Shown here one piece after another: positions 1-56,372 of a DNA stretch of 56,372 bases; within the stretch, counting starts at the first letter, position 1; every line of letters begins with the position of its first letter. The notes beneath the pieces were generated by a model. That model was not told where the DNA came from and did not search any database. It saw only the letters and a list, made by a program, of their open reading frames with translations. Origin of the DNA: Polyangiales bacterium (lineage in GTDB: Bacteria; Myxococcota_A; Polyangia; Polyangiales; Ga0077539); the NCBI GenBank assembly GCA_039809605.1, contig JBDHVF010000001.1, positions 1 through 56,372 of the forward strand, in the 5' to 3' direction. Position numbers and translations under genes: made by a program.

Positions 1-38
1 CCCCGCCGCAGCCCCCGCAGCCGGGCGCCGCGCAGCCC

Positions 39-833
39 ATGGCCGCCGACCTCCCGCAGCACGCGAGGGAGCGCCTCGCCGCCATGCGGCAGCACCACTT
101 CTTCACCAGCGACCTGTCGGTCAACGAGTTCCTGCTGGTGAAGGAGGTGGGCTTTCAACCCCTCGGGCTCGTGATGGGGAGCAGCATCTATCACATCGGG
201 TTTCAGCCCGTTCGCCAGGGCATCAGCGAGGAGCTCACCACCCTCACGCAGGCCCTCTACCACGCGCGCGAGCTCGCCATGGTGCGCATGGAGGAGGAGG
301 CCGACGCGCTCGGCGCCGACGGCGTCGTGGCCGTGCGGCTCACGGTGAGCGTCCACGCGTGGGGCTCCAACGTGATCGAGTTCCTCGCGATCGGCACGGC
401 CGTGCGCCACGAGTCGGGGCAGAGCTGGCGCGCGCCCGACGGCAAGCCCTTCACCTCCGACCTCTCGGGGCAGGACTTCTGGACCCTGCTGCACGCGGGC
501 TACCGGCCGCTCGGCCTGGTGATGGGCAACTGCGTGTACTTCGTCGCGCAGCCCCAGGCGCCGCAGGGCTACGGCGCGCCGGGGATGCAGAGCATGGAGC
601 TCACCGGCCCCACGCAGGCCTTCTACGACGCCCGCGAGCTCGCGATGGAGCGCATGCAGGCCGAGGCCGAGGCCCTCTCGGCCGAGGGGATCGTCGGGGT
701 CATCGTCGACGAGAGCAACCACACCTGGGGCTCCAACGTGCTCGAGTTCAGCGCCATCGGCACGGCCGTCACGGCACTGCGCGCCGACCACGAGATCCCC
801 GCGCCCGCGCTCGTGCTCACGGTGAACGACTGA
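39..833 (+). CDS. Duplicated-domain YbjQ/UPF0145 (DUF74, putative heavy-metal-binding) family protein, paralogue 1
   Basis: 264-aa track ORF with two internal repeats. Each repeat reads FTSDLSxxEF...G(F/Y)xPLGLVMG...ARELAMxRMxxEAxAL.A.G(V/I)V.V...SNVxEFxAIGTAV, the pattern I associate with small YbjQ proteins. The frame stays open back to nt 3, so the N-terminus could lie upstream of the window. Confidence 0.75.
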   Translation: MAADLPQHARERLAAMRQHHFFTSDLSVNEFLLVKEVGFQPLGLVMGSSIYHIGFQPVRQGISEELTTLTQALYHARELAMVRMEEEADALGADGVVAVRLTVSVHAWGSNVIEFLAIGTAVRHESGQSWRAPDGKPFTSDLSGQDFWTLLHAGYRPLGLVMGNCVYFVAQPQAPQGYGAPGMQSMELTGPTQAFYDARELAMERMQAEAEALSAEGIVGVIVDESNHTWGSNVLEFSAIGTAVTALRADHEIPAPALVLTVND

Positions 834-1816
834 TGCCCTCGCGCCCCCTCGACCTCGTCGCGAGCCTCTCGCACGTCGCCCGCGGCGGCATCCCCCTGCG
901 CGCCCAGGAGCGCCTCGCCGAGGAGCGCGGCGAGCGCCGCAGGCTCTTCACCAGCGACCTGTCGGTCAACGAGTTCGCCCTCGCCAGGGACGCCCGCTGC
1001 GAGCCCATCTCGCAGGTGATGGGGAGCTGCATCTACCACGTCGCCCAGGTCGACGATTACAAGGGCAAGACGGGCGAGGAGACCGTCATCAGCGACGCCC
1101 ACCGCGAGGCGCGCCGCAGGGCCCTCGCGAGGCTCTATCAAGAGGCCGCGTACGTGGGCGCCGACGCCGTGATCGGCGCGCGGCTGCGCGAGCGGATGAT
1201 CACCATGGGCGCGCGCGGCAAGGGCGGCGACGACGGCGGCGAGGTGCTCGAGTTCACCGTGGTGGGCACCGCCGTGCGCGCGCCGTGGATCACGCGCTAC
1301 CCCGGCCAGCCCGTGGTGACCGACCTCTCGGGGCAGGACGTGTGGGCCCTCGCCCAGGACGGCTACGAGCCCTGCGGGTTCCTCTTCGAGTTCTGCCGGT
1401 ACCACGTGTGGCACGTGACCCGGGGGTCGGCGCGGCACGGCGAGATCGCCGCGGCCAACGACGCCATCGAGCGGGCGCGGTCCATCGCGGCGAACAAGAT
1501 CCTCCGGCAGGCCGCGCAGGTGGGCGCCGAGTTCGTCGTCGGCAGCGACATCTCGCTCGAGGCGCGCGAGGTGCCGTGCGGCTTCGAGGGATGCGAGCGC
1601 AACGACCTCGCGGTCGACCTGAGCTGGTTCTGCACGGGCGTGCGGCGCGTCCCCGGCGCGGCCCACAGGGTGACGGTCGACGTGCCGCCGCTCATCCTCT
1701 CGATGACGCCCGTGGGGCGCAGGCGCGACGAGACCATCGACGCGGGCGACGACGCCGACGAGGTCGCGCGCGCCGCCGAGGACGCCGAGGAAGACGCCGC
1801 CGAGGCCGACGGGTGA
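833..1816 (+). CDS. Duplicated-domain YbjQ/UPF0145 family protein, paralogue 2 (acidic C-terminal tail)
   Basis: ATG 833 overlaps the preceding TGA by 1 nt (TGATG); 327 aa. It has RAQERLAEERGERRRLFTSDLSVNEFAL plus a second VVTDLSGQDVWAL repeat and EF.VVGTAV-type ends. The 485-aa track ORF from 359 is this gene with an out-of-frame upstream extension. Confidence 0.7.
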   Translation: MPSRPLDLVASLSHVARGGIPLRAQERLAEERGERRRLFTSDLSVNEFALARDARCEPISQVMGSCIYHVAQVDDYKGKTGEETVISDAHREARRRALARLYQEAAYVGADAVIGARLRERMITMGARGKGGDDGGEVLEFTVVGTAVRAPWITRYPGQPVVTDLSGQDVWALAQDGYEPCGFLFEFCRYHVWHVTRGSARHGEIAAANDAIERARSIAANKILRQAAQVGAEFVVGSDISLEAREVPCGFEGCERNDLAVDLSWFCTGVRRVPGAAHRVTVDVPPLILSMTPVGRRRDETIDAGDDADEVARAAEDAEEDAAEADG

Positions 1817-1823
1817 CCGCGCC

Positions 1824-2933
1824 ATGAGCACCGACCACGACCCGGGCGCGCGGCGCCCCATCGCCGACGACCTCCCGAGGCACGCCCGCGAGCGCATCGC
1901 GGAGATGCGCGAGAGGAAGCTCTTCACGAGCGACCTGTCGGTCAACGAGTTCCTGCTGGTGAAGCAGGCGGGCTTCGACCCCCTCGGGCTCGTGATGGGG
2001 AGCTCGATCTACCAGGTCGCGCCGGTCGTGCCGCGCGTCGCGCCGGGGCAGCCGGGCGCCGAGGTCGTCGACATGACCCGCGCGCTCTACCACGCGCGCG
2101 AGCTCGCCATGGCCCGCATGGAGGAGGAGGCCGACGAGCTCGGCGCCGACGGGGTCATCGGCGTGCGGCTCACGGTGAACCTCAACACCGACCCGACGCG
2201 GCAGGCGTGGGAGCAGTTCCGCGTGTGGCAGCGGTGGGCGAGGGGCGTCGGGTACTCGCGCGCGCAGACGCAGTTCACCGCCGCGTGGCGCCCCGACTGG
2301 CCCCAGTACGCGTGGAACCAGTGGCTCGCGTGGCTCCAGCAGCAGGGCACGGGCTTCAAGCCCCCGCCGTGGGCGCAGCCGACCTCGAAGGCCAGCTACC
2401 AGCTCGGCGCCAACGTGGCCGAGTTCATCGCCGTCGGCACCGCCGTGCGGCACCGCGGCGGCGAGTCGTTCAAGAACAAGCAGGGGAGGCCCTTTCAGAG
2501 CGCCCTCTCGGGCCAGGAGTTCTGGACGCTCCTGCGCGCGGGCTACCGCCCCGTGGGCTTCGTGATGGGCAACTGCGTGTACTACGTGCCGCCCGAGCTC
2601 CTGCGCGCGCCCGACGCGCAGAGCTGCGAGCTGGCGCCGTACACGCACGCCCTCTACGACGCGCGCGAGCTCGCCATCGAGCGCCTGCAGGCCGAGGCCG
2701 AGGCCCTCGACGCCACGGGCGTCGTCGACGTCACCGTGAGCGAGCAGCAGCACTCCTGGCGCGGCGCGCCGTGGAACGTAGGCAACGCGGCGCTCCAGTC
2801 GGGCGAGCTCCTCGAGCTCTTCGTGCTCGGCACCGCGGTGGTGCCCATGGCCACGCGCGAGCCCGCGCCCCGCGCCGCGATGGTCCTCCTCGCCAACGAC
2901 GCCCCGCCCGCACCCGAAGGAGGCGAGCGATGA
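1824..2933 (+). CDS. Duplicated-domain YbjQ/UPF0145 family protein, paralogue 3 (Trp-rich insert)
   Basis: 369-aa track ORF starting 7 nt after paralogue 2. It has the same DDLPRHARERIAEMRERKLFTSDLSVNEFLLVK start and a second ALSGQEFWTLLRAGYRPVGFVMGNCVYY repeat. A ~75-aa W-rich insertion sits in domain 1. Confidence 0.75.
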   Translation: MSTDHDPGARRPIADDLPRHARERIAEMRERKLFTSDLSVNEFLLVKQAGFDPLGLVMGSSIYQVAPVVPRVAPGQPGAEVVDMTRALYHARELAMARMEEEADELGADGVIGVRLTVNLNTDPTRQAWEQFRVWQRWARGVGYSRAQTQFTAAWRPDWPQYAWNQWLAWLQQQGTGFKPPPWAQPTSKASYQLGANVAEFIAVGTAVRHRGGESFKNKQGRPFQSALSGQEFWTLLRAGYRPVGFVMGNCVYYVPPELLRAPDAQSCELAPYTHALYDARELAIERLQAEAEALDATGVVDVTVSEQQHSWRGAPWNVGNAALQSGELLELFVLGTAVVPMATREPAPRAAMVLLANDAPPAPEGGER

Positions 2934-3829
2934 TCGCGCGCCCCGCGCCCGCCCTCAGCGACCTGTCGGTGACCGAGTTCCTCACGCTGTCGCGCATGGG
3001 GTACCTGCCCCACGGCCTGGTCATCGGGTCGAGCGTCTACGAGGCCGACACCACCGGCCCGAGCACCTTCAGCCTCTGGGATTTCTTCTTCAACCCGAGC
3101 GCCGCGCAGGCCCCGCCGCCCGCGGTCACGGGCGAGGTCGTCGCGCTCAGCGAGGCCGTGCGCGCGGCCCGGGCCCTCGCCACCGAGCGCATGCGCCACC
3201 AGGCCGCCGAGCTCGGCGCCGAGGGCGTCGTGGGCGTGCGCCTCCACGTCGAGCACCACCTGTGGCGCGGCGGGCACCAGGTCGCGAAGTTCATCGCGAT
3301 GGGCACCGCGGTGGCCTTCGACCACGCGCACGGCCCCGCGGAGCTGCGCGGCGCGCCGTCGCTCCTCCTGGCCGACGGGGGGCCGTTCATGAGCGACCTG
3401 TCGGGGCAGGACTTCGTCGCGCTCCTGCGCGCGGGCTACCGCCCGGTCACGGTCGCGAGCGGCACCTGCGTCTACCAGCTCGACCCGCAGGAGGTGCTGC
3501 GCTACCGCGGCTACAACGCCGAGATCGGCTCGTACACGGGGGCCTTCTTCGACGCGCGCGAGACCGCCATGGGGCGCCTCCAGTACGACCTCTTCTCGCG
3601 CTGGCCTCCGGGCCACCCCGACGCGCCCGCGGGCATCGTGGGCATGACCGTGCGCGAAGACGCCCACCGGCCGCAGACGCTCCAGGGCCGCGTCTCGGCC
3701 ACGGGGCCGCAGGGCCCCGTCGTGGAGTTCACCGCCGTCGGCACCGCCGTCGCGCCGCTGCACCCGGCCGACCCCCGGCGCGCGCCGCAGCGGCCGAAGC
3801 CGCGCGTCGTCGTCCCGCTCGACCGGTAG
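2930..3829 (+). CDS. Duplicated-domain YbjQ/UPF0145 family protein, paralogue 4 (most divergent)
   Basis: ATG 2930 overlaps the preceding TGA (ATGA); 299 aa. Repeat hallmarks are LSDLSVTEFLTLSRMGYLPHGLVIGSSVY and FMSDLSGQDFVALLRAGYRPV, with ends AKFIAMGTAV and VEFTAVGTAV. Confidence 0.7.
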   Translation: MIARPAPALSDLSVTEFLTLSRMGYLPHGLVIGSSVYEADTTGPSTFSLWDFFFNPSAAQAPPPAVTGEVVALSEAVRAARALATERMRHQAAELGAEGVVGVRLHVEHHLWRGGHQVAKFIAMGTAVAFDHAHGPAELRGAPSLLLADGGPFMSDLSGQDFVALLRAGYRPVTVASGTCVYQLDPQEVLRYRGYNAEIGSYTGAFFDARETAMGRLQYDLFSRWPPGHPDAPAGIVGMTVREDAHRPQTLQGRVSATGPQGPVVEFTAVGTAVAPLHPADPRRAPQRPKPRVVVPLDR

Positions 3830-3845
3830 CGCGCCGGCGCCGCGG

Positions 3846-4952
3846 TCACCCTTCGCGCTCGGCCACGTGCGCTTCGAATCGCTCCATGTGGGCGCCGAGG
3901 CGCTCGCGGAGCTCCGCCTCGATGGGGTCGGTCACCGACGTGTCGGCGCCCGACGCGCGGAGCTCCCGCAGCACGCCCAGCGCCGCCACCGCGCGGTTGG
4001 CCGCGAGGAAGCACAGCGCCAGGTCGGGCACGAGCTCCCTCACCGCGGGCTCGAGCGTGAGCGCGCGGCGGATCAGCCCGATGGCCTCGACGCGGCGGCT
4101 CGTGGCGATGAGCAGCCGCGCGAGCGTGCGGTAGAGCTCGCCCGCGGCGGGGCCGTCGTGGGCGTACTGCACCGCGAGGCGCAGGGTCTCTTCGCCCTCG
4201 TCGCTGCGGCCGAGGAGGTGCAGCGACTCGCCGAGCACGCCCAGCGCGCGGCCGAGGTCGGCGCGGGTCTTGGGCTCGAGCGCGGCGCCCTCGGGCGTGC
4301 GGAGGTACATCAGCAGCGGCGCGACCCACGGGCCGAGGCGCGCCACCACCTCGTCGTAGCGGCCCGCTTCGAAGTCCTCGCGGGCCACCTCGGCCTGCTC
4401 GAGGTCGATGGCGACCGAGCGCGCGCGCTGCTGCTGCAGCACGTCGATCACCCGCGAGCGAAGAAAGCGGCGGAACTGTCGCAGCGGCACGGCCTCCTGG
4501 CCACGCTCGTGGGCGAGCACGAGCTTGGGGTCGTCGGCTTCGGGCGACGCCTCGAGGCGCAAGAGGGTCAACCCGAAGAGCGGCGCCAGGAGCACGTATC
4601 GCGCGCCGATGCACTCGCGCAGCTCGCCCGCGTCGGGCACGTCGCTGAGCTCCACCACGCTGTCGGCGTCGCCGAGGAGCGCCGCCATCACCTCGGAGCG
4701 CAGCGCGTCGGGGGGGCCCGAGTCGGTGACCTCGTTGCCGTCGCTGTCGCGCACCCACTGGAGCGTCGTGACCTCGCCCGTGCCCCGGTCGATGCCCGCC
4801 GACACGATGCGAAAGCCCGCCACGAGCGAGAGCGCCACCAGGGCCTCGCCGAGCGACTCGCACAGGCGCCCGAGCGCGGGCACGCTCGTCACCACGCGCT
4901 CGAACCACCCGTCCGAGCGGATCGCGTCGAGGTCGTACGCCCGCGCGCTCAC
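3846..4952 (-). CDS. Hypothetical protein, helical-repeat (TPR-like by eye) C-terminal half
   Basis: GTG 4952 overlaps the TGA of the upstream epimerase gene (GTGA); 368 aa with natural composition. The 678-aa track ORF is this gene extended out of frame across the epimerase gene. Confidence 0.6.
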   Translation of the reverse strand: MSARAYDLDAIRSDGWFERVVTSVPALGRLCESLGEALVALSLVAGFRIVSAGIDRGTGEVTTLQWVRDSDGNEVTDSGPPDALRSEVMAALLGDADSVVELSDVPDAGELRECIGARYVLLAPLFGLTLLRLEASPEADDPKLVLAHERGQEAVPLRQFRRFLRSRVIDVLQQQRARSVAIDLEQAEVAREDFEAGRYDEVVARLGPWVAPLLMYLRTPEGAALEPKTRADLGRALGVLGESLHLLGRSDEGEETLRLAVQYAHDGPAAGELYRTLARLLIATSRRVEAIGLIRRALTLEPAVRELVPDLALCFLAANRAVAALGVLRELRASGADTSVTDPIEAELRERLGAHMERFEAHVAEREG

Positions 4953-5953
4953 GTGGCGTCGGCCCCCTTCGGCGGCGCCGCCTCGCGCCGCTCGCGCTCG
5001 AGCTTCTCGCGGTACCACACGATCGTGCGCATGAGCCCGTCCTCGAGCTCGACGCGGGGCTTGTACCCCAGGAGCTTCTCGGCCTTGTTGATGTCGGGGA
5101 TGCGCAGCTCGACGTCGGGGAAGGGCCAGTCGACGAAGCGGATCTCGGAGCGCGAGTCGGCCAGCCGCACGATCGTGCGCGCGAGCTGGTAGATCGTCAC
5201 CGTGGCCCTGGGGTTGCCGATGTTGAAGCTCTGCCCGACGGCCTCGTCGCGCTCGAGCGTGAGGAGGATGCCCTCGACGATGTCGTCGATGTAGCACCAC
5301 GAGCGGATCTGATCGCCCTGGTTGTGGATGGTGATGGGCTCGTCTTTGAGGGCGCGCACCACGAAGGCGTGCACGGCGCCCTCGCCGACCTGCCCCGGCC
5401 CGAAGATGTTGAACGGACGGATCGACACCGTGGGGAGCCCGAACTGCTTCTGGTAGCAGTGGCAGAGGTGCTCGGTGGCGAGCTTGCTCACGGCGTACGT
5501 CCAGCGGGCCTCGCCCACGGCGCCGAGCGTGGTCACGTCGCCCTCGCCCACGCGAAAGGCGTAGCGGCCGAAGACCTCGCTCGTGGAGAAGTCGACGAAG
5601 CGCTTGATGGCCGGGCCCTTCTCGGCCGCGGCCCGCAGCGCGTTCATGGTGCCCTCGAGGGCGATCTCCATGGTGGGCACGGGGTTCTTGAGCACCGTGT
5701 CGACGCCCGCGATGGAGGCCAGGTGCACGACGTAGTTGCAGCCGTCCATGGCCTTCGCGAGCGCGGCGCCGTCGCGCACGTCGCCCGCGACGAGCGTGAC
5801 GTTGCGGTGCTTGTCGAGCCCCGCGGGCGTGAGGGCGTTGCGCCGGAGCAGGTCGAACACGACGCACTCGTTCGACTCGCACAGCCGCCGCACGAGCGCC
5901 GTGCCGATGAACCCCGCGCCGCCCGTGAGCAGCACTCGCTGTCCCTGGATCAT
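4949..5953 (-). CDS. NAD-dependent epimerase/dehydratase (extended SDR) family protein
   Basis: 334 aa. It has an N-terminal Rossmann motif (LLTGGAGFIGTAL), a catalytic YxxxK (YAVSKLATE) and a typical sugar-nucleotide epimerase/dehydratase layout. Confidence 0.9.
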   Translation of the reverse strand: MIQGQRVLLTGGAGFIGTALVRRLCESNECVVFDLLRRNALTPAGLDKHRNVTLVAGDVRDGAALAKAMDGCNYVVHLASIAGVDTVLKNPVPTMEIALEGTMNALRAAAEKGPAIKRFVDFSTSEVFGRYAFRVGEGDVTTLGAVGEARWTYAVSKLATEHLCHCYQKQFGLPTVSIRPFNIFGPGQVGEGAVHAFVVRALKDEPITIHNQGDQIRSWCYIDDIVEGILLTLERDEAVGQSFNIGNPRATVTIYQLARTIVRLADSRSEIRFVDWPFPDVELRIPDINKAEKLLGYKPRVELEDGLMRTIVWYREKLERERREAAPPKGADAT

Positions 5954-6001
5954 GGTCGTGGTTGTCTACCCCAAACCCGCGCCTGGGGGAACAAGGGACG
6001 C

Positions 6002-7666
6002 TCAGGGTGCCGGCGCGGGCCCGCCCGTACGAGGCGCGGCGGGGGAGCTGTCTTGACGGAGCGAGGGGCGGCCGCTCTGCACCGAGAACGCGGCGGCGAA
6101 GCGCGAGCGGGTCGAGGCGCTGGTGACGTCTTCGAGGTGGTACCAGGCCGCCTGCACGCGGTCGGCGGTGACGTCGAGCAGGGCGAAGCCGCGGTGCGTG
6201 AGGTCGATGAACTTCATGTGCGGCGCCTCGGCGCGCACCTGGTCGGCCAGGCCCGCGAGCGCCGAGGGAAAGCCCGGCGAGGTGATGCCCGGCACCACGA
6301 ACTCGACGGCGAGCGAGCCGCGGCCGGTGGCCGGGTCGTACGTGGCCGCGTCACGCGGGGTCTCGGCGAGGTCGTTGCCCCACGAAGAGTGGATGTCGCC
6401 CGTGAGCACCACCACGTTGTTCACCCCCATCTCGCGCAGGAGGCTGAAGAACCGCGCGCGCGCCTGGGGGTAGCCGTCCCACTGGTCGGTGTTCAGGAAC
6501 TGAACGAGCTGGGCCATCATCACCTGCTGGCCCACGAGCCTCCACCTCGCGTGCGAGGCGCGCACCGTGTCGACGAGCCAGCGCTCCTGGTCCATGCCGA
6601 GCAGCATGCGATCCGAGGGCGAGGGGCCCCCGTCGACCACGGAGGGCTGCATGTCGCGGCCCCACATGCGCGTGTCGAGCAGCACGATGTCCGCGAGGTC
6701 GCCGTACGAGAGCGAGCGCCAGATGCGCCCGTCGGGCGTGTCGCGCACGGGCATCCACTCCCACCACGCGCGCCGCGCGGCGGCCTTGCGCTCGTCCCAC
6801 GAGCCCTCGGTCATGGGCATGTGGTTCTCGGCGCCCTCGCGGTACGCGTTGTCGGCGAACTCGTGGTCGTCCCAGACGGGGATGATCGGGTGCTGCCGGT
6901 GCAGCGCGCGCACGTCGGCGTCCCTGCGGTAGTGGCCGTAACGCCTGCGGTAGTCCGAGAGCGAGACGACCTCGGTGGGCGGGTCGTACATCCGCACGCT
7001 GCCGTACGCGCCGTTGGCGTACTCGTAGATGTAGTCGCCCAGGTGCAGCACCGCGTCGAGGTCGCTCTGCCGCGCGATCATGCGGTAGCCGTGGAAGTAC
7101 CCGTGCGCGTAGCTGGCGCACGAGGCCACGGCGAAGCGCAGGCGCTCGGTGGCCCCGCGCGGCGCCGTGCGCGTGCGCCCCACGAGCGAGGTCACGCCCC
7201 CCGCGCGGAAGCGGTAGTAGTACGTGCGCCCCGGCATCAGGCCCGTGACGTCGGCCTTCACGCACCAGTCGCGCATCTCCTCCGCGCGGGCCATGCCCTC
7301 GCGCATGTTCATGGTGAACGCCGGGTCGTCGGCGATCTGCCACGTCACGTCGATGGGCGCCGTCGAGCCCGCGGGGGGCGTGACGCGCGTCCAGAGCACC
7401 ACGGCCTCGGGCAACGGGTCGCCGCTCGCGACGCCGTGCGCGAAGGGCATCGGAGACTCGGGCTCGGCGCTCGGGGCGATGGCGGTCCAGCCCTCGTCCA
7501 TGCCGGCGTCCGAGGCGTCGGCCGGCGTCATCGCGTCGGAGGCGTCGGGGGGGAGGCCCCCATCGGCGGGCGCCGCGGTCGCGTCGTCGTCGCAGCCTGC
7601 GGCGAGGGTCGCGACGCCGAGCGCGGTCAGCCACTGGAGCAGTTCACGGCGGGAGAGGTTGTCCAT
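6002..7666 (-). CDS. phoD: Alkaline phosphatase D family protein with Tat signal
   Basis: Start set at ATG 7666, which gives the twin-arginine leader MDNLSRRELLQWLTALGVATLAAGC. PhoD-type metallophosphatase motifs are present, including PVWDDHEFADN; 554 aa. Confidence 0.9.
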   Translation of the reverse strand: MDNLSRRELLQWLTALGVATLAAGCDDDATAAPADGGLPPDASDAMTPADASDAGMDEGWTAIAPSAEPESPMPFAHGVASGDPLPEAVVLWTRVTPPAGSTAPIDVTWQIADDPAFTMNMREGMARAEEMRDWCVKADVTGLMPGRTYYYRFRAGGVTSLVGRTRTAPRGATERLRFAVASCASYAHGYFHGYRMIARQSDLDAVLHLGDYIYEYANGAYGSVRMYDPPTEVVSLSDYRRRYGHYRRDADVRALHRQHPIIPVWDDHEFADNAYREGAENHMPMTEGSWDERKAAARRAWWEWMPVRDTPDGRIWRSLSYGDLADIVLLDTRMWGRDMQPSVVDGGPSPSDRMLLGMDQERWLVDTVRASHARWRLVGQQVMMAQLVQFLNTDQWDGYPQARARFFSLLREMGVNNVVVLTGDIHSSWGNDLAETPRDAATYDPATGRGSLAVEFVVPGITSPGFPSALAGLADQVRAEAPHMKFIDLTHRGFALLDVTADRVQAAWYHLEDVTSASTRSRFAAAFSVQSGRPSLRQDSSPAAPRTGGPAPAP

Positions 7667-7774
7667 CGCGACGGCGCTTCTATCACAATCCCCGCGTCGC
7701 CGGTCACACGACGCGCCACTGGTGCATGCGCTCGCCACCGCGCACGCCGCGGTTTTCACGGCCTCTCTCCCGGC

Positions 7775-8665
7775 ATGGCCCGTGCGATCGCGGCGGCCAT
7801 GAGCAAGCAACACTCGTCACGTCGATGGACGCTCGCCGCGCTGGCCGCGGGCGTCTTCGCGGCCTTCACCTCTCGCAGCGAGGCCAACAACCCCGTCGAG
7901 GTCGAGCTCTCGGCGACGCCGTACGGGGGCACCACCAGCGGGCAGCTCCCCGCGCGCGCGGGCGGCTGCGCGTTCGCGCCCACGGTCGGCACCACGTTCG
8001 CGGGCGTGGGCGGTGGCGTGCGCGTGCGCCAGCGCGCCTCGCGGAACGACCCCACGCGCGGGCTCACCGTGGCCGCGCAGGGCGCGGTGGAGTACCAGCG
8101 CAACGACCTGCGCTCCGAGGGCAGCGACCACCAGACGGCGATCCCCGCGGACCAGCCCATGGCCGCGGGCTCGGTGACGGTGGGCTACGACTGGCGCTGG
8201 TTCGGCGTGCGCGCGGGCGCGCTCGTGCGCGAGGTCTACGGCGACCCCGAGATGCCGAGCGGCTGCGACCCGTACACCAACATGACCTCCTACGAGGCGT
8301 GCCTGCGCGGCGCGACGTACCCGCACACGCGCGCGAGCGTGTTCCCCGAGGTGGTGCTGCGCGGGGGCGCCTCCGACGGGCTGCACGGCGAGGTGGGCGT
8401 GGGGTCGTACTCGCCCGCGACGCTCACGCGACCGGGCGCGTTCGTGGGCGTGGGGTACACCACGCGCACGGGCTTCGACGTGACGGCGCGCGCGGGCGTG
8501 CAGAACACCGTGGGCGAGACGGGCAGCCAGCGCTACGACCTCTCGGGCGCGGTGCCGCTCGGCGACCGGGTGACCGTGGGCGTGGGCGGCGCGGTGGTGA
8601 ACGGCGAGTCGCGCGTCGACTTCGACGGACGCGCGACGGTGAGCGTGCGCCTCGGCGGGCCGTGA
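7775..8665 (+). CDS. Hypothetical secreted, beta-rich envelope protein
   Basis: Only the last ~296 codons of the 1113-aa track ORF look real. ATG 7775 (alternative ATG 7799) gives a signal peptide ...WTLAALAAGVFAAFTSRSEA. The rest is a Gly/Val/Thr-rich alternating sequence. No family recognised. Confidence 0.6.
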   Translation: MARAIAAAMSKQHSSRRWTLAALAAGVFAAFTSRSEANNPVEVELSATPYGGTTSGQLPARAGGCAFAPTVGTTFAGVGGGVRVRQRASRNDPTRGLTVAAQGAVEYQRNDLRSEGSDHQTAIPADQPMAAGSVTVGYDWRWFGVRAGALVREVYGDPEMPSGCDPYTNMTSYEACLRGATYPHTRASVFPEVVLRGGASDGLHGEVGVGSYSPATLTRPGAFVGVGYTTRTGFDVTARAGVQNTVGETGSQRYDLSGAVPLGDRVTVGVGGAVVNGESRVDFDGRATVSVRLGGP

Positions 8666-8680
8666 CCCGACGGCGTGCAG

Positions 8681-9304
8681 TCAGTGCCCGCGGCGCGCGC
8701 GGACCTTCGCCTGCACGTCGTCGGGCAGCGTGGCGACGTAGTCGTCGCTCAACGCGCGCAGCAACGCGTCGGGCAGCGCGAGCACCTGCTCGGACTCGGG
8801 GCGCGCGGCGAGCGTCTCGGCGAGCTGCTCGGGCTTCAGCGCCGCCGCGATCTGCTCGGGCGCGAGTCCATCGAGCCGCTGCGCGGGGGTGAGGCCCGCG
8901 ACGTACCGTCGGACCCACTCGTCGTAGCCGTAGAGGTCGGGGGTGGCCATGGTGCTCGAGTCCTTGTTGCGCATGCTCTGATGTTGCCCCACCCACTGGT
9001 CGCCTTCCAGCGTGCGCAGCGGCCGCCCCGCGAACCAGCGCCGCAGGTCGTCGTCCTCGCGCTCGGCCACCGCGCCCAGGTCGATCACCACCAGCGGCAG
9101 CGGCGCGCGCTCGATCGGGTGGTAGCCCGTCTCCGACGCGGGCAGCGCGAGGTCGAGCTCGTCGAGCTCGTCGCGTAACGACGTGTTGATCGACGGCACG
9201 GCGAGCAGCAGCGTGACCTCGTGCACGGCCAGCCGCTCGGTGAGCGAGCTCGAGGTGCTGGTGGGCGGCGACCGCCGCAAGGACCTCGAGCGCAACGTGC
9301 TCAC
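8681..9304 (-). CDS. Hypothetical protein (start uncertain)
   Basis: 207-aa ORF with GTG at 9304. Composition is plausible from about residue 24 onward. The C-terminus has LxPEQ-like repeats (GLTPAQRLDGLAPEQIAAALKPEQLAETL). The 5' end abuts the anomalous 9305-9527 region. Confidence 0.45.
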   Translation of the reverse strand: MSTLRSRSLRRSPPTSTSSSLTERLAVHEVTLLLAVPSINTSLRDELDELDLALPASETGYHPIERAPLPLVVIDLGAVAEREDDDLRRWFAGRPLRTLEGDQWVGQHQSMRNKDSSTMATPDLYGYDEWVRRYVAGLTPAQRLDGLAPEQIAAALKPEQLAETLAARPESEQVLALPDALLRALSDDYVATLPDDVQAKVRARRGH

Positions 9305-9471
9305 CTGCGCGCGGGTGGGCAGCGGCCGCGGAAGAGAACGAGCGCCTGCTCGAAGAAGAGCGCGAGCGCGCGGAGCAGGAGCGCGAGCGTGCCGAGCGTG
9401 AGCGTGCGCGCGCCGACGAGGCGGAGCGGGAGCTGGCGAGGCTCCGCGCGGAGCTCGCGGCGGCGAGGGGA

Positions 9472-9507
<36 letters not shown>

Positions 9508-9527
9508 GGGGACGACGCGGGCGTCGG

Positions 9528-11723
9528 TCAGCGGCGGCCGCGGGGCGGGCCGCGGCGGTCGTCGCGGTCGCGGCGGGGCGGGGCCTCGTTGTGCGAGCGG
9601 TCCATGCGCTCCTTGGCGCGCGTTCCCTCCTCGCCCTCGGGCAGCGGGAGCAGCGCGCGGCGCGAGAGGCGCACCTTGCCGGTGCCCTCCTCGACGGAGA
9701 TGACCTTCACGTCGACCTCGTCGCCCTCCTTGAGCACGTCGGTGACCTTCTCGACGCGGTCGTGGGCGAGCTCGCTCACGTGCACGAGGCCCTCGGTGCC
9801 GGGGAAGATCTCGACGAAGGCGCCGAAGTCGACCACGCGCTTGACCGTGCCCTTGTAGGTCGCGCCGATCTCGGCCTCGGCGGTGAGCCCGCGCACGATG
9901 TCGATCGCGCGCTGCACGGCCACGGGGTCGGAGCTGGCGATGTTGACCGTGCCGTCGTCCTGGATGTCGATGGCGACGCCCGTCTGGTCGACGATGCCCT
10001 TGATGGTCTTGCCGCCGGGGCCGATCACCACGCGGATCTGGTCGGGCTTGACCTTGATGCTCGTGATGCGCGGGGCGTACTTCGAGAGCTCGGTGCGCGG
10101 CGCGGGCAGCGTCGCGAGCATGCGCTCGAGGATGTGCAGCCGCGCGTCGCGGGCCTGGCGCAGCGCCTTGTCGAGGATGTCGCGCGAGAGGCCCTCGATC
10201 TTGATGTCCATCTGGATCGCGGTCACGCCCTTCTTGGTGCCGCAGACCTTGAAGTCCATGTCGCCGAGGTGGTCCTCGTCGCCGAGGATGTCCGTGAGCA
10301 CCGCGACCTTGTCGCCCTCCTTGATGAGGCCCATGGCGACGCCCGCGACGGGGGCGCGGATGGGCACGCCGGCGTCCATGAGGGCGAGGGTGCCGCCGCA
10401 CACGGTGGCCATCGAGCTCGAGCCGTTCGACTCGGTGATCTCGCTCACGATGCGGATCGTGTACGGGAACTGCTCGTTGGTGGGGATCATGCGCATGAGG
10501 GCGCGCTCGGCGAGGTTGCCGTGCCCGACCTCGCGCCGGCCCGGCGAGCGCATGGGCTTCACCTCGCCCACGGAGTAGGGCGGGAAGTTGTAGTGCAAGA
10601 GGAAGCGCTTCCACCGCTCGCCGGTGAGGGCGTCGATCTTCTGCTCGTCCTGCGAGGTGCCGAGGGTGGCGGTGACGATGCCCTGCGTCTCGCCGCGGGT
10701 GAAGAGCGACGAGCCGTGCACGCGCGGCAGCCACGCGACCTCGCAGGTGATGGGGCGCACGGTGACCGTGTCGCGGCCGTCGATGCGCACGCGATCGTCG
10801 ACGATCATGTTGCGCATCGTGCTCGCCTGCAGGTCGTGGAAGGCCTCCTTGATGAACTTCTCCTGCTCGGGGAACTCCGAGAGGAGCGTCTCGACGGCGA
10901 GCTTCGAGAGGGCCTTGAACCTCGCGTAGCGCTCCTGCTTGACGCGGGTGCGGCACGCCTCGGCGAGGCCCACGCCCACGACCTCGCGCACGCGCTCGAC
11001 GAGGTGCTCCGACGGGCGCTTGGCCACGAACGTGCGCTTGGTGCGGCCGATGGCCTCGCGCAGGCGCTCCTGCAGGTCGAGGAGGGGCTGCACGCTCTGG
11101 TGGGCGAACATCAGCGCCTCGATCATCTCCTCCTCGGAGATCTCCTCGGCGCCGCCCTCGACCATCACGATGGCGTCGCGGCTGGCGGCCACCACGATGT
11201 CGAGGTCGCTCTTCTCGCTCTGCTCGAAGGTCGGGAAGGCGATGAACTTGCCGTCCACGCGGCCCACGCGCACGCCCGCGATGGGGCCGCTCCAGGGGAT
11301 GTCGGAGATGTGCAGCGCGGCGCTCGCGCCCGTGAGCGAGAGCACGTCGCTGGGGTTGATCTTGTCGGCCGAGAGCACCGTCGCGATCACCTGCGTGTCG
11401 CAGCGGTAGCCGTCGGGAAAGAGCGGGCGGCACGGCCGGTCGATGAGGCGCGAGACGAGCACCTCCTCGTCGCGCGGACGGCCCTCGCGCTTGAAGAAGC
11501 CGCCGGGGATCTTGCCCGCGGCGAAGCCCTTCTCGATGTAGTCGACGGTCAGCGGGAAGAAGTCGATCCCGGGGCGCTCGTCGGTGTTCGAGCACGCGGT
11601 GACGAGCACCATGGTCTCGCCCGCCGAGATGAGGATCGAGCCGTGCGCCTGCTTGGCGATGCGGCCCGTCTCGAGGGTGATGGTGACCGAACCGACCTCT
11701 ACGCTCTCACGGATGATGGACAT
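9528..11723 (-). CDS. pnp: Polyribonucleotide nucleotidyltransferase (PNPase)
   Basis: 731 aa from ATG 11723, with AGGAG 6 nt upstream. The product begins [11 protein letters not shown]. Two RNase PH-like halves are followed by KH and S1 regions ([15 protein letters not shown]) in PNPase order, directly downstream of rpsO. Confidence 0.97.
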
Positions 11724-11892
11724 ACGAACTCCTGCGCGTTGCGCGGTGAATGGGGGATGCGGGGGCGCGCGCTCGGCAGGGCGTTGTGTCGTTCGGTGTC
11801 CTCGGTTCCTGCGCACGCGCGGGGCGTCGTGCGCACGAAGCGAAGACCGAGCGACGGGACGCTCGACCGGACCACGCGCGGTGTAGAAGCTC

Positions 11893-11930
11893 GAACGCCC
11901 TGCCCCTCGGCGATGAGGAACAGGGCGTTC
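11893..11930 (-). terminator. rpsO-distal hairpin (terminator/attenuator-like)
   Basis: GAACGCCCTG (11893-11902) pairs with CAGGGCGTTC (11921-11930), with an inner CCTC/GAGG extension. On the minus strand it starts 8 nt after the rpsO stop. It is followed by GAGCUUCU rather than a clean U-run. Confidence 0.5.
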
Positions 11931-11937
11931 GGGGTGA

Positions 11938-12207
11938 TCACTTGCGGAGGTTCAGCTCGCCGATGACCTTGCGGTAGCGGGCGACGTCCTTGCTCTTGAG
12001 GTACTCGAGGAGCCGACGGCGCTGCCCGACGAGCTTCAGGAGCCCGCGGCGCGAGTGGTGATCCTTCTTGTGGGTCTCGAAGTGGCCCGTGAGCTGCGAG
12101 ATGCGCGCGCTCAGCAGGGCGATCTGCACCTCGGGCGAGCCCGTGTCGGCCTCGCTGGTGCGGAACTTCTCGATGATCTCGGCCTTCTTGACGGAATGCA
12201 GCGACAT
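11938..12207 (-). CDS. rpsO: 30S ribosomal protein S15
   Basis: 89 aa, reading [70 protein letters not shown]. This is the canonical S15 sequence and the canonical rpsO-pnp arrangement. Confidence 0.97.
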
Positions 12208-12411
12208 GGATCTCTGGTCCTCTTCGAAAATCGGCGGCGGAGTATGTTCGATCCGCGGCAGGTGTCAATCGCGTTCCAGGTGTGGTAGTGGGCGTCCACC
12301 CGCAGTCGGGAAGCGGCTTCTACAGGAACGCCGCGCCCCGGTCCATACCCCCACCCGCAGGGGGAACGAACCGCCGCCCACGACGGTTCCCGTTCCACAC
12401 GAGCGCCGAGC

Positions 12412-14182
12412 ATGTTCGAAGGACTCCAACGATACTCGCAGACCCTCTTCCTGGTCATCCTGCTGGCCACGGTCGTCGCCTTCGGCCTGAGCTGGGGCCC
12501 GGGCGCCCGCGGATGCTCCGAGGGCAAGCTCGCGGTGACCCACGTCGCCAAGGTCTACGGCCGCACCATCGGCGAGACCGAGTACATGTCCACGTACTCG
12601 GTGCTCCGACGCATCGGCCAGCGCGACGAGGAGAACCCCGTCATCGGCGGCGCGCTCCGTCAGGGCGCCCTCGACGGCCTCATCGAGCGAGAGCTCCTCG
12701 CGCACGAGGCCGAGCGCCTGGGCTTCGTCGCGACCGACGACGACGTGAACGCCGAGTTCCGCAAGTGCCGCTTCTACCTCTCGGTGGGCGTCGGCGCAGA
12801 GACGGTGCTCGGCGTGCCCTCGGGCCCCATCCCCCCGATGATCATCTCGCCGCGCGCGTGCAGCGAGAACAACACCACCGAGTTCTCGTACACGGCCTTC
12901 GAGCGCCTCGCGCGGCGCATGTTCGGGCGCACCGTGCCCGACCTGCGCGAGTCGACGCGCCGCGAGATCCTCGCCCACCGCATGCGCGAGGCCGTGGCCT
13001 CGTCGGTGAGCATCTCCGACGAGGAGCTCTGGCGAGACTACCAACGCAGCCACGACCAGATGGCCGTGAAGTACCTGCGCTTCCCCCTGACGTTCTACCG
13101 CGACCTCGTGCGCGACGACGACCAGAACGCCGTCAACGAGTGGGCCCAGGCCCACGCCGAGGACGTGAACCGCATGTACGAGCGCCGCAGGGACACCCTC
13201 CGCGGGCTCCAGCGCGAGCTGCGCGTGCGGCACATCCTCCTGGCCTTCCCCGACGGCGCCACCGACGCGCAGAAGGCCGAGGCGCGGGCGAAGGCCGCGG
13301 CCGTGCGCGCGCGGCTCGTCGCGGGCGAAGACTTCGTGCGCCTCGCGCGGCTCTACTCGGGCGACCCCGGGAGCTGGCGCACCGGCGGCGACATGGGCTG
13401 GCAGTCGCACGACGCGCAGCAGCGCCTCGTCGAGCCCTTCCGCAACGCGATGAACGCCCTCGCGCTCAACGCCATCTCCGAGCCCGTCGAGACCGAGTTC
13501 GGCGTGCACATCATCCAGGTCACGGGCATCCGCGAGGGCGACGTGCCCGAGGCCGACGCCAAGCGCGACATCGCCCGCACCCTCTACCGCGAGGCCCGCG
13601 CCGCCGAGCTCGCCGCCGAGGCCGCCCGCGCCACCCTGGCTCGCATCCGCGGCGGGGCCGACCTCACGGTCGTCGGGCGCGAGCTCCACGACGCCGCGCT
13701 GCGGGAGTTCTACCGTGGCGAGGTCCCCGCGCCCGTGACCCTGCCGGGCAACGTGGTGCTGGCCCCCGTCGAGCGCACCGACCTCGACGCGCCCGAGCTC
13801 AAGGAGAGCGAGCAGTTCACCCGCAACGGCATGGTGCTCTCGGACGTCGACCGCCCCGACGTGCTCACCCAGGCGGCGTTTCAGCTCACCGACGCGCACC
13901 CCCTGAGCGCCGAGCCCGTGAAGGTCGGCGACGACTGGTTCATCCTGCGTTTCAAGGATGGCAGCCGCACCACGGCCACCCGCGAGGTTCGCCCGCCAGC
14001 GCCAGGAGCAGCTCTCGCAGAGCTCGATGCTCCCCGCCCGCCAGCGCCAGGCCCTCGTGCTCTACATCACCCAGCTCCGGCAGGACGCCGAGCACGCGGG
14101 CCAGGTGCGCCTCGGCAACTCCGACCGCATCCACGCGCCGCGCAACGCCGAGGGCGAGCCGCAGGAAGACGAGCAGAACTGA
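12412..14182 (+). CDS. PpiD/SurA-like membrane-anchored parvulin-type peptidyl-prolyl isomerase (frame disrupted near 13987)
   Basis: It has an N-terminal TM segment (TLFLVILLATVVAFGL) and a parvulin domain (RHILLAF...GGDMGW...EFGVHIIQV). After ...GSRTTATRE the listed frame turns into P/A/R-rich nonsense. The +1 frame (track ORF 13958-14182) continues sensibly as FARQRQEQLSQSSMLPARQRQALVLYITQLRQDAE. Confidence 0.8.
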
Positions 14183-14389
14183 CGGTTTTTCCCGAGGAAT
14201 AGCCCTTTCGGCCCGCCGTCAAGCCCGAACTCCCGCCCCGCCCCCCTCCCGCCTCCCCCGAAACGCCCTCCCGGGCCTCCAAGTCCTCGAAAGAACCAGC
14301 GAAAACCTTGGAGCTCCGGTCAGAGAACGACCGGGGATCGCATGGACCCTGTTGCGGTCCGGGGGGGTGGGGGATAGGTCAATGGGGCG

Positions 14390-15781
14390 ATGCACACGGC
14401 GTCCTTTACCCGCCTCCCCAACGGCTTGCGCCTGGTGACGGTGCAGCGGCCCCATCTGCACCAGGTGGTGATCGCGGCCAGCATCCACGTCGGCTCCCGC
14501 CACGAGACCCCCGGCACCAACGGTCTTACGCACTTCCTCGAGCACATGCTCTTCCGCGGCACGAGGCGCCTGCCCACGGCCGCGGCCTTCAACCACCGCA
14601 TCGAGTCCCTGGGCGGCACCCTCACGGCCGCCACCCACGGAGACTTCACCCTCTTCGAACTGACCGTGCCCCCCGACGCGATGGCCGAGGGCTGCGCGGA
14701 GCTCGGCGAGGTCTTCACCTCGCCCGTCTTCTCCGACCGCGAGGTCGAGAAGGGCATCGTGCGCGAGGAGATCCTCGAGGACCTCGACGAGGACGGCCGC
14801 GACGTGAACGCCGACAACGTGCTCCGCGCCGAGGTCTTTCGCGGCCACCCCCTGTCGTACCCCATCACCGGCTCGGTGAAGAACGTCGACCGCTTCAGCG
14901 ACCGCCACCTGCGCGAGCACATGGCCGCCCACTACGTCGCCCGCAACATGAGCGTGGCCGTCGTGGGACCGACCCACCACCGGGCCATGATCCGCGCCGC
15001 GACCCGGGCCTTCGGCGCGCTCCCAGCGGGGGCCCCGCGGCTCTCGTCGCCCTTCCGCACGCGCCAGTCGCGGGCGCGCATCCGGGCCGTGCCGTACTCG
15101 AGCGCGCAGACCTCGGTGCGCGTGGCCTTCCCCACGACGGGCCAGCGGGCCGCGAGCGCGCGCGCCCTCGAGCTCCTGCTGCGCGTGCTCGACGACGGCA
15201 TGTCGACCCGGCTGCACCGGCGCATCTGCGACGAGAAGGGCCTCGCGTACGGGGTCAACGGCAACCTCGAGCTCTTCGACGACGCGGGCGTCTTCGACGT
15301 GGCCGCCACCGTGGCCCACGCGTCGCTGCCCGACCTCGTGGGCGAGGTGCTCGCGATCCTCGGCGACCTCGCCATCGAGGGCCCCACGCGCGCCGAGGTC
15401 GAGAAGGCCCACCGGCGCTACGCGTTCGACCTCGACGCGATGGAAGACGACGCCCACGCCCTCGCGGACTACTACGGCCCGCCGGAGCTCTTCGACATGC
15501 GCCAGTCGCCCGCCGAGCGGCGCCGCGAGGTGATGGGCGTCACCGCGCAGGACATCCGCCGCGCCGCCCGCGCCATGCTCGACCCCTCGCGCGCCAACCT
15601 CGTGCTCGTGGGCGACTCCGACGCCGAGACGCGCCGCGAGATGGCCTCGCTCCTGCGGCGCTTTCGCGCGAGGCTCAAGGCCGGCGCGCGGGTGCGCGTG
15701 CCCGTGTCGGCCCCGACGCGCGCCCCCGTCACGCCCCGCCGCCGCGGGGGCGTTCTTGACCTGCCCGGCGTGAGTCCATAG
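14390..15781 (+). CDS. M16 (pitrilysin/insulinase) family zinc peptidase
   Basis: 463 aa with the inverted zinc motif HxxEH (GLTHFLEHMLFRGT) near the N-terminus and the typical two-domain length. Confidence 0.9.
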   Translation: MHTASFTRLPNGLRLVTVQRPHLHQVVIAASIHVGSRHETPGTNGLTHFLEHMLFRGTRRLPTAAAFNHRIESLGGTLTAATHGDFTLFELTVPPDAMAEGCAELGEVFTSPVFSDREVEKGIVREEILEDLDEDGRDVNADNVLRAEVFRGHPLSYPITGSVKNVDRFSDRHLREHMAAHYVARNMSVAVVGPTHHRAMIRAATRAFGALPAGAPRLSSPFRTRQSRARIRAVPYSSAQTSVRVAFPTTGQRAASARALELLLRVLDDGMSTRLHRRICDEKGLAYGVNGNLELFDDAGVFDVAATVAHASLPDLVGEVLAILGDLAIEGPTRAEVEKAHRRYAFDLDAMEDDAHALADYYGPPELFDMRQSPAERRREVMGVTAQDIRRAARAMLDPSRANLVLVGDSDAETRREMASLLRRFRARLKAGARVRVPVSAPTRAPVTPRRRGGVLDLPGVSP

Positions 15782-15795
15782 CCTCGCGGCCGCCG

Positions 15796-16587
15796 ATGGG
15801 ACGTTCCCACCCCGCGCGTCAGCTCGCGCTGCCGCACCTCGACGAGCGCCCCGCCGCGCGGGCGAGCTTCGCCCACGACGAGGCTTCGAACGACGGGCCG
15901 CGCCCGGCCGCGGCCCTCGAGGCTCACCTCGCGCGCACCCTCGGGGCGCCCCTCTCGGTCACCGTCACCGACAACCGCCGCACCATGCTCTCGATCCGCC
16001 GCGTCGACGGCGTGCGCCGCGTGCGGCTGCACCACATGTTCGCCGACGCGCCCGCCGACGTGCTCGACGCCGTCTCGCGCTACCTCGCCCACGGCGACCG
16101 CCGCGCGGGCGCGAAGATCGACGCGTTCATCCGCCGCCGCGCCGACCGCATCCGCCGCGACGGCCCCGCGCGCCCGGCCCCGCGCCGCACCCGCGGCAGC
16201 GCCCATGACCTCGGGGAGATCCTCGCCGAGCTCGTCGCGCGGTACTTCCCCGACGCCGACCCCGTGGCGATCACCTGGGGCGCGCGAGGCGCAAGCCGCC
16301 GCCGGGGGCGCAGCCGCACGATCCGCATGGGCGCCTACCTCTACGACGAGCGCCTGATCCGCATCCACCCCGCGCTCGACCAGGCGTGGGTGCCGCGCTT
16401 CTTCGTGGCGTGGGTGGTGTTCCACGAGCTGTCGCACCACGTCACGCCGGCGCCCGAGGTGGGCGGGCGGCGCTGCCACCACACGCCCGACTTCCGCGCG
16501 CGCGAGGCGACCTTCCACGACCGCGACCGCGCCCTCGAGTGGGAGCGCCGCAACGTGCGCAGGCTCATCGCGTCGCGCGACCTCTGA
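15796..16587 (+). CDS. YgjP-like (DUF45/M48-type) zinc metallohydrolase
   Basis: 263 aa with a C-terminal HExxH in the context VVFHELSHHVTP. RIHPALDQAWVPRFFVAWVV precedes it, as in DUF45 proteins. Confidence 0.7.
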   Translation: MGRSHPARQLALPHLDERPAARASFAHDEASNDGPRPAAALEAHLARTLGAPLSVTVTDNRRTMLSIRRVDGVRRVRLHHMFADAPADVLDAVSRYLAHGDRRAGAKIDAFIRRRADRIRRDGPARPAPRRTRGSAHDLGEILAELVARYFPDADPVAITWGARGASRRRGRSRTIRMGAYLYDERLIRIHPALDQAWVPRFFVAWVVFHELSHHVTPAPEVGGRRCHHTPDFRAREATFHDRDRALEWERRNVRRLIASRDL

Positions 16588-16588
16588 C

Positions 16589-18415
16589 ATGCGACCGCTC
16601 CGCCCGCCGGCGCTCCCCCGCGCCCTCTTCGAACTGGCCTTCGGCGCCGTGACCCTCGCCACGGCCGCGCCCCTCGCGGCCTCGCGCCACGTGCCCTTGC
16701 AAGACCTCCCGCAGCACATGGCCGCCATCGCGGTGCTGCGCCAGCTCCCCTTCTCCTCGACGCTCGGCGAGTACTTCACCGCCACGCTCTCGCGCACGCA
16801 GTACCTGCTGGTCTACCTCCTGGGCATCCCCCTCTCGTGGGTGACGGGCGTCGAGGGCGCCGGCAAGCTCCTCGCGGCGCTCACGGTGGTGGCCATCCCG
16901 TACTCGCTGCGCTTCGTGCTGCGGCGCACGGGCGGCGACGAGCGCCTCGCCGCGCTCGCCTGGCCCCTCGCGTGGAACCCGCAGATGATGCTCGGGTTCC
17001 TCAACTTTCTGCTCGGCGTGCCCATCGCGATGGTGGCCCTCGGGCTCTACGCCGACCGAGACGCGCGCGAGCGCCCGCGGCGACAGCTCGTGCTCGCGGC
17101 CCTCGCGCTCGCGGCCTTCTACGCGCACCTGATCCCCTACGGCCTCCTCGGGCTCGGCACGCTCCTGCTCCTCGACCTGCCCGCGACCGCGCGCGCGTTC
17201 GAAGAGGCCACGACCCCCGCGCCCGCGCCCCGCGCGCTCGCCGCGGCGCTCCTCGCCGACGCGCGCCACGCGGCGAGGCAGCTCCTCTTCCTCGCGCCCT
17301 CGCTCCTCGCGGCGGTCGTGTGGCTCGTGCGAACGCCCGCCACCGACGCGAGCGTGCGCGCGGGCGGCGTCGGCGTGGCCCCGCACCCCGAGTGGCCCCC
17401 GTTCGTGAGCCTGCCGCGCGAGCTCTCGACCGTGCTGCTCGACTTTCCGGGCGAGCACGACGAGCGGGCGCTGCTCGCGTGGGGCCTGTGCGCCCTCGCG
17501 GCGCTCGCGGCCGCGCGCACCCTCACGGCCGACGCGCGCGAGCGCACGACGCCGCGGTGGCTCCTCCTCTCGCTGCCCGCGCTCGCGGTCGCGCTCTACC
17601 TCATGCGCCACCGAACGTTCGCGTGGGTGTGGGGCCTCGCCTCGCCGCCCGAGACCTCGTGGGGGCAGATCGTCGGGCGCGCGTGCGTGGTGGCCTCGCT
17701 CGGCGCGTTCGCGGCGCTGTGGCTCTCTCGCGCGAGGCTCGACGACGTCGCCCGCGTTCACTCCGCGCGGCTCGCGTGGCTGCCCGCCGCGTGCGGCTTT
17801 CTCTACGTGGTGGCGCCCGCGAGCTACGGGTGGATCTGGCCCATCCACACGCGCTTCGCGGTGACGGCCGCGCTCGTGCTGCCGCTGCTCGCGGGCGCGA
17901 CGCGCGGGGGCGCCGCGCCGTGGCTGCTCTGCGCCGCGCTCGGCGCCACGAGCGTCGGGCTCGCGAGCGACGTGGGCTCGCGCTTCGCGCAGTGGGAGGC
18001 CACCGAGCTCGGCGACCTCGACGCGGCCCTCGACCACGCGCGACCCGGCCGCAGGCTCGTGGCGCTTGTGCCGGCGGCGGCGAGTGCGCACGTTCCCAAC
18101 GTCCCCATCCTTCACGTCGCGGCCTACTATCAGGTGCGCGGCGGCGCCGTGGCGACCTTCTCCTTCGCTGACTTCCCTCAGTCTCCCTTTCGTTACCGCG
18201 AAGGCCCGATGCGGCCTCCGAGGCTCCCGCCGCGGTGGGAGTGGACCTCGGACCTTCGCGTGGCCGACCCCGAGATGAACTACTACGACTACGTGCTCAC
18301 GCGCCGCGGCGTGATCGACGAGCCCGAGAAGCACCCCGACCGCTACGTGCTCCGCTTCGAGGGCCGCGACTGGAACCTGTATGAACGCCGCGAGGGCGGT
18401 ACACTCCCCCGGTAA
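16589..18415 (+). CDS. Hypothetical polytopic membrane protein
   Basis: 608 aa; ATG lies 1 nt after the upstream stop. Many hydrophobic segments in the first ~430 aa are followed by a soluble C-terminal domain. The minus-strand 625-aa ORF is an R/E/G-rich shadow. Confidence 0.7.
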   Translation: MRPLRPPALPRALFELAFGAVTLATAAPLAASRHVPLQDLPQHMAAIAVLRQLPFSSTLGEYFTATLSRTQYLLVYLLGIPLSWVTGVEGAGKLLAALTVVAIPYSLRFVLRRTGGDERLAALAWPLAWNPQMMLGFLNFLLGVPIAMVALGLYADRDARERPRRQLVLAALALAAFYAHLIPYGLLGLGTLLLLDLPATARAFEEATTPAPAPRALAAALLADARHAARQLLFLAPSLLAAVVWLVRTPATDASVRAGGVGVAPHPEWPPFVSLPRELSTVLLDFPGEHDERALLAWGLCALAALAAARTLTADARERTTPRWLLLSLPALAVALYLMRHRTFAWVWGLASPPETSWGQIVGRACVVASLGAFAALWLSRARLDDVARVHSARLAWLPAACGFLYVVAPASYGWIWPIHTRFAVTAALVLPLLAGATRGGAAPWLLCAALGATSVGLASDVGSRFAQWEATELGDLDAALDHARPGRRLVALVPAAASAHVPNVPILHVAAYYQVRGGAVATFSFADFPQSPFRYREGPMRPPRLPPRWEWTSDLRVADPEMNYYDYVLTRRGVIDEPEKHPDRYVLRFEGRDWNLYERREGGTLPR

Positions 18416-18453
18416 CCGACGGAGGTCGCGATGACTCCTCACCCACGCGCGCG

Positions 18454-19431
18454 ATGAAGGCTCCCATGGAGATCGTCATCGAACGCGGCAAGACCATAGC
18501 CTTCGAAGAGCTGCCGCCGCGCAGCGTCGCGCTCGACGGCTACGTGCTCGGCCCGCGCATCGACGCCGAGACCGAGCGCTACAGCTTCGACCACCACGGC
18601 GACTGCGTGCGCCACGCGACGCGCTCGACCGCGGAGCAGGTGCACGACGCCATCGTGCTCGGGCTCACGCCCCGGTGCCTCACGGTCTACGTCAACGACG
18701 TCGACCTCGACACGGCCCTGGCCGTCTGGCTCCTGCGCCACTCGGAGCGCGCGAGGGAGCCCCTGGTCAACCGCCTCGTGCACGGCGCGGGGCTCCTCGA
18801 CGCGTTCAGCGGCGCGTTTCCGCTCGCGGGCGACCTGCCCACGATCGTCGAGTGGCTCTCGGAGCCCGAGACCAGCGCGCGCGCCTCGGGCGCGTACTAC
18901 CAGCTCGACGCCGCCGGGATGCGCGCGCTGCTCGACGAGATCGGGCGCCGCGTGTCGGTCTACGCCGACGGCGCGTCGGCGGCGTACACCGAGGGCTTTC
19001 GCATCGACAACCGCTACGAGGTGCTGCACCGCGGCACCGGCTGGGTGCTCGTCGAGAGCCTGGGCACGCGCGCCCACGCGCGCCTCTTCGCCGACGGGCA
19101 CGAGCGCGTGGTGATCCACACGTCGCTGCCCGACGGGACGCACGGCTACACCGTGGCGAAGCGCTCGGAGTTCGTGAAGTGCTTCCCGGTCGCGCGCATC
19201 CTCTCGGCGCTCGACGCGCGCGAGCCCGGCTGGGGCGGAGGCAGCACCGTCGGCGGCGCGCCGCGCAACGCCGACGGCTCGCGCAGTCGCCTCACGCCCG
19301 GCGAGGTGTTCGAAGTGGTCGAGCGCGTGGTGCGAGAGAGCGTCGCCGACGCGCAGGCGCAGGCCGCGTGCGCGTCGCCGTCGCTCAGGCCCTCGGCGCC
19401 GCCGCCCTCGTGCGCCTCGCCCGGTCGTTGA
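18454..19431 (+). CDS. Hypothetical protein
   Basis: 325 aa with natural composition, including YSFDHHGDCVRHATRSTAEQV. No family recognised. Confidence 0.6.
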   Translation: MKAPMEIVIERGKTIAFEELPPRSVALDGYVLGPRIDAETERYSFDHHGDCVRHATRSTAEQVHDAIVLGLTPRCLTVYVNDVDLDTALAVWLLRHSERAREPLVNRLVHGAGLLDAFSGAFPLAGDLPTIVEWLSEPETSARASGAYYQLDAAGMRALLDEIGRRVSVYADGASAAYTEGFRIDNRYEVLHRGTGWVLVESLGTRAHARLFADGHERVVIHTSLPDGTHGYTVAKRSEFVKCFPVARILSALDAREPGWGGGSTVGGAPRNADGSRSRLTPGEVFEVVERVVRESVADAQAQAACASPSLRPSAPPPSCASPGR

Positions 19432-19501
19432 CAGCCCCCGCGAGGGGCGCCATGTTGCGGTCCCCGCGGGGCGATTTCCCCATCAAAAACGGAGGCTGGC
19501 G

Positions 19502-19834
19502 ATGGCGTCTGAGCATGTGAAGACCGTGACGGACAACAACTTCCAGAGCGAGGTGCTCAACTCGAACGAGCCCGTGCTCATCGACTTCACCGCGACGTGG
19601 TGCGGCCCCTGCAAGCAGATCGCGCCCTTCATCGACCAGATCGCGGGCGAGTACAACGGCAAGCTCAAGGTCGCCAAGCTCGACATCGACGCCTCGCCCG
19701 AGACGCCCGCGCGCCTGGGCATCCGCGGCGTGCCGACGCTCATCGTGTTCAAGGGCGGCCGCGAGGTGGCGCGCCAGTCGGGCGCCGTGCCGAAGCACAA
19801 GATCGTCTCGCTCTTCGAAGGCCACCTGGGCTGA
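19502..19834 (+). CDS. trxA: Thioredoxin
   Basis: 110 aa with the active site WCGPC in the context LIDFTATWCGPCKQIAP, and GIRGVPTLIVFKGG. Confidence 0.95.
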   Translation: MASEHVKTVTDNNFQSEVLNSNEPVLIDFTATWCGPCKQIAPFIDQIAGEYNGKLKVAKLDIDASPETPARLGIRGVPTLIVFKGGREVARQSGAVPKHKIVSLFEGHLG

Positions 19835-19835
19835 G

Positions 19836-20472
19836 GCCCTCCCCCCGTCCCCCTCCCGCGGACGCGGGAGGGGGTGCCTCGGAGTAGCCTGCATACCCTC
19901 ACCCCCCGCCCTCTCCCGCGAGGTCGCGGGAGAGGGAGCGCTGCCGCGTACGAGGTGACGACCTCGACGTGGCGTCGTCGGCGTGAGGGAGCGACGACCG
20001 CGAGCTCGAGACGACCTCGACGACCCCATCACGCGATCACGCGGCGCCCCGAAGGGGCCGCATCCCTGCACCGCGTCGGCGGCTCGACGCCGGGTTTGAG
20101 CAACCCCAACGCTCGTATCACGCGCGACAGCACCCCCGTCACGCCCGCATCACGCGCGCGACAGCGCCCCCGTCACGCCCGCATCACGCGCGCGACAGCA
20201 CCCCCGTCACGCCCGCATCACGCGCGCGACAGCACCCCGTCACGCCCGCATCACGCGCACGGCAGCACCCCCGTTACGTCGCCACCCCGCACGCGGCAGC
20301 GCACCCGTCACGTCGCCACCCCGCACGCGGCAGCGCACCCGTCACGTCGCCACCCCGCACGCGGCAGCGCTCCCTCTCCCGCGACCTCGCGGGAGAGGGC
20401 GGGGGGTGAGGGTATGCAGGCTACTCCGAGGCACCCCCTCCCGCATCCGCGGGAGGGGGACGGGGGGAGGGC
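19836..20472. repeat. Composite palindromic element, copy 1
   Basis: The 113-bp terminal inverted repeats (19836-19948 and 20360-20472) match at 112/113 positions by hand reverse-complement. Each arm contains two GC hairpins. The element begins 1 nt after the trxA stop and ends on the acylase stop codon. Confidence 0.9.
20113..20370. repeat. 34-bp tandem array (~7.5 units, two subtypes) inside element copy 1
   Basis: Unit starts are at 20139, 20173, 20207 (33 nt), 20240, 20274, 20308 and 20342. Subtype A is TCACGCCCGCATCACGCGCGCGACAGCACCCCCG. Subtype B is TCACGTCGCCACCCCGCACGCGGCAGCGCACCCG. The last unit merges into the right arm. Confidence 0.9.
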
Positions 20473-23108
20473 TACGGCGCGATCGTCGCGCGCTCGCGCG
20501 CCGCGGCGTCGACGTCGGCGCGCGTGAAGGGCAGCGGGCGGTAGCGCCCGTTGACCCAGTCGTCCTGGGTGTCGAGCCAGTGGCGGTCGCCCGGCACCCC
20601 CGAGTTCCCGATCGGAAAGCTCACCACGGCCGACGGCGCGCCGTCGTCGCCGAACGACACCACCATGCGGTAGACGGCGCCCGCGCGCGACTCGTGGAAC
20701 ATCCGCGGCGCGGCCCCGTCGAGCACGGGCCCCTGCGAGACGTTCACCGTGCCGATGGAGCCCTCGGTCTGGGAGCTCCCGGCGTCGAAGGGCCCCGCGG
20801 GGTCGAACATCGGCCGCAGCAGCGTGCGGTGAAAGTCGCGCCAGCGGTAGCGCGACGGCTCCGCGCCCCCGAAGCGCGTCACGAGCCACGCGCGCGTCTC
20901 GTCGAGCGCGCGTAGCGCGAGCGCGTCGCGGCCCTCCTGCATGTAGCGGTCGGCCTGCGCGTACCGGCGGTTGAGCGTCATCGCCGAGACCTTGAGCATG
21001 AAGGTCGGCTCGCGAGACCCCACCGCGTCGAAGAGGAGCTGCACGTCGTCGCGCAGCACGTCGCGCGCGAGCAGGTGCTGGTAGACCTCGAAGGCCACCG
21101 GCGCCGCCTCGTCGCGCGACATGCGGCGGTCCCACCCGGCGAGCAGATCGTAGAGCGCTGCGACGCCCGCGTCGTCGCGGTAGCGCCGCAGTGACGGGTC
21201 ATTGCCCGCGCGCTCCCACGCGCCCTGGAGCACGGGCAGCACCTCGTCGGAGAGGAGGTTGCGCGTGTCGGTCTGAAGCGCCTGCATGTCGTCGACGGTG
21301 ACGCGGCCTCGCGCCGTGAGCCGCGAGAGCTCCCGCTCGATGCGCGCGGCGCGCGTGCCGGGGTCGAACCACGTGCCGTAGTAGAACGGGTCGTCGTCGG
21401 TGCGCCCGTCGCCGGTGAACCCGAAGGGGTCGTTGTTCGCCGACACGAGGAAGCCCCGCGCCCCGCCGCGGCTGTGCGGCTGCCGGTCGGCGCCGAGGAG
21501 CGCGCCCGTCCACACCGCGCGCGCGTCGCGCCCGTCGAGCGCCGCCGCGGGCTGGGGCATGGTGCGGGGGTCGCCGCGGTCGGGCAGCAGCACGTTCGAC
21601 CGGTACGCGATGCCCCGCGCGTCGGCGGCCACGAAGTTGAACGACGCGATCTCGCTACCGCGCGCGGCCTCGTCGAACTCGTCGACGGTCGACGCGCGGT
21701 CGAAGCCGAAGAACATCGCGGCGTCGCTCGTCGCGCGAAAGCCCGGCCACCCGAAGAGCAGCCGCTCGTCGCCGCTCGTCACGGGCACCGGGGTGATGTC
21801 CGTCGGCAGGAGCACGCCCCGCTCGGGCACCGTCTCGACCGCGTACTCGTTCGTCGGTTCGCCCCGCACCTCGATGCGCTCGACGCAGCGGCGCACCGGG
21901 TACTCGCGGCCCGCGAGCGTGATCGAAGTGCCCGCGTAGGGCACGCGCCAGATGTCCATCGCGTCGGGGTACGCGGTGGTGGCCGTCCACCCGACGCGGC
22001 GGTTGTGACCGAGGTGAACGCCCGGCGCGCCCGCGAAGGAGAAGCCCACGACGTCGAACGTTCCGCCGCGCGCGGCGCTGTTCATGTGCTGCGCCCAGAA
22101 CACCGACGGCGTGCGAATGGGCTGGTGCGGATCGCCCGCCAGCAACGGTCGCCCGTTGAACGTGTGCCGCCCGTCGACCGCCCAGTTGTTGCTCGCTCCG
22201 TGGGGCTGCGGCGCCGCCCGGTCGAGCATCGCGTCGAGGCGCGCGAGGAGGCCCGGCTCGATCGTTCGGCGCCGGGCGGTCTCGGTGCGCGGAGCGCGGG
22301 GGTGGCGCGCGCGGGCGCGTCGCGCCATGGTCGCGGCGTGCGGACGCTCGTCGGGCGGCATGATGAACGCGTCGGTGAGCGCGCGCATGAGGGGCAGCTC
22401 GGCGGCCTCGGGGAGCAGGCCCGTCATCACCGTCGCGAGCAGGTCGTAATCGAGCTGGTTGGCGTTCTGAAAGAGCAGGAGGCGAGAGACGAGGTAGGGG
22501 TCGTCGACGGTCCAGGGCGAGGGCCTGAAGTCGAACTCCGACGGGCCGAAGCCCGTGGGAAGTGTCGCTCCGGGCGCGGTGACCTCGGCGACGCGGCGGT
22601 TGACGCCCGCGACCCACGCGTCGATGAGCCGGTGGATCTCGGGGTGCTCGCGGCGCACGCGCTCGCCGCTCTGCGCGCCCCAGTAGGGGACGCCCATGAG
22701 GCGAACGAGCTGATCCTGCGAGAGCTTCTCGTGGCCGATCACCGCTGCGAGGGTGCCGCGCGCCGAGCGGCGCATGAGCTCCATCTGAAAGAGCCGGTCG
22801 ACCGCCTGCGTGTAGCCCGAGGCGTAGAAGAGGTCCTCGTCGTTGGACGCGTAGATGTGGGGGATGCCCAGCGCGTCGCGCACGACCTCGACGGGCGCCG
22901 ACAGCCGCCGGAACGTCGGGGAGCGGTCGCCCGCGGGGATCGCCTCGCAGCCCGCGTTCACGCTCGCGTCGGGCGTCGTGGCAGGTGTTGAATCGCGGGG
23001 CGCGTCGGGCGGGGACGCGTCGGCGGGCGCGTCGGGGGACGATCCGCAGCCGAGGGCGCAGAGCGCGAACGCGCCCGCGGCCCGCGCGAAGAGGGTGCGC
23101 ACGTGCAT
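20472..23108 (-). CDS. Penicillin acylase family (Ntn-hydrolase) protein, lipoprotein-type signal
   Basis: Start set at ATG 23108 (MHVRTLFARAAGAFALCALGCGSS); 878 aa. The autoproteolytic nucleophile context GASNNWAV is typical of penicillin/AHL acylases. Confidence 0.88.
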   Translation of the reverse strand: MHVRTLFARAAGAFALCALGCGSSPDAPADASPPDAPRDSTPATTPDASVNAGCEAIPAGDRSPTFRRLSAPVEVVRDALGIPHIYASNDEDLFYASGYTQAVDRLFQMELMRRSARGTLAAVIGHEKLSQDQLVRLMGVPYWGAQSGERVRREHPEIHRLIDAWVAGVNRRVAEVTAPGATLPTGFGPSEFDFRPSPWTVDDPYLVSRLLLFQNANQLDYDLLATVMTGLLPEAAELPLMRALTDAFIMPPDERPHAATMARRARARHPRAPRTETARRRTIEPGLLARLDAMLDRAAPQPHGASNNWAVDGRHTFNGRPLLAGDPHQPIRTPSVFWAQHMNSAARGGTFDVVGFSFAGAPGVHLGHNRRVGWTATTAYPDAMDIWRVPYAGTSITLAGREYPVRRCVERIEVRGEPTNEYAVETVPERGVLLPTDITPVPVTSGDERLLFGWPGFRATSDAAMFFGFDRASTVDEFDEAARGSEIASFNFVAADARGIAYRSNVLLPDRGDPRTMPQPAAALDGRDARAVWTGALLGADRQPHSRGGARGFLVSANNDPFGFTGDGRTDDDPFYYGTWFDPGTRAARIERELSRLTARGRVTVDDMQALQTDTRNLLSDEVLPVLQGAWERAGNDPSLRRYRDDAGVAALYDLLAGWDRRMSRDEAAPVAFEVYQHLLARDVLRDDVQLLFDAVGSREPTFMLKVSAMTLNRRYAQADRYMQEGRDALALRALDETRAWLVTRFGGAEPSRYRWRDFHRTLLRPMFDPAGPFDAGSSQTEGSIGTVNVSQGPVLDGAAPRMFHESRAGAVYRMVVSFGDDGAPSAVVSFPIGNSGVPGDRHWLDTQDDWVNGRYRPLPFTRADVDAAARERATIAP

Positions 23109-23176
23109 GGGCTCAACGGGTATCACCCACGCGCGCGCTTGCGAAGGGTGTCGGGTGTGATAGCCGTCCCGCGTCG

Positions 23177-24034
23177 ATGACCCGCAGCACACCCGCCACC
23201 GTGGCCTCCGTGGCGATCCTCGCGACGCTCCCGCTCCTGGCGCAGCCGCGGCGCCGACGTCCGCCCGCGGTGCCTCCGCCCGTCGACCGGGTGGTCGTGC
23301 CCGCGGGGCCGTTCACCATGGGCAGTGACACCGGCGGCGAGCCCGACGAGCGGCCCTCGCACACGCGCACGCTCCCGGCGTTTCGCATCGACCGCCACGA
23401 GGTCACGCGCGAGGACTACTTTCGCTGCGTGCGCGCGGGCCGCTGCCAGGACGCGTGGGCGCGTCCCACGTGGACCGACCCCCATGGGCCGGTGACGGGC
23501 GTGTCGTGGTTCCAGGCGCGGACGTACTGCGCGTGGGCGAGCGGGAGGTTGCCCACCGAGGCCGAGTGGGAGAAGGCCGCGCGAGGCACCGACGGGAGGC
23601 GGTTTCCGTGGGGCAACGATCCTCCGACGCGGGAGCGAGCGGTGTACGGGCTGCGCATGAACATCGGGCAGCCCGAGCCCGTGGGGTCGCACCCGTCGGG
23701 GGCGTCTCCGTACGGCGCGCTCGACATGGCGGGCAACGTCTGGGAGTGGACCGAGAGCGTCTACGACCCCTACGCGTACCGCTACCCCGAGACGGTGCCC
23801 ACGTGCGCGACGGCCGACGCCGCCTACCGCGACCTTCGGCGACTCAACCTCTGGGCCTTCGCGGGCGCGATGGGCCTGCCGCCCGTCGGCGAGTGCCACC
23901 GCACGCTCCGCGGCGGCGCGTGGAACTACTGGCCCGACGGACTGCGAAGCTCCAACCGCGTGCACCACAAGCCCGAGGGGCGCTACCCGGTGAGCGGCTT
24001 CCGGTGCGCCGACGATTCCACGGGCGGGTCGTGA
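23177..24034 (+). CDS. Formylglycine-generating enzyme (SUMF1/FGE-sulfatase) family protein
   Basis: 285 aa from ATG 23177. Motifs include RPSHTRTLPAFRIDRHEVT, VSWFQARTYCAWASGRLPTEAEWEKAARG, GNVWEWTES and LRGGAW. Confidence 0.88.
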   Translation: MTRSTPATVASVAILATLPLLAQPRRRRPPAVPPPVDRVVVPAGPFTMGSDTGGEPDERPSHTRTLPAFRIDRHEVTREDYFRCVRAGRCQDAWARPTWTDPHGPVTGVSWFQARTYCAWASGRLPTEAEWEKAARGTDGRRFPWGNDPPTRERAVYGLRMNIGQPEPVGSHPSGASPYGALDMAGNVWEWTESVYDPYAYRYPETVPTCATADAAYRDLRRLNLWAFAGAMGLPPVGECHRTLRGGAWNYWPDGLRSSNRVHHKPEGRYPVSGFRCADDSTGGS

Positions 24035-24199
24035 GCCGATCAGGCGCGGGAGGGGGACGATGCGTCGACGGGGGTGAAGAGGTGCAGCGACGTGACCTGA
24101 GGGACGCGGCGTAGGAGGGGGGAGGGGTACTGCGCCGGGGCGTGGGGGGTACTGCGCCGGGTCGTCGGGGATGGAGCGCCGAGGGGGACGGGATCTGGG

Positions 24200-25133
24200 C
24201 ACCGGGACGTCGTCCGCTTCCGCCGAACGTCGACCGCGTTGCGATCGCTCCGGGCGCCGCGCGCGTCGTTCAAGTTCTCCGGCGCGATGCCGTTGAGAGT
24301 GAGTGAGCCTTCGACACGTGCCGTGGGGTGGAAGGGGCGTCTCGCGCGTGAGACGACGGCCGCTCCGCGCGGCACCTCCCCTACGCGCCCGCTCGCGGGC
24401 GAAAGGAGTTCCCCTGATGCGAAATCACGCTACGACGGCAGTAACCCAGGACCCGCCGCGCGCGGTGGCGCGGGGCGGGCAGGCGCCCACCAACGACGCC
24501 GCGAACGGCGTGTCCGACGACCCCGAGGTTCGGCGCCAGGTGCAGGCGCTGGCCCTCATCGCGGCGCTGCGCGCCGTGTGGCCGACGCTCGTGCAGCTCA
24601 CCACCGACCAGCGCGAGCGGTCGACCGGGCGGCTCGTCGCCTCGTACGAGACCGGGCTCCGGGCGCTTTTCACGGCGGCCTCGGCGGCGGCGTTCGCCCC
24701 CACGTTCGCGCTGCTCAGGGTCGACGACGAGGCGGGCGCGGCGTCGCCCTTCGACCCCGCCCGCGCCCTCGCGCACCTCGACCGCGCGCTGTCGATGCGC
24801 GAGGTCGCCGCGGAGCTCCGCGCGCTCGCCGACGTGATGGACGACGACGCGCTGCACCACGGCGCGCTCGCGGTCGACGCGGGCCGCGCCGCGCTCAAGA
24901 TCGCGCGCCCGCTCGCCGAGCACAACCCCGAGTTCCGCGCGCTGGTCGGGCACGCGCTCGACGCCTTCACCGCGATGACCGCGCCCGCGCGTCGCGCGAA
25001 GCCCGCCGCCACGCCGCCCGCCCCGAACGGCCACGGCAACCCGCAGCCGTAGCGCCGCCGCCCGTGGCCGCCGCACCGGACGCGCCCGGTGCGACGGCCG
25101 CTTCGCTCGCCCTCATCAGACCCGTCGTCGCCC
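24200..25133. repeat. Left copy of a ~0.93-kb direct repeat
   Basis: It aligns by eye with 29540-30480, with scattered substitutions and small indels in the leader. It contains the complete 211-aa gene, its SD and ~215 bp of leader. Confidence 0.9.
24417..25052 (+). CDS. Hypothetical Ala-rich helical protein (copy 1 of 2)
   Basis: 211 aa; ATG 24417 is preceded by AAAGGAG with 8-nt spacing. It differs from the 29764-30399 product at 5 residues. No motif recognised. Confidence 0.7.
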   Translation: MRNHATTAVTQDPPRAVARGGQAPTNDAANGVSDDPEVRRQVQALALIAALRAVWPTLVQLTTDQRERSTGRLVASYETGLRALFTAASAAAFAPTFALLRVDDEAGAASPFDPARALAHLDRALSMREVAAELRALADVMDDDALHHGALAVDAGRAALKIARPLAEHNPEFRALVGHALDAFTAMTAPARRAKPAATPPAPNGHGNPQP

Positions 25134-25164
25134 ACGCGAGAGCGGCGCTTCGACGGGTACCGGG

Positions 25165-25224
25165 TACGTCGCAGAAGTGCCCGTCGCCCGGCCGTGACTG
25201 GAGCGTCGCCGGGTAGCCCTGCGC
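25165..25224 (-). pseudogene. Decayed relic of an esterase 3' end
   Basis: The minus-strand translation AQGYPATLQSRPGDGHFCDV parallels AGFAVTMQLRPGDGHFCDG at the C-terminus of the intact esterase (30485-31456). There is no upstream ORF continuation. Confidence 0.45.
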
Positions 25225-25312
25225 ATGAAATAGTCCTTGACTGCGACTCAGAGGTCGCAGACCCTGCCCTGAATCGTGAGGAATTCCTTCTCACGATCCA
25301 CGGAGGGTAACG

Positions 25313-26959
25313 ATGTTGCAAGCAAGCAGGCGGGCAGCCAGCAACTGGCTGATGCGGTGGCTCCATGTCGCCGCGGTGGTGATGACCGTGGTGCTCTCGC
25401 TGGGCGCGTTGGGGGCTGATTGCAGCCCGTCGCCGCCCGCGTGTGGGGTCGACGGAGGCATGGCGGCCGGATGTCCGCAGGGGCAGCACCGCGTGTGCTT
25501 GAACCGGTGCGTGACGTACGTCGGCTCGGGGAGCTCGTGCTCGCTCGACCACTGCACGGGCGACGTGTGCGCGGCGAATCTCGCCTGCGTGCCTGCGAGT
25601 TCGGGCTCGCTCACGGGCACGTGCCAGACCCCCGTGAGCGACCTCGGTTGCGACCCGACCTCAACCACGACACGTTGCTTCGAGGGCACCTTCTGTCAGA
25701 CCCGCGGGACGCAGGCGCAGGTCGACGCGCACACCGCTTGCGCCTTGACGATCTCGGCGCAGAACGGCAAAGCGGGGCTGTGCGTCACACCCGCCCGCGA
25801 GGGGGAGCATTGCGATGGCGAGTGGAACACGGTGATGGCCGGCTCCAGTTCGTTGATCTGCAGCCCTTGCGAGCCAGGCATGGCGTGCGTGGGCGGCATC
25901 TGCCAGCGCAAGTGTACGGCGGACGAGGACTGCCCCTGCACCTCCCCCGATAGCGGTCTCGGTTGCCGCACGGCGCTCCCCGGGTCGGGCACGCGGGTGT
26001 GCGACCTCTGCCGCGGCGACGGCATGAACTGCCAGGGCATCGGACGGCCCAACTTCACCTGCTGCAATGCCTTGTCGAGCTGCAACGCGCAGCACGGAAC
26101 GTTCGAGTGCTGTCGAGCCTCGGGGGCGAGTTGCGACATCAACGTGGCGGGCCAGTGCTGCGAGGGGAAGACTTGCCAGGGCGGCACCTGCCAGACGTGC
26201 GTGGCCCTGGGCTCGAACGCGACCGACGCGCGCGTGTGCTGCGGCACGGACCGCCGCGTGATCGGCGGCGTATGCGCGGCCTGCCGCGTGGGCGGTCAGA
26301 CGGCGGGCAGCGCTTCGGAGTGCTGCTCGGGGCTCACGTTCGACTCGGCGCTGGGGATCTGCAAGACGGGCTGCACGCAGGACCTCAACTCGTGGTGTTC
26401 GGTCTCGGGGGCGATGGCGGGCTCGCAATGTGCGATCGGCAGGGTCACGGACTGTGATCCCATGACGGGCGCACCTGTATGCACGGCCGTGAGCGGACCG
26501 ACGAGCGAGGTGTGCGACGGCGTCGACAACGACTGCGATGGGATGACGGACGAGGACTTCGGGGTTGGCAACACGTGCCTCACCCCGGTGGCGTATGAGG
26601 ACGTCCGCGGGAGTGCTGTGACGCCGTGCCTGAACCAGACGGCCAACGTCCACGGACACCTTCGGTGCGATCGCGCGCACACCGGCACGCAATGCACCGC
26701 CATCCAGGACTACGACTACTGCACGATCTGCGGGCCGGGCGGGAGCGGACCTACGGACATGTACGGCCGGACCACCATGAACTGTGGTGCCTGCCCGGGA
26801 AACCCCGGCGATCCGTGCAGCAGCCCGAGCAACCTCTGCACGCCCAACGGGCACTGCAACTCGTTCGGAGGCATGTACAACTGTTACAACTCCACATGCC
26901 TCACCCCGTGGGCGTGCTGGTCCTCGGCGGATATCGGCACCGAGAGCTGCCCGCAGTGA
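25313..26959 (+). CDS. Secreted cysteine-rich protein (67 Cys in 548 aa) with one CDGxDNDCDGxxDE motif
   Basis: GGAGGG lies 6 nt before ATG 25313. An N-terminal hydrophobic signal (WLHVAAVVMTVVLSLGALGA) is present. Cysteines were counted by hand. EVCDGVDNDCDGMTDED matches the myxobacterial putative metal-binding Cys repeat. Confidence 0.8.
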   Translation: MLQASRRAASNWLMRWLHVAAVVMTVVLSLGALGADCSPSPPACGVDGGMAAGCPQGQHRVCLNRCVTYVGSGSSCSLDHCTGDVCAANLACVPASSGSLTGTCQTPVSDLGCDPTSTTTRCFEGTFCQTRGTQAQVDAHTACALTISAQNGKAGLCVTPAREGEHCDGEWNTVMAGSSSLICSPCEPGMACVGGICQRKCTADEDCPCTSPDSGLGCRTALPGSGTRVCDLCRGDGMNCQGIGRPNFTCCNALSSCNAQHGTFECCRASGASCDINVAGQCCEGKTCQGGTCQTCVALGSNATDARVCCGTDRRVIGGVCAACRVGGQTAGSASECCSGLTFDSALGICKTGCTQDLNSWCSVSGAMAGSQCAIGRVTDCDPMTGAPVCTAVSGPTSEVCDGVDNDCDGMTDEDFGVGNTCLTPVAYEDVRGSAVTPCLNQTANVHGHLRCDRAHTGTQCTAIQDYDYCTICGPGGSGPTDMYGRTTMNCGACPGNPGDPCSSPSNLCTPNGHCNSFGGMYNCYNSTCLTPWACWSSADIGTESCPQ

Positions 26960-28155
26960 AGCACCTCGCGTCGATCGGCATCGTGTTCCTCACGGCGTGG
27001 CTCCTCGGCTGCGCCGGCACCGTGAGCGCCTCTGCGGGCGACGCGGCGCCGGTCGACGTGCGGTCCGACGCCACGGACGGTCCCAGCGACGCGTCGGACG
27101 CGGGCCTCACGGTGGTGCGCGGCACCGTTGCGATGGGCTCGTCCCACGCCTGCGCGCTCGACGAGCGGGGGGCCGTGTGGTGCTGGGGCTCGAATGACTA
27201 CGGGCAGCTCGGCGACGGCACCACCAACTCGCACCCCACGCCCGTGCGGGCGGTTGGTATCGAGGGGGCGGTGCAGGTGGCGGTGGGACATGTGTCGAGC
27301 TGCGCGGTGCTCCGCGATGGGACCGTACGTTGCTGGGGCATGACGCTGACGCGCTCCATCGAACCGGGCCCGCGGATCCCTCGTGATGCGCTCACGCTGA
27401 TGCCCCAGGCGGTCGCGAACCTCGACCGAGTGCAGTCCGTGGCCGTCCAATCGGGCACAGGTGTGGAGGGGGGCCTCGCCTGTGCGGTGCGCGACGACGG
27501 CAGCGTCTGGTGCTGGGGCAACACGGCGCGTGTTCCGGGGTACCTGGAGGTTCGAACCGCGGCACCTACCGGCCCCTCGACGCTGACAGGGATCACCGCG
27601 CTCGGCTTCGAGTCCTTCTACAAGTGCGCCCGGGCGCGGGTTGGCACCGTCACCTGCTGGGATCTACGCCCCTGGGATCCGACGTTCCCGAGGGCGCCGG
27701 TGATGCTTGACGGCGTGACCGACGCCCTCGACCTCGCAGGCGGGCAGGAACACCTCTGCGTGCTGTCGCGCACGGGCACTGTGCGCTGCATGGGCGACAA
27801 CAGGTTCGGCGAACTCGGCGACGGGAGCGATCAGCCCAGCCTCCGTGCCTTCGTCACGGTGCGCGGCCTCTCCGACGCGGTTGCCATCTCGTCGGGCGGC
27901 AGCGTCACGACCGTTGCGCTGCGCTCCGACGGCACCGTGGTCCAGTGGGGCAGCGGCGACTCGCGCCTGCGCGCGTTGGCGGCGGTCGCTGGCCTTCACG
28001 ACATTATCGACGTGTCGATGAGCTTCGCGTCGGCCTGCGCTCGCCGCACCGACGGGGCCGTACTCTGCTGGGGCCTCAATGGCGACGGTCAGCTCGGCGA
28101 CGGCACACTCCGCGGCCATGCGGACGCACGGCCGGTCGTAGGCCTCGGCCGCTGA
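26956..28155 (+). CDS. RCC1-repeat (beta-propeller) lipoprotein, paralogue 1
   Basis: GTG 26956 overlaps the upstream TGA (GTGA). The lipobox is VFLTAWLLGC. Repeated ...CALxxxGxVxCWGxNxxGQLGDG... units are present; 399 aa. Confidence 0.85.
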   Translation: MKHLASIGIVFLTAWLLGCAGTVSASAGDAAPVDVRSDATDGPSDASDAGLTVVRGTVAMGSSHACALDERGAVWCWGSNDYGQLGDGTTNSHPTPVRAVGIEGAVQVAVGHVSSCAVLRDGTVRCWGMTLTRSIEPGPRIPRDALTLMPQAVANLDRVQSVAVQSGTGVEGGLACAVRDDGSVWCWGNTARVPGYLEVRTAAPTGPSTLTGITALGFESFYKCARARVGTVTCWDLRPWDPTFPRAPVMLDGVTDALDLAGGQEHLCVLSRTGTVRCMGDNRFGELGDGSDQPSLRAFVTVRGLSDAVAISSGGSVTTVALRSDGTVVQWGSGDSRLRALAAVAGLHDIIDVSMSFASACARRTDGAVLCWGLNGDGQLGDGTLRGHADARPVVGLGR

Positions 28156-28219
28156 CCCCTCCCCGCGGGCGTGGCGTATCGTGCGGTGCGCCACGCCCGC
28201 AACTCCCCCGGAGGACCCG

Positions 28220-29464
28220 ATGAACCACTCACGCAGCCTTCTCGCGCTGGCGACGTTCGCCCTCGCCGCGCATTGCGCCAGCACCGTGCAGCACGCGTCT
28301 ACCGACGCCGCGCCCAGCGGTGCGTCGGCGGACGTGACCTCGCTCGGCGATCACCCTGCCGACGTCGTGTTGGGCCGCGACGCTGGACCATCCGGCGACG
28401 TCTTGTCGGCCCGCATCACGGTGGAGCGCGGCACCGTCGCGGTCGGCGTTCGGCACGCGTGCGCCGTCGACCGTGGCGGCGCGGTGTGGTGCTGGGGGAG
28501 CAACACGTACGGACAGCTCGGCGACGGCACGACGGACGCCCGGCCGTCCCCCGTCCGGGTGGCCGACATCCGCAACGCGCGCACTCTCGCGGTCGGCGAG
28601 GTGTCGAGCTGCGCGGTGCTCTCGGACGGCACCGTGCGCTGCTGGGGGCTCGACCCAACGCGTTCGGTCGATCCCCGAGCGATCCCACGTGACGCCCTCG
28701 TGCTGAACCCGTGGACGATCGCCAATCTCGACTCCGTGCGGCACGTCTCCCTGGGCTCGGTGCCGAGCGGCAGTCTCTACTGTGCCGTTCGCGTCGACGG
28801 TGGCGTGTGGTGCTGGGGGAATGCGGATCTGGCACCCGGCTACATGTTCGGCCCGTCCGTCGCCGCCCCTACAGGCCCCTCGGCGCTGACCGACGTCGAG
28901 TCGATCACGATCTCGACTCCCTACCGCTGCGCCACCATGCGAAGCGGTTCAGTTACGTGCTGGGGGCAGAGGTTCTGGGACCCGACGTTCCCAACCTCGC
29001 CGACCGTGATCGAGGGCGCCGCGGATGCGCTCGAGGTCGTGATCGGCAGTCAGCACCTGTGCGTGCTCTCACGCGCAGGGACGGTCCGCTGTCTCGGTGA
29101 CAACCGGTACGGCGGCCTCGGCAACGGCCGTGCGCAGCCCCCTGACCTCCGCACGTTCGTCACCGCATCGGGGGCGACCGGCGTGGTGGCCCTCTCCGCG
29201 GGCTCGGGCAACTTCACAGTCGCTCTCCGCGGCGATGGCGCCGTGCTCCAGTGGGGCACCCTTGCAGGCATGACGCTCCGCACTCCGACATCCGTCGCGG
29301 GCCTCTCGAACATCGTCGACGTGTCGGCCGGTCTCACGTCAGCCTGCGCCCGGCGTGCTGACGGCGCGGTGTTCTGCTGGGGCAACAACACCGACGGCCA
29401 GCTCGGCGACGGTACCCTCCGCGGCCACGCGGATGCCCGGCGCGTCGTGGGCCTCGGCCCCTGA
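28220..29464 (+). CDS. RCC1-repeat (beta-propeller) lipoprotein, paralogue 2
   Basis: ATG 28220 follows GGAGGA. The signal is MNHSRSLLALATFALAAHC; 414 aa. It is collinear with paralogue 1 and shares the C-terminal DGQLGDGTLRGHADARxVVGLG. Confidence 0.85.
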   Translation: MNHSRSLLALATFALAAHCASTVQHASTDAAPSGASADVTSLGDHPADVVLGRDAGPSGDVLSARITVERGTVAVGVRHACAVDRGGAVWCWGSNTYGQLGDGTTDARPSPVRVADIRNARTLAVGEVSSCAVLSDGTVRCWGLDPTRSVDPRAIPRDALVLNPWTIANLDSVRHVSLGSVPSGSLYCAVRVDGGVWCWGNADLAPGYMFGPSVAAPTGPSALTDVESITISTPYRCATMRSGSVTCWGQRFWDPTFPTSPTVIEGAADALEVVIGSQHLCVLSRAGTVRCLGDNRYGGLGNGRAQPPDLRTFVTASGATGVVALSAGSGNFTVALRGDGAVLQWGTLAGMTLRTPTSVAGLSNIVDVSAGLTSACARRADGAVFCWGNNTDGQLGDGTLRGHADARRVVGLGP

Positions 29465-29539
29465 CCCATCCCCGCGGGCGCGGCGTCACGGCGTCTCGTC
29501 ACGCCCGGCGCCGCTCGCGCGGCGCGGTCTTCCCCACGC

Positions 29540-30480
29540 ACCGAGACGTCTCGATCGCGCTTCCGCCGAACGTCGACCGCGTCGCGATCGCTCCGGGCGC
29601 CGCGTCGCCCTTCGTTCAAGTTCTCCGGCGCGATGCCGTTGAGAGTGAGTGAGCCTTCGATACGTGCCGTGGGGTGGAAGGGTCGTCTCGCGCGTGAGAC
29701 GACGGCCGCTTCGCGCGGCGCCTCCCCCTACGCGCCCGCTCGCGGGCGAAAGGAGTTCCCCTGATGCGAAATCACGCTACGACGGCTGCAACCCAGGACC
29801 CGCCGCGCGCGGTGGCGCGGGGCGGGCACGCGCCCACCAACGACGTCGCGAACGGCGTGTCCGACGACCCCGAGGTTCGGCGCCAGATGCAGGCGCTGGC
29901 CCTCATCGCGGCGCTGCGCGCCGTGTGGCCGACGCTCGTGCAGCTCACCACCGACCAGCGCGAGCGGTCGACCGGGCGGCTCGTCGCCTCGTACGAGACC
30001 GGGCTCCGGGCGCTTTTCACGGCGGCCTCGGCGGCGGCGTTCGCCCCCACGTTCGCGCTGCTCAGGGTCGACGACGAGGCGGGCGCGGCGTCGCCCTTCG
30101 ACCCCGCCCGCGCCCTCGCGCACCTCGACCGCGCGCTGTCGATGCGCGAGGTCGCCGCGGAGCTCCGCGCGCTCGCCGACGTGATGGACGACGACGCGCT
30201 GCACCACGGCGCGCTCGCGGTCGACGCGGGCCGCGCCGCGCTCAAGATCGCGCGCCCGCTCGCCGAGCACAACCCCGAGTTCCGCGCGCTGGTCGGGCAC
30301 GCGCTCGACGCCTTCACCGCGATGACCGCGCCCGCGCGTCGCGCGAAGCCCGCCGCCACGCCGCCCGCCCCGAGCGGCCACGGTAACCCGCAGCCGTAGC
30401 CCCGCCGCCCGTGGCCGTCGCGCCGGACGCGCCCGGTGCGACGGCCGCTTCGCTCGCCCTCGTCAGACCCGTCGTCGCCC
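29540..30480. repeat. Right copy of the ~0.93-kb direct repeat
   Basis: See 24200-25133. The right copy runs directly into the stop-proximal end of the esterase gene. Confidence 0.9.
29764..30399 (+). CDS. Hypothetical Ala-rich helical protein (copy 2 of 2)
   Basis: 211-aa track ORF with the same SD and leader as copy 1. Confidence 0.7.
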   Translation: MRNHATTAATQDPPRAVARGGHAPTNDVANGVSDDPEVRRQMQALALIAALRAVWPTLVQLTTDQRERSTGRLVASYETGLRALFTAASAAAFAPTFALLRVDDEAGAASPFDPARALAHLDRALSMREVAAELRALADVMDDDALHHGALAVDAGRAALKIARPLAEHNPEFRALVGHALDAFTAMTAPARRAKPAATPPAPSGHGNPQP

Positions 30481-30484
30481 CGCG

Positions 30485-31456
30485 CTACATCGCCGCGCCG
30501 CGACGGTGCGTGAGCACGCGCCACGCGCGGTCGACGAAGTCTCCGTCGCAGAAGTGCCCGTCGCCCGGCCGGAGCTGCATCGTCACCGCGAAGCCCGCGT
30601 CGGTGAGCGCGCGCTCGAGCGCGCACGCGTACTGCACCGACACGTCGGGGTCGTCGGTGCCGTGCGAGATCACCACGGGGAAGCGCGGCCCCGAGAGGGG
30701 GACCTCCATCGGCAGCGCGGGCCCGCGGCAGTCGCACCAGCCGGGCATCGCGGGGTAGCGCGCGCAGTCGGCCACGCGGCCCGCGCGGAAGTGACACGCG
30801 CCCGTGGTCGCGCAGCGCACGAGGCCGCCGGAGTTGAACGCCGCGCCCGCGACGCGGTCGCCGAGGGTCATCGCGACCTCGAGCGCGAAGAACGCGCCGT
30901 TCGAGTGGCCCATCACGTACACGCGCGCGGGGTCGACGTGGTAGTCGCGCTCCGCGGCGGCGATGAGGGCGCGCACGAGCAGGAGGTCGCGGTTGCGGCT
31001 CGGGTCGCGGTCGGGGTGCGTCTCCCACCAGCGCTCGCCCGACTGCTCGGGGTGGTCCCAGTCGGAGGAGGGCATCACGCGCGCGTCGGGCGCGGCCACG
31101 ACCACGCCCTCGGCGTTGGCGATGGCGAGCGCGCCGCACTCGTCGATGATGCCCGCGCCGTCGCCCCGCGTGCCGTGGAAGATCACCAGCAGCGCGGGCC
31201 TAGAGGGCCTCGCGTCGGGGAGCACCAGCGCGACCTCGCGCTCCTCGCCCGCGACCGTGAGCGTCGCGCGCTGCCGCCCGGCGCCCCGAGGGAGCGCGCC
31301 CCCGAAGCGCACCGGGTCCCTCGCGCGCACCGCGACGGCGGCGCTGCGCGGGCGCGACGGCGCGGGGGTCGACGTGCACGCGATCGCCGCCGCGAGCGGC
31401 AGGAGCCAGCGGATCACCGAGGTCGTTCGGGTGCGAACCATCGCGTGCGCGCTCAT
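30485..31456 (-). CDS. Alpha/beta-hydrolase esterase (PHB-depolymerase/LpqC-like family), lipoprotein signal
   Basis: ATG 31456 overlaps the upstream stop (ATGA); 323 aa. The nucleophile elbow is VMGHSNGAFF. The signal is RWLLPLAAAIAC. Confidence 0.75.
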   Translation of the reverse strand: MSAHAMVRTRTTSVIRWLLPLAAAIACTSTPAPSRPRSAAVAVRARDPVRFGGALPRGAGRQRATLTVAGEEREVALVLPDARPSRPALLVIFHGTRGDGAGIIDECGALAIANAEGVVVAAPDARVMPSSDWDHPEQSGERWWETHPDRDPSRNRDLLLVRALIAAAERDYHVDPARVYVMGHSNGAFFALEVAMTLGDRVAGAAFNSGGLVRCATTGACHFRAGRVADCARYPAMPGWCDCRGPALPMEVPLSGPRFPVVISHGTDDPDVSVQYACALERALTDAGFAVTMQLRPGDGHFCDGDFVDRAWRVLTHRRGAAM

Positions 31457-32121
31457 CGGGGGGCGGTGAGCAGGCGCTCGGCCCAGCGTCCTTCGGCGTC
31501 GCGGGCGATGTGCACCACCGAGGCGTTGGGGGGGTTGGGTTCGGTCTCGAACCACTCGGCCGGGAGGTTCATCCACGCCATGCGGAACGCCCGCTGCGTG
31601 ACGCCGTGGAGGAACACCACGTGGATCGCGTAGCGGGAGCGGTGCAGCTTGCCGAGGAAGAGCGTCACGCGCTGCACCACGTCGGCGCGGCTCTCTCCGT
31701 GCGGGTAGCGGAAGTAGAAGCGCCCCAGGGTGTCGGTCGCGCGCCGGAGCCGCGCGTGGCGCTCGGGGTCGCGCGCGGCGATCTCCTCGTCGGTGAGGCA
31801 GTCCCAGTCGCCGAACTCCTGCTCGCGCAGGAGGAACGCCTCGCGGCACCGCACGAGCGGCGCGGCCTCGCCGAAGGCGCGCGCGAGCACGAGGGACTGC
31901 GTCTGCCGGGTGCGCAGGTAGGGCGAGTACCACGAGCACACGAGCGTGGGGTCGAGGCCCAGCGTCGCGAGCGCGTCGCCCGCGGCGAGGGCCGCCGGGT
32001 CGTCGTCGGGGCGGGCGAGGGCGATCGCGTGGTCGGGCGTGGTGAGGTAGACCGACGGGTCGTCGTTGGCGAGCGATCGCGCGTGGCGGATGAGCACCAC
32101 GGTCTGGACGGTCTGGAGCAT
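31453..32121 (-). CDS. Histidine phosphatase (phosphoglycerate-mutase-like) family protein
   Basis: Start set at ATG 32121 (MLQTVQTVVLIRHARSLAN, RH(G/A) motif); 222 aa. A second His region reads VVFLHGVTQRAF. Confidence 0.75.
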   Translation of the reverse strand: MLQTVQTVVLIRHARSLANDDPSVYLTTPDHAIALARPDDDPAALAAGDALATLGLDPTLVCSWYSPYLRTRQTQSLVLARAFGEAAPLVRCREAFLLREQEFGDWDCLTDEEIAARDPERHARLRRATDTLGRFYFRYPHGESRADVVQRVTLFLGKLHRSRYAIHVVFLHGVTQRAFRMAWMNLPAEWFETEPNPPNASVVHIARDAEGRWAERLLTAPR

Positions 32122-32218
32122 CGCGGAGGGAGCGGAGCCTACCGCAACGCGAGGGAGGCGGGCCGCGCGCTTCGAAGGGCGCGACGCAGGGGCGTTGGTG
32201 TAGAGTGCGACGAGCGTG

Positions 32219-32599
32219 ATGGACCCCAAGACCCCCCTGGGCGCGCAGGCGACGCTCGAGCTCGAGACGTTACGCGGGCTCTTCGGTGATGACGACGACG
32301 CGATCCGCGAGATCCTCGAGACCTACGTCGACGACCTGACGAAGAACGCCGAGGCGCTCGGCGAGGCGCTGGCCGCGCGCGACCGGCGCCGCGCGGGGCG
32401 CGTCGCCCACAGCATGAAGGGCGCGTCGGCGAACGTCGGGGCGGGGGGCTTCGCGCGTGCGTGCGAGGCCCTCGAGCGCCGCAGCGCCGACGCGCCGTGG
32501 GAGGAGCTCGACGCGCTCACGGCCGCTCTCTCGCTCGACGCTCGCCGGCTCGCGGCGCATGTGCGGGGCGTGGTCGATCGCCTCGCGCGGCGGGGGTAG
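32219..32599 (+). CDS. Stand-alone Hpt (histidine phosphotransfer) domain protein
   Basis: 126 aa from ATG 32219 (the track starts at GTG 32216). The phosphoacceptor context is AHSMKGASANVGA. Confidence 0.85.
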   Translation: MDPKTPLGAQATLELETLRGLFGDDDDAIREILETYVDDLTKNAEALGEALAARDRRRAGRVAHSMKGASANVGAGGFARACEALERRSADAPWEELDALTAALSLDARRLAAHVRGVVDRLARRG

Positions 32600-32799
32600 C
32601 GACTGCTACTTCCCTGTTGGCAAGCGCTGCGACGGGCGGTATCAATCACCGCGCCGCGGGGCATCGCCGTTCGGGCGCCTCCGCGGGCAATGACCTCTGG
32701 CGCTTGCGGTGCGCTATGGGGTCGTGCGGGTGTGACCAACCAGAGGCCGAGGGGTCCGACGGACGCCCTCCCCGAAAAAACGACCGAGGAGAAGCATCG

Positions 32800-33450
32800 A
32801 TGATGATCAGGCACGTGTCCCTCACCCTCGCGACCTGGGCTGCGCTCCCGCTCTGCGCGCTCGCAGTCGGCTGCGGCCCCACGACCGTTCAGACGCCGCC
32901 CGTGACCGTCAGCACCGCGCAGCCCCCGCCGCAGCCCGTGGCGCAGCCGCAGCCCCAGATGGTCGGCGCGCAGCCCACGGTGGTCACGGCCGCGTGGGTG
33001 CCCGGCGGCGTGTACGACGAGATCGCGAACCACATGGCCCTGCGCGCCCGCCAGTTCGCCGCGGGCTTCGGCGTCGCGTCGGACCTCATCCGCGCCAACA
33101 TCCGCCAGGGCATGGAGGGCGTGATGGTGCCCGGCACCGTGCAGGCCGGCTTCTGCTACCGCATCATCGCCGTGGGCGGCTCGGGCGTGCGCGACCTCGA
33201 CCTCTTCCTCTACGACCCGACGGGCCGCCAGGTCGACGCCGACCGCGCCCCCGACAACTACCCCGTCATCGGCCTGAACCGCCCGCTGTGCATCCCGCCC
33301 GGCGTGCCCGCCCAGTCGGCGCAGCTCCGCATCCGCTCGTTCACGGGCAGCGGGGCCATCGGCGTGCAGATGTTCGCGCAGCCCTTCAACGGCACCATGC
33401 CCATGGCGCAGCCCATGGTCGTGGGGCAGCCCGGCGTCGTCTACCGCTGA
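32800..33450 (+). CDS. Hypothetical lipoprotein
   Basis: GAGGAG precedes ATG 32800. The signal is MMIRHVSLTLATWAALPLCALAVGC, followed by a Pro/Gln-rich linker; 216 aa. Confidence 0.7.
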   Translation: MMIRHVSLTLATWAALPLCALAVGCGPTTVQTPPVTVSTAQPPPQPVAQPQPQMVGAQPTVVTAAWVPGGVYDEIANHMALRARQFAAGFGVASDLIRANIRQGMEGVMVPGTVQAGFCYRIIAVGGSGVRDLDLFLYDPTGRQVDADRAPDNYPVIGLNRPLCIPPGVPAQSAQLRIRSFTGSGAIGVQMFAQPFNGTMPMAQPMVVGQPGVVYR

Positions 33451-33542
33451 TCGCCTCGGCCTCTCCTCTCCTCGTTCCCGATCGCCCTCACCGCGCCCGC
33501 GCGGCCGTCGTGCCCGCGGCCTCGGTGATATCCTCCGCCGCG

Positions 33543-34724
33543 ATGGTGCTCCCCGGTCTGGTCGACCCCGAACGCTCGCGCCGCTCGGTCGGTCTGGTGC
33601 TGTACGTGCTCGGGATCCTCCTCGGCGCGTCGCTCTTCATGGCGGTGTTCCTGGTGCCGCCGCTCTTCACCAGCGACCCCCTCGCGCGCTACGCGGCCAT
33701 GGCCTCGGCCGCGGCGCTCGCGTTCCCCGCGGTGGTCGTCTACATGACCGTGCCGCGGCTGCTCGACCGCTACGACCCCGAGCCCGCGTGGGCGCTCACC
33801 ATGGTGTTCTTCTGGGGCGCGCTCGCGGCCTGCGGCGTGTCGGGGGTGATCAACACCGTGGCCGCCGCGGCGCTCGGCGAGGGCGTCTCCGCGGTGGTCT
33901 CGGCCCCGCTCGTCGAGGAGTTCATGAAGGGCCTCGCCATCGCGGGGATGTTCTACTTCTGGCGCCGCGAGTTCGACGGCGTCGTCGACGGGATCATCTA
34001 CGCCACCTTCGTGGCCCTGGGCTTCGCCGCGGTCGAGAACGTCGTCTACTACGCCCGCGCCGCGCGGCAGAGCGACGACGCGCTCACGGGCATCTTCATC
34101 CTCCGCGGCCTCGTCACGCCGTGGGCGCACCCGCTCTTCACCTCGATGACGGGCATCGGCTTCGGCGTCTCGCGCGAGAGCACGCGCCCGGCCCTGCGCT
34201 GGGGCGCGCCGCTCCTCGGCTACGCGGGGGCGGTCTTCCTGCACTTCGTGTGGAACGGCTCGTCGGTCTTCTCCGCCGCCATCAACGTGCCCCTGGTGCT
34301 GATCCTCCTGCCCCTGTGGTTCCTCGCGGTGGTGGCCTTCCTCGTGATGGTGGTGGTGCTCGTGCAGCGCCGCGGGCGCATCATCCGCCAGTACCTCGAA
34401 GACGAGGTCGTGCTCGGCACCCTCACCCGCGAGGAGTTCGAACTCGTGGGCTCGGCCTTCGGGATCTTTCGCGCGGGCTCCGGGCCCCACGGCGCCGTGC
34501 GCCAGCAGCTCGTGCGGGCCGCCGCGCGCCTCGCGCTCTCGAAGTGGCACGCGGGCCGCGCGCTCAAGGGCTCGCTTCGCACGGTGAGCTTCGGCTTCAT
34601 CGGGCCCCTGCGCGACCAGATCCGCACGCTGCGCGCGCAGATCCCCGGCGCCCCGCAGCCGAGGCCCGGCATCCCCGGCATGCCCATGTACGGGCCGCAG
34701 CCCCCGCAGCGGCCGCGCTGGTAG
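33543..34724 (+). CDS. PrsW family intramembrane metalloprotease
   Basis: 393 aa from ATG 33543. Multiple TM segments carry PLVEEFMKGL, GFAAVENVVY and HPLFTSMTGIG, the EExxK / FxxxEN / H motifs of PrsW. Confidence 0.82.
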   Translation: MVLPGLVDPERSRRSVGLVLYVLGILLGASLFMAVFLVPPLFTSDPLARYAAMASAAALAFPAVVVYMTVPRLLDRYDPEPAWALTMVFFWGALAACGVSGVINTVAAAALGEGVSAVVSAPLVEEFMKGLAIAGMFYFWRREFDGVVDGIIYATFVALGFAAVENVVYYARAARQSDDALTGIFILRGLVTPWAHPLFTSMTGIGFGVSRESTRPALRWGAPLLGYAGAVFLHFVWNGSSVFSAAINVPLVLILLPLWFLAVVAFLVMVVVLVQRRGRIIRQYLEDEVVLGTLTREEFELVGSAFGIFRAGSGPHGAVRQQLVRAAARLALSKWHAGRALKGSLRTVSFGFIGPLRDQIRTLRAQIPGAPQPRPGIPGMPMYGPQPPQRPRW

Positions 34725-34726
34725 CG

Positions 34727-35908
34727 ATGGGTGACACGATGCGCACGAAGCACCTCCGCCGGGCCGCCGCCATGTCGTTGATCGCCGGGTTCTCATGGGC
34801 CATGAGCGCGTGCCCCGCGCCCCCGCCCGAGGGCGACGACCTCTTTCGCGTCGCGGTCAACGGCGTGCCGGGGGGCTCGCTGCTCGCCGCGTGGGGCTCT
34901 CCCGCGACGGGCGCGTCGGTCTTTCTCGCGGGAGGCTTCGTGGGCGTCGACCCCGCGCGGCTCGCGGGCTCGGGCATGTCCGCGGGGCGCCTGGTCGAGT
35001 ACACGCCGGGCCGCTTCACCACGCGCTGCCGCGCCGACGCGACCCTGTGGTGGGTGCACGGCGTGGCGCGCGCGGGCGCGTCGCCCGAGGTGTGGGCCGC
35101 GGGCGAGGGCGGCACCGTGCTGCGCTACCGCGACGGCCGCTGCGAGGCGCTCCCGCTCGGAATCACCTTCGCAGAAGGCCCGCCGACGCTGTGGGGCGTG
35201 TGGGCCGAGGCGCCCGACGACGTGTGGCTCGTGGGCGGCTCGGCGCAGCCCACGGGGCCGAAGGGCGTGCTCATCCACTACGACGGCCGCGCGTTCGAGC
35301 GCGTCGACGCGGTGCCCGAGTTCGCGCGCGGCGAGAACCTCTACAAGATCGCCCGCGACGGCGACCGCTACGTGATCGTCGGGTCGGGGGGCGTGGTGCT
35401 CCAGGGCACCGGGCGGAGCTTCACGGGCGTCGAGGCGTCGCTCACGACGAGCGACAACCGGCTCTTCACCGCGTCGTGCGCGTCGAGCGTGTGCGTGGCC
35501 GTGGGGGGCGTGGCGACGGGCCTCGTGCTCGCGAGCACGTCGGGGCCCGCGGGCCTGCGCGTGGAGCCGGGCCTCGGCGGAGGCCCCGGCCTCAACGGCG
35601 TGTGGGTGCGCGACCCGGCGAACATCTTCGTGGTGGGCACGGGCGGCTTCACGATGCACATGCAGGTCGGCGGCTTCGCGGGGTACCGCTCGTACACGGC
35701 CCCCGCGCGCACGCAGGCCACGCTGCACGGCGTGGGCGGCAACGCGGCGGTCACCGTGGCCGTGGGCGGCGAGCTCGACGACCGCTCGACCTCGCAGCGC
35801 GGCGTCGTGCTGGTGCGCGGCGACGACGCCGAGCGCTTCACCTTCGACGGGCGCGCCTACGACGCCGCGGGCACGCTGCGTCGCTCGCTCGGAGGCTCGG
35901 GGCAGTAG
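34727..35908 (+). CDS. Hypothetical lipoprotein, beta-propeller-like repeats
   Basis: ATG 34727 lies 3 nt after the prsW-like stop. The lipobox is GFSWAMSAC. Repeated W(V/L)VG..G..L motifs occur (VWAAGEGGTVLRY, VWLVGGS, IFVVGTGGFTMH); 393 aa. Confidence 0.7.
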   Translation: MGDTMRTKHLRRAAAMSLIAGFSWAMSACPAPPPEGDDLFRVAVNGVPGGSLLAAWGSPATGASVFLAGGFVGVDPARLAGSGMSAGRLVEYTPGRFTTRCRADATLWWVHGVARAGASPEVWAAGEGGTVLRYRDGRCEALPLGITFAEGPPTLWGVWAEAPDDVWLVGGSAQPTGPKGVLIHYDGRAFERVDAVPEFARGENLYKIARDGDRYVIVGSGGVVLQGTGRSFTGVEASLTTSDNRLFTASCASSVCVAVGGVATGLVLASTSGPAGLRVEPGLGGGPGLNGVWVRDPANIFVVGTGGFTMHMQVGGFAGYRSYTAPARTQATLHGVGGNAAVTVAVGGELDDRSTSQRGVVLVRGDDAERFTFDGRAYDAAGTLRRSLGGSGQ

Positions 35909-35925
35909 CGATGTCGGCTCTCGTC

Positions 35926-36339
35926 GCCCTCCCCCCGTCCCCCTCCCACGCGGAGCGTGGGAGGGGGTGCCCGCGAGGAGCCTGCATACCCTCACCCCCA
36001 ACCCCTCTCCCGCGAGGGCGCGGGAGAGGGGGGCGCTGCCGCGCGCGGGGTGACGACGGGCGTGATCGAACAGCGGGCGAGCGCGAACGGCGAGGAGCGG
36101 GCGAGCGCGAACGGCGAGGAGCGGGCGAGCGCGAACGGCGAGGAGCGGGCGACATGCGCTTGCGCGATGTGCCGTTGCGATCACCCGACGCGCGCGATCG
36201 AGGCTGCGCCGTGCGGTCGATCTCGCGGCAGCGCCCCCCTCTCCCGCGCCCTCGCGGGAGAGGGGTTGGGGGTGAGGGTATGCAGTCGTCGAAGGCACCC
36301 TCTCCCACGCTCCGCGTGGGAGGGGGGCGGGGGGAGGGC
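35926..36339. repeat. Composite palindromic element, copy 2
   Basis: The arms are 35926-36043 and 36224-36339. The inner ~70 nt are identical in reverse complement. The outer part has 2 substitutions plus a divergent 8-10-nt linker. The arms are homologous to the copy 1 arms. Confidence 0.88.
36072..36152. repeat. 24-bp tandem array (~3.4 units) inside element copy 2
   Basis: The unit AGCGGGCGAGCGCGAACGGCGAGG occurs at 36072, 36096 and 36120, with a partial unit at 36144. Confidence 0.9.
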
Positions 36340-36341
36340 CC

Positions 36342-37424
36342 GTGCTCGCCTCGTCGCTGACCGTGTACGAGGGCGACGTGGCGGGCGCCGTGGGGGCCGC
36401 GCGCGCGAGGGTCACGTCGCGCAGGGGCGCGCTGCTCACCCTCACCGACCGCGACGGGCGCGCGGGGCAGGGCGAGGCGTCGCCGCTGCCGGGCTACTCG
36501 CGCGAGACGCTCGACGAGGCGTGTGACGCGCTCGACGGCGTGCTCGCGCGCCTCGACGAGGGCGCGCTCGACGACCCGCTCGGCGCGCTCGACGCGCCGT
36601 GGGTGCGGGCGCTGCCGGGCTCGGCGCGCTTCGCGCTCGAGACGGCGCTGCTCGACCTCGCGGGCAGGCGCCGGGGCGTCGCGCTCCATGCGCTGCTCGG
36701 GGGAGGGGAGGTGCGCGGGCGCGTGGCCGTGAGCGCCTACGCGGGTGCGGCCCTCGACGCGTCGCTCGTCGACGACGCGCGCGCCGCGCTCGGGCGCGGG
36801 ATCACCACCGTCAAGGTCAAGCTCACGGGCGCGGGCGACTTGTTCGAACGCGAGGTCGCGTCGCTCGTCGCGCTGCGACGCGCGCTGCCGGGCGCGTGGA
36901 GGCTGCGCCTCGACCTCAACGGCGCGTGGAGCGTCGCCGAGGCCACTCCGGCGCGCTTCGCGGCGCTCGCCGCGGCGAGGCCCCACTTCGTCGAGCAGCC
37001 CGTCGCCGCGGGGCGCCTGCGCGAGCTGGGGTGGTGCAGGGTCCCGTGGGCCCTCGACGAGTCGCTCTCGGACGAGGGCGACACCGGCTACGCGATGGCG
37101 CGCGGGCCCTCGGGCGGCTGCGTGGCCGCCGTGGTGAAGCCCGCGGTGCACGGCCTCGTCGGCGCGCTGGCGCACGCGCGTCGGGCGCACGACGCGGGAC
37201 TCGGCGTGGTGGTGACGCACCTGTTCGACGGCCCCGTCGCGCTCGCCGCGGCGTGCGAGCTCGCGCTGGCCCTGCCCGCGCCGTGGGCCTGCGGCCTCGA
37301 CCGGCACCCGGGCCTCGCGGCCTGGCCCCCGGTCGACCTCCCGCAGCGGTGCGACCCCCGCTTCGTGACGCCGTCGGGGCGCGCTGGACTCGGGCTCGAT
37401 CCGCTCGCACCCTCGTCGCGATGA
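36342..37424 (+). CDS. menC: o-Succinylbenzoate synthase-like enolase-superfamily enzyme
   Basis: 360 aa from a GTG start. Motifs include GQGEASPLPGYSRE, VKVKL, LRLDLNGAW, VEQP and ALDES (enolase-superfamily metal ligands). It is overlapped by a MenE-like ligase gene. Confidence 0.65.
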   Translation: MLASSLTVYEGDVAGAVGAARARVTSRRGALLTLTDRDGRAGQGEASPLPGYSRETLDEACDALDGVLARLDEGALDDPLGALDAPWVRALPGSARFALETALLDLAGRRRGVALHALLGGGEVRGRVAVSAYAGAALDASLVDDARAALGRGITTVKVKLTGAGDLFEREVASLVALRRALPGAWRLRLDLNGAWSVAEATPARFAALAAARPHFVEQPVAAGRLRELGWCRVPWALDESLSDEGDTGYAMARGPSGGCVAAVVKPAVHGLVGALAHARRAHDAGLGVVVTHLFDGPVALAAACELALALPAPWACGLDRHPGLAAWPPVDLPQRCDPRFVTPSGRAGLGLDPLAPSSR

Positions 37425-38854
37425 CGGACGTCGACCGGCTCTCGGTGTTCGGCGCGGCGCGCGAGGCGCCCGGCCGTGACGCGCTCGTGTGGCAGGGCGA
37501 GGCCACCTCGTACCGCGCGCTCGCCGAGCGCGTCGCGGGCGCGTGCGAGGCGCTGCGGGCGCGCGGCGTCGGGCGCGGCGCGCGCGTGGCGGTGCGCGCG
37601 CAGAACCACCCCGACGCCGTGGCCTCGCTGCTCGCGCTGATGGAGCTCGACGCCACCGCGGTGCTGATCCACCCGCGGCTCACCGACGTCGAGGCCCGCG
37701 CGCTCGTCGACGACGCCGACGCCTCGCTCGTGCTCGACGGGGCCGAGGTGACGGGGGCGAGCGCGGCGGCGCCTCCTCCTTCGGCGCACGATCCCGAGGC
37801 CGTGCTCGCGATGCTCTACACCTCGGGCACCACGGGGCGGCCCAGGGGGGCGATGCTCTCTCGCCGCGCCTTCGCCGCGAGCGCCGAGGCGAGCGCGGCG
37901 AACCTGGGGTGGCGCGACGACGAGCGCTGGCTCCTGTGCATGCCCGTGTGCCACGTGGGGGGCTTCTCGGTGCTCACGCGCTCGGTGATGGCGCGTCGGT
38001 GCGCGGTGCTGCACCCGCGCTTCGACGTCGCGGCGGTGCTCGCGTCGATCGCGCGCGACCGCGCGACGCTGCTGTCGGTCGTGCCGACGATGCTCCGGGC
38101 GCTCGTCGACGCCGACCGCGACGGCGCGCTCGGGTCGCTGCGCGCGGTGCTCGTGGGGGGCGCCGCGGCGCCGCGCTCGCTGCTCGAAGCCTGCGCGGCG
38201 CGGCGCGTGCGGGCGCTCACCACGTACGGGCTCACCGAGGCGTGCTCGCAGGTGACGACGCAGCGGCTCCCGCCCGAGGGCGCGCCCTTCGAGGCCACGG
38301 GAGACAGCGGCGTCGCGCTCGACGGCCTCGAGCTCCAGGTGGTCGGCGACGACGGGGCGCCCGTGCCCGCGGGCGAGGTGGGGCGCATCCGCGTGCGCGG
38401 CGCGTCGGTGATGACGGGCTACTGGAGGCACCCGCCGCTCGCGGGCGCGTGGCTCGACACGGGCGACCTCGGCTCGCTCGACGCGCGCGGGAGGCTCACG
38501 GTGCACGCGCGCCGCACCGACCTGATCGTGACGGGTGGCGAGAACGTCTACCCGGCCGAGGTCGAGCACGCGCTCGCGGACCTGCCCGGCGTGGCGGCGG
38601 CGATGGTGTTCGGCGTCGACGACGAGACCTGGGGACAGGTGGTGGCCGCGGCGATCGTACGGGACCGAACGATCGGCGACGAGGGCGCGTGGCTCGCGTC
38701 GCTGGGCGCCGAGCTCGACGCGCGGCTCGCGAAGCACAAGCGGCCGCGGCGGGTGTGCGTGGTCGACGCGCTGCCGATGAGGGCCACGGGCAAGGTCGAC
38801 CGCGCCGCGGGGGTGCGAAGGTTCACGCCGCTCGCGAGGCCGTGGCCTCGCTGA
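37421..38854 (+). CDS. menE: AMP-dependent synthetase/ligase, probable 2-succinylbenzoate-CoA ligase
   Basis: ATG 37421 overlaps the menC stop (ATGA); 477 aa. The AMP-binding motif is MLYTSGTTGRPRGAM, plus GDLG..D..G and a C-terminal GKVDR. Confidence 0.65.
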   Translation: MTDVDRLSVFGAAREAPGRDALVWQGEATSYRALAERVAGACEALRARGVGRGARVAVRAQNHPDAVASLLALMELDATAVLIHPRLTDVEARALVDDADASLVLDGAEVTGASAAAPPPSAHDPEAVLAMLYTSGTTGRPRGAMLSRRAFAASAEASAANLGWRDDERWLLCMPVCHVGGFSVLTRSVMARRCAVLHPRFDVAAVLASIARDRATLLSVVPTMLRALVDADRDGALGSLRAVLVGGAAAPRSLLEACAARRVRALTTYGLTEACSQVTTQRLPPEGAPFEATGDSGVALDGLELQVVGDDGAPVPAGEVGRIRVRGASVMTGYWRHPPLAGAWLDTGDLGSLDARGRLTVHARRTDLIVTGGENVYPAEVEHALADLPGVAAAMVFGVDDETWGQVVAAAIVRDRTIGDEGAWLASLGAELDARLAKHKRPRRVCVVDALPMRATGKVDRAAGVRRFTPLARPWPR

Positions 38855-38861
38855 CCGGGTA

Positions 38862-39431
38862 TTACATCGGGCAGTCGCTCGAGAGCCACGCCCACGAGTC
38901 GCCGCCGCAGGTGGCGGGGGGGGTGGGGCCCGAGCCCGTGCCCGCGTAGCAGCGGCCGTTGCACCACCCGCACGACGAGCCGGCGGTGCACTGCGCGCAC
39001 GTGGTGGCGCTCGAGCACGAGCCGCCGCCGCTCGCGTCGGGGCTGCTGCCCGCGTCGGTGCGCGGCGTGCTGCTGCCGCACGCCGCGAGGGCGATCGTCT
39101 CCGAGGCGCACGAGGTGAACGTGGGGCCGCTCATGCTGCACGTGATGGGCGAGGTGCGCGCGCACGCGGTGAAGGCGCTGACCGCCGCGTTGCACGACGA
39201 CGGGAGGCCCCCGAGGCTCATCGAGCACTGGCTCACGCAGCTCGCCATGTCGAAGCTGCATCCGGGCGCGGCGATGATGCGCGGGCAGAGCTCCGAGCAC
39301 GCGCTCGTCGGCGGCGTGCCGCTCGACGCGTCGGGGTCCGAGAGCCCGGGGCCTCCTCCGCTCGAGTGCGCGCTGCACGCGGGGAGCACCGCCAGGGAGC
39401 CGATCACCAGGGTCGTGCGAAGAAGCTTCAT
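38862..39431 (-). CDS. Cys-rich lipoprotein with a PSI-like C-terminal motif
   Basis: Start set at ATG 39431 (MKLLRTTLVIGSLAVLPAC); 189 aa. The C-terminus reads CSSATTCAQCTAGSSCGWCNGRCYAG. Confidence 0.6.
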   Translation of the reverse strand: MKLLRTTLVIGSLAVLPACSAHSSGGGPGLSDPDASSGTPPTSACSELCPRIIAAPGCSFDMASCVSQCSMSLGGLPSSCNAAVSAFTACARTSPITCSMSGPTFTSCASETIALAACGSSTPRTDAGSSPDASGGGSCSSATTCAQCTAGSSCGWCNGRCYAGTGSGPTPPATCGGDSWAWLSSDCPM

Positions 39432-39471
39432 GGCGCGCGATGCTACCGGCGGCGCCGCGCGTGACAAGCGT

Positions 39472-40869
39472 CTACCCGACGATCGCGGCGCCCGTGGCCG
39501 TGGCGAGGCGGATCGTGTCGGGGATGCCCACGCCGTCGTACGCGCTGCCGATGGCGTGCAGGCCCGGCGCTTCGGCGAGGCGCGCGCGAATGGCCTCGAC
39601 CCGCGCCGCGTGCCCGACCGAGGGCAGCGGCGAGCTCTCGACGAAGCGGAACACCCTCGTAAACAGCGGCTCTGCGCGGAAGCGCATCAAGCGCTCGAGG
39701 TCGACGCGCGCCTCGCTCACGAGCTCGTCGTCGGGCCGCGAGAGCTCGTCTTCGCGCCCCGCGCCGCCGAGAAAGCCGCGCATGAGCACGTGCCCCTCGG
39801 GCGCGCGCCCCGGCCACTTGCTCGACACCCACGTGCCCGCGAGCAGGCGCAGCCCCTCGCGCCGCGGCACCACGAAGCCCGTGGCGTCGAGCGGGTGCGG
39901 CACGTCGGCGCGGCGGTACGCGAAGAACACCGTGGCCGCCGAGGTGTACGGCACGGCCGCGAGGGCGTCGGCCAGGGGCTTCGAAGCGCCCTCGACGAGC
40001 CGCGCCGCGGCGCGCGCGGGCAGGCCCAGCACCACGTCGTCGGCCGCGAGGGCCTCGCCGCTCGCGAGCGCCACCTCCCAGCGCGACGAGGCCCCGCGGC
40101 GCACGGCCGTCACGGGGGCGTTCAACCGCACGGCCCCGTCGGGCAGCGCGGCCACGAGCGCGTCGACGAGCGACCCGACGCCGTCGCGCAGCGAGACGAA
40201 GGCCGACGGCGGCGTCGCGCCTCCGTGACGCTTCGGGGCGGCCGCGCGCGCGGCCCGCACCAGCGAGCGGTCGCGCCTCGCCATCTCGACGAGCTGCGGA
40301 AAGGTCGACCGGGCCGAGAGCGTCCACGCGTCGCCCGCGTAGATGCCCGCGAGCAGCGGCTCGACGAGGGCCGTGACCGCCTCGCGGCCGAGCCTCGCGG
40401 CGACGAGCTCGCCGATCGACGCGTCGCCCGGCGGCTCGTGGCCCCGGGGCAGCACGAGGTCGGCGAGCACGCGCAGCTTCGCGCCCCACGAGAGCACCCG
40501 CGAGCGCAGCACGGGCGCGGCGCGCGTGGGCACGCCGAGCACCACGCCCTCGGGCATGGGCGCGAGCCGTCCGCGCAGCGCCACGTACACCCTGCGGTTC
40601 TCGGGGATCGTCTCGATGAGCCGGTCGCCGAGGCCGAGCTCCCTGCAGAGCGCGGTGGCCTCGGGCTTGGCGGCCACCCACGAGTCGGGCCCTCCGTCGA
40701 TGAGAAAGCCCTCGCGGTGTTCGGTCACGAGGTTGCCGCCCGCGCGCCCGCTCGCGTCGAGCACCGTGACCTCGAGCGCCTCGCCCCTCGCGCGCGCCGC
40801 GGAGAGGGCCGCGCGGGCGCTCACCAGGCCCGAGAGGCCCGCGCCCACGCAGACGAGACGGCGCGTCAT
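39472..40869 (-). CDS. hemY: Protoporphyrinogen oxidase (HemY-type, FAD)
   Basis: ATG 40869 overlaps the hemE stop (ATGA); 465 aa. The N-terminal FAD fold is LVCVGAGLSGL. PPOX-like features run throughout (GGNL, FLIDGGPDS, AGIYAGD). Confidence 0.88.
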   Translation of the reverse strand: MTRRLVCVGAGLSGLVSARAALSAARARGEALEVTVLDASGRAGGNLVTEHREGFLIDGGPDSWVAAKPEATALCRELGLGDRLIETIPENRRVYVALRGRLAPMPEGVVLGVPTRAAPVLRSRVLSWGAKLRVLADLVLPRGHEPPGDASIGELVAARLGREAVTALVEPLLAGIYAGDAWTLSARSTFPQLVEMARRDRSLVRAARAAAPKRHGGATPPSAFVSLRDGVGSLVDALVAALPDGAVRLNAPVTAVRRGASSRWEVALASGEALAADDVVLGLPARAAARLVEGASKPLADALAAVPYTSAATVFFAYRRADVPHPLDATGFVVPRREGLRLLAGTWVSSKWPGRAPEGHVLMRGFLGGAGREDELSRPDDELVSEARVDLERLMRFRAEPLFTRVFRFVESSPLPSVGHAARVEAIRARLAEAPGLHAIGSAYDGVGIPDTIRLATATGAAIVG

Positions 40870-41897
40870 GCGCGCTCCGTCACCCGGTGCACGAGGTCGG
40901 CGAGGGCGGCGACGTGGTCGACGGGCGTCTCGGGCAGGATGCCGTGCCCGAGGTTGAACACGTGCCCCTCGCGGCCCTTCACGCTGTCGAGAATGGCCGT
41001 GGCCTGGCGCTCCATCACGTCGCGCGGCCCGAGGAGGAGCACCGGGTCGAGGTTGCCCTGCACGGCGACCTTGTCGCCGAGGCGCCTCCACGCGTCGGCG
41101 AGGGGCGTGCGCCAGTCGACGCCGATGACCGTGCCGCCCGCGTCGCGCTGGGCCTCGAGCAGCGTCGCGGTGCCGGTGCCGAAATGGATCACCGGCACGC
41201 CCGCGGTCGAGACCTCGGCGAGGATGCGCGCCACGTGGGGCTGCACGTAGGTGACGTAGTCCTGGGGAGAGAGGCAGCCCACCCACGAGTCGAAGAGCTG
41301 CACGGCCTGGGCGCCCGCCTCGACCTGCGCGACGAGGTAGCGCGCCACCACGGCCGAGAGCTTCTCCATCAGGGCGTTCCACGCGTCGGGCTCGCGGTAC
41401 ATGAGGGTCTTGGTCTTGACGAAGTGCGAGCTCTTGCCGCCCTCGACGAGGTAGCTCGCGAGGGTGAAGGGCGCGCCCGCGAAGCCGATGAGCGGGGTCT
41501 TTCCGTCGAGCTCGCGGCGAATGAGCTTGAGGGCTTCGAGCACGTACCCGAGGCCCTCGTGGGGGGCGCACACGCGCAGCGCGTCGATCTGCGCGCGCGA
41601 GCGCACGGGCTCGTGAATGACCGGGCCCTCGCCCGCGGCGAACTCGAAGGGCGCCCCCATGGGCTCGAGCGGCAGGAGGATGTCGGCGAAGAGGATGGCC
41701 GCGTCGACGGGCAGCCGCTTCACGGGCTGGAGCGTCACCTCGAGCGCGAGCTCGGGGGTGCGGCAGAGCTCGAGGAGGGTGTGCTTCGCGCGCAGGGCGC
41801 GGTACTCGGCCATGTAGCGGCCGGCCTGGCGCATGAACCAGACGGGGGTGCGGTCGACGGGCTCGCGGCGGCAGGCGCGGAGGAAGCGGTCGTGCAT
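40866..41897 (-). CDS. hemE: Uroporphyrinogen decarboxylase
   Basis: Start set at ATG 41897 (MHDRFLRACRREPVDRTPVWFMRQAGRYMAEYR, the canonical HemE N-terminus); 343 aa. Confidence 0.93.
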   Translation of the reverse strand: MHDRFLRACRREPVDRTPVWFMRQAGRYMAEYRALRAKHTLLELCRTPELALEVTLQPVKRLPVDAAILFADILLPLEPMGAPFEFAAGEGPVIHEPVRSRAQIDALRVCAPHEGLGYVLEALKLIRRELDGKTPLIGFAGAPFTLASYLVEGGKSSHFVKTKTLMYREPDAWNALMEKLSAVVARYLVAQVEAGAQAVQLFDSWVGCLSPQDYVTYVQPHVARILAEVSTAGVPVIHFGTGTATLLEAQRDAGGTVIGVDWRTPLADAWRRLGDKVAVQGNLDPVLLLGPRDVMERQATAILDSVKGREGHVFNLGHGILPETPVDHVAALADLVHRVTERA

Positions 41898-41943
41898 GGC
41901 GCGGCGATGCTTCGCGCGCGCGGGCCACGCGGTCAAGGGGCTT

Positions 41944-42939
41944 CTACCGGTGCTGCACGGGGCCCGTCTGCACCACTTCGAAGGCCGTGCCCGGCACGTC
42001 CACGAGCTGGTCGAGGTCGTCGAGGTCCCAGCGCGAGTCGGGGGCGCCGGTGATGTGCCAGTTGGTGCCCGTGTCGGCGACGATGAGCCCGTAGTGTTTG
42101 AGCGCCTCGAGGATCACCCGCGTCTGCCCCGTCACGCGCGAGAGGTCGTACGAGGCCTTGAGGCGCAGGCGCAGGCCCATGGGCGGGGCGTCGCGGTCGT
42201 CGCCGTCGCCGTAGTGGTTCGCGGGCTCGATCCAGCCGTCTTGCGTGTGGTTGAAGGTCACGCGAAGCGCGTGGCGGATGCGCCCCGCGGCCACCTCGGG
42301 GTAGCGCGCGAGGCCCGCGAGGATCGCCATGCCGCCCTGCTCGGCCGAGGTCCACGCGCGCGGGCGGCGCGGGTGCTCGCGGAGGTTGAACACGGCGCCG
42401 GTGCCGGCCTTCCACCCGAGCGGCGTGCGGCGCACGTGGTAGAGCTCGTAGAGCATGCACGTGCCCTGCTGCACGATGAGCACGTGGCGGTCGCGGCCCG
42501 CTTCGATGGGCGGATCGGCGGGGATGGGGTACGGCCCCGGGTCGCTCTCCTCGGCGCACTCGTCGAAGGTCACGGGCACCATGGGCTGACTCGCGGGCAC
42601 CACGCGGTAGGGCACGCCGTGGCGCGCCGCGGGGCCGAAGTCGGCGTGGAGCTGCATGGGCCCGTGCGCGGCGATGTTCGCGAGGTACGCGGCCGAGCGC
42701 GGGTCCACGGGGTCGTTCGAAACGTCCCTGTTCCACGGGTGATCCGCGGGGAACACCGGGCAGCCGCCGACGGTGGGCGGCGCGTCGGGCGAAGTCGGCG
42801 GGGGCTCCGCGGGCAGCGCCTCGGCGGGCGTGTCGTTGCGTACGAGCGCCGCCACACGGCGCGTCGCGGCGCGGCTGCAGCGGCACGACGCGCCGAGCGC
42901 GAGCGCGACGATCATCCAGCGAGAGAGGCCGTTCCTCAT
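41944..42939 (-). CDS. Hypothetical secreted/lipoprotein
   Basis: Start set at ATG 42939 (MRNGLSRWMIVALALGASC); 331 aa with natural composition. No family recognised. Confidence 0.6.
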   Translation of the reverse strand: MRNGLSRWMIVALALGASCRCSRAATRRVAALVRNDTPAEALPAEPPPTSPDAPPTVGGCPVFPADHPWNRDVSNDPVDPRSAAYLANIAAHGPMQLHADFGPAARHGVPYRVVPASQPMVPVTFDECAEESDPGPYPIPADPPIEAGRDRHVLIVQQGTCMLYELYHVRRTPLGWKAGTGAVFNLREHPRRPRAWTSAEQGGMAILAGLARYPEVAAGRIRHALRVTFNHTQDGWIEPANHYGDGDDRDAPPMGLRLRLKASYDLSRVTGQTRVILEALKHYGLIVADTGTNWHITGAPDSRWDLDDLDQLVDVPGTAFEVVQTGPVQHR

Positions 42940-43051
42940 CGCGCGGAGCCTACACGGTGCGTCGCGCTTGGGCACCGTGATGCGAAGGTTCTCCACGGTA
43001 CGGGGGCGTCGGTAGACGCTCGCGCGAGTCCTCGCGTAGGATGCCCGCCCG

Positions 43052-44317
43052 ATGAGCCACACGGTACGGCCGTTATGGAGGGAACGGCTCTGGGCGTTGT
43101 TCGACAGCGGCTCGGGGCACGGGCGACTCGTGGCGATGGAGGGCCTCCGCGGCGTCGCGGTGCTGCTCGTCTTCCTCGTGCACTTCCACACGCTGTTCGA
43201 GCCCTACGTCGACGGGCGCTCGCCCCTGCACGCGGCGTCGGCCTTCGGCGAGGTCATCGGGCACGCGGGCGTCGACCTGTTCTTCATCCTGAGCGGCTAC
43301 CTGATCTACGGCGGCTTCTTCCGCTCGTCGCCGCCGCTCGCGCAGTACTTCCGCCGCCGCGCGCAGCGCATCCACCCGACGTTCCTCGTGGTGCTGGCGA
43401 TCTACCTGCTCCTGTCGCTCGCGGTGCCCGGCGAGAGCAAGATCCGAGGCTCGGGCGTCGAGGCGGCGGGGTACATCCTCGCCAACGTGATGCTCCTGCC
43501 CGGCATGCTGCCCATCGTGCCGGTGATCACGGTCGCGTGGAGCCTCAGCTACGAGTGGTTCTACTACCTCTTCGTGCCCGCGCTGGTGACGCTCACGCGC
43601 ATGCGCCGCTGGAGCGCGTCGCGGCGCGTGGCGCTCTTCACCGCCCTCGGCGCGGCGCACGTCGCGGTCTGCGTCGCGTACCCCGGCCTGCACCCGCGGC
43701 TCGCGATGTTCCTCGCGGGCATGGTGCTCTACGAGCGCATCGGCGCGAAGCGCGAGGCGCGCCCCGCGGCGCGCGCCGCCGAGCTCGGCGCGCTCGGGGC
43801 CTTCGCGACGTCGCTCGTGGCGGTCTACCTCCTGCGCGGCTCGCACCCCTCCCACCTCGTGCCCGGCGCCGCGGGCCGCCTGCTCGACGCCGCGGTCGAC
43901 AGCGGCAGCGCGCGCGTGGCGGTGCTGGCGCTGCCCCTCTACGCGTTCGTGCGCGAGTCGCTCGGGCGCAACGGCATCCTCCACCGCGCCCTCGCGTGGA
44001 AGCCCCTGCGCGCCCTCGGCAACATGAGCTACTCGTACTACCTGATCCACGGCCTCGCGCTGAAGGTCCTCTCGGTCGGCCTCGCGCGCGCGGGCGCCGG
44101 CGCCCACGCGGCGCTCTTCTGCGCGCTCTTCCCCGCGGGCCTCGCCGCCACGCTCGCGGCCGCCGCGGGGCTCTTCGTGCTCGTCGAGAAGCCGCTCTCG
44201 CTCCAGCAGAACATCCGCATGAGCTACGACCTCATCGTGGGCAACTTCCGCGCGCCCGCCGCGCAGGAGCTCCCCGCCGAGGTGAAGGGCTCGCAGGCCG
44301 TCACGCGCCCTGGGTGA
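43052..44317 (+). CDS. Acyltransferase family 3 (OafA-like) membrane protein
   Basis: 421 aa and polytopic. The N-terminal LVAMEGLRGVAVLLVFLVH motif is typical of acyltransferase_3 proteins. Confidence 0.82.
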   Translation: MSHTVRPLWRERLWALFDSGSGHGRLVAMEGLRGVAVLLVFLVHFHTLFEPYVDGRSPLHAASAFGEVIGHAGVDLFFILSGYLIYGGFFRSSPPLAQYFRRRAQRIHPTFLVVLAIYLLLSLAVPGESKIRGSGVEAAGYILANVMLLPGMLPIVPVITVAWSLSYEWFYYLFVPALVTLTRMRRWSASRRVALFTALGAAHVAVCVAYPGLHPRLAMFLAGMVLYERIGAKREARPAARAAELGALGAFATSLVAVYLLRGSHPSHLVPGAAGRLLDAAVDSGSARVAVLALPLYAFVRESLGRNGILHRALAWKPLRALGNMSYSYYLIHGLALKVLSVGLARAGAGAHAALFCALFPAGLAATLAAAAGLFVLVEKPLSLQQNIRMSYDLIVGNFRAPAAQELPAEVKGSQAVTRPG

Positions 44318-45620
44318 GCACCGCGGGCTTCTCGATGGGCTTGTTGGCCTGAGCGACGAGGGCCTGCCTGCGCTCCTCGCGGAGCTCGTCTTCGCGGCGC
44401 TTCACGAACACCGAGAAGCGCGAAACGATCGCGACGATGTGATAGAAGAAGTCCATGTCCTCCTGGGAGAGGAACGCGCCGCAGAGCACGTAGCCCACCC
44501 ACGCGGACTTGATCATCACGAGGTAGTACCGCGTGTTGGTCCACGCGCCGTGCTCGAGCCGCACGACACGCACCTCGACCCAGCTCGCGACCATCCAGCT
44601 CATCACCACGAGCCAGAGCCAGACGGCGACGCCGGGGTAGCCCTGCTCGCCGAGGAGCTGGTAGAACGACGAGTGCGCGACGTGAACGTCCTCGGCGTCG
44701 GGCGCGTAGCGCTTGAACCACACGAGGAAGTTGCCCGTGCCCACGCCCGTGAGGGGCCGCGCGCGGGCCATGTTCTTCGCCGCGCCCCAGGCGTTGAGCC
44801 GGCCCATGGCGCTGGCGTCCTTCTTCGACGCGGTGCCGATGGTCGAGAAGCGCTGCACGATCTCCGAGGGCATGTTCGCGAGGGCCACCATCGCGACGGC
44901 GACGCCCACCACGATGAGCCAGCGCTTGTGGTGCAGGCGGTAGAGGATGTAGCCCGCGACGGCGATGAACCCGAGCATGCCGCCGCGCGAGAGCGAGAAC
45001 CCGATGGTGAGCACCAGCGGGACGAGCGTCGACCACGCGATGAGGCGCTTGATGATGTTCTTCGTGGTGAGCCCGAGGATGGCCATGAGGGGCGTGGCCA
45101 TCACGCAGGCCATGGCCATCTCGTTGCGGTCGCCCGTGGCGCCCTCGAAGTTGCGCTCGTTGAGAAAGAACTTGCCCCAGCAGTACCGGATCGCGACCGT
45201 GACCACCGAGAGGCCGATGGCCCAGAAGAGCTCCCTCGCCTCGCGCTCGTCTCGGATGAACGCGCAGATGAGGTAGTACTGCAGCAGCATCTTGAAATAG
45301 ATGTCGACCTGAAAGGCCGCGGGCCCGTAGCACGGCGCGTGGAGCGCCGAGTTCACCACCGAGAGGAACATCAAGAGGATCGCCCAGTGGAAGCGGTCGC
45401 TCGTGATGCGGTAGCGGCGGTAGAACACCAGCAGCAGGCCGAGCCCCACGATGTAGTAGGTGATCGAGAAGCGCACCGACTCCATCCCGAAGCCGATGTA
45501 GGGGGCGCCCGGGCAGATGTTGTCGCAGGCGATCATCCCGAAGAGCGCCCAGCGGTGGTTCCGGGTGACGGCCCAGAACACCGTGAACAGCAGGATCATG
45601 TAGCCGAGCGCGACGCGCAT
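44301..45620 (-). CDS. O-antigen ligase/polymerase-like (Wzy_C-type) membrane protein
   Basis: 439 aa and polytopic, with a central SLSRGGMLGFIAVAGY loop motif. It is convergent with the acyltransferase gene, overlapping it by 17 nt. Confidence 0.72.
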   Translation of the reverse strand: MRVALGYMILLFTVFWAVTRNHRWALFGMIACDNICPGAPYIGFGMESVRFSITYYIVGLGLLLVFYRRYRITSDRFHWAILLMFLSVVNSALHAPCYGPAAFQVDIYFKMLLQYYLICAFIRDEREARELFWAIGLSVVTVAIRYCWGKFFLNERNFEGATGDRNEMAMACVMATPLMAILGLTTKNIIKRLIAWSTLVPLVLTIGFSLSRGGMLGFIAVAGYILYRLHHKRWLIVVGVAVAMVALANMPSEIVQRFSTIGTASKKDASAMGRLNAWGAAKNMARARPLTGVGTGNFLVWFKRYAPDAEDVHVAHSSFYQLLGEQGYPGVAVWLWLVVMSWMVASWVEVRVVRLEHGAWTNTRYYLVMIKSAWVGYVLCGAFLSQEDMDFFYHIVAIVSRFSVFVKRREDELREERRQALVAQANKPIEKPAVLTQGA

Positions 45621-45668
45621 GCGCGCGTTGTATCACCACCCCGCGCGACCCTGGGAGCGCCCCCTCGC

Positions 45669-47240
45669 TCAGCTCGTGGGGATCATCGGCAGCTCGGCGC
45701 GCTTCGCCAGCTTCGCGGGGAGCTCCTCGCGCAGCAGGAGCACGTAGTCGGGCACCGCGCCGGGCTTCGGCGAGCGGATCGCCACGACCTCGACGCCGTA
45801 TTTTCCCTTGGGCAGAGGCACCGCGTGGCCCACGTCGCCCGCGCGCAGCTCGAGGAGGTCGACGCCCGTCTTCGCGACGAAGAAGTGGTGGCTGCCGAAC
45901 GCGTGGTCGGCCTCCTGCGACGTGAGCCCGCGCCCGGTGACGCGCACGGTGACGGGCCGCTCGAGGTCGGCCCTGAACGCCGCGGCGGTCTTCTTGTTCA
46001 CCGCGTCGAGGAGCGCGTCCTCGTCGCCGGTCTCGGCGCCCGGCTCGCCGAGCGTCACGAGCTCGCCCTGCGCGAGGGTCACCGTCTCGTTCACCGCGCC
46101 GAGCGAGAGCGCCGGCTTCTCGGCCTTCGCGCGGGCCTTGCGCGGCGCCTCGACGGCGGCCTCGGCCTCGGCCTTCGGGGCGCGGCCCCGGCCCCCCTTG
46201 GGCTTCGGCCCCTCGTACCCGTGGGCCTTCGCGAGGTGCGCGCGGAGCTCGTCGGTCACGAGGTCCTTCGCGCGCGGCGACTCGACGAGGTCGATCACGG
46301 CGGCGAGGGCCGCGGGGAAGGTGCCGACGCACGACACCCACGTGAGGAGCCTGGTGATGAGCCGCGCCTGCTCGGCGCGCGAGGGCTCGCTCGAGCGCAC
46401 CGACTCGATCATCGAGTCGAGCTGCGCGTAGCGCGAGACCGCGTGCACGGTGGCCGACGAGGTCACCTCGACGCCGCACTGGAGCAGCGCCACCAGCGCG
46501 CGCCCGTCGGCGATGCCGCGCCGCGCGAGCTCCCGGCGCAGCGTGCCGTAGGTGTCGTGCGTGCCCTCCTCGTGGGCGTTGATGCGCGCGGCGAAGGGCT
46601 TGAAGACCCCGCGCAGCTCGCCCGCGGCGCACACCACGTCGAGCACGCGCCCGTCGATCTCGGCCCAGTCCTCGAAGCGCGGCGTGACGAGCTCGCCGAG
46701 GCGCAGCGCGACGGCCGCGTGGTCGGCGCCCGCCTGGGGCATCGGCCCGCCCGAGCGCACGTACTCGACCAGGGCCAGCTCGCGGTCGCTCAGGCCCGCC
46801 TTCGCGACGGCCCTCACGCGCTGCCGCGTCGCCTCGGCCGAGGCGGGGTCGGGCGTCGACGCGGCGCGCACGAGGTCGGCGGCGTGCAGCACGCGGAAGC
46901 CGTCGCGTTCGAAGCGCGAGGCCACCTGGGCGTACGAGGCCGAGGGGTGAAAGCCGAAGTGCTTCTGCCCGATGGGCCCCTCGCCGGAGAGCTCGTGCCC
47001 GAAGCACTCGAGGGCCACCTCGGTCACGAGGTCGAGCAGCTCCATCACCATCGCCGCGAGGGGGGCCGCGACGGGCTCCTCGGGCAGCTTCTCGTCGAGC
47101 GTGGAGCGCGCGGCGTGCGAGGGCGAGAGGAGGTAGCACGCGAGCTCCTCGAACACCTCGGGCATCTGCCGCGCTTCGATCAGCGGCCGTGCGATCGGCC
47201 AGTCCTTCACGCGGAACACGATGACGGAGGGGGAGTCCAT
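45669..47240 (-). CDS. Hypothetical protein
   Basis: 523 aa with natural composition and a Lys/Ala-rich linker (KPKGGRGRAPKAEAEAAVEAPRKARAKAEKP). The two >1000-aa ORFs covering it are shadows. Confidence 0.62.
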   Translation of the reverse strand: MDSPSVIVFRVKDWPIARPLIEARQMPEVFEELACYLLSPSHAARSTLDEKLPEEPVAAPLAAMVMELLDLVTEVALECFGHELSGEGPIGQKHFGFHPSASYAQVASRFERDGFRVLHAADLVRAASTPDPASAEATRQRVRAVAKAGLSDRELALVEYVRSGGPMPQAGADHAAVALRLGELVTPRFEDWAEIDGRVLDVVCAAGELRGVFKPFAARINAHEEGTHDTYGTLRRELARRGIADGRALVALLQCGVEVTSSATVHAVSRYAQLDSMIESVRSSEPSRAEQARLITRLLTWVSCVGTFPAALAAVIDLVESPRAKDLVTDELRAHLAKAHGYEGPKPKGGRGRAPKAEAEAAVEAPRKARAKAEKPALSLGAVNETVTLAQGELVTLGEPGAETGDEDALLDAVNKKTAAAFRADLERPVTVRVTGRGLTSQEADHAFGSHHFFVAKTGVDLLELRAGDVGHAVPLPKGKYGVEVVAIRSPKPGAVPDYVLLLREELPAKLAKRAELPMIPTS

Positions 47241-47346
47241 GAGCGCGCAACGGCCCTATCACCGCGTGCCGTGCGCCTTCAAGGGACAATCACCGCCTCG
47301 CGGCGTCTTTTCACGCCGTGCGCGTTCCGTGTTACGACGCGCGGCG

Positions 47347-47883
47347 ATGCGACCGCGGCGTGCGTCCCGTGCCCGTGCCCTCCCGACGGCTCTCGCGGCG
47401 TGGGCCCTGGCGGCGGCCCCGGCCCACGCGACGCCCCACGCGCTCACCCCCGCCGACCGCGCGGAGATCACCGCCCTGGCGCGCGCGTTCTTCGAAGCGA
47501 CGCGCGACGGAGCCCGCGACGTCCTGGGCGTGTACCCGACGCCCGCCGACCTGCGGAGCCTCTTCCCCGCGGCCCGCGCGGGCGCCGACGCGGGCCCGTC
47601 GCCCGCCGACGCGATCGTGCGGCGGCAGTACGAGGCCATCGAGCGTGACGCGCGGGCGCTTCGCGAGACGTTTCGTGGCGGGGTGTTTACGGGCCTCGCG
47701 CCCTCGTCGTACGCGCGCGGGGTCGTCGACCTGCGCCCCTGCGGGCGCTACGCGCGCGCGACCTCGCAGTGCGGCGACGGGCCCGTGATCGAGTACACGG
47801 TGAACGGCGAGGCGCGGCGCTTTCGCGTCGATACGCTGGTGCGCCTGCGCGGCCGCTGGCGCGTCTTCGACGTGCGCCCGTAG
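47347..47883 (+). CDS. Hypothetical secreted protein
   Basis: Start set at ATG 47347 (MRPRRASRARALPTALAAWALAAAPAHA signal); 178 aa. Confidence 0.5.
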   Translation: MRPRRASRARALPTALAAWALAAAPAHATPHALTPADRAEITALARAFFEATRDGARDVLGVYPTPADLRSLFPAARAGADAGPSPADAIVRRQYEAIERDARALRETFRGGVFTGLAPSSYARGVVDLRPCGRYARATSQCGDGPVIEYTVNGEARRFRVDTLVRLRGRWRVFDVRP

Positions 47884-47903
47884 ATCGTTCGGGGCACGAA
47901 CGA

Positions 47904-49214
47904 TCAGCCGACGCGCTCGAGCAGCAACGGCACCGGCGCGGGCGCCTCGCGCGCGAGGGTGACGGCGCGGTCGAGGCGCGCGACGGCGTCGGCGGCCTGC
48001 GCGTCGGAGCGCGCGTGCACGACGGCGATCACGTCGCCCTTCGCGACGCGGTCGCCGACGTTGCGTTCGAAGACGAAGCCCACGGAGGGGTCGATGGCGT
48101 CTTCGGCGCGCGTGCGCCCCGCCCCCATGGCGATGCCCGCGACGCCGACGGCGTGGGTGTCGATGGCGGCCACGAAGCCCTCGTCGCGCGCGCGCAGGGG
48201 CGAGCGCACCGGAGCGGCAGGGAGCGCCGATGCGTCGTCGACGGCCCTGGGGTCGCCGCCTTGCGCTTCGATCATCCTCCGCGCGACGCGGGACGCGCTG
48301 CCGTCGCGCACGGCGGCGAGGAGCCTCTCGCGCGCCTCGGCCTCGTCGCGCGCTGCGTGGCCCATGACGAGCATCGAGGCGCCGAGGGCGAGGGTGACCT
48401 CGGTGAGGTCGTCGGGCCCGCGGCCGTGGAGCACTTCGAACGCCTCGGCGGTCTCGAGGGCGTTGCCGACGGCGCGGCCGAGGGGGCGGTCCATGCGGGT
48501 GATCCAGGCGACGCAGTCCTTGCCAGCGCCGCGGGCGACGTCGACGAGGGCGGTGGCGAGCTCGCGCGCGCGCTCGGGGGTCTTCATGAACGCGCCGCTG
48601 CCGACCTTCACGTCGAGCACGAGGCCGTCGATGCCCTCGGCGAGCTTCTTCGAGAGGATGCTCGCCACGATGAGCGGGATCGACTCGACGGTGGCGGTCA
48701 CGTCGCGCAGCGCGTAGAGGCGCTTGTCGGCGGGGGCGAGCTCGCGCGTCTGCCCGATCATGCACGTGCCCACGTCGCGCACGACCTCACGAAACCGCTC
48801 GATCGAGAGGTTGACCGAGAAGCCGGGGATGGCCTCGAGCTTGTCGAGCGTGCCGCCCGTGTGTCCGAGCCCGCGGCCCGAGACCATGGGCACGTACACG
48901 CCGCACGCGGCGACCATGGGGGCGAGGCAGAGCGAGACCTTGTCTCCGACGCCGCCCGTGGAGTGCTTGTCGACCTTGCGGCGGGGGATGTCGCCGAGGT
49001 CGACGACGACGCCCGAGTCGCGCATGGCGAGTGTGAGGGCGACCGTCTCGTCGCGGGTCATGCCGCGGAAGTACACCGCCATGGCGAGGGCGGTCATCTG
49101 GTAGTCGGGCACGTCGCCGCGCACGAATCCCTCGACGAGCCCGCGGATCTCCGCGGCGGTGAGGGCCGCGCCGTCGCGCTTCGCGGCAAGGAGTTCGGGC
49201 ACCGAGCGCTGCAT
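47904..49214 (-). CDS. deoA: Thymidine/pyrimidine-nucleoside phosphorylase
   Basis: Start set at ATG 49214 (MQRSVPELLAAKRDG); 436 aa. The signature VDKHSTGGVGDKVSL is present, along with a PYNP C-terminal domain. Confidence 0.9.
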   Translation of the reverse strand: MQRSVPELLAAKRDGAALTAAEIRGLVEGFVRGDVPDYQMTALAMAVYFRGMTRDETVALTLAMRDSGVVVDLGDIPRRKVDKHSTGGVGDKVSLCLAPMVAACGVYVPMVSGRGLGHTGGTLDKLEAIPGFSVNLSIERFREVVRDVGTCMIGQTRELAPADKRLYALRDVTATVESIPLIVASILSKKLAEGIDGLVLDVKVGSGAFMKTPERARELATALVDVARGAGKDCVAWITRMDRPLGRAVGNALETAEAFEVLHGRGPDDLTEVTLALGASMLVMGHAARDEAEARERLLAAVRDGSASRVARRMIEAQGGDPRAVDDASALPAAPVRSPLRARDEGFVAAIDTHAVGVAGIAMGAGRTRAEDAIDPSVGFVFERNVGDRVAKGDVIAVVHARSDAQAADAVARLDRAVTLAREAPAPVPLLLERVG

Positions 49215-49313
49215 GGCCGCGGACGTTACCCCAACCGGGCGGCGGAGCGTCACCCCCTTCACGCGCGTGTTTACGGCCGCGCGCGGCGATGCTAGAGAGT
49301 GCCGCGCACCCGC

Positions 49314-49387
49314 TCGGGGATCGTCTAATGGCAGGACGCGGGATTTTGGTTCCCGCTATGGGGGTTCGAATCCCTCTCCCCGAACCA
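49314..49387 (+). tRNA. tRNA-Gln (anticodon UUG), CCA encoded
   Basis: Hand-folded cloverleaf. Acceptor TCGGGGA/TCCCCGA. D stem GTCT/GGAC. Anticodon stem CGGGA/TCCCG with loop TTTTGGT. 4-nt variable loop. T arm GGGGG-TTCGAAT-CCCTC. Discriminator A plus CCA. Confidence 0.88.
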
Positions 49388-49389
49388 TC

Positions 49390-49413
49390 GAACGCCCTGG
49401 AAACAGGGCGTTC
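49390..49413. terminator. Perfect 10-bp hairpin with GAAA loop between the tRNA and the int stop
   Basis: GAACGCCCTG-GAAA-CAGGGCGTTC. Its last base is the first base of the int stop codon complement. Confidence 0.5.
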
Positions 49414-50720
49414 TACGAGGACGGCCCGAAGCCGTCACCGCTACCGTCACCGCTATTCGTGGGCGAGTGCACCTCTCTCCCGAGGGCGAACTCCACCCGG
49501 AGCTTGAGCATCTCCTCGCACTGCCGCTGCCAGCTCGGCATCCGGTAGAGCTCGACGGCCGAGGCCGACGCGCGCGTCGCGTGGGTCCAGCGCTGGGCGA
49601 CCTCGGCGGCCATGCCCGCGTCGGCGCAGAGCGATACGAACGTATGCCTGAAGTCATGGACTCGGTGGGCGCCGATGCTCGCCCGCTTCAGGTCCACCTG
49701 AAGGTCGCGGTACACGGCCGCCTGACGCCGCGAACTGCCCACGCTCGGCACGAGGCGGTGCTTGCGCGCGGGCACGATCAGGTCCTGCGCCGTCGGCTCC
49801 CGGCCGAACCACGACGTCCAGCGGGAGTGCCACCACGCGAGGATGCGCGCGAGCTCGGGGTGCACCGGGATCTCGCGCACGGCGTCGGTCTTCGTCGGCA
49901 TGCGCGCGCGCAGCCGCTGGTGCCACTGCTCGGCGATCGTGAGGCGGTCGAGCGGAGCGTCGCGTGCGATGTCGCCCCAGCGCAGCCCCACGGCCTCGCC
50001 GAGGCGGCCGCCCGTGAGCACCTTCAGCGCGTAGAACACGCGGCGATCCTCGGGCGCGATCTCGCAACCGATGAGGCGCGCGAGCTCCACGACGGAGAGG
50101 CGCCTCCCCCGCCGCTTCGTCGGGTCCGCGTCGACCGCGCGGGGCCGCACCCCCTTGGGGAGCGTGGCGAAGGGGTCCTGCGAGAGCTTGTCCTCGAAGA
50201 CGGCGTGACGCAGGGCGCGGCCGACGAGGGCCGCGATGTTGCGGAGCGTGCGCGGGGCGGCGGGACGCCCCCGCCTGCTCGGGAGCCTCTTCAGCTCGCC
50301 CAGCCACGCGGCGATCACCTTCGGGGTGACCTCGCCCAGGGGGAACGCTCCGAGCGACGTGCGGGGAAGCCAGTAGCGGGCGAGCAGGAGGTCCTTCGGG
50401 GCCTCGGTGTAGGACTGCGTCCCGAGCCAGTCCTCGACCCACTTCAGGACCGTGAGCACACCGTCGGGGGCGGAGACGTGGGCCGCGTCCTGGCGGACGG
50501 GCGGCACGCGCGTCTCGTCGTAGCGGTGCTGCGCCCGCTGCGCGTACTCCCGCGCGTAGGGCCGCGTGATGGGCTTCCCGTCGGCGCGCGTGACGGGGAT
50601 CTCGACGCGCCTGTACTCCCCCGAGGGGAGCGTCGGCTCGTAGTGGAGCGTGATGCGGGCCATCCACTTCCCGCGGCGTTGAACGGCAGATCCTGTACGG
50701 CGGCGTCCCATCGCTGGCAC
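49413..50720 (-). CDS. Tyrosine-type site-specific integrase
   Basis: 435 aa (GTG 50720; alternative ATG 50711). The C-terminal catalytic region has HDFRHTF...W.H......Y, and the gene sits next to a tRNA. Confidence 0.88.
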   Translation of the reverse strand: MPAMGRRRTGSAVQRRGKWMARITLHYEPTLPSGEYRRVEIPVTRADGKPITRPYAREYAQRAQHRYDETRVPPVRQDAAHVSAPDGVLTVLKWVEDWLGTQSYTEAPKDLLLARYWLPRTSLGAFPLGEVTPKVIAAWLGELKRLPSRRGRPAAPRTLRNIAALVGRALRHAVFEDKLSQDPFATLPKGVRPRAVDADPTKRRGRRLSVVELARLIGCEIAPEDRRVFYALKVLTGGRLGEAVGLRWGDIARDAPLDRLTIAEQWHQRLRARMPTKTDAVREIPVHPELARILAWWHSRWTSWFGREPTAQDLIVPARKHRLVPSVGSSRRQAAVYRDLQVDLKRASIGAHRVHDFRHTFVSLCADAGMAAEVAQRWTHATRASASAVELYRMPSWQRQCEEMLKLRVEFALGREVHSPTNSGDGSGDGFGPSS

Positions 50721-50726
50721 CGTGAC

Positions 50727-51086
50727 TCAGGCCGAGCGCGGTCGCGCGCGACGCGGCGTGGAGGGTTGCGGCGAGCCCGCGGGCCACACCTTGTGGAGTT
50801 CCTGGTCGATCTCGTCGCCGCGAGTTGGCGACGAAGCGACGGGCATCCCCGCCACTGCGCGGTCGACGTCGGCGGGGCGCACCCAGGCGTCGCGGTGGTT
50901 CTCCTGGCGGATCTCCACGCAGTGCGAGACGCACCACGCGCGGAACTGCCGCGTGGACTTGCCGCGCCGCTTCGCTTCGGCGTCGAGGGCCACCCACTCC
51001 GGGGGCTGGTCGTTGCTCTGCGGCAGGACGCGGAGCGCATCGAGGATCGCCTGCCCGAGATGGCGCACGGTGTCGTCGTGCTTCAC
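50727..51086 (-). CDS. Excisionase-like DNA-binding protein (start uncertain)
   Basis: GTG 51086 gives 119 aa. WVALDAEAKRRGKSTRQFRAWCVSHCVEIRQENHRDAWVRPADVDRAV resembles excisionase/MerR-type winged HTH. It ends 6 nt before int. The 220-aa track ORF over-extends across the divergent promoter. Confidence 0.5.
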   Translation of the reverse strand: MKHDDTVRHLGQAILDALRVLPQSNDQPPEWVALDAEAKRRGKSTRQFRAWCVSHCVEIRQENHRDAWVRPADVDRAVAGMPVASSPTRGDEIDQELHKVWPAGSPQPSTPRRARPRSA

Positions 51087-51225
51087 GGCGACACCTCGGC
51101 GGCGATGCGAAGTGCGCGCGAACTCGCGTTGCCGCCCTCCCACTGAGGTGTGAGGCCATGGACACGTGGGCTTGAGGGCGGTGCATTCGACTTCATCGAA
51201 ACCCCAGCAACGACAAAGTGTTACG

Positions 51226-51254
51226 TTGCTTATGATTTTGTAATACAGTATCGT
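51226..51254 (+). promoter_or_regulatory. Candidate sigma70-like promoter (TTGCTT-17 nt-TATCGT)
   Basis: It lies in the only AT-rich stretch between the divergent xis-like and RHH genes. The -10 element ends 6 nt before ATG 51261. Confidence 0.3.
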
Positions 51255-51260
51255 ACGAAC

Positions 51261-52043
51261 ATGGTCAAGCCCCGCGGTACGAGTGCTTCGACGTCCCACC
51301 ACATGCTCACCGTCCGCATCACCACCGAGTTGCTGGAGGCCATCGACCGAGCGGTCGAGCAGGCCCAGGCGGAGCGGCCCGGCGCACACGTCCAGCGCTC
51401 AGATATCGTCAGGGAGTGTCTGGGGCGCGGCCTGCTCACGAAGGGCGCTGAGCATGGGGCTGCGGAGGCATCGAACCCCGACGTCGGCGTGCCTCCCCGG
51501 GGCACGAACTGGGGGGTGTGGATCGAAGAGGGCGAGGGCGGGGCTTCCGCGCAGGAGCGAGAAGCCGCCGCCGGGCGCCTGGAGGCCGAACTGTGCCTCT
51601 CCTATGGGCTTCGCAGCGAGCCGCGGGGCGGACATCCGCGCACCGTCGATCGTGCGGTCGTCCGGTACCTTCTCGATCAGGTGCACAAGACGCTGCCCAC
51701 GCAACAAGATCGCCAGGCGTTCTCGGGCCTCCTCCACTCCGGCCCCGGCGCCATCCTCGACGCGCTCGCCGAGCTCGTGCGTCGAGGGGGCATCGAAGGG
51801 CTGGGGCCCAATCGCTTGACCGCGCTCGGCCAGCTCGTCTCGCTCAAGGTTCGAAAGCGGGTCCTCGCAGACGTGCTGGACGCCTGCGAGTGGAGTCTGG
51901 GGTGGGCAGCCGAGAGCCTCGGGATGCGGCACGGATCCGGTCCGCTGCTGCGGATGATCCATGAGGTCGGGCTGGACGACGAGTATGAGGGGGCGCGCGC
52001 TGACGGTCGCGTTCGGCGTGGACCGCGTCCGAGCGGAAAGTAA
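51261..52043 (+). CDS. Ribbon-helix-helix regulator with C-terminal Fis-type HTH
   Basis: 260 aa from ATG 51261. The N-terminus HMLTVRITTELLEAIDRAVEQ...RSDIVRECL is RHH/CopG-like. The C-terminus ACEWSLGWAAESLGMRHGSGPLLRMIHEVGL is Fis/NtrC-type HTH-like. Confidence 0.62.
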   Translation: MVKPRGTSASTSHHMLTVRITTELLEAIDRAVEQAQAERPGAHVQRSDIVRECLGRGLLTKGAEHGAAEASNPDVGVPPRGTNWGVWIEEGEGGASAQEREAAAGRLEAELCLSYGLRSEPRGGHPRTVDRAVVRYLLDQVHKTLPTQQDRQAFSGLLHSGPGAILDALAELVRRGGIEGLGPNRLTALGQLVSLKVRKRVLADVLDACEWSLGWAAESLGMRHGSGPLLRMIHEVGLDDEYEGARADGRVRRGPRPSGK

Positions 52044-52238
52044 ATACGAATGAGCTTGTAAGTTATTCGCGCCCGGACTACAGTCTGAACGTCAGCGAAT
52101 GGCTGGCACCCCCCAGCGCGCGTTCCGAGCGGTCACAGGCGCGGGTAGGACGTGTCGGCGAGCCAACGCATCGTGACGACGGGCCATGTGCAGCCTCTCG
52201 CCGTTGCGATGAGCGTGGCTTGACGCGAGGGACGCTTG

Positions 52239-54695
52239 ATGAGCCGCAGCAAGACCACACCCGGCGCAACGAAGCCGACGATGAAGCTGCTGACGATCGC
52301 GATCAGCAAAATCTACGTGTCGAACCTCCGCACGGCGCGGGACTACCCGGCCCAGAAGCAGGAGGCGCTCAACGAGAGCGTTGCGCAGCTCGGTCTGCTG
52401 CATCCCCTTCTCGTCCGGCGCAGGGGCAGCCGTTACGAACTCCTCGCCGGAGGTGCCCGCGTCGAGGCGGCGGTTGCGGCGGGCGCGTCGAGGGTACGGT
52501 GCCAGGTTCTCGACGACACCACGAACGACCTGGTGGCCGAGCAGGCGGCGCTGGAAGAGAACCTGCGCAGGCACGGGTACTCCGGCGCGGAGCGCATGGT
52601 CGCGGTGTCGCGGCTCGCCAGGATCCACAAGGCCCTGTACGGCAAGACCAGGCGCGGTGGCGACCGGCGCTCGCAAAAGGCTCGGGAAGCCTCGACCAAG
52701 GGTGCGCCGCGCACTTTTGATCAGGCCGCCGCCAAGACGATCGGATGCGACCGCAGCACCATCACCCGAGGCCGCGCGCGTGCCGAGCGGCTCGCTCCCG
52801 AGGCCCTCAAGGCTCTGAAGGAGGGGAGGCTGACGGACACCAAGGCCGATCTGCTGGTCGCACTACCTGTCGCGGTTCAAGCCGAGCTTCTGCCCGCGAT
52901 CGTCAAGGCGTCGCGTGAGGAAGCGCGAGACCTCGTGACGGAGCGGCGCCTGGGCGCGTCCGGCGCGCCGTCCGTGGAGATGGGGCTCAAGGTGCTCACC
53001 TCGCGGGCTACACGCGCCGACCGAGCGGCCCACCGCCTCGTCGAGGCGTTGGGGGCGACCGAACGCATCGTCGAGATCGTCAAGGACGCCGGTGCGAGCC
53101 GCGCAGCCTGTGGCCATCTCCCCGAGACCCTCGATCGACTCTCTCAGGTAGCCCAGCGCCTCCTGGAGGCGCTTTCGCCGCCGGGAGGTGTCGATGTGCG
53201 CTCCGACGGGTGCCTCGCAGCCCAAGGCGGTGTGGGCGTGGAGACAGAGGCGGCAAGCGCGAATCCATCGGAAGAGCGCCCCACGACGGAGACCAAGCCG
53301 TCCACCACCGAGCCGGCCGGAGTGGAAGACCCCACGGGTGCGGTCGTCGCAGCGTCCCAAAGTGGCACGCTGAGCTCCGCGCGGGAACTTCCGCCCGTCG
53401 ACGTCTCCGAAAACCGGGGGGTTCCCAGGTCCTGGATTCCGCCGCGGAAGTCCATCCTCGCCCTGCGAAAAGACGCGGCGGGTCGACGGCGCGCCGAAGC
53501 GAACCACAAAGAAGGTCGAGACCCGTGCTTGACCCATGCCTACGCGGCTGTCCCTCCGTACGCGCTCGCAAATGCGGATGTCGTCACAGAAAAGCTGCGC
53601 AAGTGGCTCCCGGAGGCCATGGAGCGTGTGCCCGCATTGCTGTCCGCCAGAGCCAAAGCGAATCTGCATGAACTCCGTATGCAGCGCGTCGCATCCACGG
53701 CCGAAGGCACTCCCGGCGCGGACTCGGACGAGGAGCGCTCGAAAACTCCCAGGCTCCCCACACGCGGAGAACAGGAAGCCGTACTCAGCACCTGCCGCTG
53801 GCAGCGCTTCGCGATCGCGTTGCGAGGGACCGTACGGCCGCCAGATGGCATGTTGGCAGTGGAACTGCAGCAGGACCTCGAGCGGCTGTTTCGGGCAGTC
53901 ACGCTTCTGTTTCGTACACGCCATCGCGACCCCTGCATTGGCCCGACCACATGCGTCGTACGCCCAAGAGTGGCGACTGGGCATCGCCTCATTCTGCGAG
54001 GGCTCTACTTCGGTCCGAAGATGTATCGCGACGACCTCCGTGAGGCGGCGGAGAACGAGGACCCCGGCGTCAGCTTTCGCTGCCCCACCGGCGGCGCGAG
54101 CATCGATGACACCGAACACCCACTCGACGACACGCCGGAGAAGATGATTACCTGGCTGTTCGACGCAGGCAAGCAGGAAGGGCGCTTCGTGGCCGCATTC
54201 ATCGAAGAGGCAGCGCACAAAACGAGCCGATACGGGTGCTTCGAACTCCTCGAAGAGATGGTGCGTCAAGAGATCGACGGAGAGCAGCCCAAGAGGAAGC
54301 GTGGCCAGCGGAGCAGCAGCTCGACAACTCCCGCAACGACGACACAGGCTCCCGAAGCGCCCAAGGAGCACAGCAAAGTCCAGCGCGGCGGTGACCCGAC
54401 GCGGCGGCAACCTACATTGCTGGATCGCCTGCGAAACAAGGTCCCTCCATGCCCGACGGATGACGGGCCGACCATCCTGCGCCGGATCAAGAAGCGGCAG
54501 GATGCCGTTCGATCGCTCCGCTCTCGGTGGCTGACATTGCGGGTCAAGGACCCCGAGGTCAACCTCGCGTGCATCGAACATGATCTGCATGTTACCGCCG
54601 ACGCCTTGCGCCCTTTCGATGAGCTGGCATGCGGCGTTCCTGAGCCTGCGCTGATGCGAGCGTTCGACGCCTGGCTGCAAAAGCATGGGGCGTAG
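52239..54695 (+). CDS. ParB/KorB-like N-terminal domain protein with a long unassigned C-terminal region
   Basis: 818 aa from ATG 52239. LGLLHPLLVRRRGSRYELLAGGARVEAA, then EENLRRHGYSGAERM, then an HTH-like AKTIGCDRSTITRGRARAERL occur in ParB order. Third codon positions are G/C-rich on the plus strand. Confidence 0.78.
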   Translation: MSRSKTTPGATKPTMKLLTIAISKIYVSNLRTARDYPAQKQEALNESVAQLGLLHPLLVRRRGSRYELLAGGARVEAAVAAGASRVRCQVLDDTTNDLVAEQAALEENLRRHGYSGAERMVAVSRLARIHKALYGKTRRGGDRRSQKAREASTKGAPRTFDQAAAKTIGCDRSTITRGRARAERLAPEALKALKEGRLTDTKADLLVALPVAVQAELLPAIVKASREEARDLVTERRLGASGAPSVEMGLKVLTSRATRADRAAHRLVEALGATERIVEIVKDAGASRAACGHLPETLDRLSQVAQRLLEALSPPGGVDVRSDGCLAAQGGVGVETEAASANPSEERPTTETKPSTTEPAGVEDPTGAVVAASQSGTLSSARELPPVDVSENRGVPRSWIPPRKSILALRKDAAGRRRAEANHKEGRDPCLTHAYAAVPPYALANADVVTEKLRKWLPEAMERVPALLSARAKANLHELRMQRVASTAEGTPGADSDEERSKTPRLPTRGEQEAVLSTCRWQRFAIALRGTVRPPDGMLAVELQQDLERLFRAVTLLFRTRHRDPCIGPTTCVVRPRVATGHRLILRGLYFGPKMYRDDLREAAENEDPGVSFRCPTGGASIDDTEHPLDDTPEKMITWLFDAGKQEGRFVAAFIEEAAHKTSRYGCFELLEEMVRQEIDGEQPKRKRGQRSSSSTTPATTTQAPEAPKEHSKVQRGGDPTRRQPTLLDRLRNKVPPCPTDDGPTILRRIKKRQDAVRSLRSRWLTLRVKDPEVNLACIEHDLHVTADALRPFDELACGVPEPALMRAFDAWLQKHGA

Positions 54696-54998
54696 CAAAC
54701 GTCCCGCTGTCCCGAATACCCAGGATGGAGTTACCTCAGTGAGGGTCGTCCTCTATCACATGTCCCCAAATTCCCCCAACACAAGTCTACTACCCCCCAA
54801 GAACATCCTCTGAAACCGTGGTTTTAGGACAATTCCCAGGGGGGACTGCATGGTGACGTGAGGGGGTACCTAGAGATCCCACTCTCCTCCAGGAGGGTAG
54901 GAACCATCAAGAAGACCACTCCAGAGTATGCATGAGACAGCGGGTCAACCACCTGTGAAGCAAGTGTCGACGATGAACAGCAACTTCGACGGTGTGCC
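54696..54998. promoter_or_regulatory. GC-poor non-coding gap, candidate promoter/origin region for the Rep-like gene
   Basis: Hand counts of four 60-nt lines give 50-62 percent GC. CCCCAA-type iterations lie at 54762-54800. Palindromes are CCTCAGTGAGG (54733-54743) and CCTCCAGGAGG (54885-54895). The function is speculative. Confidence 0.3.
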
Positions 54999-56372
54999 AT
55001 GGTGAAGCTCAATCGGGTCTTCCCCAAACAGAAGCTAGCATTCGACGTGAGTTGGACGGTGCTGCGTGTGGCGCCGGATCAGCTCGCGTTCTACTACCAC
55101 ACGGTTCTCGACGACGAGGTCTGGCGGCGGTGTGCGAAGGCCGCGCGTACGGGTGACGCCCTCATCCTCAAGGTCCCGAACAAGCAGGGCAAGGACACGC
55201 AGTACATGCTTCAGGCGGAGGATGCCAACCAAGTAGACCAGGGACGGATCGTCTTCGCGGATGAGGGCGTGAACCTCCGCATCACCGTTCGCCGCGCCCG
55301 TGCCCCCAAGGCCAATGGGCAGCGCGCTCCATATCGCTGCGTCCAGGTCGAGATCAAGGGTGCCCTTCTCAGTCAGCGGGTCACGGGGCGGAGGCTCATC
55401 GAGAAGATCCGCGTCGCCGTGGAGCGGCTCTTCTTCCCGGCCAGGGGCAAGAACCGCAAGGAGCGGCGCAAGGCGCTGGCGCCGCTGACTTACCCTGGAG
55501 ACTTCCACGTCATGTTCGACCTTGCCATCGGTGGCAGGAGCGCCTCACGGTGGCTGGAGATCGTCCTCTTCGCCGAGAGTAACAATGATGAAGCGATGGA
55601 ACACTGGCCTGCGCGTTCGTCAAAGGATGGCACCGTTCGGGGTGCCGAGGAGACCGGCCGCACCCTGATCATCTCGGGCAAGGTCTGTCGGTTCAGCGGT
55701 TACGAGCGCGACAAGACCCTGAGCAAGAAGGACGCCGAGGCGTGGGAGCGATTTCAGAAGCTTTTGTGCAAACTCGGTTGGAACGGGCGCGATCGCCTGC
55801 TCCGTCTGGAGTGGCAGCTCCGCTCGGACTGGCTCGGCACCCAGGTCTTCGTAGGGGCCGATGGGAAGACCCTCCGCGGCCGTGACATGTCCCTCGATGA
55901 CCTGCTCATGCGACTGCCGCTGGTCACGGCGAAGCTCCTGGACCGCTATCGGCACACCGAGCCGGGTGCGACGGGCCGCCGCGACAAGCGCCCGACATCG
56001 CAGTTCTGGCAGACCGTCACCACACAGGCCATGGCGGTGCTGAGTTCCAGGAGCAAGGGCGCCACGCCGGTCGAGCGCATGCAGGCCGAGCGCATCATCG
56101 CGAAGACCGCGACGCGATGGAAGCGCACCGCCCGAGAGGTGTGTCACCTCGTGGAGACAGGCGGGCCAGGCGGCATGCCGATGGACCTCAAGGAGGTGTG
56201 CGAACTGCTGGCTGCACTGGCTGAAGCGGAGCGCCAGGAGCCCGACTATGTGGCGCAGCGTCGCAAGTGGCTCGCCCAGGTGCACCGCACTGACCAGGAC
56301 ACACCGCCCGAGGAGACGACTACCGCGCCCGCACCGCTCGGGACTGCTCCCACCAACGCACTCGACAGGGAA
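54999..56372 (+). CDS. Replication-initiator-like protein (3'-truncated by the window edge)
   Basis: Hand translation from ATG 54999 gives 458 sense codons with no stop to the last base. It is not in the ORF track. GKVCRFSGYERDKTLSKKD...LLRLEWQLRSDWLG resembles the RxYDK...RxExxxR core of rolling-circle Rep proteins. Confidence 0.78.
   Translation, partial: MVKLNRVFPKQKLAFDVSWTVLRVAPDQLAFYYHTVLDDEVWRRCAKAARTGDALILKVPNKQGKDTQYMLQAEDANQVDQGRIVFADEGVNLRITVRRARAPKANGQRAPYRCVQVEIKGALLSQRVTGRRLIEKIRVAVERLFFPARGKNRKERRKALAPLTYPGDFHVMFDLAIGGRSASRWLEIVLFAESNNDEAMEHWPARSSKDGTVRGAEETGRTLIISGKVCRFSGYERDKTLSKKDAEAWERFQKLLCKLGWNGRDRLLRLEWQLRSDWLGTQVFVGADGKTLRGRDMSLDDLLMRLPLVTAKLLDRYRHTEPGATGRRDKRPTSQFWQTVTTQAMAVLSSRSKGATPVERMQAERIIAKTATRWKRTAREVCHLVETGGPGGMPMDLKEVCELLAALAEAERQEPDYVAQRRKWLAQVHRTDQDTPPEETTTAPAPLGTAPTNALDRE

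Follow-up and report, generated by a model that had tools for sequence, protein, structure and literature searches.

A duplicated gene unit with a probable gene-conversion signature brackets three secreted-protein genes at a chromosomal site of variable content in an uncultured Polyangiales-like bacterium

We show here that a gene unit encoding a 211-aa helical protein, p211, is present in two direct copies, one on either side of three secreted-protein genes, within a chromosomal slot that carries different genes in related bacteria. The window, the whole stretch of DNA analysed, comprises 56,372 nucleotides of a Polyangiales bacterium. It belongs to a single metagenome-type contig, and it is this one contig that places both copies on the same molecule. 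Our preferred explanation, to which we assign a probability of just under 0.6, is that a segment of the chromosome was duplicated, with no mobile element involved, and that the copies were homogenised by gene conversion. A repeat of this type is a routine kind of genome feature and the finding is a modest one of a known kind. The locus is useful as an annotated case of gene duplication that carries the signature of gene conversion.

By blastn, the left repeat (24199-25138, plus strand) and the right repeat (29538-30484, plus strand) are 97.15% identical in an alignment of 948 columns that contains 18 substitutions and 7 gap openings. This bears out the two near-identical direct repeats described in a first-pass annotation of the same DNA. 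MAFFT agrees with the blastn result and places the pair in clean register from 24215/29558. There are only two copies in the window, both in direct orientation, and each is a complete p211 gene unit, composed of a leader of about 200 nt with a hairpin, an intact 211-aa open reading frame and a 3' stem-loop. The encoded proteins, p211L (24417-25052, plus strand; GC3 0.96, with homologues elsewhere) and p211R (29764-30399, plus strand), differ at exactly the five residues noted before, namely V9A, Q22H, A27V, V41M and N204S. On the right side, the high-identity part stops at the stop codon (30485-30487) of a PHB-depolymerase-like esterase gene (30485-31456, minus strand), which is convergent with p211R. 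This gene is intact, encodes a lipoprotein recognised by Pfam and NCBIfam, and belongs to the chromosomal backbone, with orthologues of 66-73% identity in syntenic relatives. Between 25132 and 25166 the repeats cannot be aligned, the left one being shorter by about 30 nt. A decayed remnant of the esterase 3' end follows (25167-25223, minus strand), the counterpart of 30544-30599 in the intact gene. That such a remnant lies there had been claimed from inspection of the letters, and blastn recovers it with 86% identity over 58 nt. Its minus-strand translation reads GYPATLQSRPGDGHFCD, compared with GFAVTMQLRPGDGHFCD in the intact esterase, and tblastn aligns 12/17 aa (E = 8e-4). The stump keeps the order and orientation found where the right copy joins the intact esterase, and is collinear with that junction. 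Thus, a unit of the 211-aa gene plus an esterase 3' end is indeed present twice, in direct orientation, around the three secreted-protein genes.

The differences between the copies are distributed as a mosaic. A core of 486 bp (24541-25026, plus strand, identical to 29888-30373) contains 0 differences, compared with 18 in the flanking 431 bp (about 4%). In a permutation test the identical run had P = 2.5e-5 when all sites were used and P = 0.02 for silent sites only, the latter being only moderate because a GC3 of 0.96 restricts synonymous change. The esterase stump has diverged more: 8/53 of its positions differ, compared with 7/202 for the leader (Fisher P = 0.004) and 18/917 for the whole unit (P = 3e-5); expressed as divergence, the remnant reaches 15% plus indels and the remaining repeat 2-3.5%. 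A more diverged stump together with a core free of differences is what one would expect if gene conversion had acted on an older duplication. We regard the 486-bp core as a probable gene-conversion tract, the other reading being an assembly collapse, and the copies probably did not arise recently. All five amino acid differences (residues 9, 22, 27, 41 and 204) fall outside the core and four of the five lie in low-confidence termini of the structural model; the core covers nearly all of the confidently modelled, conserved p211 domain. In prokaryotes, paralogues have been described that evolve in concert over long periods (PMC6053082). Like tufA/tufB and the rRNA operons, the two copies described here share one genome and are far closer to each other than to any homologue found elsewhere. 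Gene-converted paralogues further share with our pair the mosaic identity, an identical centre, eroding edges and the intactness of both copies. Unlike tufA/tufB and the rRNA operons, the gene described here is uncharacterised and not a housekeeping gene, and its copies are direct and only 5.3 kb apart.

The repeats lie in a slot (24035-30484) between two conserved genes. Its left edge is formed by a gene with an FGE-sulfatase domain (23177-24034, plus strand; Pfam 2.5e-50), which has an orthologue of 73% aa identity in the relative L012, and its right edge by the esterase gene. The backbone (penicillin amidase and FGE on one side, esterase, Hpt and PrsW on the other) is common to the relatives and syntenic with L012, L013, L015 and L016 at 65-79% aa identity. 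The slot carries different cargo in these relatives: a Ricin-B lectin, a 303-aa protein and 2-thiour_desulf in L012 and a rearranged version in L013, while L015 and L016 have a GH5 mannosidase after the esterase. The slot is simply variable between relatives. A family profile search found no p211 in the slot of these syntenic relatives (L012/L013, L015/L016). The single-copy layout FGE-p211-esterase that had been anticipated was not found among relatives at 65-79% aa identity, which have unrelated genes there; the collections searched held no relative of the source organism above 80% identity.

Exactly three genes lie between the repeats, as the first-pass annotation had stated. The first encodes a Cys-rich secreted protein (25313-26959, plus strand) of 548 aa with 67 Cys and a hydrophobic N-terminus, in which a weak MopE-type motif stays under the Pfam cut-off. 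It is followed by two RCC1-repeat lipoproteins, RCC1a (26956-28155, plus strand; Pfam RCC1_2 2.4e-36, lipobox LLGC) and RCC1b (28220-29464, plus strand; Pfam, repeat families D3, D4, D6 and D7). Their RCC1_2 scores are 123 and 120 bits against a gathering cut-off of 22, and RCC1a begins with a GTG that shares bases with the TGA at which the Cys-rich gene ends (GTGA). With 55% aa identity (blastp) and a period of 1309 bp, RCC1a and RCC1b are tandem paralogues, and tandem duplication has thus clearly occurred within the block. GC3 is 0.874 (z = -3.2) for the Cys-rich gene, 0.87 for RCC1a and 0.858 for RCC1b. The three cassette genes (z = -3.2 to -3.9) lie below all 18 reference genes and p211 is backbone-like. 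This lower GC3 suggests that the cassette had a history of its own, which counts against the preferred explanation.

In the preferred scenario, about 1.03 kb would have been copied, comprising the p211 transcription unit, a short spacer and the terminal 115 bp or so of the convergent esterase gene. The right copy, which adjoins the intact esterase, would be the parent for that junction and the left copy, with the stump, the daughter. The copies now bracket a putative Cys-rich/RCC1/RCC1 secreted-protein operon inside the variable FGE-esterase slot. Afterwards the functionless esterase stump may have decayed and the p211 units stayed 97-100% identical. This similarity was most likely maintained by gene conversion, whose latest tract would span 486 bp or more and cover the structured part of the protein, and purifying selection on both intact p211 genes is a probable further contributor. 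Since the copies are in direct orientation, RecA-dependent unequal exchange would be possible between them, and the 5.35-kb unit could be deleted, leaving FGE-p211-esterase, or amplified. The earlier proposal that the repeats are substrates for deletion or amplification is plausible in view of an identical core of 486 bp within 0.93 kb at 97% identity, with the step itself presumably carried out by RecA. From this, a copy-number instability of the three secreted Cys-rich/RCC1 lipoprotein genes can be predicted. In duplication-amplification units, RecA-dependent unequal crossing-over takes place between direct repeats, for example IS or rrn copies. As in such units, a cargo is enclosed by direct repeats, here of about 0.9 kb, and would be expected to undergo deletion or tandem amplification. 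The locus differs from IS- or rrn-bounded units in that the repeats are a host gene unit, and copy-number variation is a prediction here. As to the route, no single step evidently places a 1-kb copy 4.4 kb upstream and the alternatives need two events: either 25224-30599 was duplicated in tandem and a deletion came later, or the 1-kb unit was duplicated in tandem and the cassette was inserted later.

A different origin, proposed in the first-pass annotation, would be Campbell-type integration, in which a circular DNA carrying p211, the esterase stump and the Cys-rich/RCC1/RCC1 genes recombined through p211 into a chromosome of FGE-p211-esterase layout. The topology is exactly that of a single crossover, with homology, cargo and homology in succession and a truncated neighbour gene beside one copy, and the low cassette GC3, under that of all 18 reference genes with p211 typical of the backbone, as well as the variation of the slot among relatives would fit. 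Still, we consider this origin unlikely. The block and the scanned open reading frames of the window contain no replicon and no gene for replication, integration or transfer, and neither tblastn and blastn against PLSDB and INPHARED nor PHROG comparison returned a plasmid or phage homologue; in these searches nothing pointed to a circular or mobile donor. The donor must moreover have already carried the p211-esterase adjacency, which no relative examined shows, and the recipient layout FGE-p211-esterase was likewise not found among the relatives, nor was any donor or empty-site layout. A diverged donor would also have scattered differences across the whole repeat, and the identical core would still need a later gene conversion.

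Further signals of mobility were sought in the window, which consists of housekeeping chromosome genes. Its scanned open reading frames contain no integrase, transposase or replication gene, and its sole tRNA gene (Gln, at 49314) is 19 kb from the block. The locus resembles a composite transposon in that its cargo is enclosed by a pair of near-identical repeats, each about 1 kb long. Unlike in such a transposon, no transposase-like domain was found within the repeat, where p211 is the only open reading frame with coding-type GC3 and has no Pfam or NCBIfam domain. The repeat analysis found no terminal inverted repeats, and no target-site duplication was seen by eye in the flanks. Also unlike a composite transposon, the repeat takes in a fragment of a neighbouring chromosomal gene. 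Hallmarks of integrative elements were equally missing, with no integrase in the scanned frames and repeats that are gene units of 0.93 kb.

It is likewise improbable, to about the same degree as the integration of a circle, that the arrangement is an assembly artefact. Strain variants of one locus might have been threaded into one contig, or a single-copy chromosome together with a circle or tandem array might have given the same assembly graph, and the identical core would then represent merged variants. The window comes from one metagenome-type contig, 97% identity is within the range of strain variation, and the differences are confined to about 330 bp at the left and about 110 bp at the right edge of the repeat, where phasing to the unique flanks is possible. 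Yet both copies are bordered on either side by sequence found at that copy alone, and the left one runs into the decayed stump and the Cys-rich gene, which implies at least two physically different p211 loci. Furthermore, a 5.35-kb circle would lack a replication gene, and both copies have private substitutions on both sides of the core.

A broader view is that the p211 unit, with its structured leader, orphan-fold protein and 3' stem-loop, is a self-sufficient portable module whose dispersed copies serve Polyangiales as homology arms, so that secreted-protein cassettes in variable slots of the chromosome are captured, swapped, excised and amplified without a dedicated recombinase; we give it very little credence. 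If it were true, the 5.35-kb unit should occur in the population in integrated, deleted, circular or amplified forms. The related notion of the p211 unit (leader, frame and 3' hairpin) as a portable module that spreads and supplies homology for the capture or exchange of its neighbours is least probable of all: close family members in unrelated neighbourhoods do keep the same leader and 3' hairpin, the left repeat edge coincides with the conserved leader start and L001 also has a Cys-rich/RCC1 protein two genes upstream. Against this, the duplication passes the hairpin at its right end and reaches into the esterase, beyond the limit of the module. By eye, no terminal inverted repeats or target-site duplication are seen at the borders of the left copy, and no recombinase domain and no second copy on other contigs were found. 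Conserved regulatory flanks are expected for any gene; synteny was poor among the loci examined and tends to be poor in Polyangiales.

Apart from the duplication, the more useful by-product of this analysis is p211 itself, a target for functional work with a widespread unnamed family, a confident predicted fold that matches no known one, and conserved, covarying 5' and 3' hairpins. It is a member of an undescribed, widespread protein family. Clustering at 50% leaves 205 representatives with E <= 1e-3, among them some long, repetitive and presumably spurious proteins. The absence of a recognised motif, already remarked upon by eye, holds for Pfam, NCBIfam, PADLOC and PHROGs, which gave no match for p211 and no recurrent match for its remote members, including all 48 alignment members at E <= 1; a profile search against PDB sequences gave no match either. 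Structure prediction, which had been suggested as a further step, yielded a confident helical AF2 model (pLDDT 86.9), after an initial run on 10 sequences had been poor (pLDDT 61.8). Foldseek found no fold match for this model, the best E values being 5 in the PDB and 0.24 in BFVD. The nearest homologue is 56-60% identical and non-syntenic; the locus scans found 1 locus in genomes and 3 in metagenomes, of which 0 were syntenic. The closest relative (L019) does not adjoin an esterase, and no second p211 copy was found on the other contigs examined. A partnership with an ECF sigma factor (L018) was discarded, being seen for one remote member only. Cys-rich/RCC1-type repeat proteins are abundant in the Polyangiales group, and a link of p211 to them, as hinted at by L001, was not adopted for this reason and because it is seen in only 2 of about 6 independent contexts.

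The leader of the left copy (24215-24416, plus strand) contains both elements listed in the first-pass annotation, the hairpin CGTCTC-GCGCGT-GAGACG (24338-24355, loop GCGCGT) and the SD sequence AAAGGAG 8 nt before the ATG. In the right copy (leader 29558-29763, plus strand) the hairpin lies at 29682-29703. One 1-nt and one 3-nt indel separate the two leaders, which confirms that they are non-coding. Homologous leaders are present in L001, L004, L008 and L009, with CGCGCGT invariant and compensatory stem changes. The 3' stem-loop follows the p211L stop at 25067-25098 (plus strand; core 25072-25093, loop ACGCGC), with its counterpart in the right copy at 30411-30448 (plus strand). Scans for sigma-70 promoters and intrinsic terminators gave no match. 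At a lenient threshold, Rfam returned one sub-threshold match between 23900 and 30800, ctRNA_pGA1 (E = 0.17), whose 24 bits fall short of the cut-off of 45 and which simply corresponds to the p211 3' hairpin. A kissing interaction between the 5' loop (GCGCGT) and the 3' loop (ACGCGC) was rejected as unsupported, since both loops are centred on the self-complementary CGCG and only two positions are informative. The 3' stem-loop is kept after the p211 homologues in L001, L004, L007, L008 and L009, and compensatory changes affect 6 of its 15 pairs (-28.9 kcal/mol).

The feature described here is a pair of duplicated genes bearing a signature of gene conversion, placed in a variable chromosomal slot between a conserved FGE gene (23177-24034, plus strand) and an intact esterase gene (30485-31456, minus strand). 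The window is the complete NCBI contig (56,372 bp, GC 72.6%), and its nearest relatives are Polyangiales MAGs. The first-pass annotation had proposed two near-identical direct repeats in this region. Repeat finding, blastn and MAFFT bear out one such pair, 24199-25138 on the left and 29538-30484 on the right, with 97.15% identity in blastn (948 columns, 18 substitutions, 7 gap openings) and a clean register from 24215/29558; a third copy was found in the window by none of them. The 211-aa ORFs of the two repeats (p211; 24417-25052 and 29764-30399, plus strand) differ at the five residues named in that annotation (V9A, Q22H, A27V, V41M and N204S). Also present as claimed are the leader hairpin CGTCTC-GCGCGT-GAGACG at 24338-24355, an AAAGGAG 8 nt 5' of the ATG, and a decayed esterase 3' end after the left copy (25167-25223, minus strand), which matches 30544-30599 at 86%. 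The translated stump matches the intact esterase at 12 of 17 residues (tblastn, E = 8e-4), and the high identity of the right repeat ends at the esterase stop codon (30485). The repeat observation is real and was accurately described. In the spacer between the FGE gene and the left p211 copy, just outside the large repeat, lies an exact 16-nt direct repeat, GGGGTACTGCGCCGGG, at 24124-24139 and 24146-24161 (period 22 nt; 0.1 matches expected by chance).

The repeated unit is a whole gene unit in four parts: a leader of ~200 nt, the 211-aa ORF (GC3 0.96), a covarying stem-loop 11-25 nt past the stop, and a short spacer followed by the esterase tail. The leader is non-coding, because the copies differ in it by 1-nt and 3-nt indels, and it has homologous counterparts in family members with only ~55% protein identity. 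Among these the blocks CTCAAG, CCGTT and CGCGCGT never vary, and compensatory changes are seen in the stem that carries the leader loop GCGCGT. The 3' stem-loop has 15 pairs, and six of these show compensatory changes in a comparison of six sequences from five loci; its loop ACGCGC is conserved and its folding energy is -28.9 kcal/mol. The leader hairpin lies ~60 nt before the ATG (29682-29703 in the right copy), the 3' stem-loop at 25072-25093 (right copy 30411-30448). Both hairpins are kept, with compensatory changes in the stems, in the p211 subfamily found in the window and in five other loci (L001, L004, L007, L008 and L009). The two loops are reverse complements of each other, to which we attach no significance, as both are centred on the self-complementary CGCG. 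An Rfam match to ctRNA_pGA1 (25065-25143, minus strand) overlaps the 3' hairpin; at 24.3 bits it is below the cut-off of 45 (E = 0.17), and it was dropped as a chance match to a GC-rich stem-loop.

Between the two p211 copies lies a cassette of three genes, encoding a Cys-rich secreted protein (548 aa, 67 Cys) and the tandem paralogous RCC1-repeat lipoproteins RCC1a and RCC1b (26956-29464). The GTG start of RCC1a overlaps the TGA stop of the Cys-rich gene as GTGA (26956-26959), which suggests a single operon with probable translational coupling. With 55% amino acid identity, 70-78% nucleotide identity in blocks and a 1309-bp period, RCC1a and RCC1b are an older tandem duplication inside the cassette. 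GC3 values of the Cys-rich gene, RCC1a and RCC1b (0.874, 0.870 and 0.858; z = -3.2 to -3.9) fall below the value of every one of the 18 reference genes of the window (mean 0.954, sd 0.025), and both p211 copies have a backbone-typical GC3. The relatively AT-rich spacer 5' of the Cys-rich gene (25224-25312) contains two palindromes, TGCGAC-N6-GTCGCA at 25244-25261 and ATCGTGAG-N9-CTCACGAT at 25273-25297, both ahead of GGAGGG and the ATG; possibly these are operator or promoter elements of the cassette operon. Cys-rich and RCC1-type repeat proteins are abundant in this bacterial group. At L001 (2-3040; also L002 and L003), two genes upstream of a p211 homologue, a protein of 1012 aa or more combines long Cys-rich repeats with an RCC1 domain that is 36-40% identical to the RCC1 proteins of the window. 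This neighbourhood of Cys-rich, RCC1 and p211 sequences echoes that of the window, which could be chance.

Differences between the copies are unevenly distributed. We count 12 substitutions and 2 indels at 24215-24540, none over the 486 bp of 24541-25026, and 6 substitutions at 25027-25131; beyond 25131 there is an unalignable stretch (35 nt left, 65 nt right), and the esterase stump has 8 differences in 53 nt. The identical run has P = 2.5e-5 in a permutation of all sites, and P = 0.02 when only non-coding and third-codon sites are used. It spans almost all of the confidently modelled, conserved p211 domain; all five amino acid differences fall outside it, four of them in low-confidence terminal regions of the AlphaFold2 model. 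Divergence in the stump exceeds that in the leader (Fisher P = 0.004) and in the unit as a whole (P = 3e-5). For a neutral stump set against a parent under selection, less divergence is expected than between two neutral leaders, and the opposite is observed. Thus, the p211 units were homogenised or unusually constrained over all 917 nt. Identity that peaks in the centre and decays towards the edges is what gene conversion of an older duplication classically leaves behind. For prokaryotic paralogues, concerted evolution that persists over long times is documented (PMC6053082). We favour, with a probability of about 0.58, a chromosomal duplication of the p211 unit with the esterase tail, followed by gene conversion and selection. 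The copy adjoining the esterase would be the parent at that junction, and conversion together with selection would keep both genes intact and nearly identical. Two routes could lead to the 4.4-kb separation: tandem duplication of 25224-30599 with later loss of the first Cys/RCC1/RCC1 set, or tandem duplication of the 1-kb unit and subsequent insertion of the lower-GC3 cassette. From what is generally known of homologous recombination, direct repeats with a 486-bp identical core would allow the 5.35-kb unit to be deleted or amplified through RecA. The identical core is also the very place at which assembly of short reads could fuse variants or exchange paths, and a single-copy chromosome plus a 5.35-kb circle or a tandem array would yield the same assembly graph; however, each copy has unique flanks and the stump beside the left copy is distinct, so that we regard an assembly problem as unlikely.

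Elsewhere, the window is chromosomal DNA with housekeeping genes (PNPase, SurA-like, M16 peptidase, URO-D, thymidine phosphorylase and others). Among the window ORFs scanned there is no integrase or transposase, and the only tRNA lies 19 kb from the repeats. Relatives' contigs carry esterase orthologues (66-73% identity) within a common backbone, whose proteins share 65-79% identity with their window counterparts. The L012 order runs PrsW, a 222-aa ORF, Hpt, esterase, slot, FGE and penicillin amidase, and the slot (10973-15103) contains a Ricin-B lectin, a 303-aa protein and a 2-thiouracil-desulfurase-like gene (2-thiour_desulf). In L013, from another sample, the slot (10973-14956) is rearranged, with the penicillin amidase inverted and directly after the lectin. 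In L015 and L016 the backbone genes are Hpt, HisPhos and esterase, and beyond the esterase come a GH5 mannosidase and a 290-aa gene (L015 7526-10502). The slot next to the esterase looks like a local rearrangement hotspot for secreted or carbohydrate-binding proteins. A search with the family profile finds no p211 in these four loci. Since slot cargo differs and p211 is missing in these relatives, the p211-cassette-p211 block is lineage-specific cargo of a variable slot. The hypothetical ancestral layout FGE-p211-esterase, the single-copy form which the first-pass annotation had anticipated, is absent from the relatives examined, all of them fairly distant. In L019, which has the closest p211 relative (56%), the next gene is convergent and not the esterase; judged by eye, it may be MazG-like. 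Campbell-type insertion of a circular molecule, the mobile origin considered earlier, would yield the same topology and agree with the cassette's unusual GC3 and with the variability of the slot. Beyond topology nothing was found in its support, however: there is no replicon, integrase, plasmid or phage signal in the searches made and the window ORFs scanned, and the donor and recipient layouts that it requires are seen in no relative examined. We consider it improbable. At its left edge the repeat begins where the conserved leader begins; its right edge differs from the end of the module, with homology continuing into the esterase. A portable p211 module, to which the non-coding flanks conserved in non-syntenic contexts might point, is very improbable in view of this right-hand edge, and no transposition hallmark is seen here.

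The orphan p211 family itself, whose predicted fold is unmatched and whose 5' and 3' hairpins covary, is the most useful lead. Searches of Pfam, NCBIfam, PADLOC and PHROGs with the protein gave no match. A word-indexed search returned only 9 clusters, all unnamed or "hypothetical"; exhaustive profile search gave 205 representatives at E <= 1e-3 (52 at E <= 1e-10), mostly of 180-220 aa and matched over their full length, some long repetitive proteins among them probably being spurious. Common motifs are WPxLxxLTxxER, DDxLHxG and PGLxALxLAR. No representative carries a Pfam domain, and no weak Pfam match recurs among 48 members. AlphaFold2, run on an alignment of 48 sequences, models the protein with confidence (pLDDT 86.9, pTM 0.68): residues 1-35 are disordered, helices span 36-54 and 63-88, a small beta hairpin lies at 101-111, and a 56-residue helix (114-169) is followed by a helix 171-194 and a disordered tail. 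The best Foldseek matches to the model, with E = 5 in PDB and E = 0.24 in BFVD, are not significant, and the family profile retrieves no PDB sequence. A signal peptide is absent, and genomic neighbours vary without conservation among the loci examined. Our best guess, held with low confidence, is a helical protein of the cytoplasm with a regulatory or adaptor role, its expression being regulated via a structured mRNA. In L018 (147-1430) an ECF sigma gene (Sigma70_r2) is immediately followed by a remote member (~27% identity), a possible but unsupported hint at a role as sigma-factor partner; the syntenic L017 (6614-7630) has a 99-aa ORF in its place. Defence-like genes adjoin p211 homologues in L007 (1365-2993; DUF6602 and SMODS) and L001 (5854-7724; an AAA_15/AAA_21 ATPase and a 195-aa protein). 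The L001 homologue (4644-5298) has a frameshift in its N-terminal disordered region that is also present in L002 and L003 and thus recurs in several independent assemblies of this Polyangiales MAG lineage; a second frameshift occurs in L008 (about 10000-10660). Because of the frameshift, gene callers start the homologue at an internal Met (164 aa), which may represent either a pseudogene or a shortened version.
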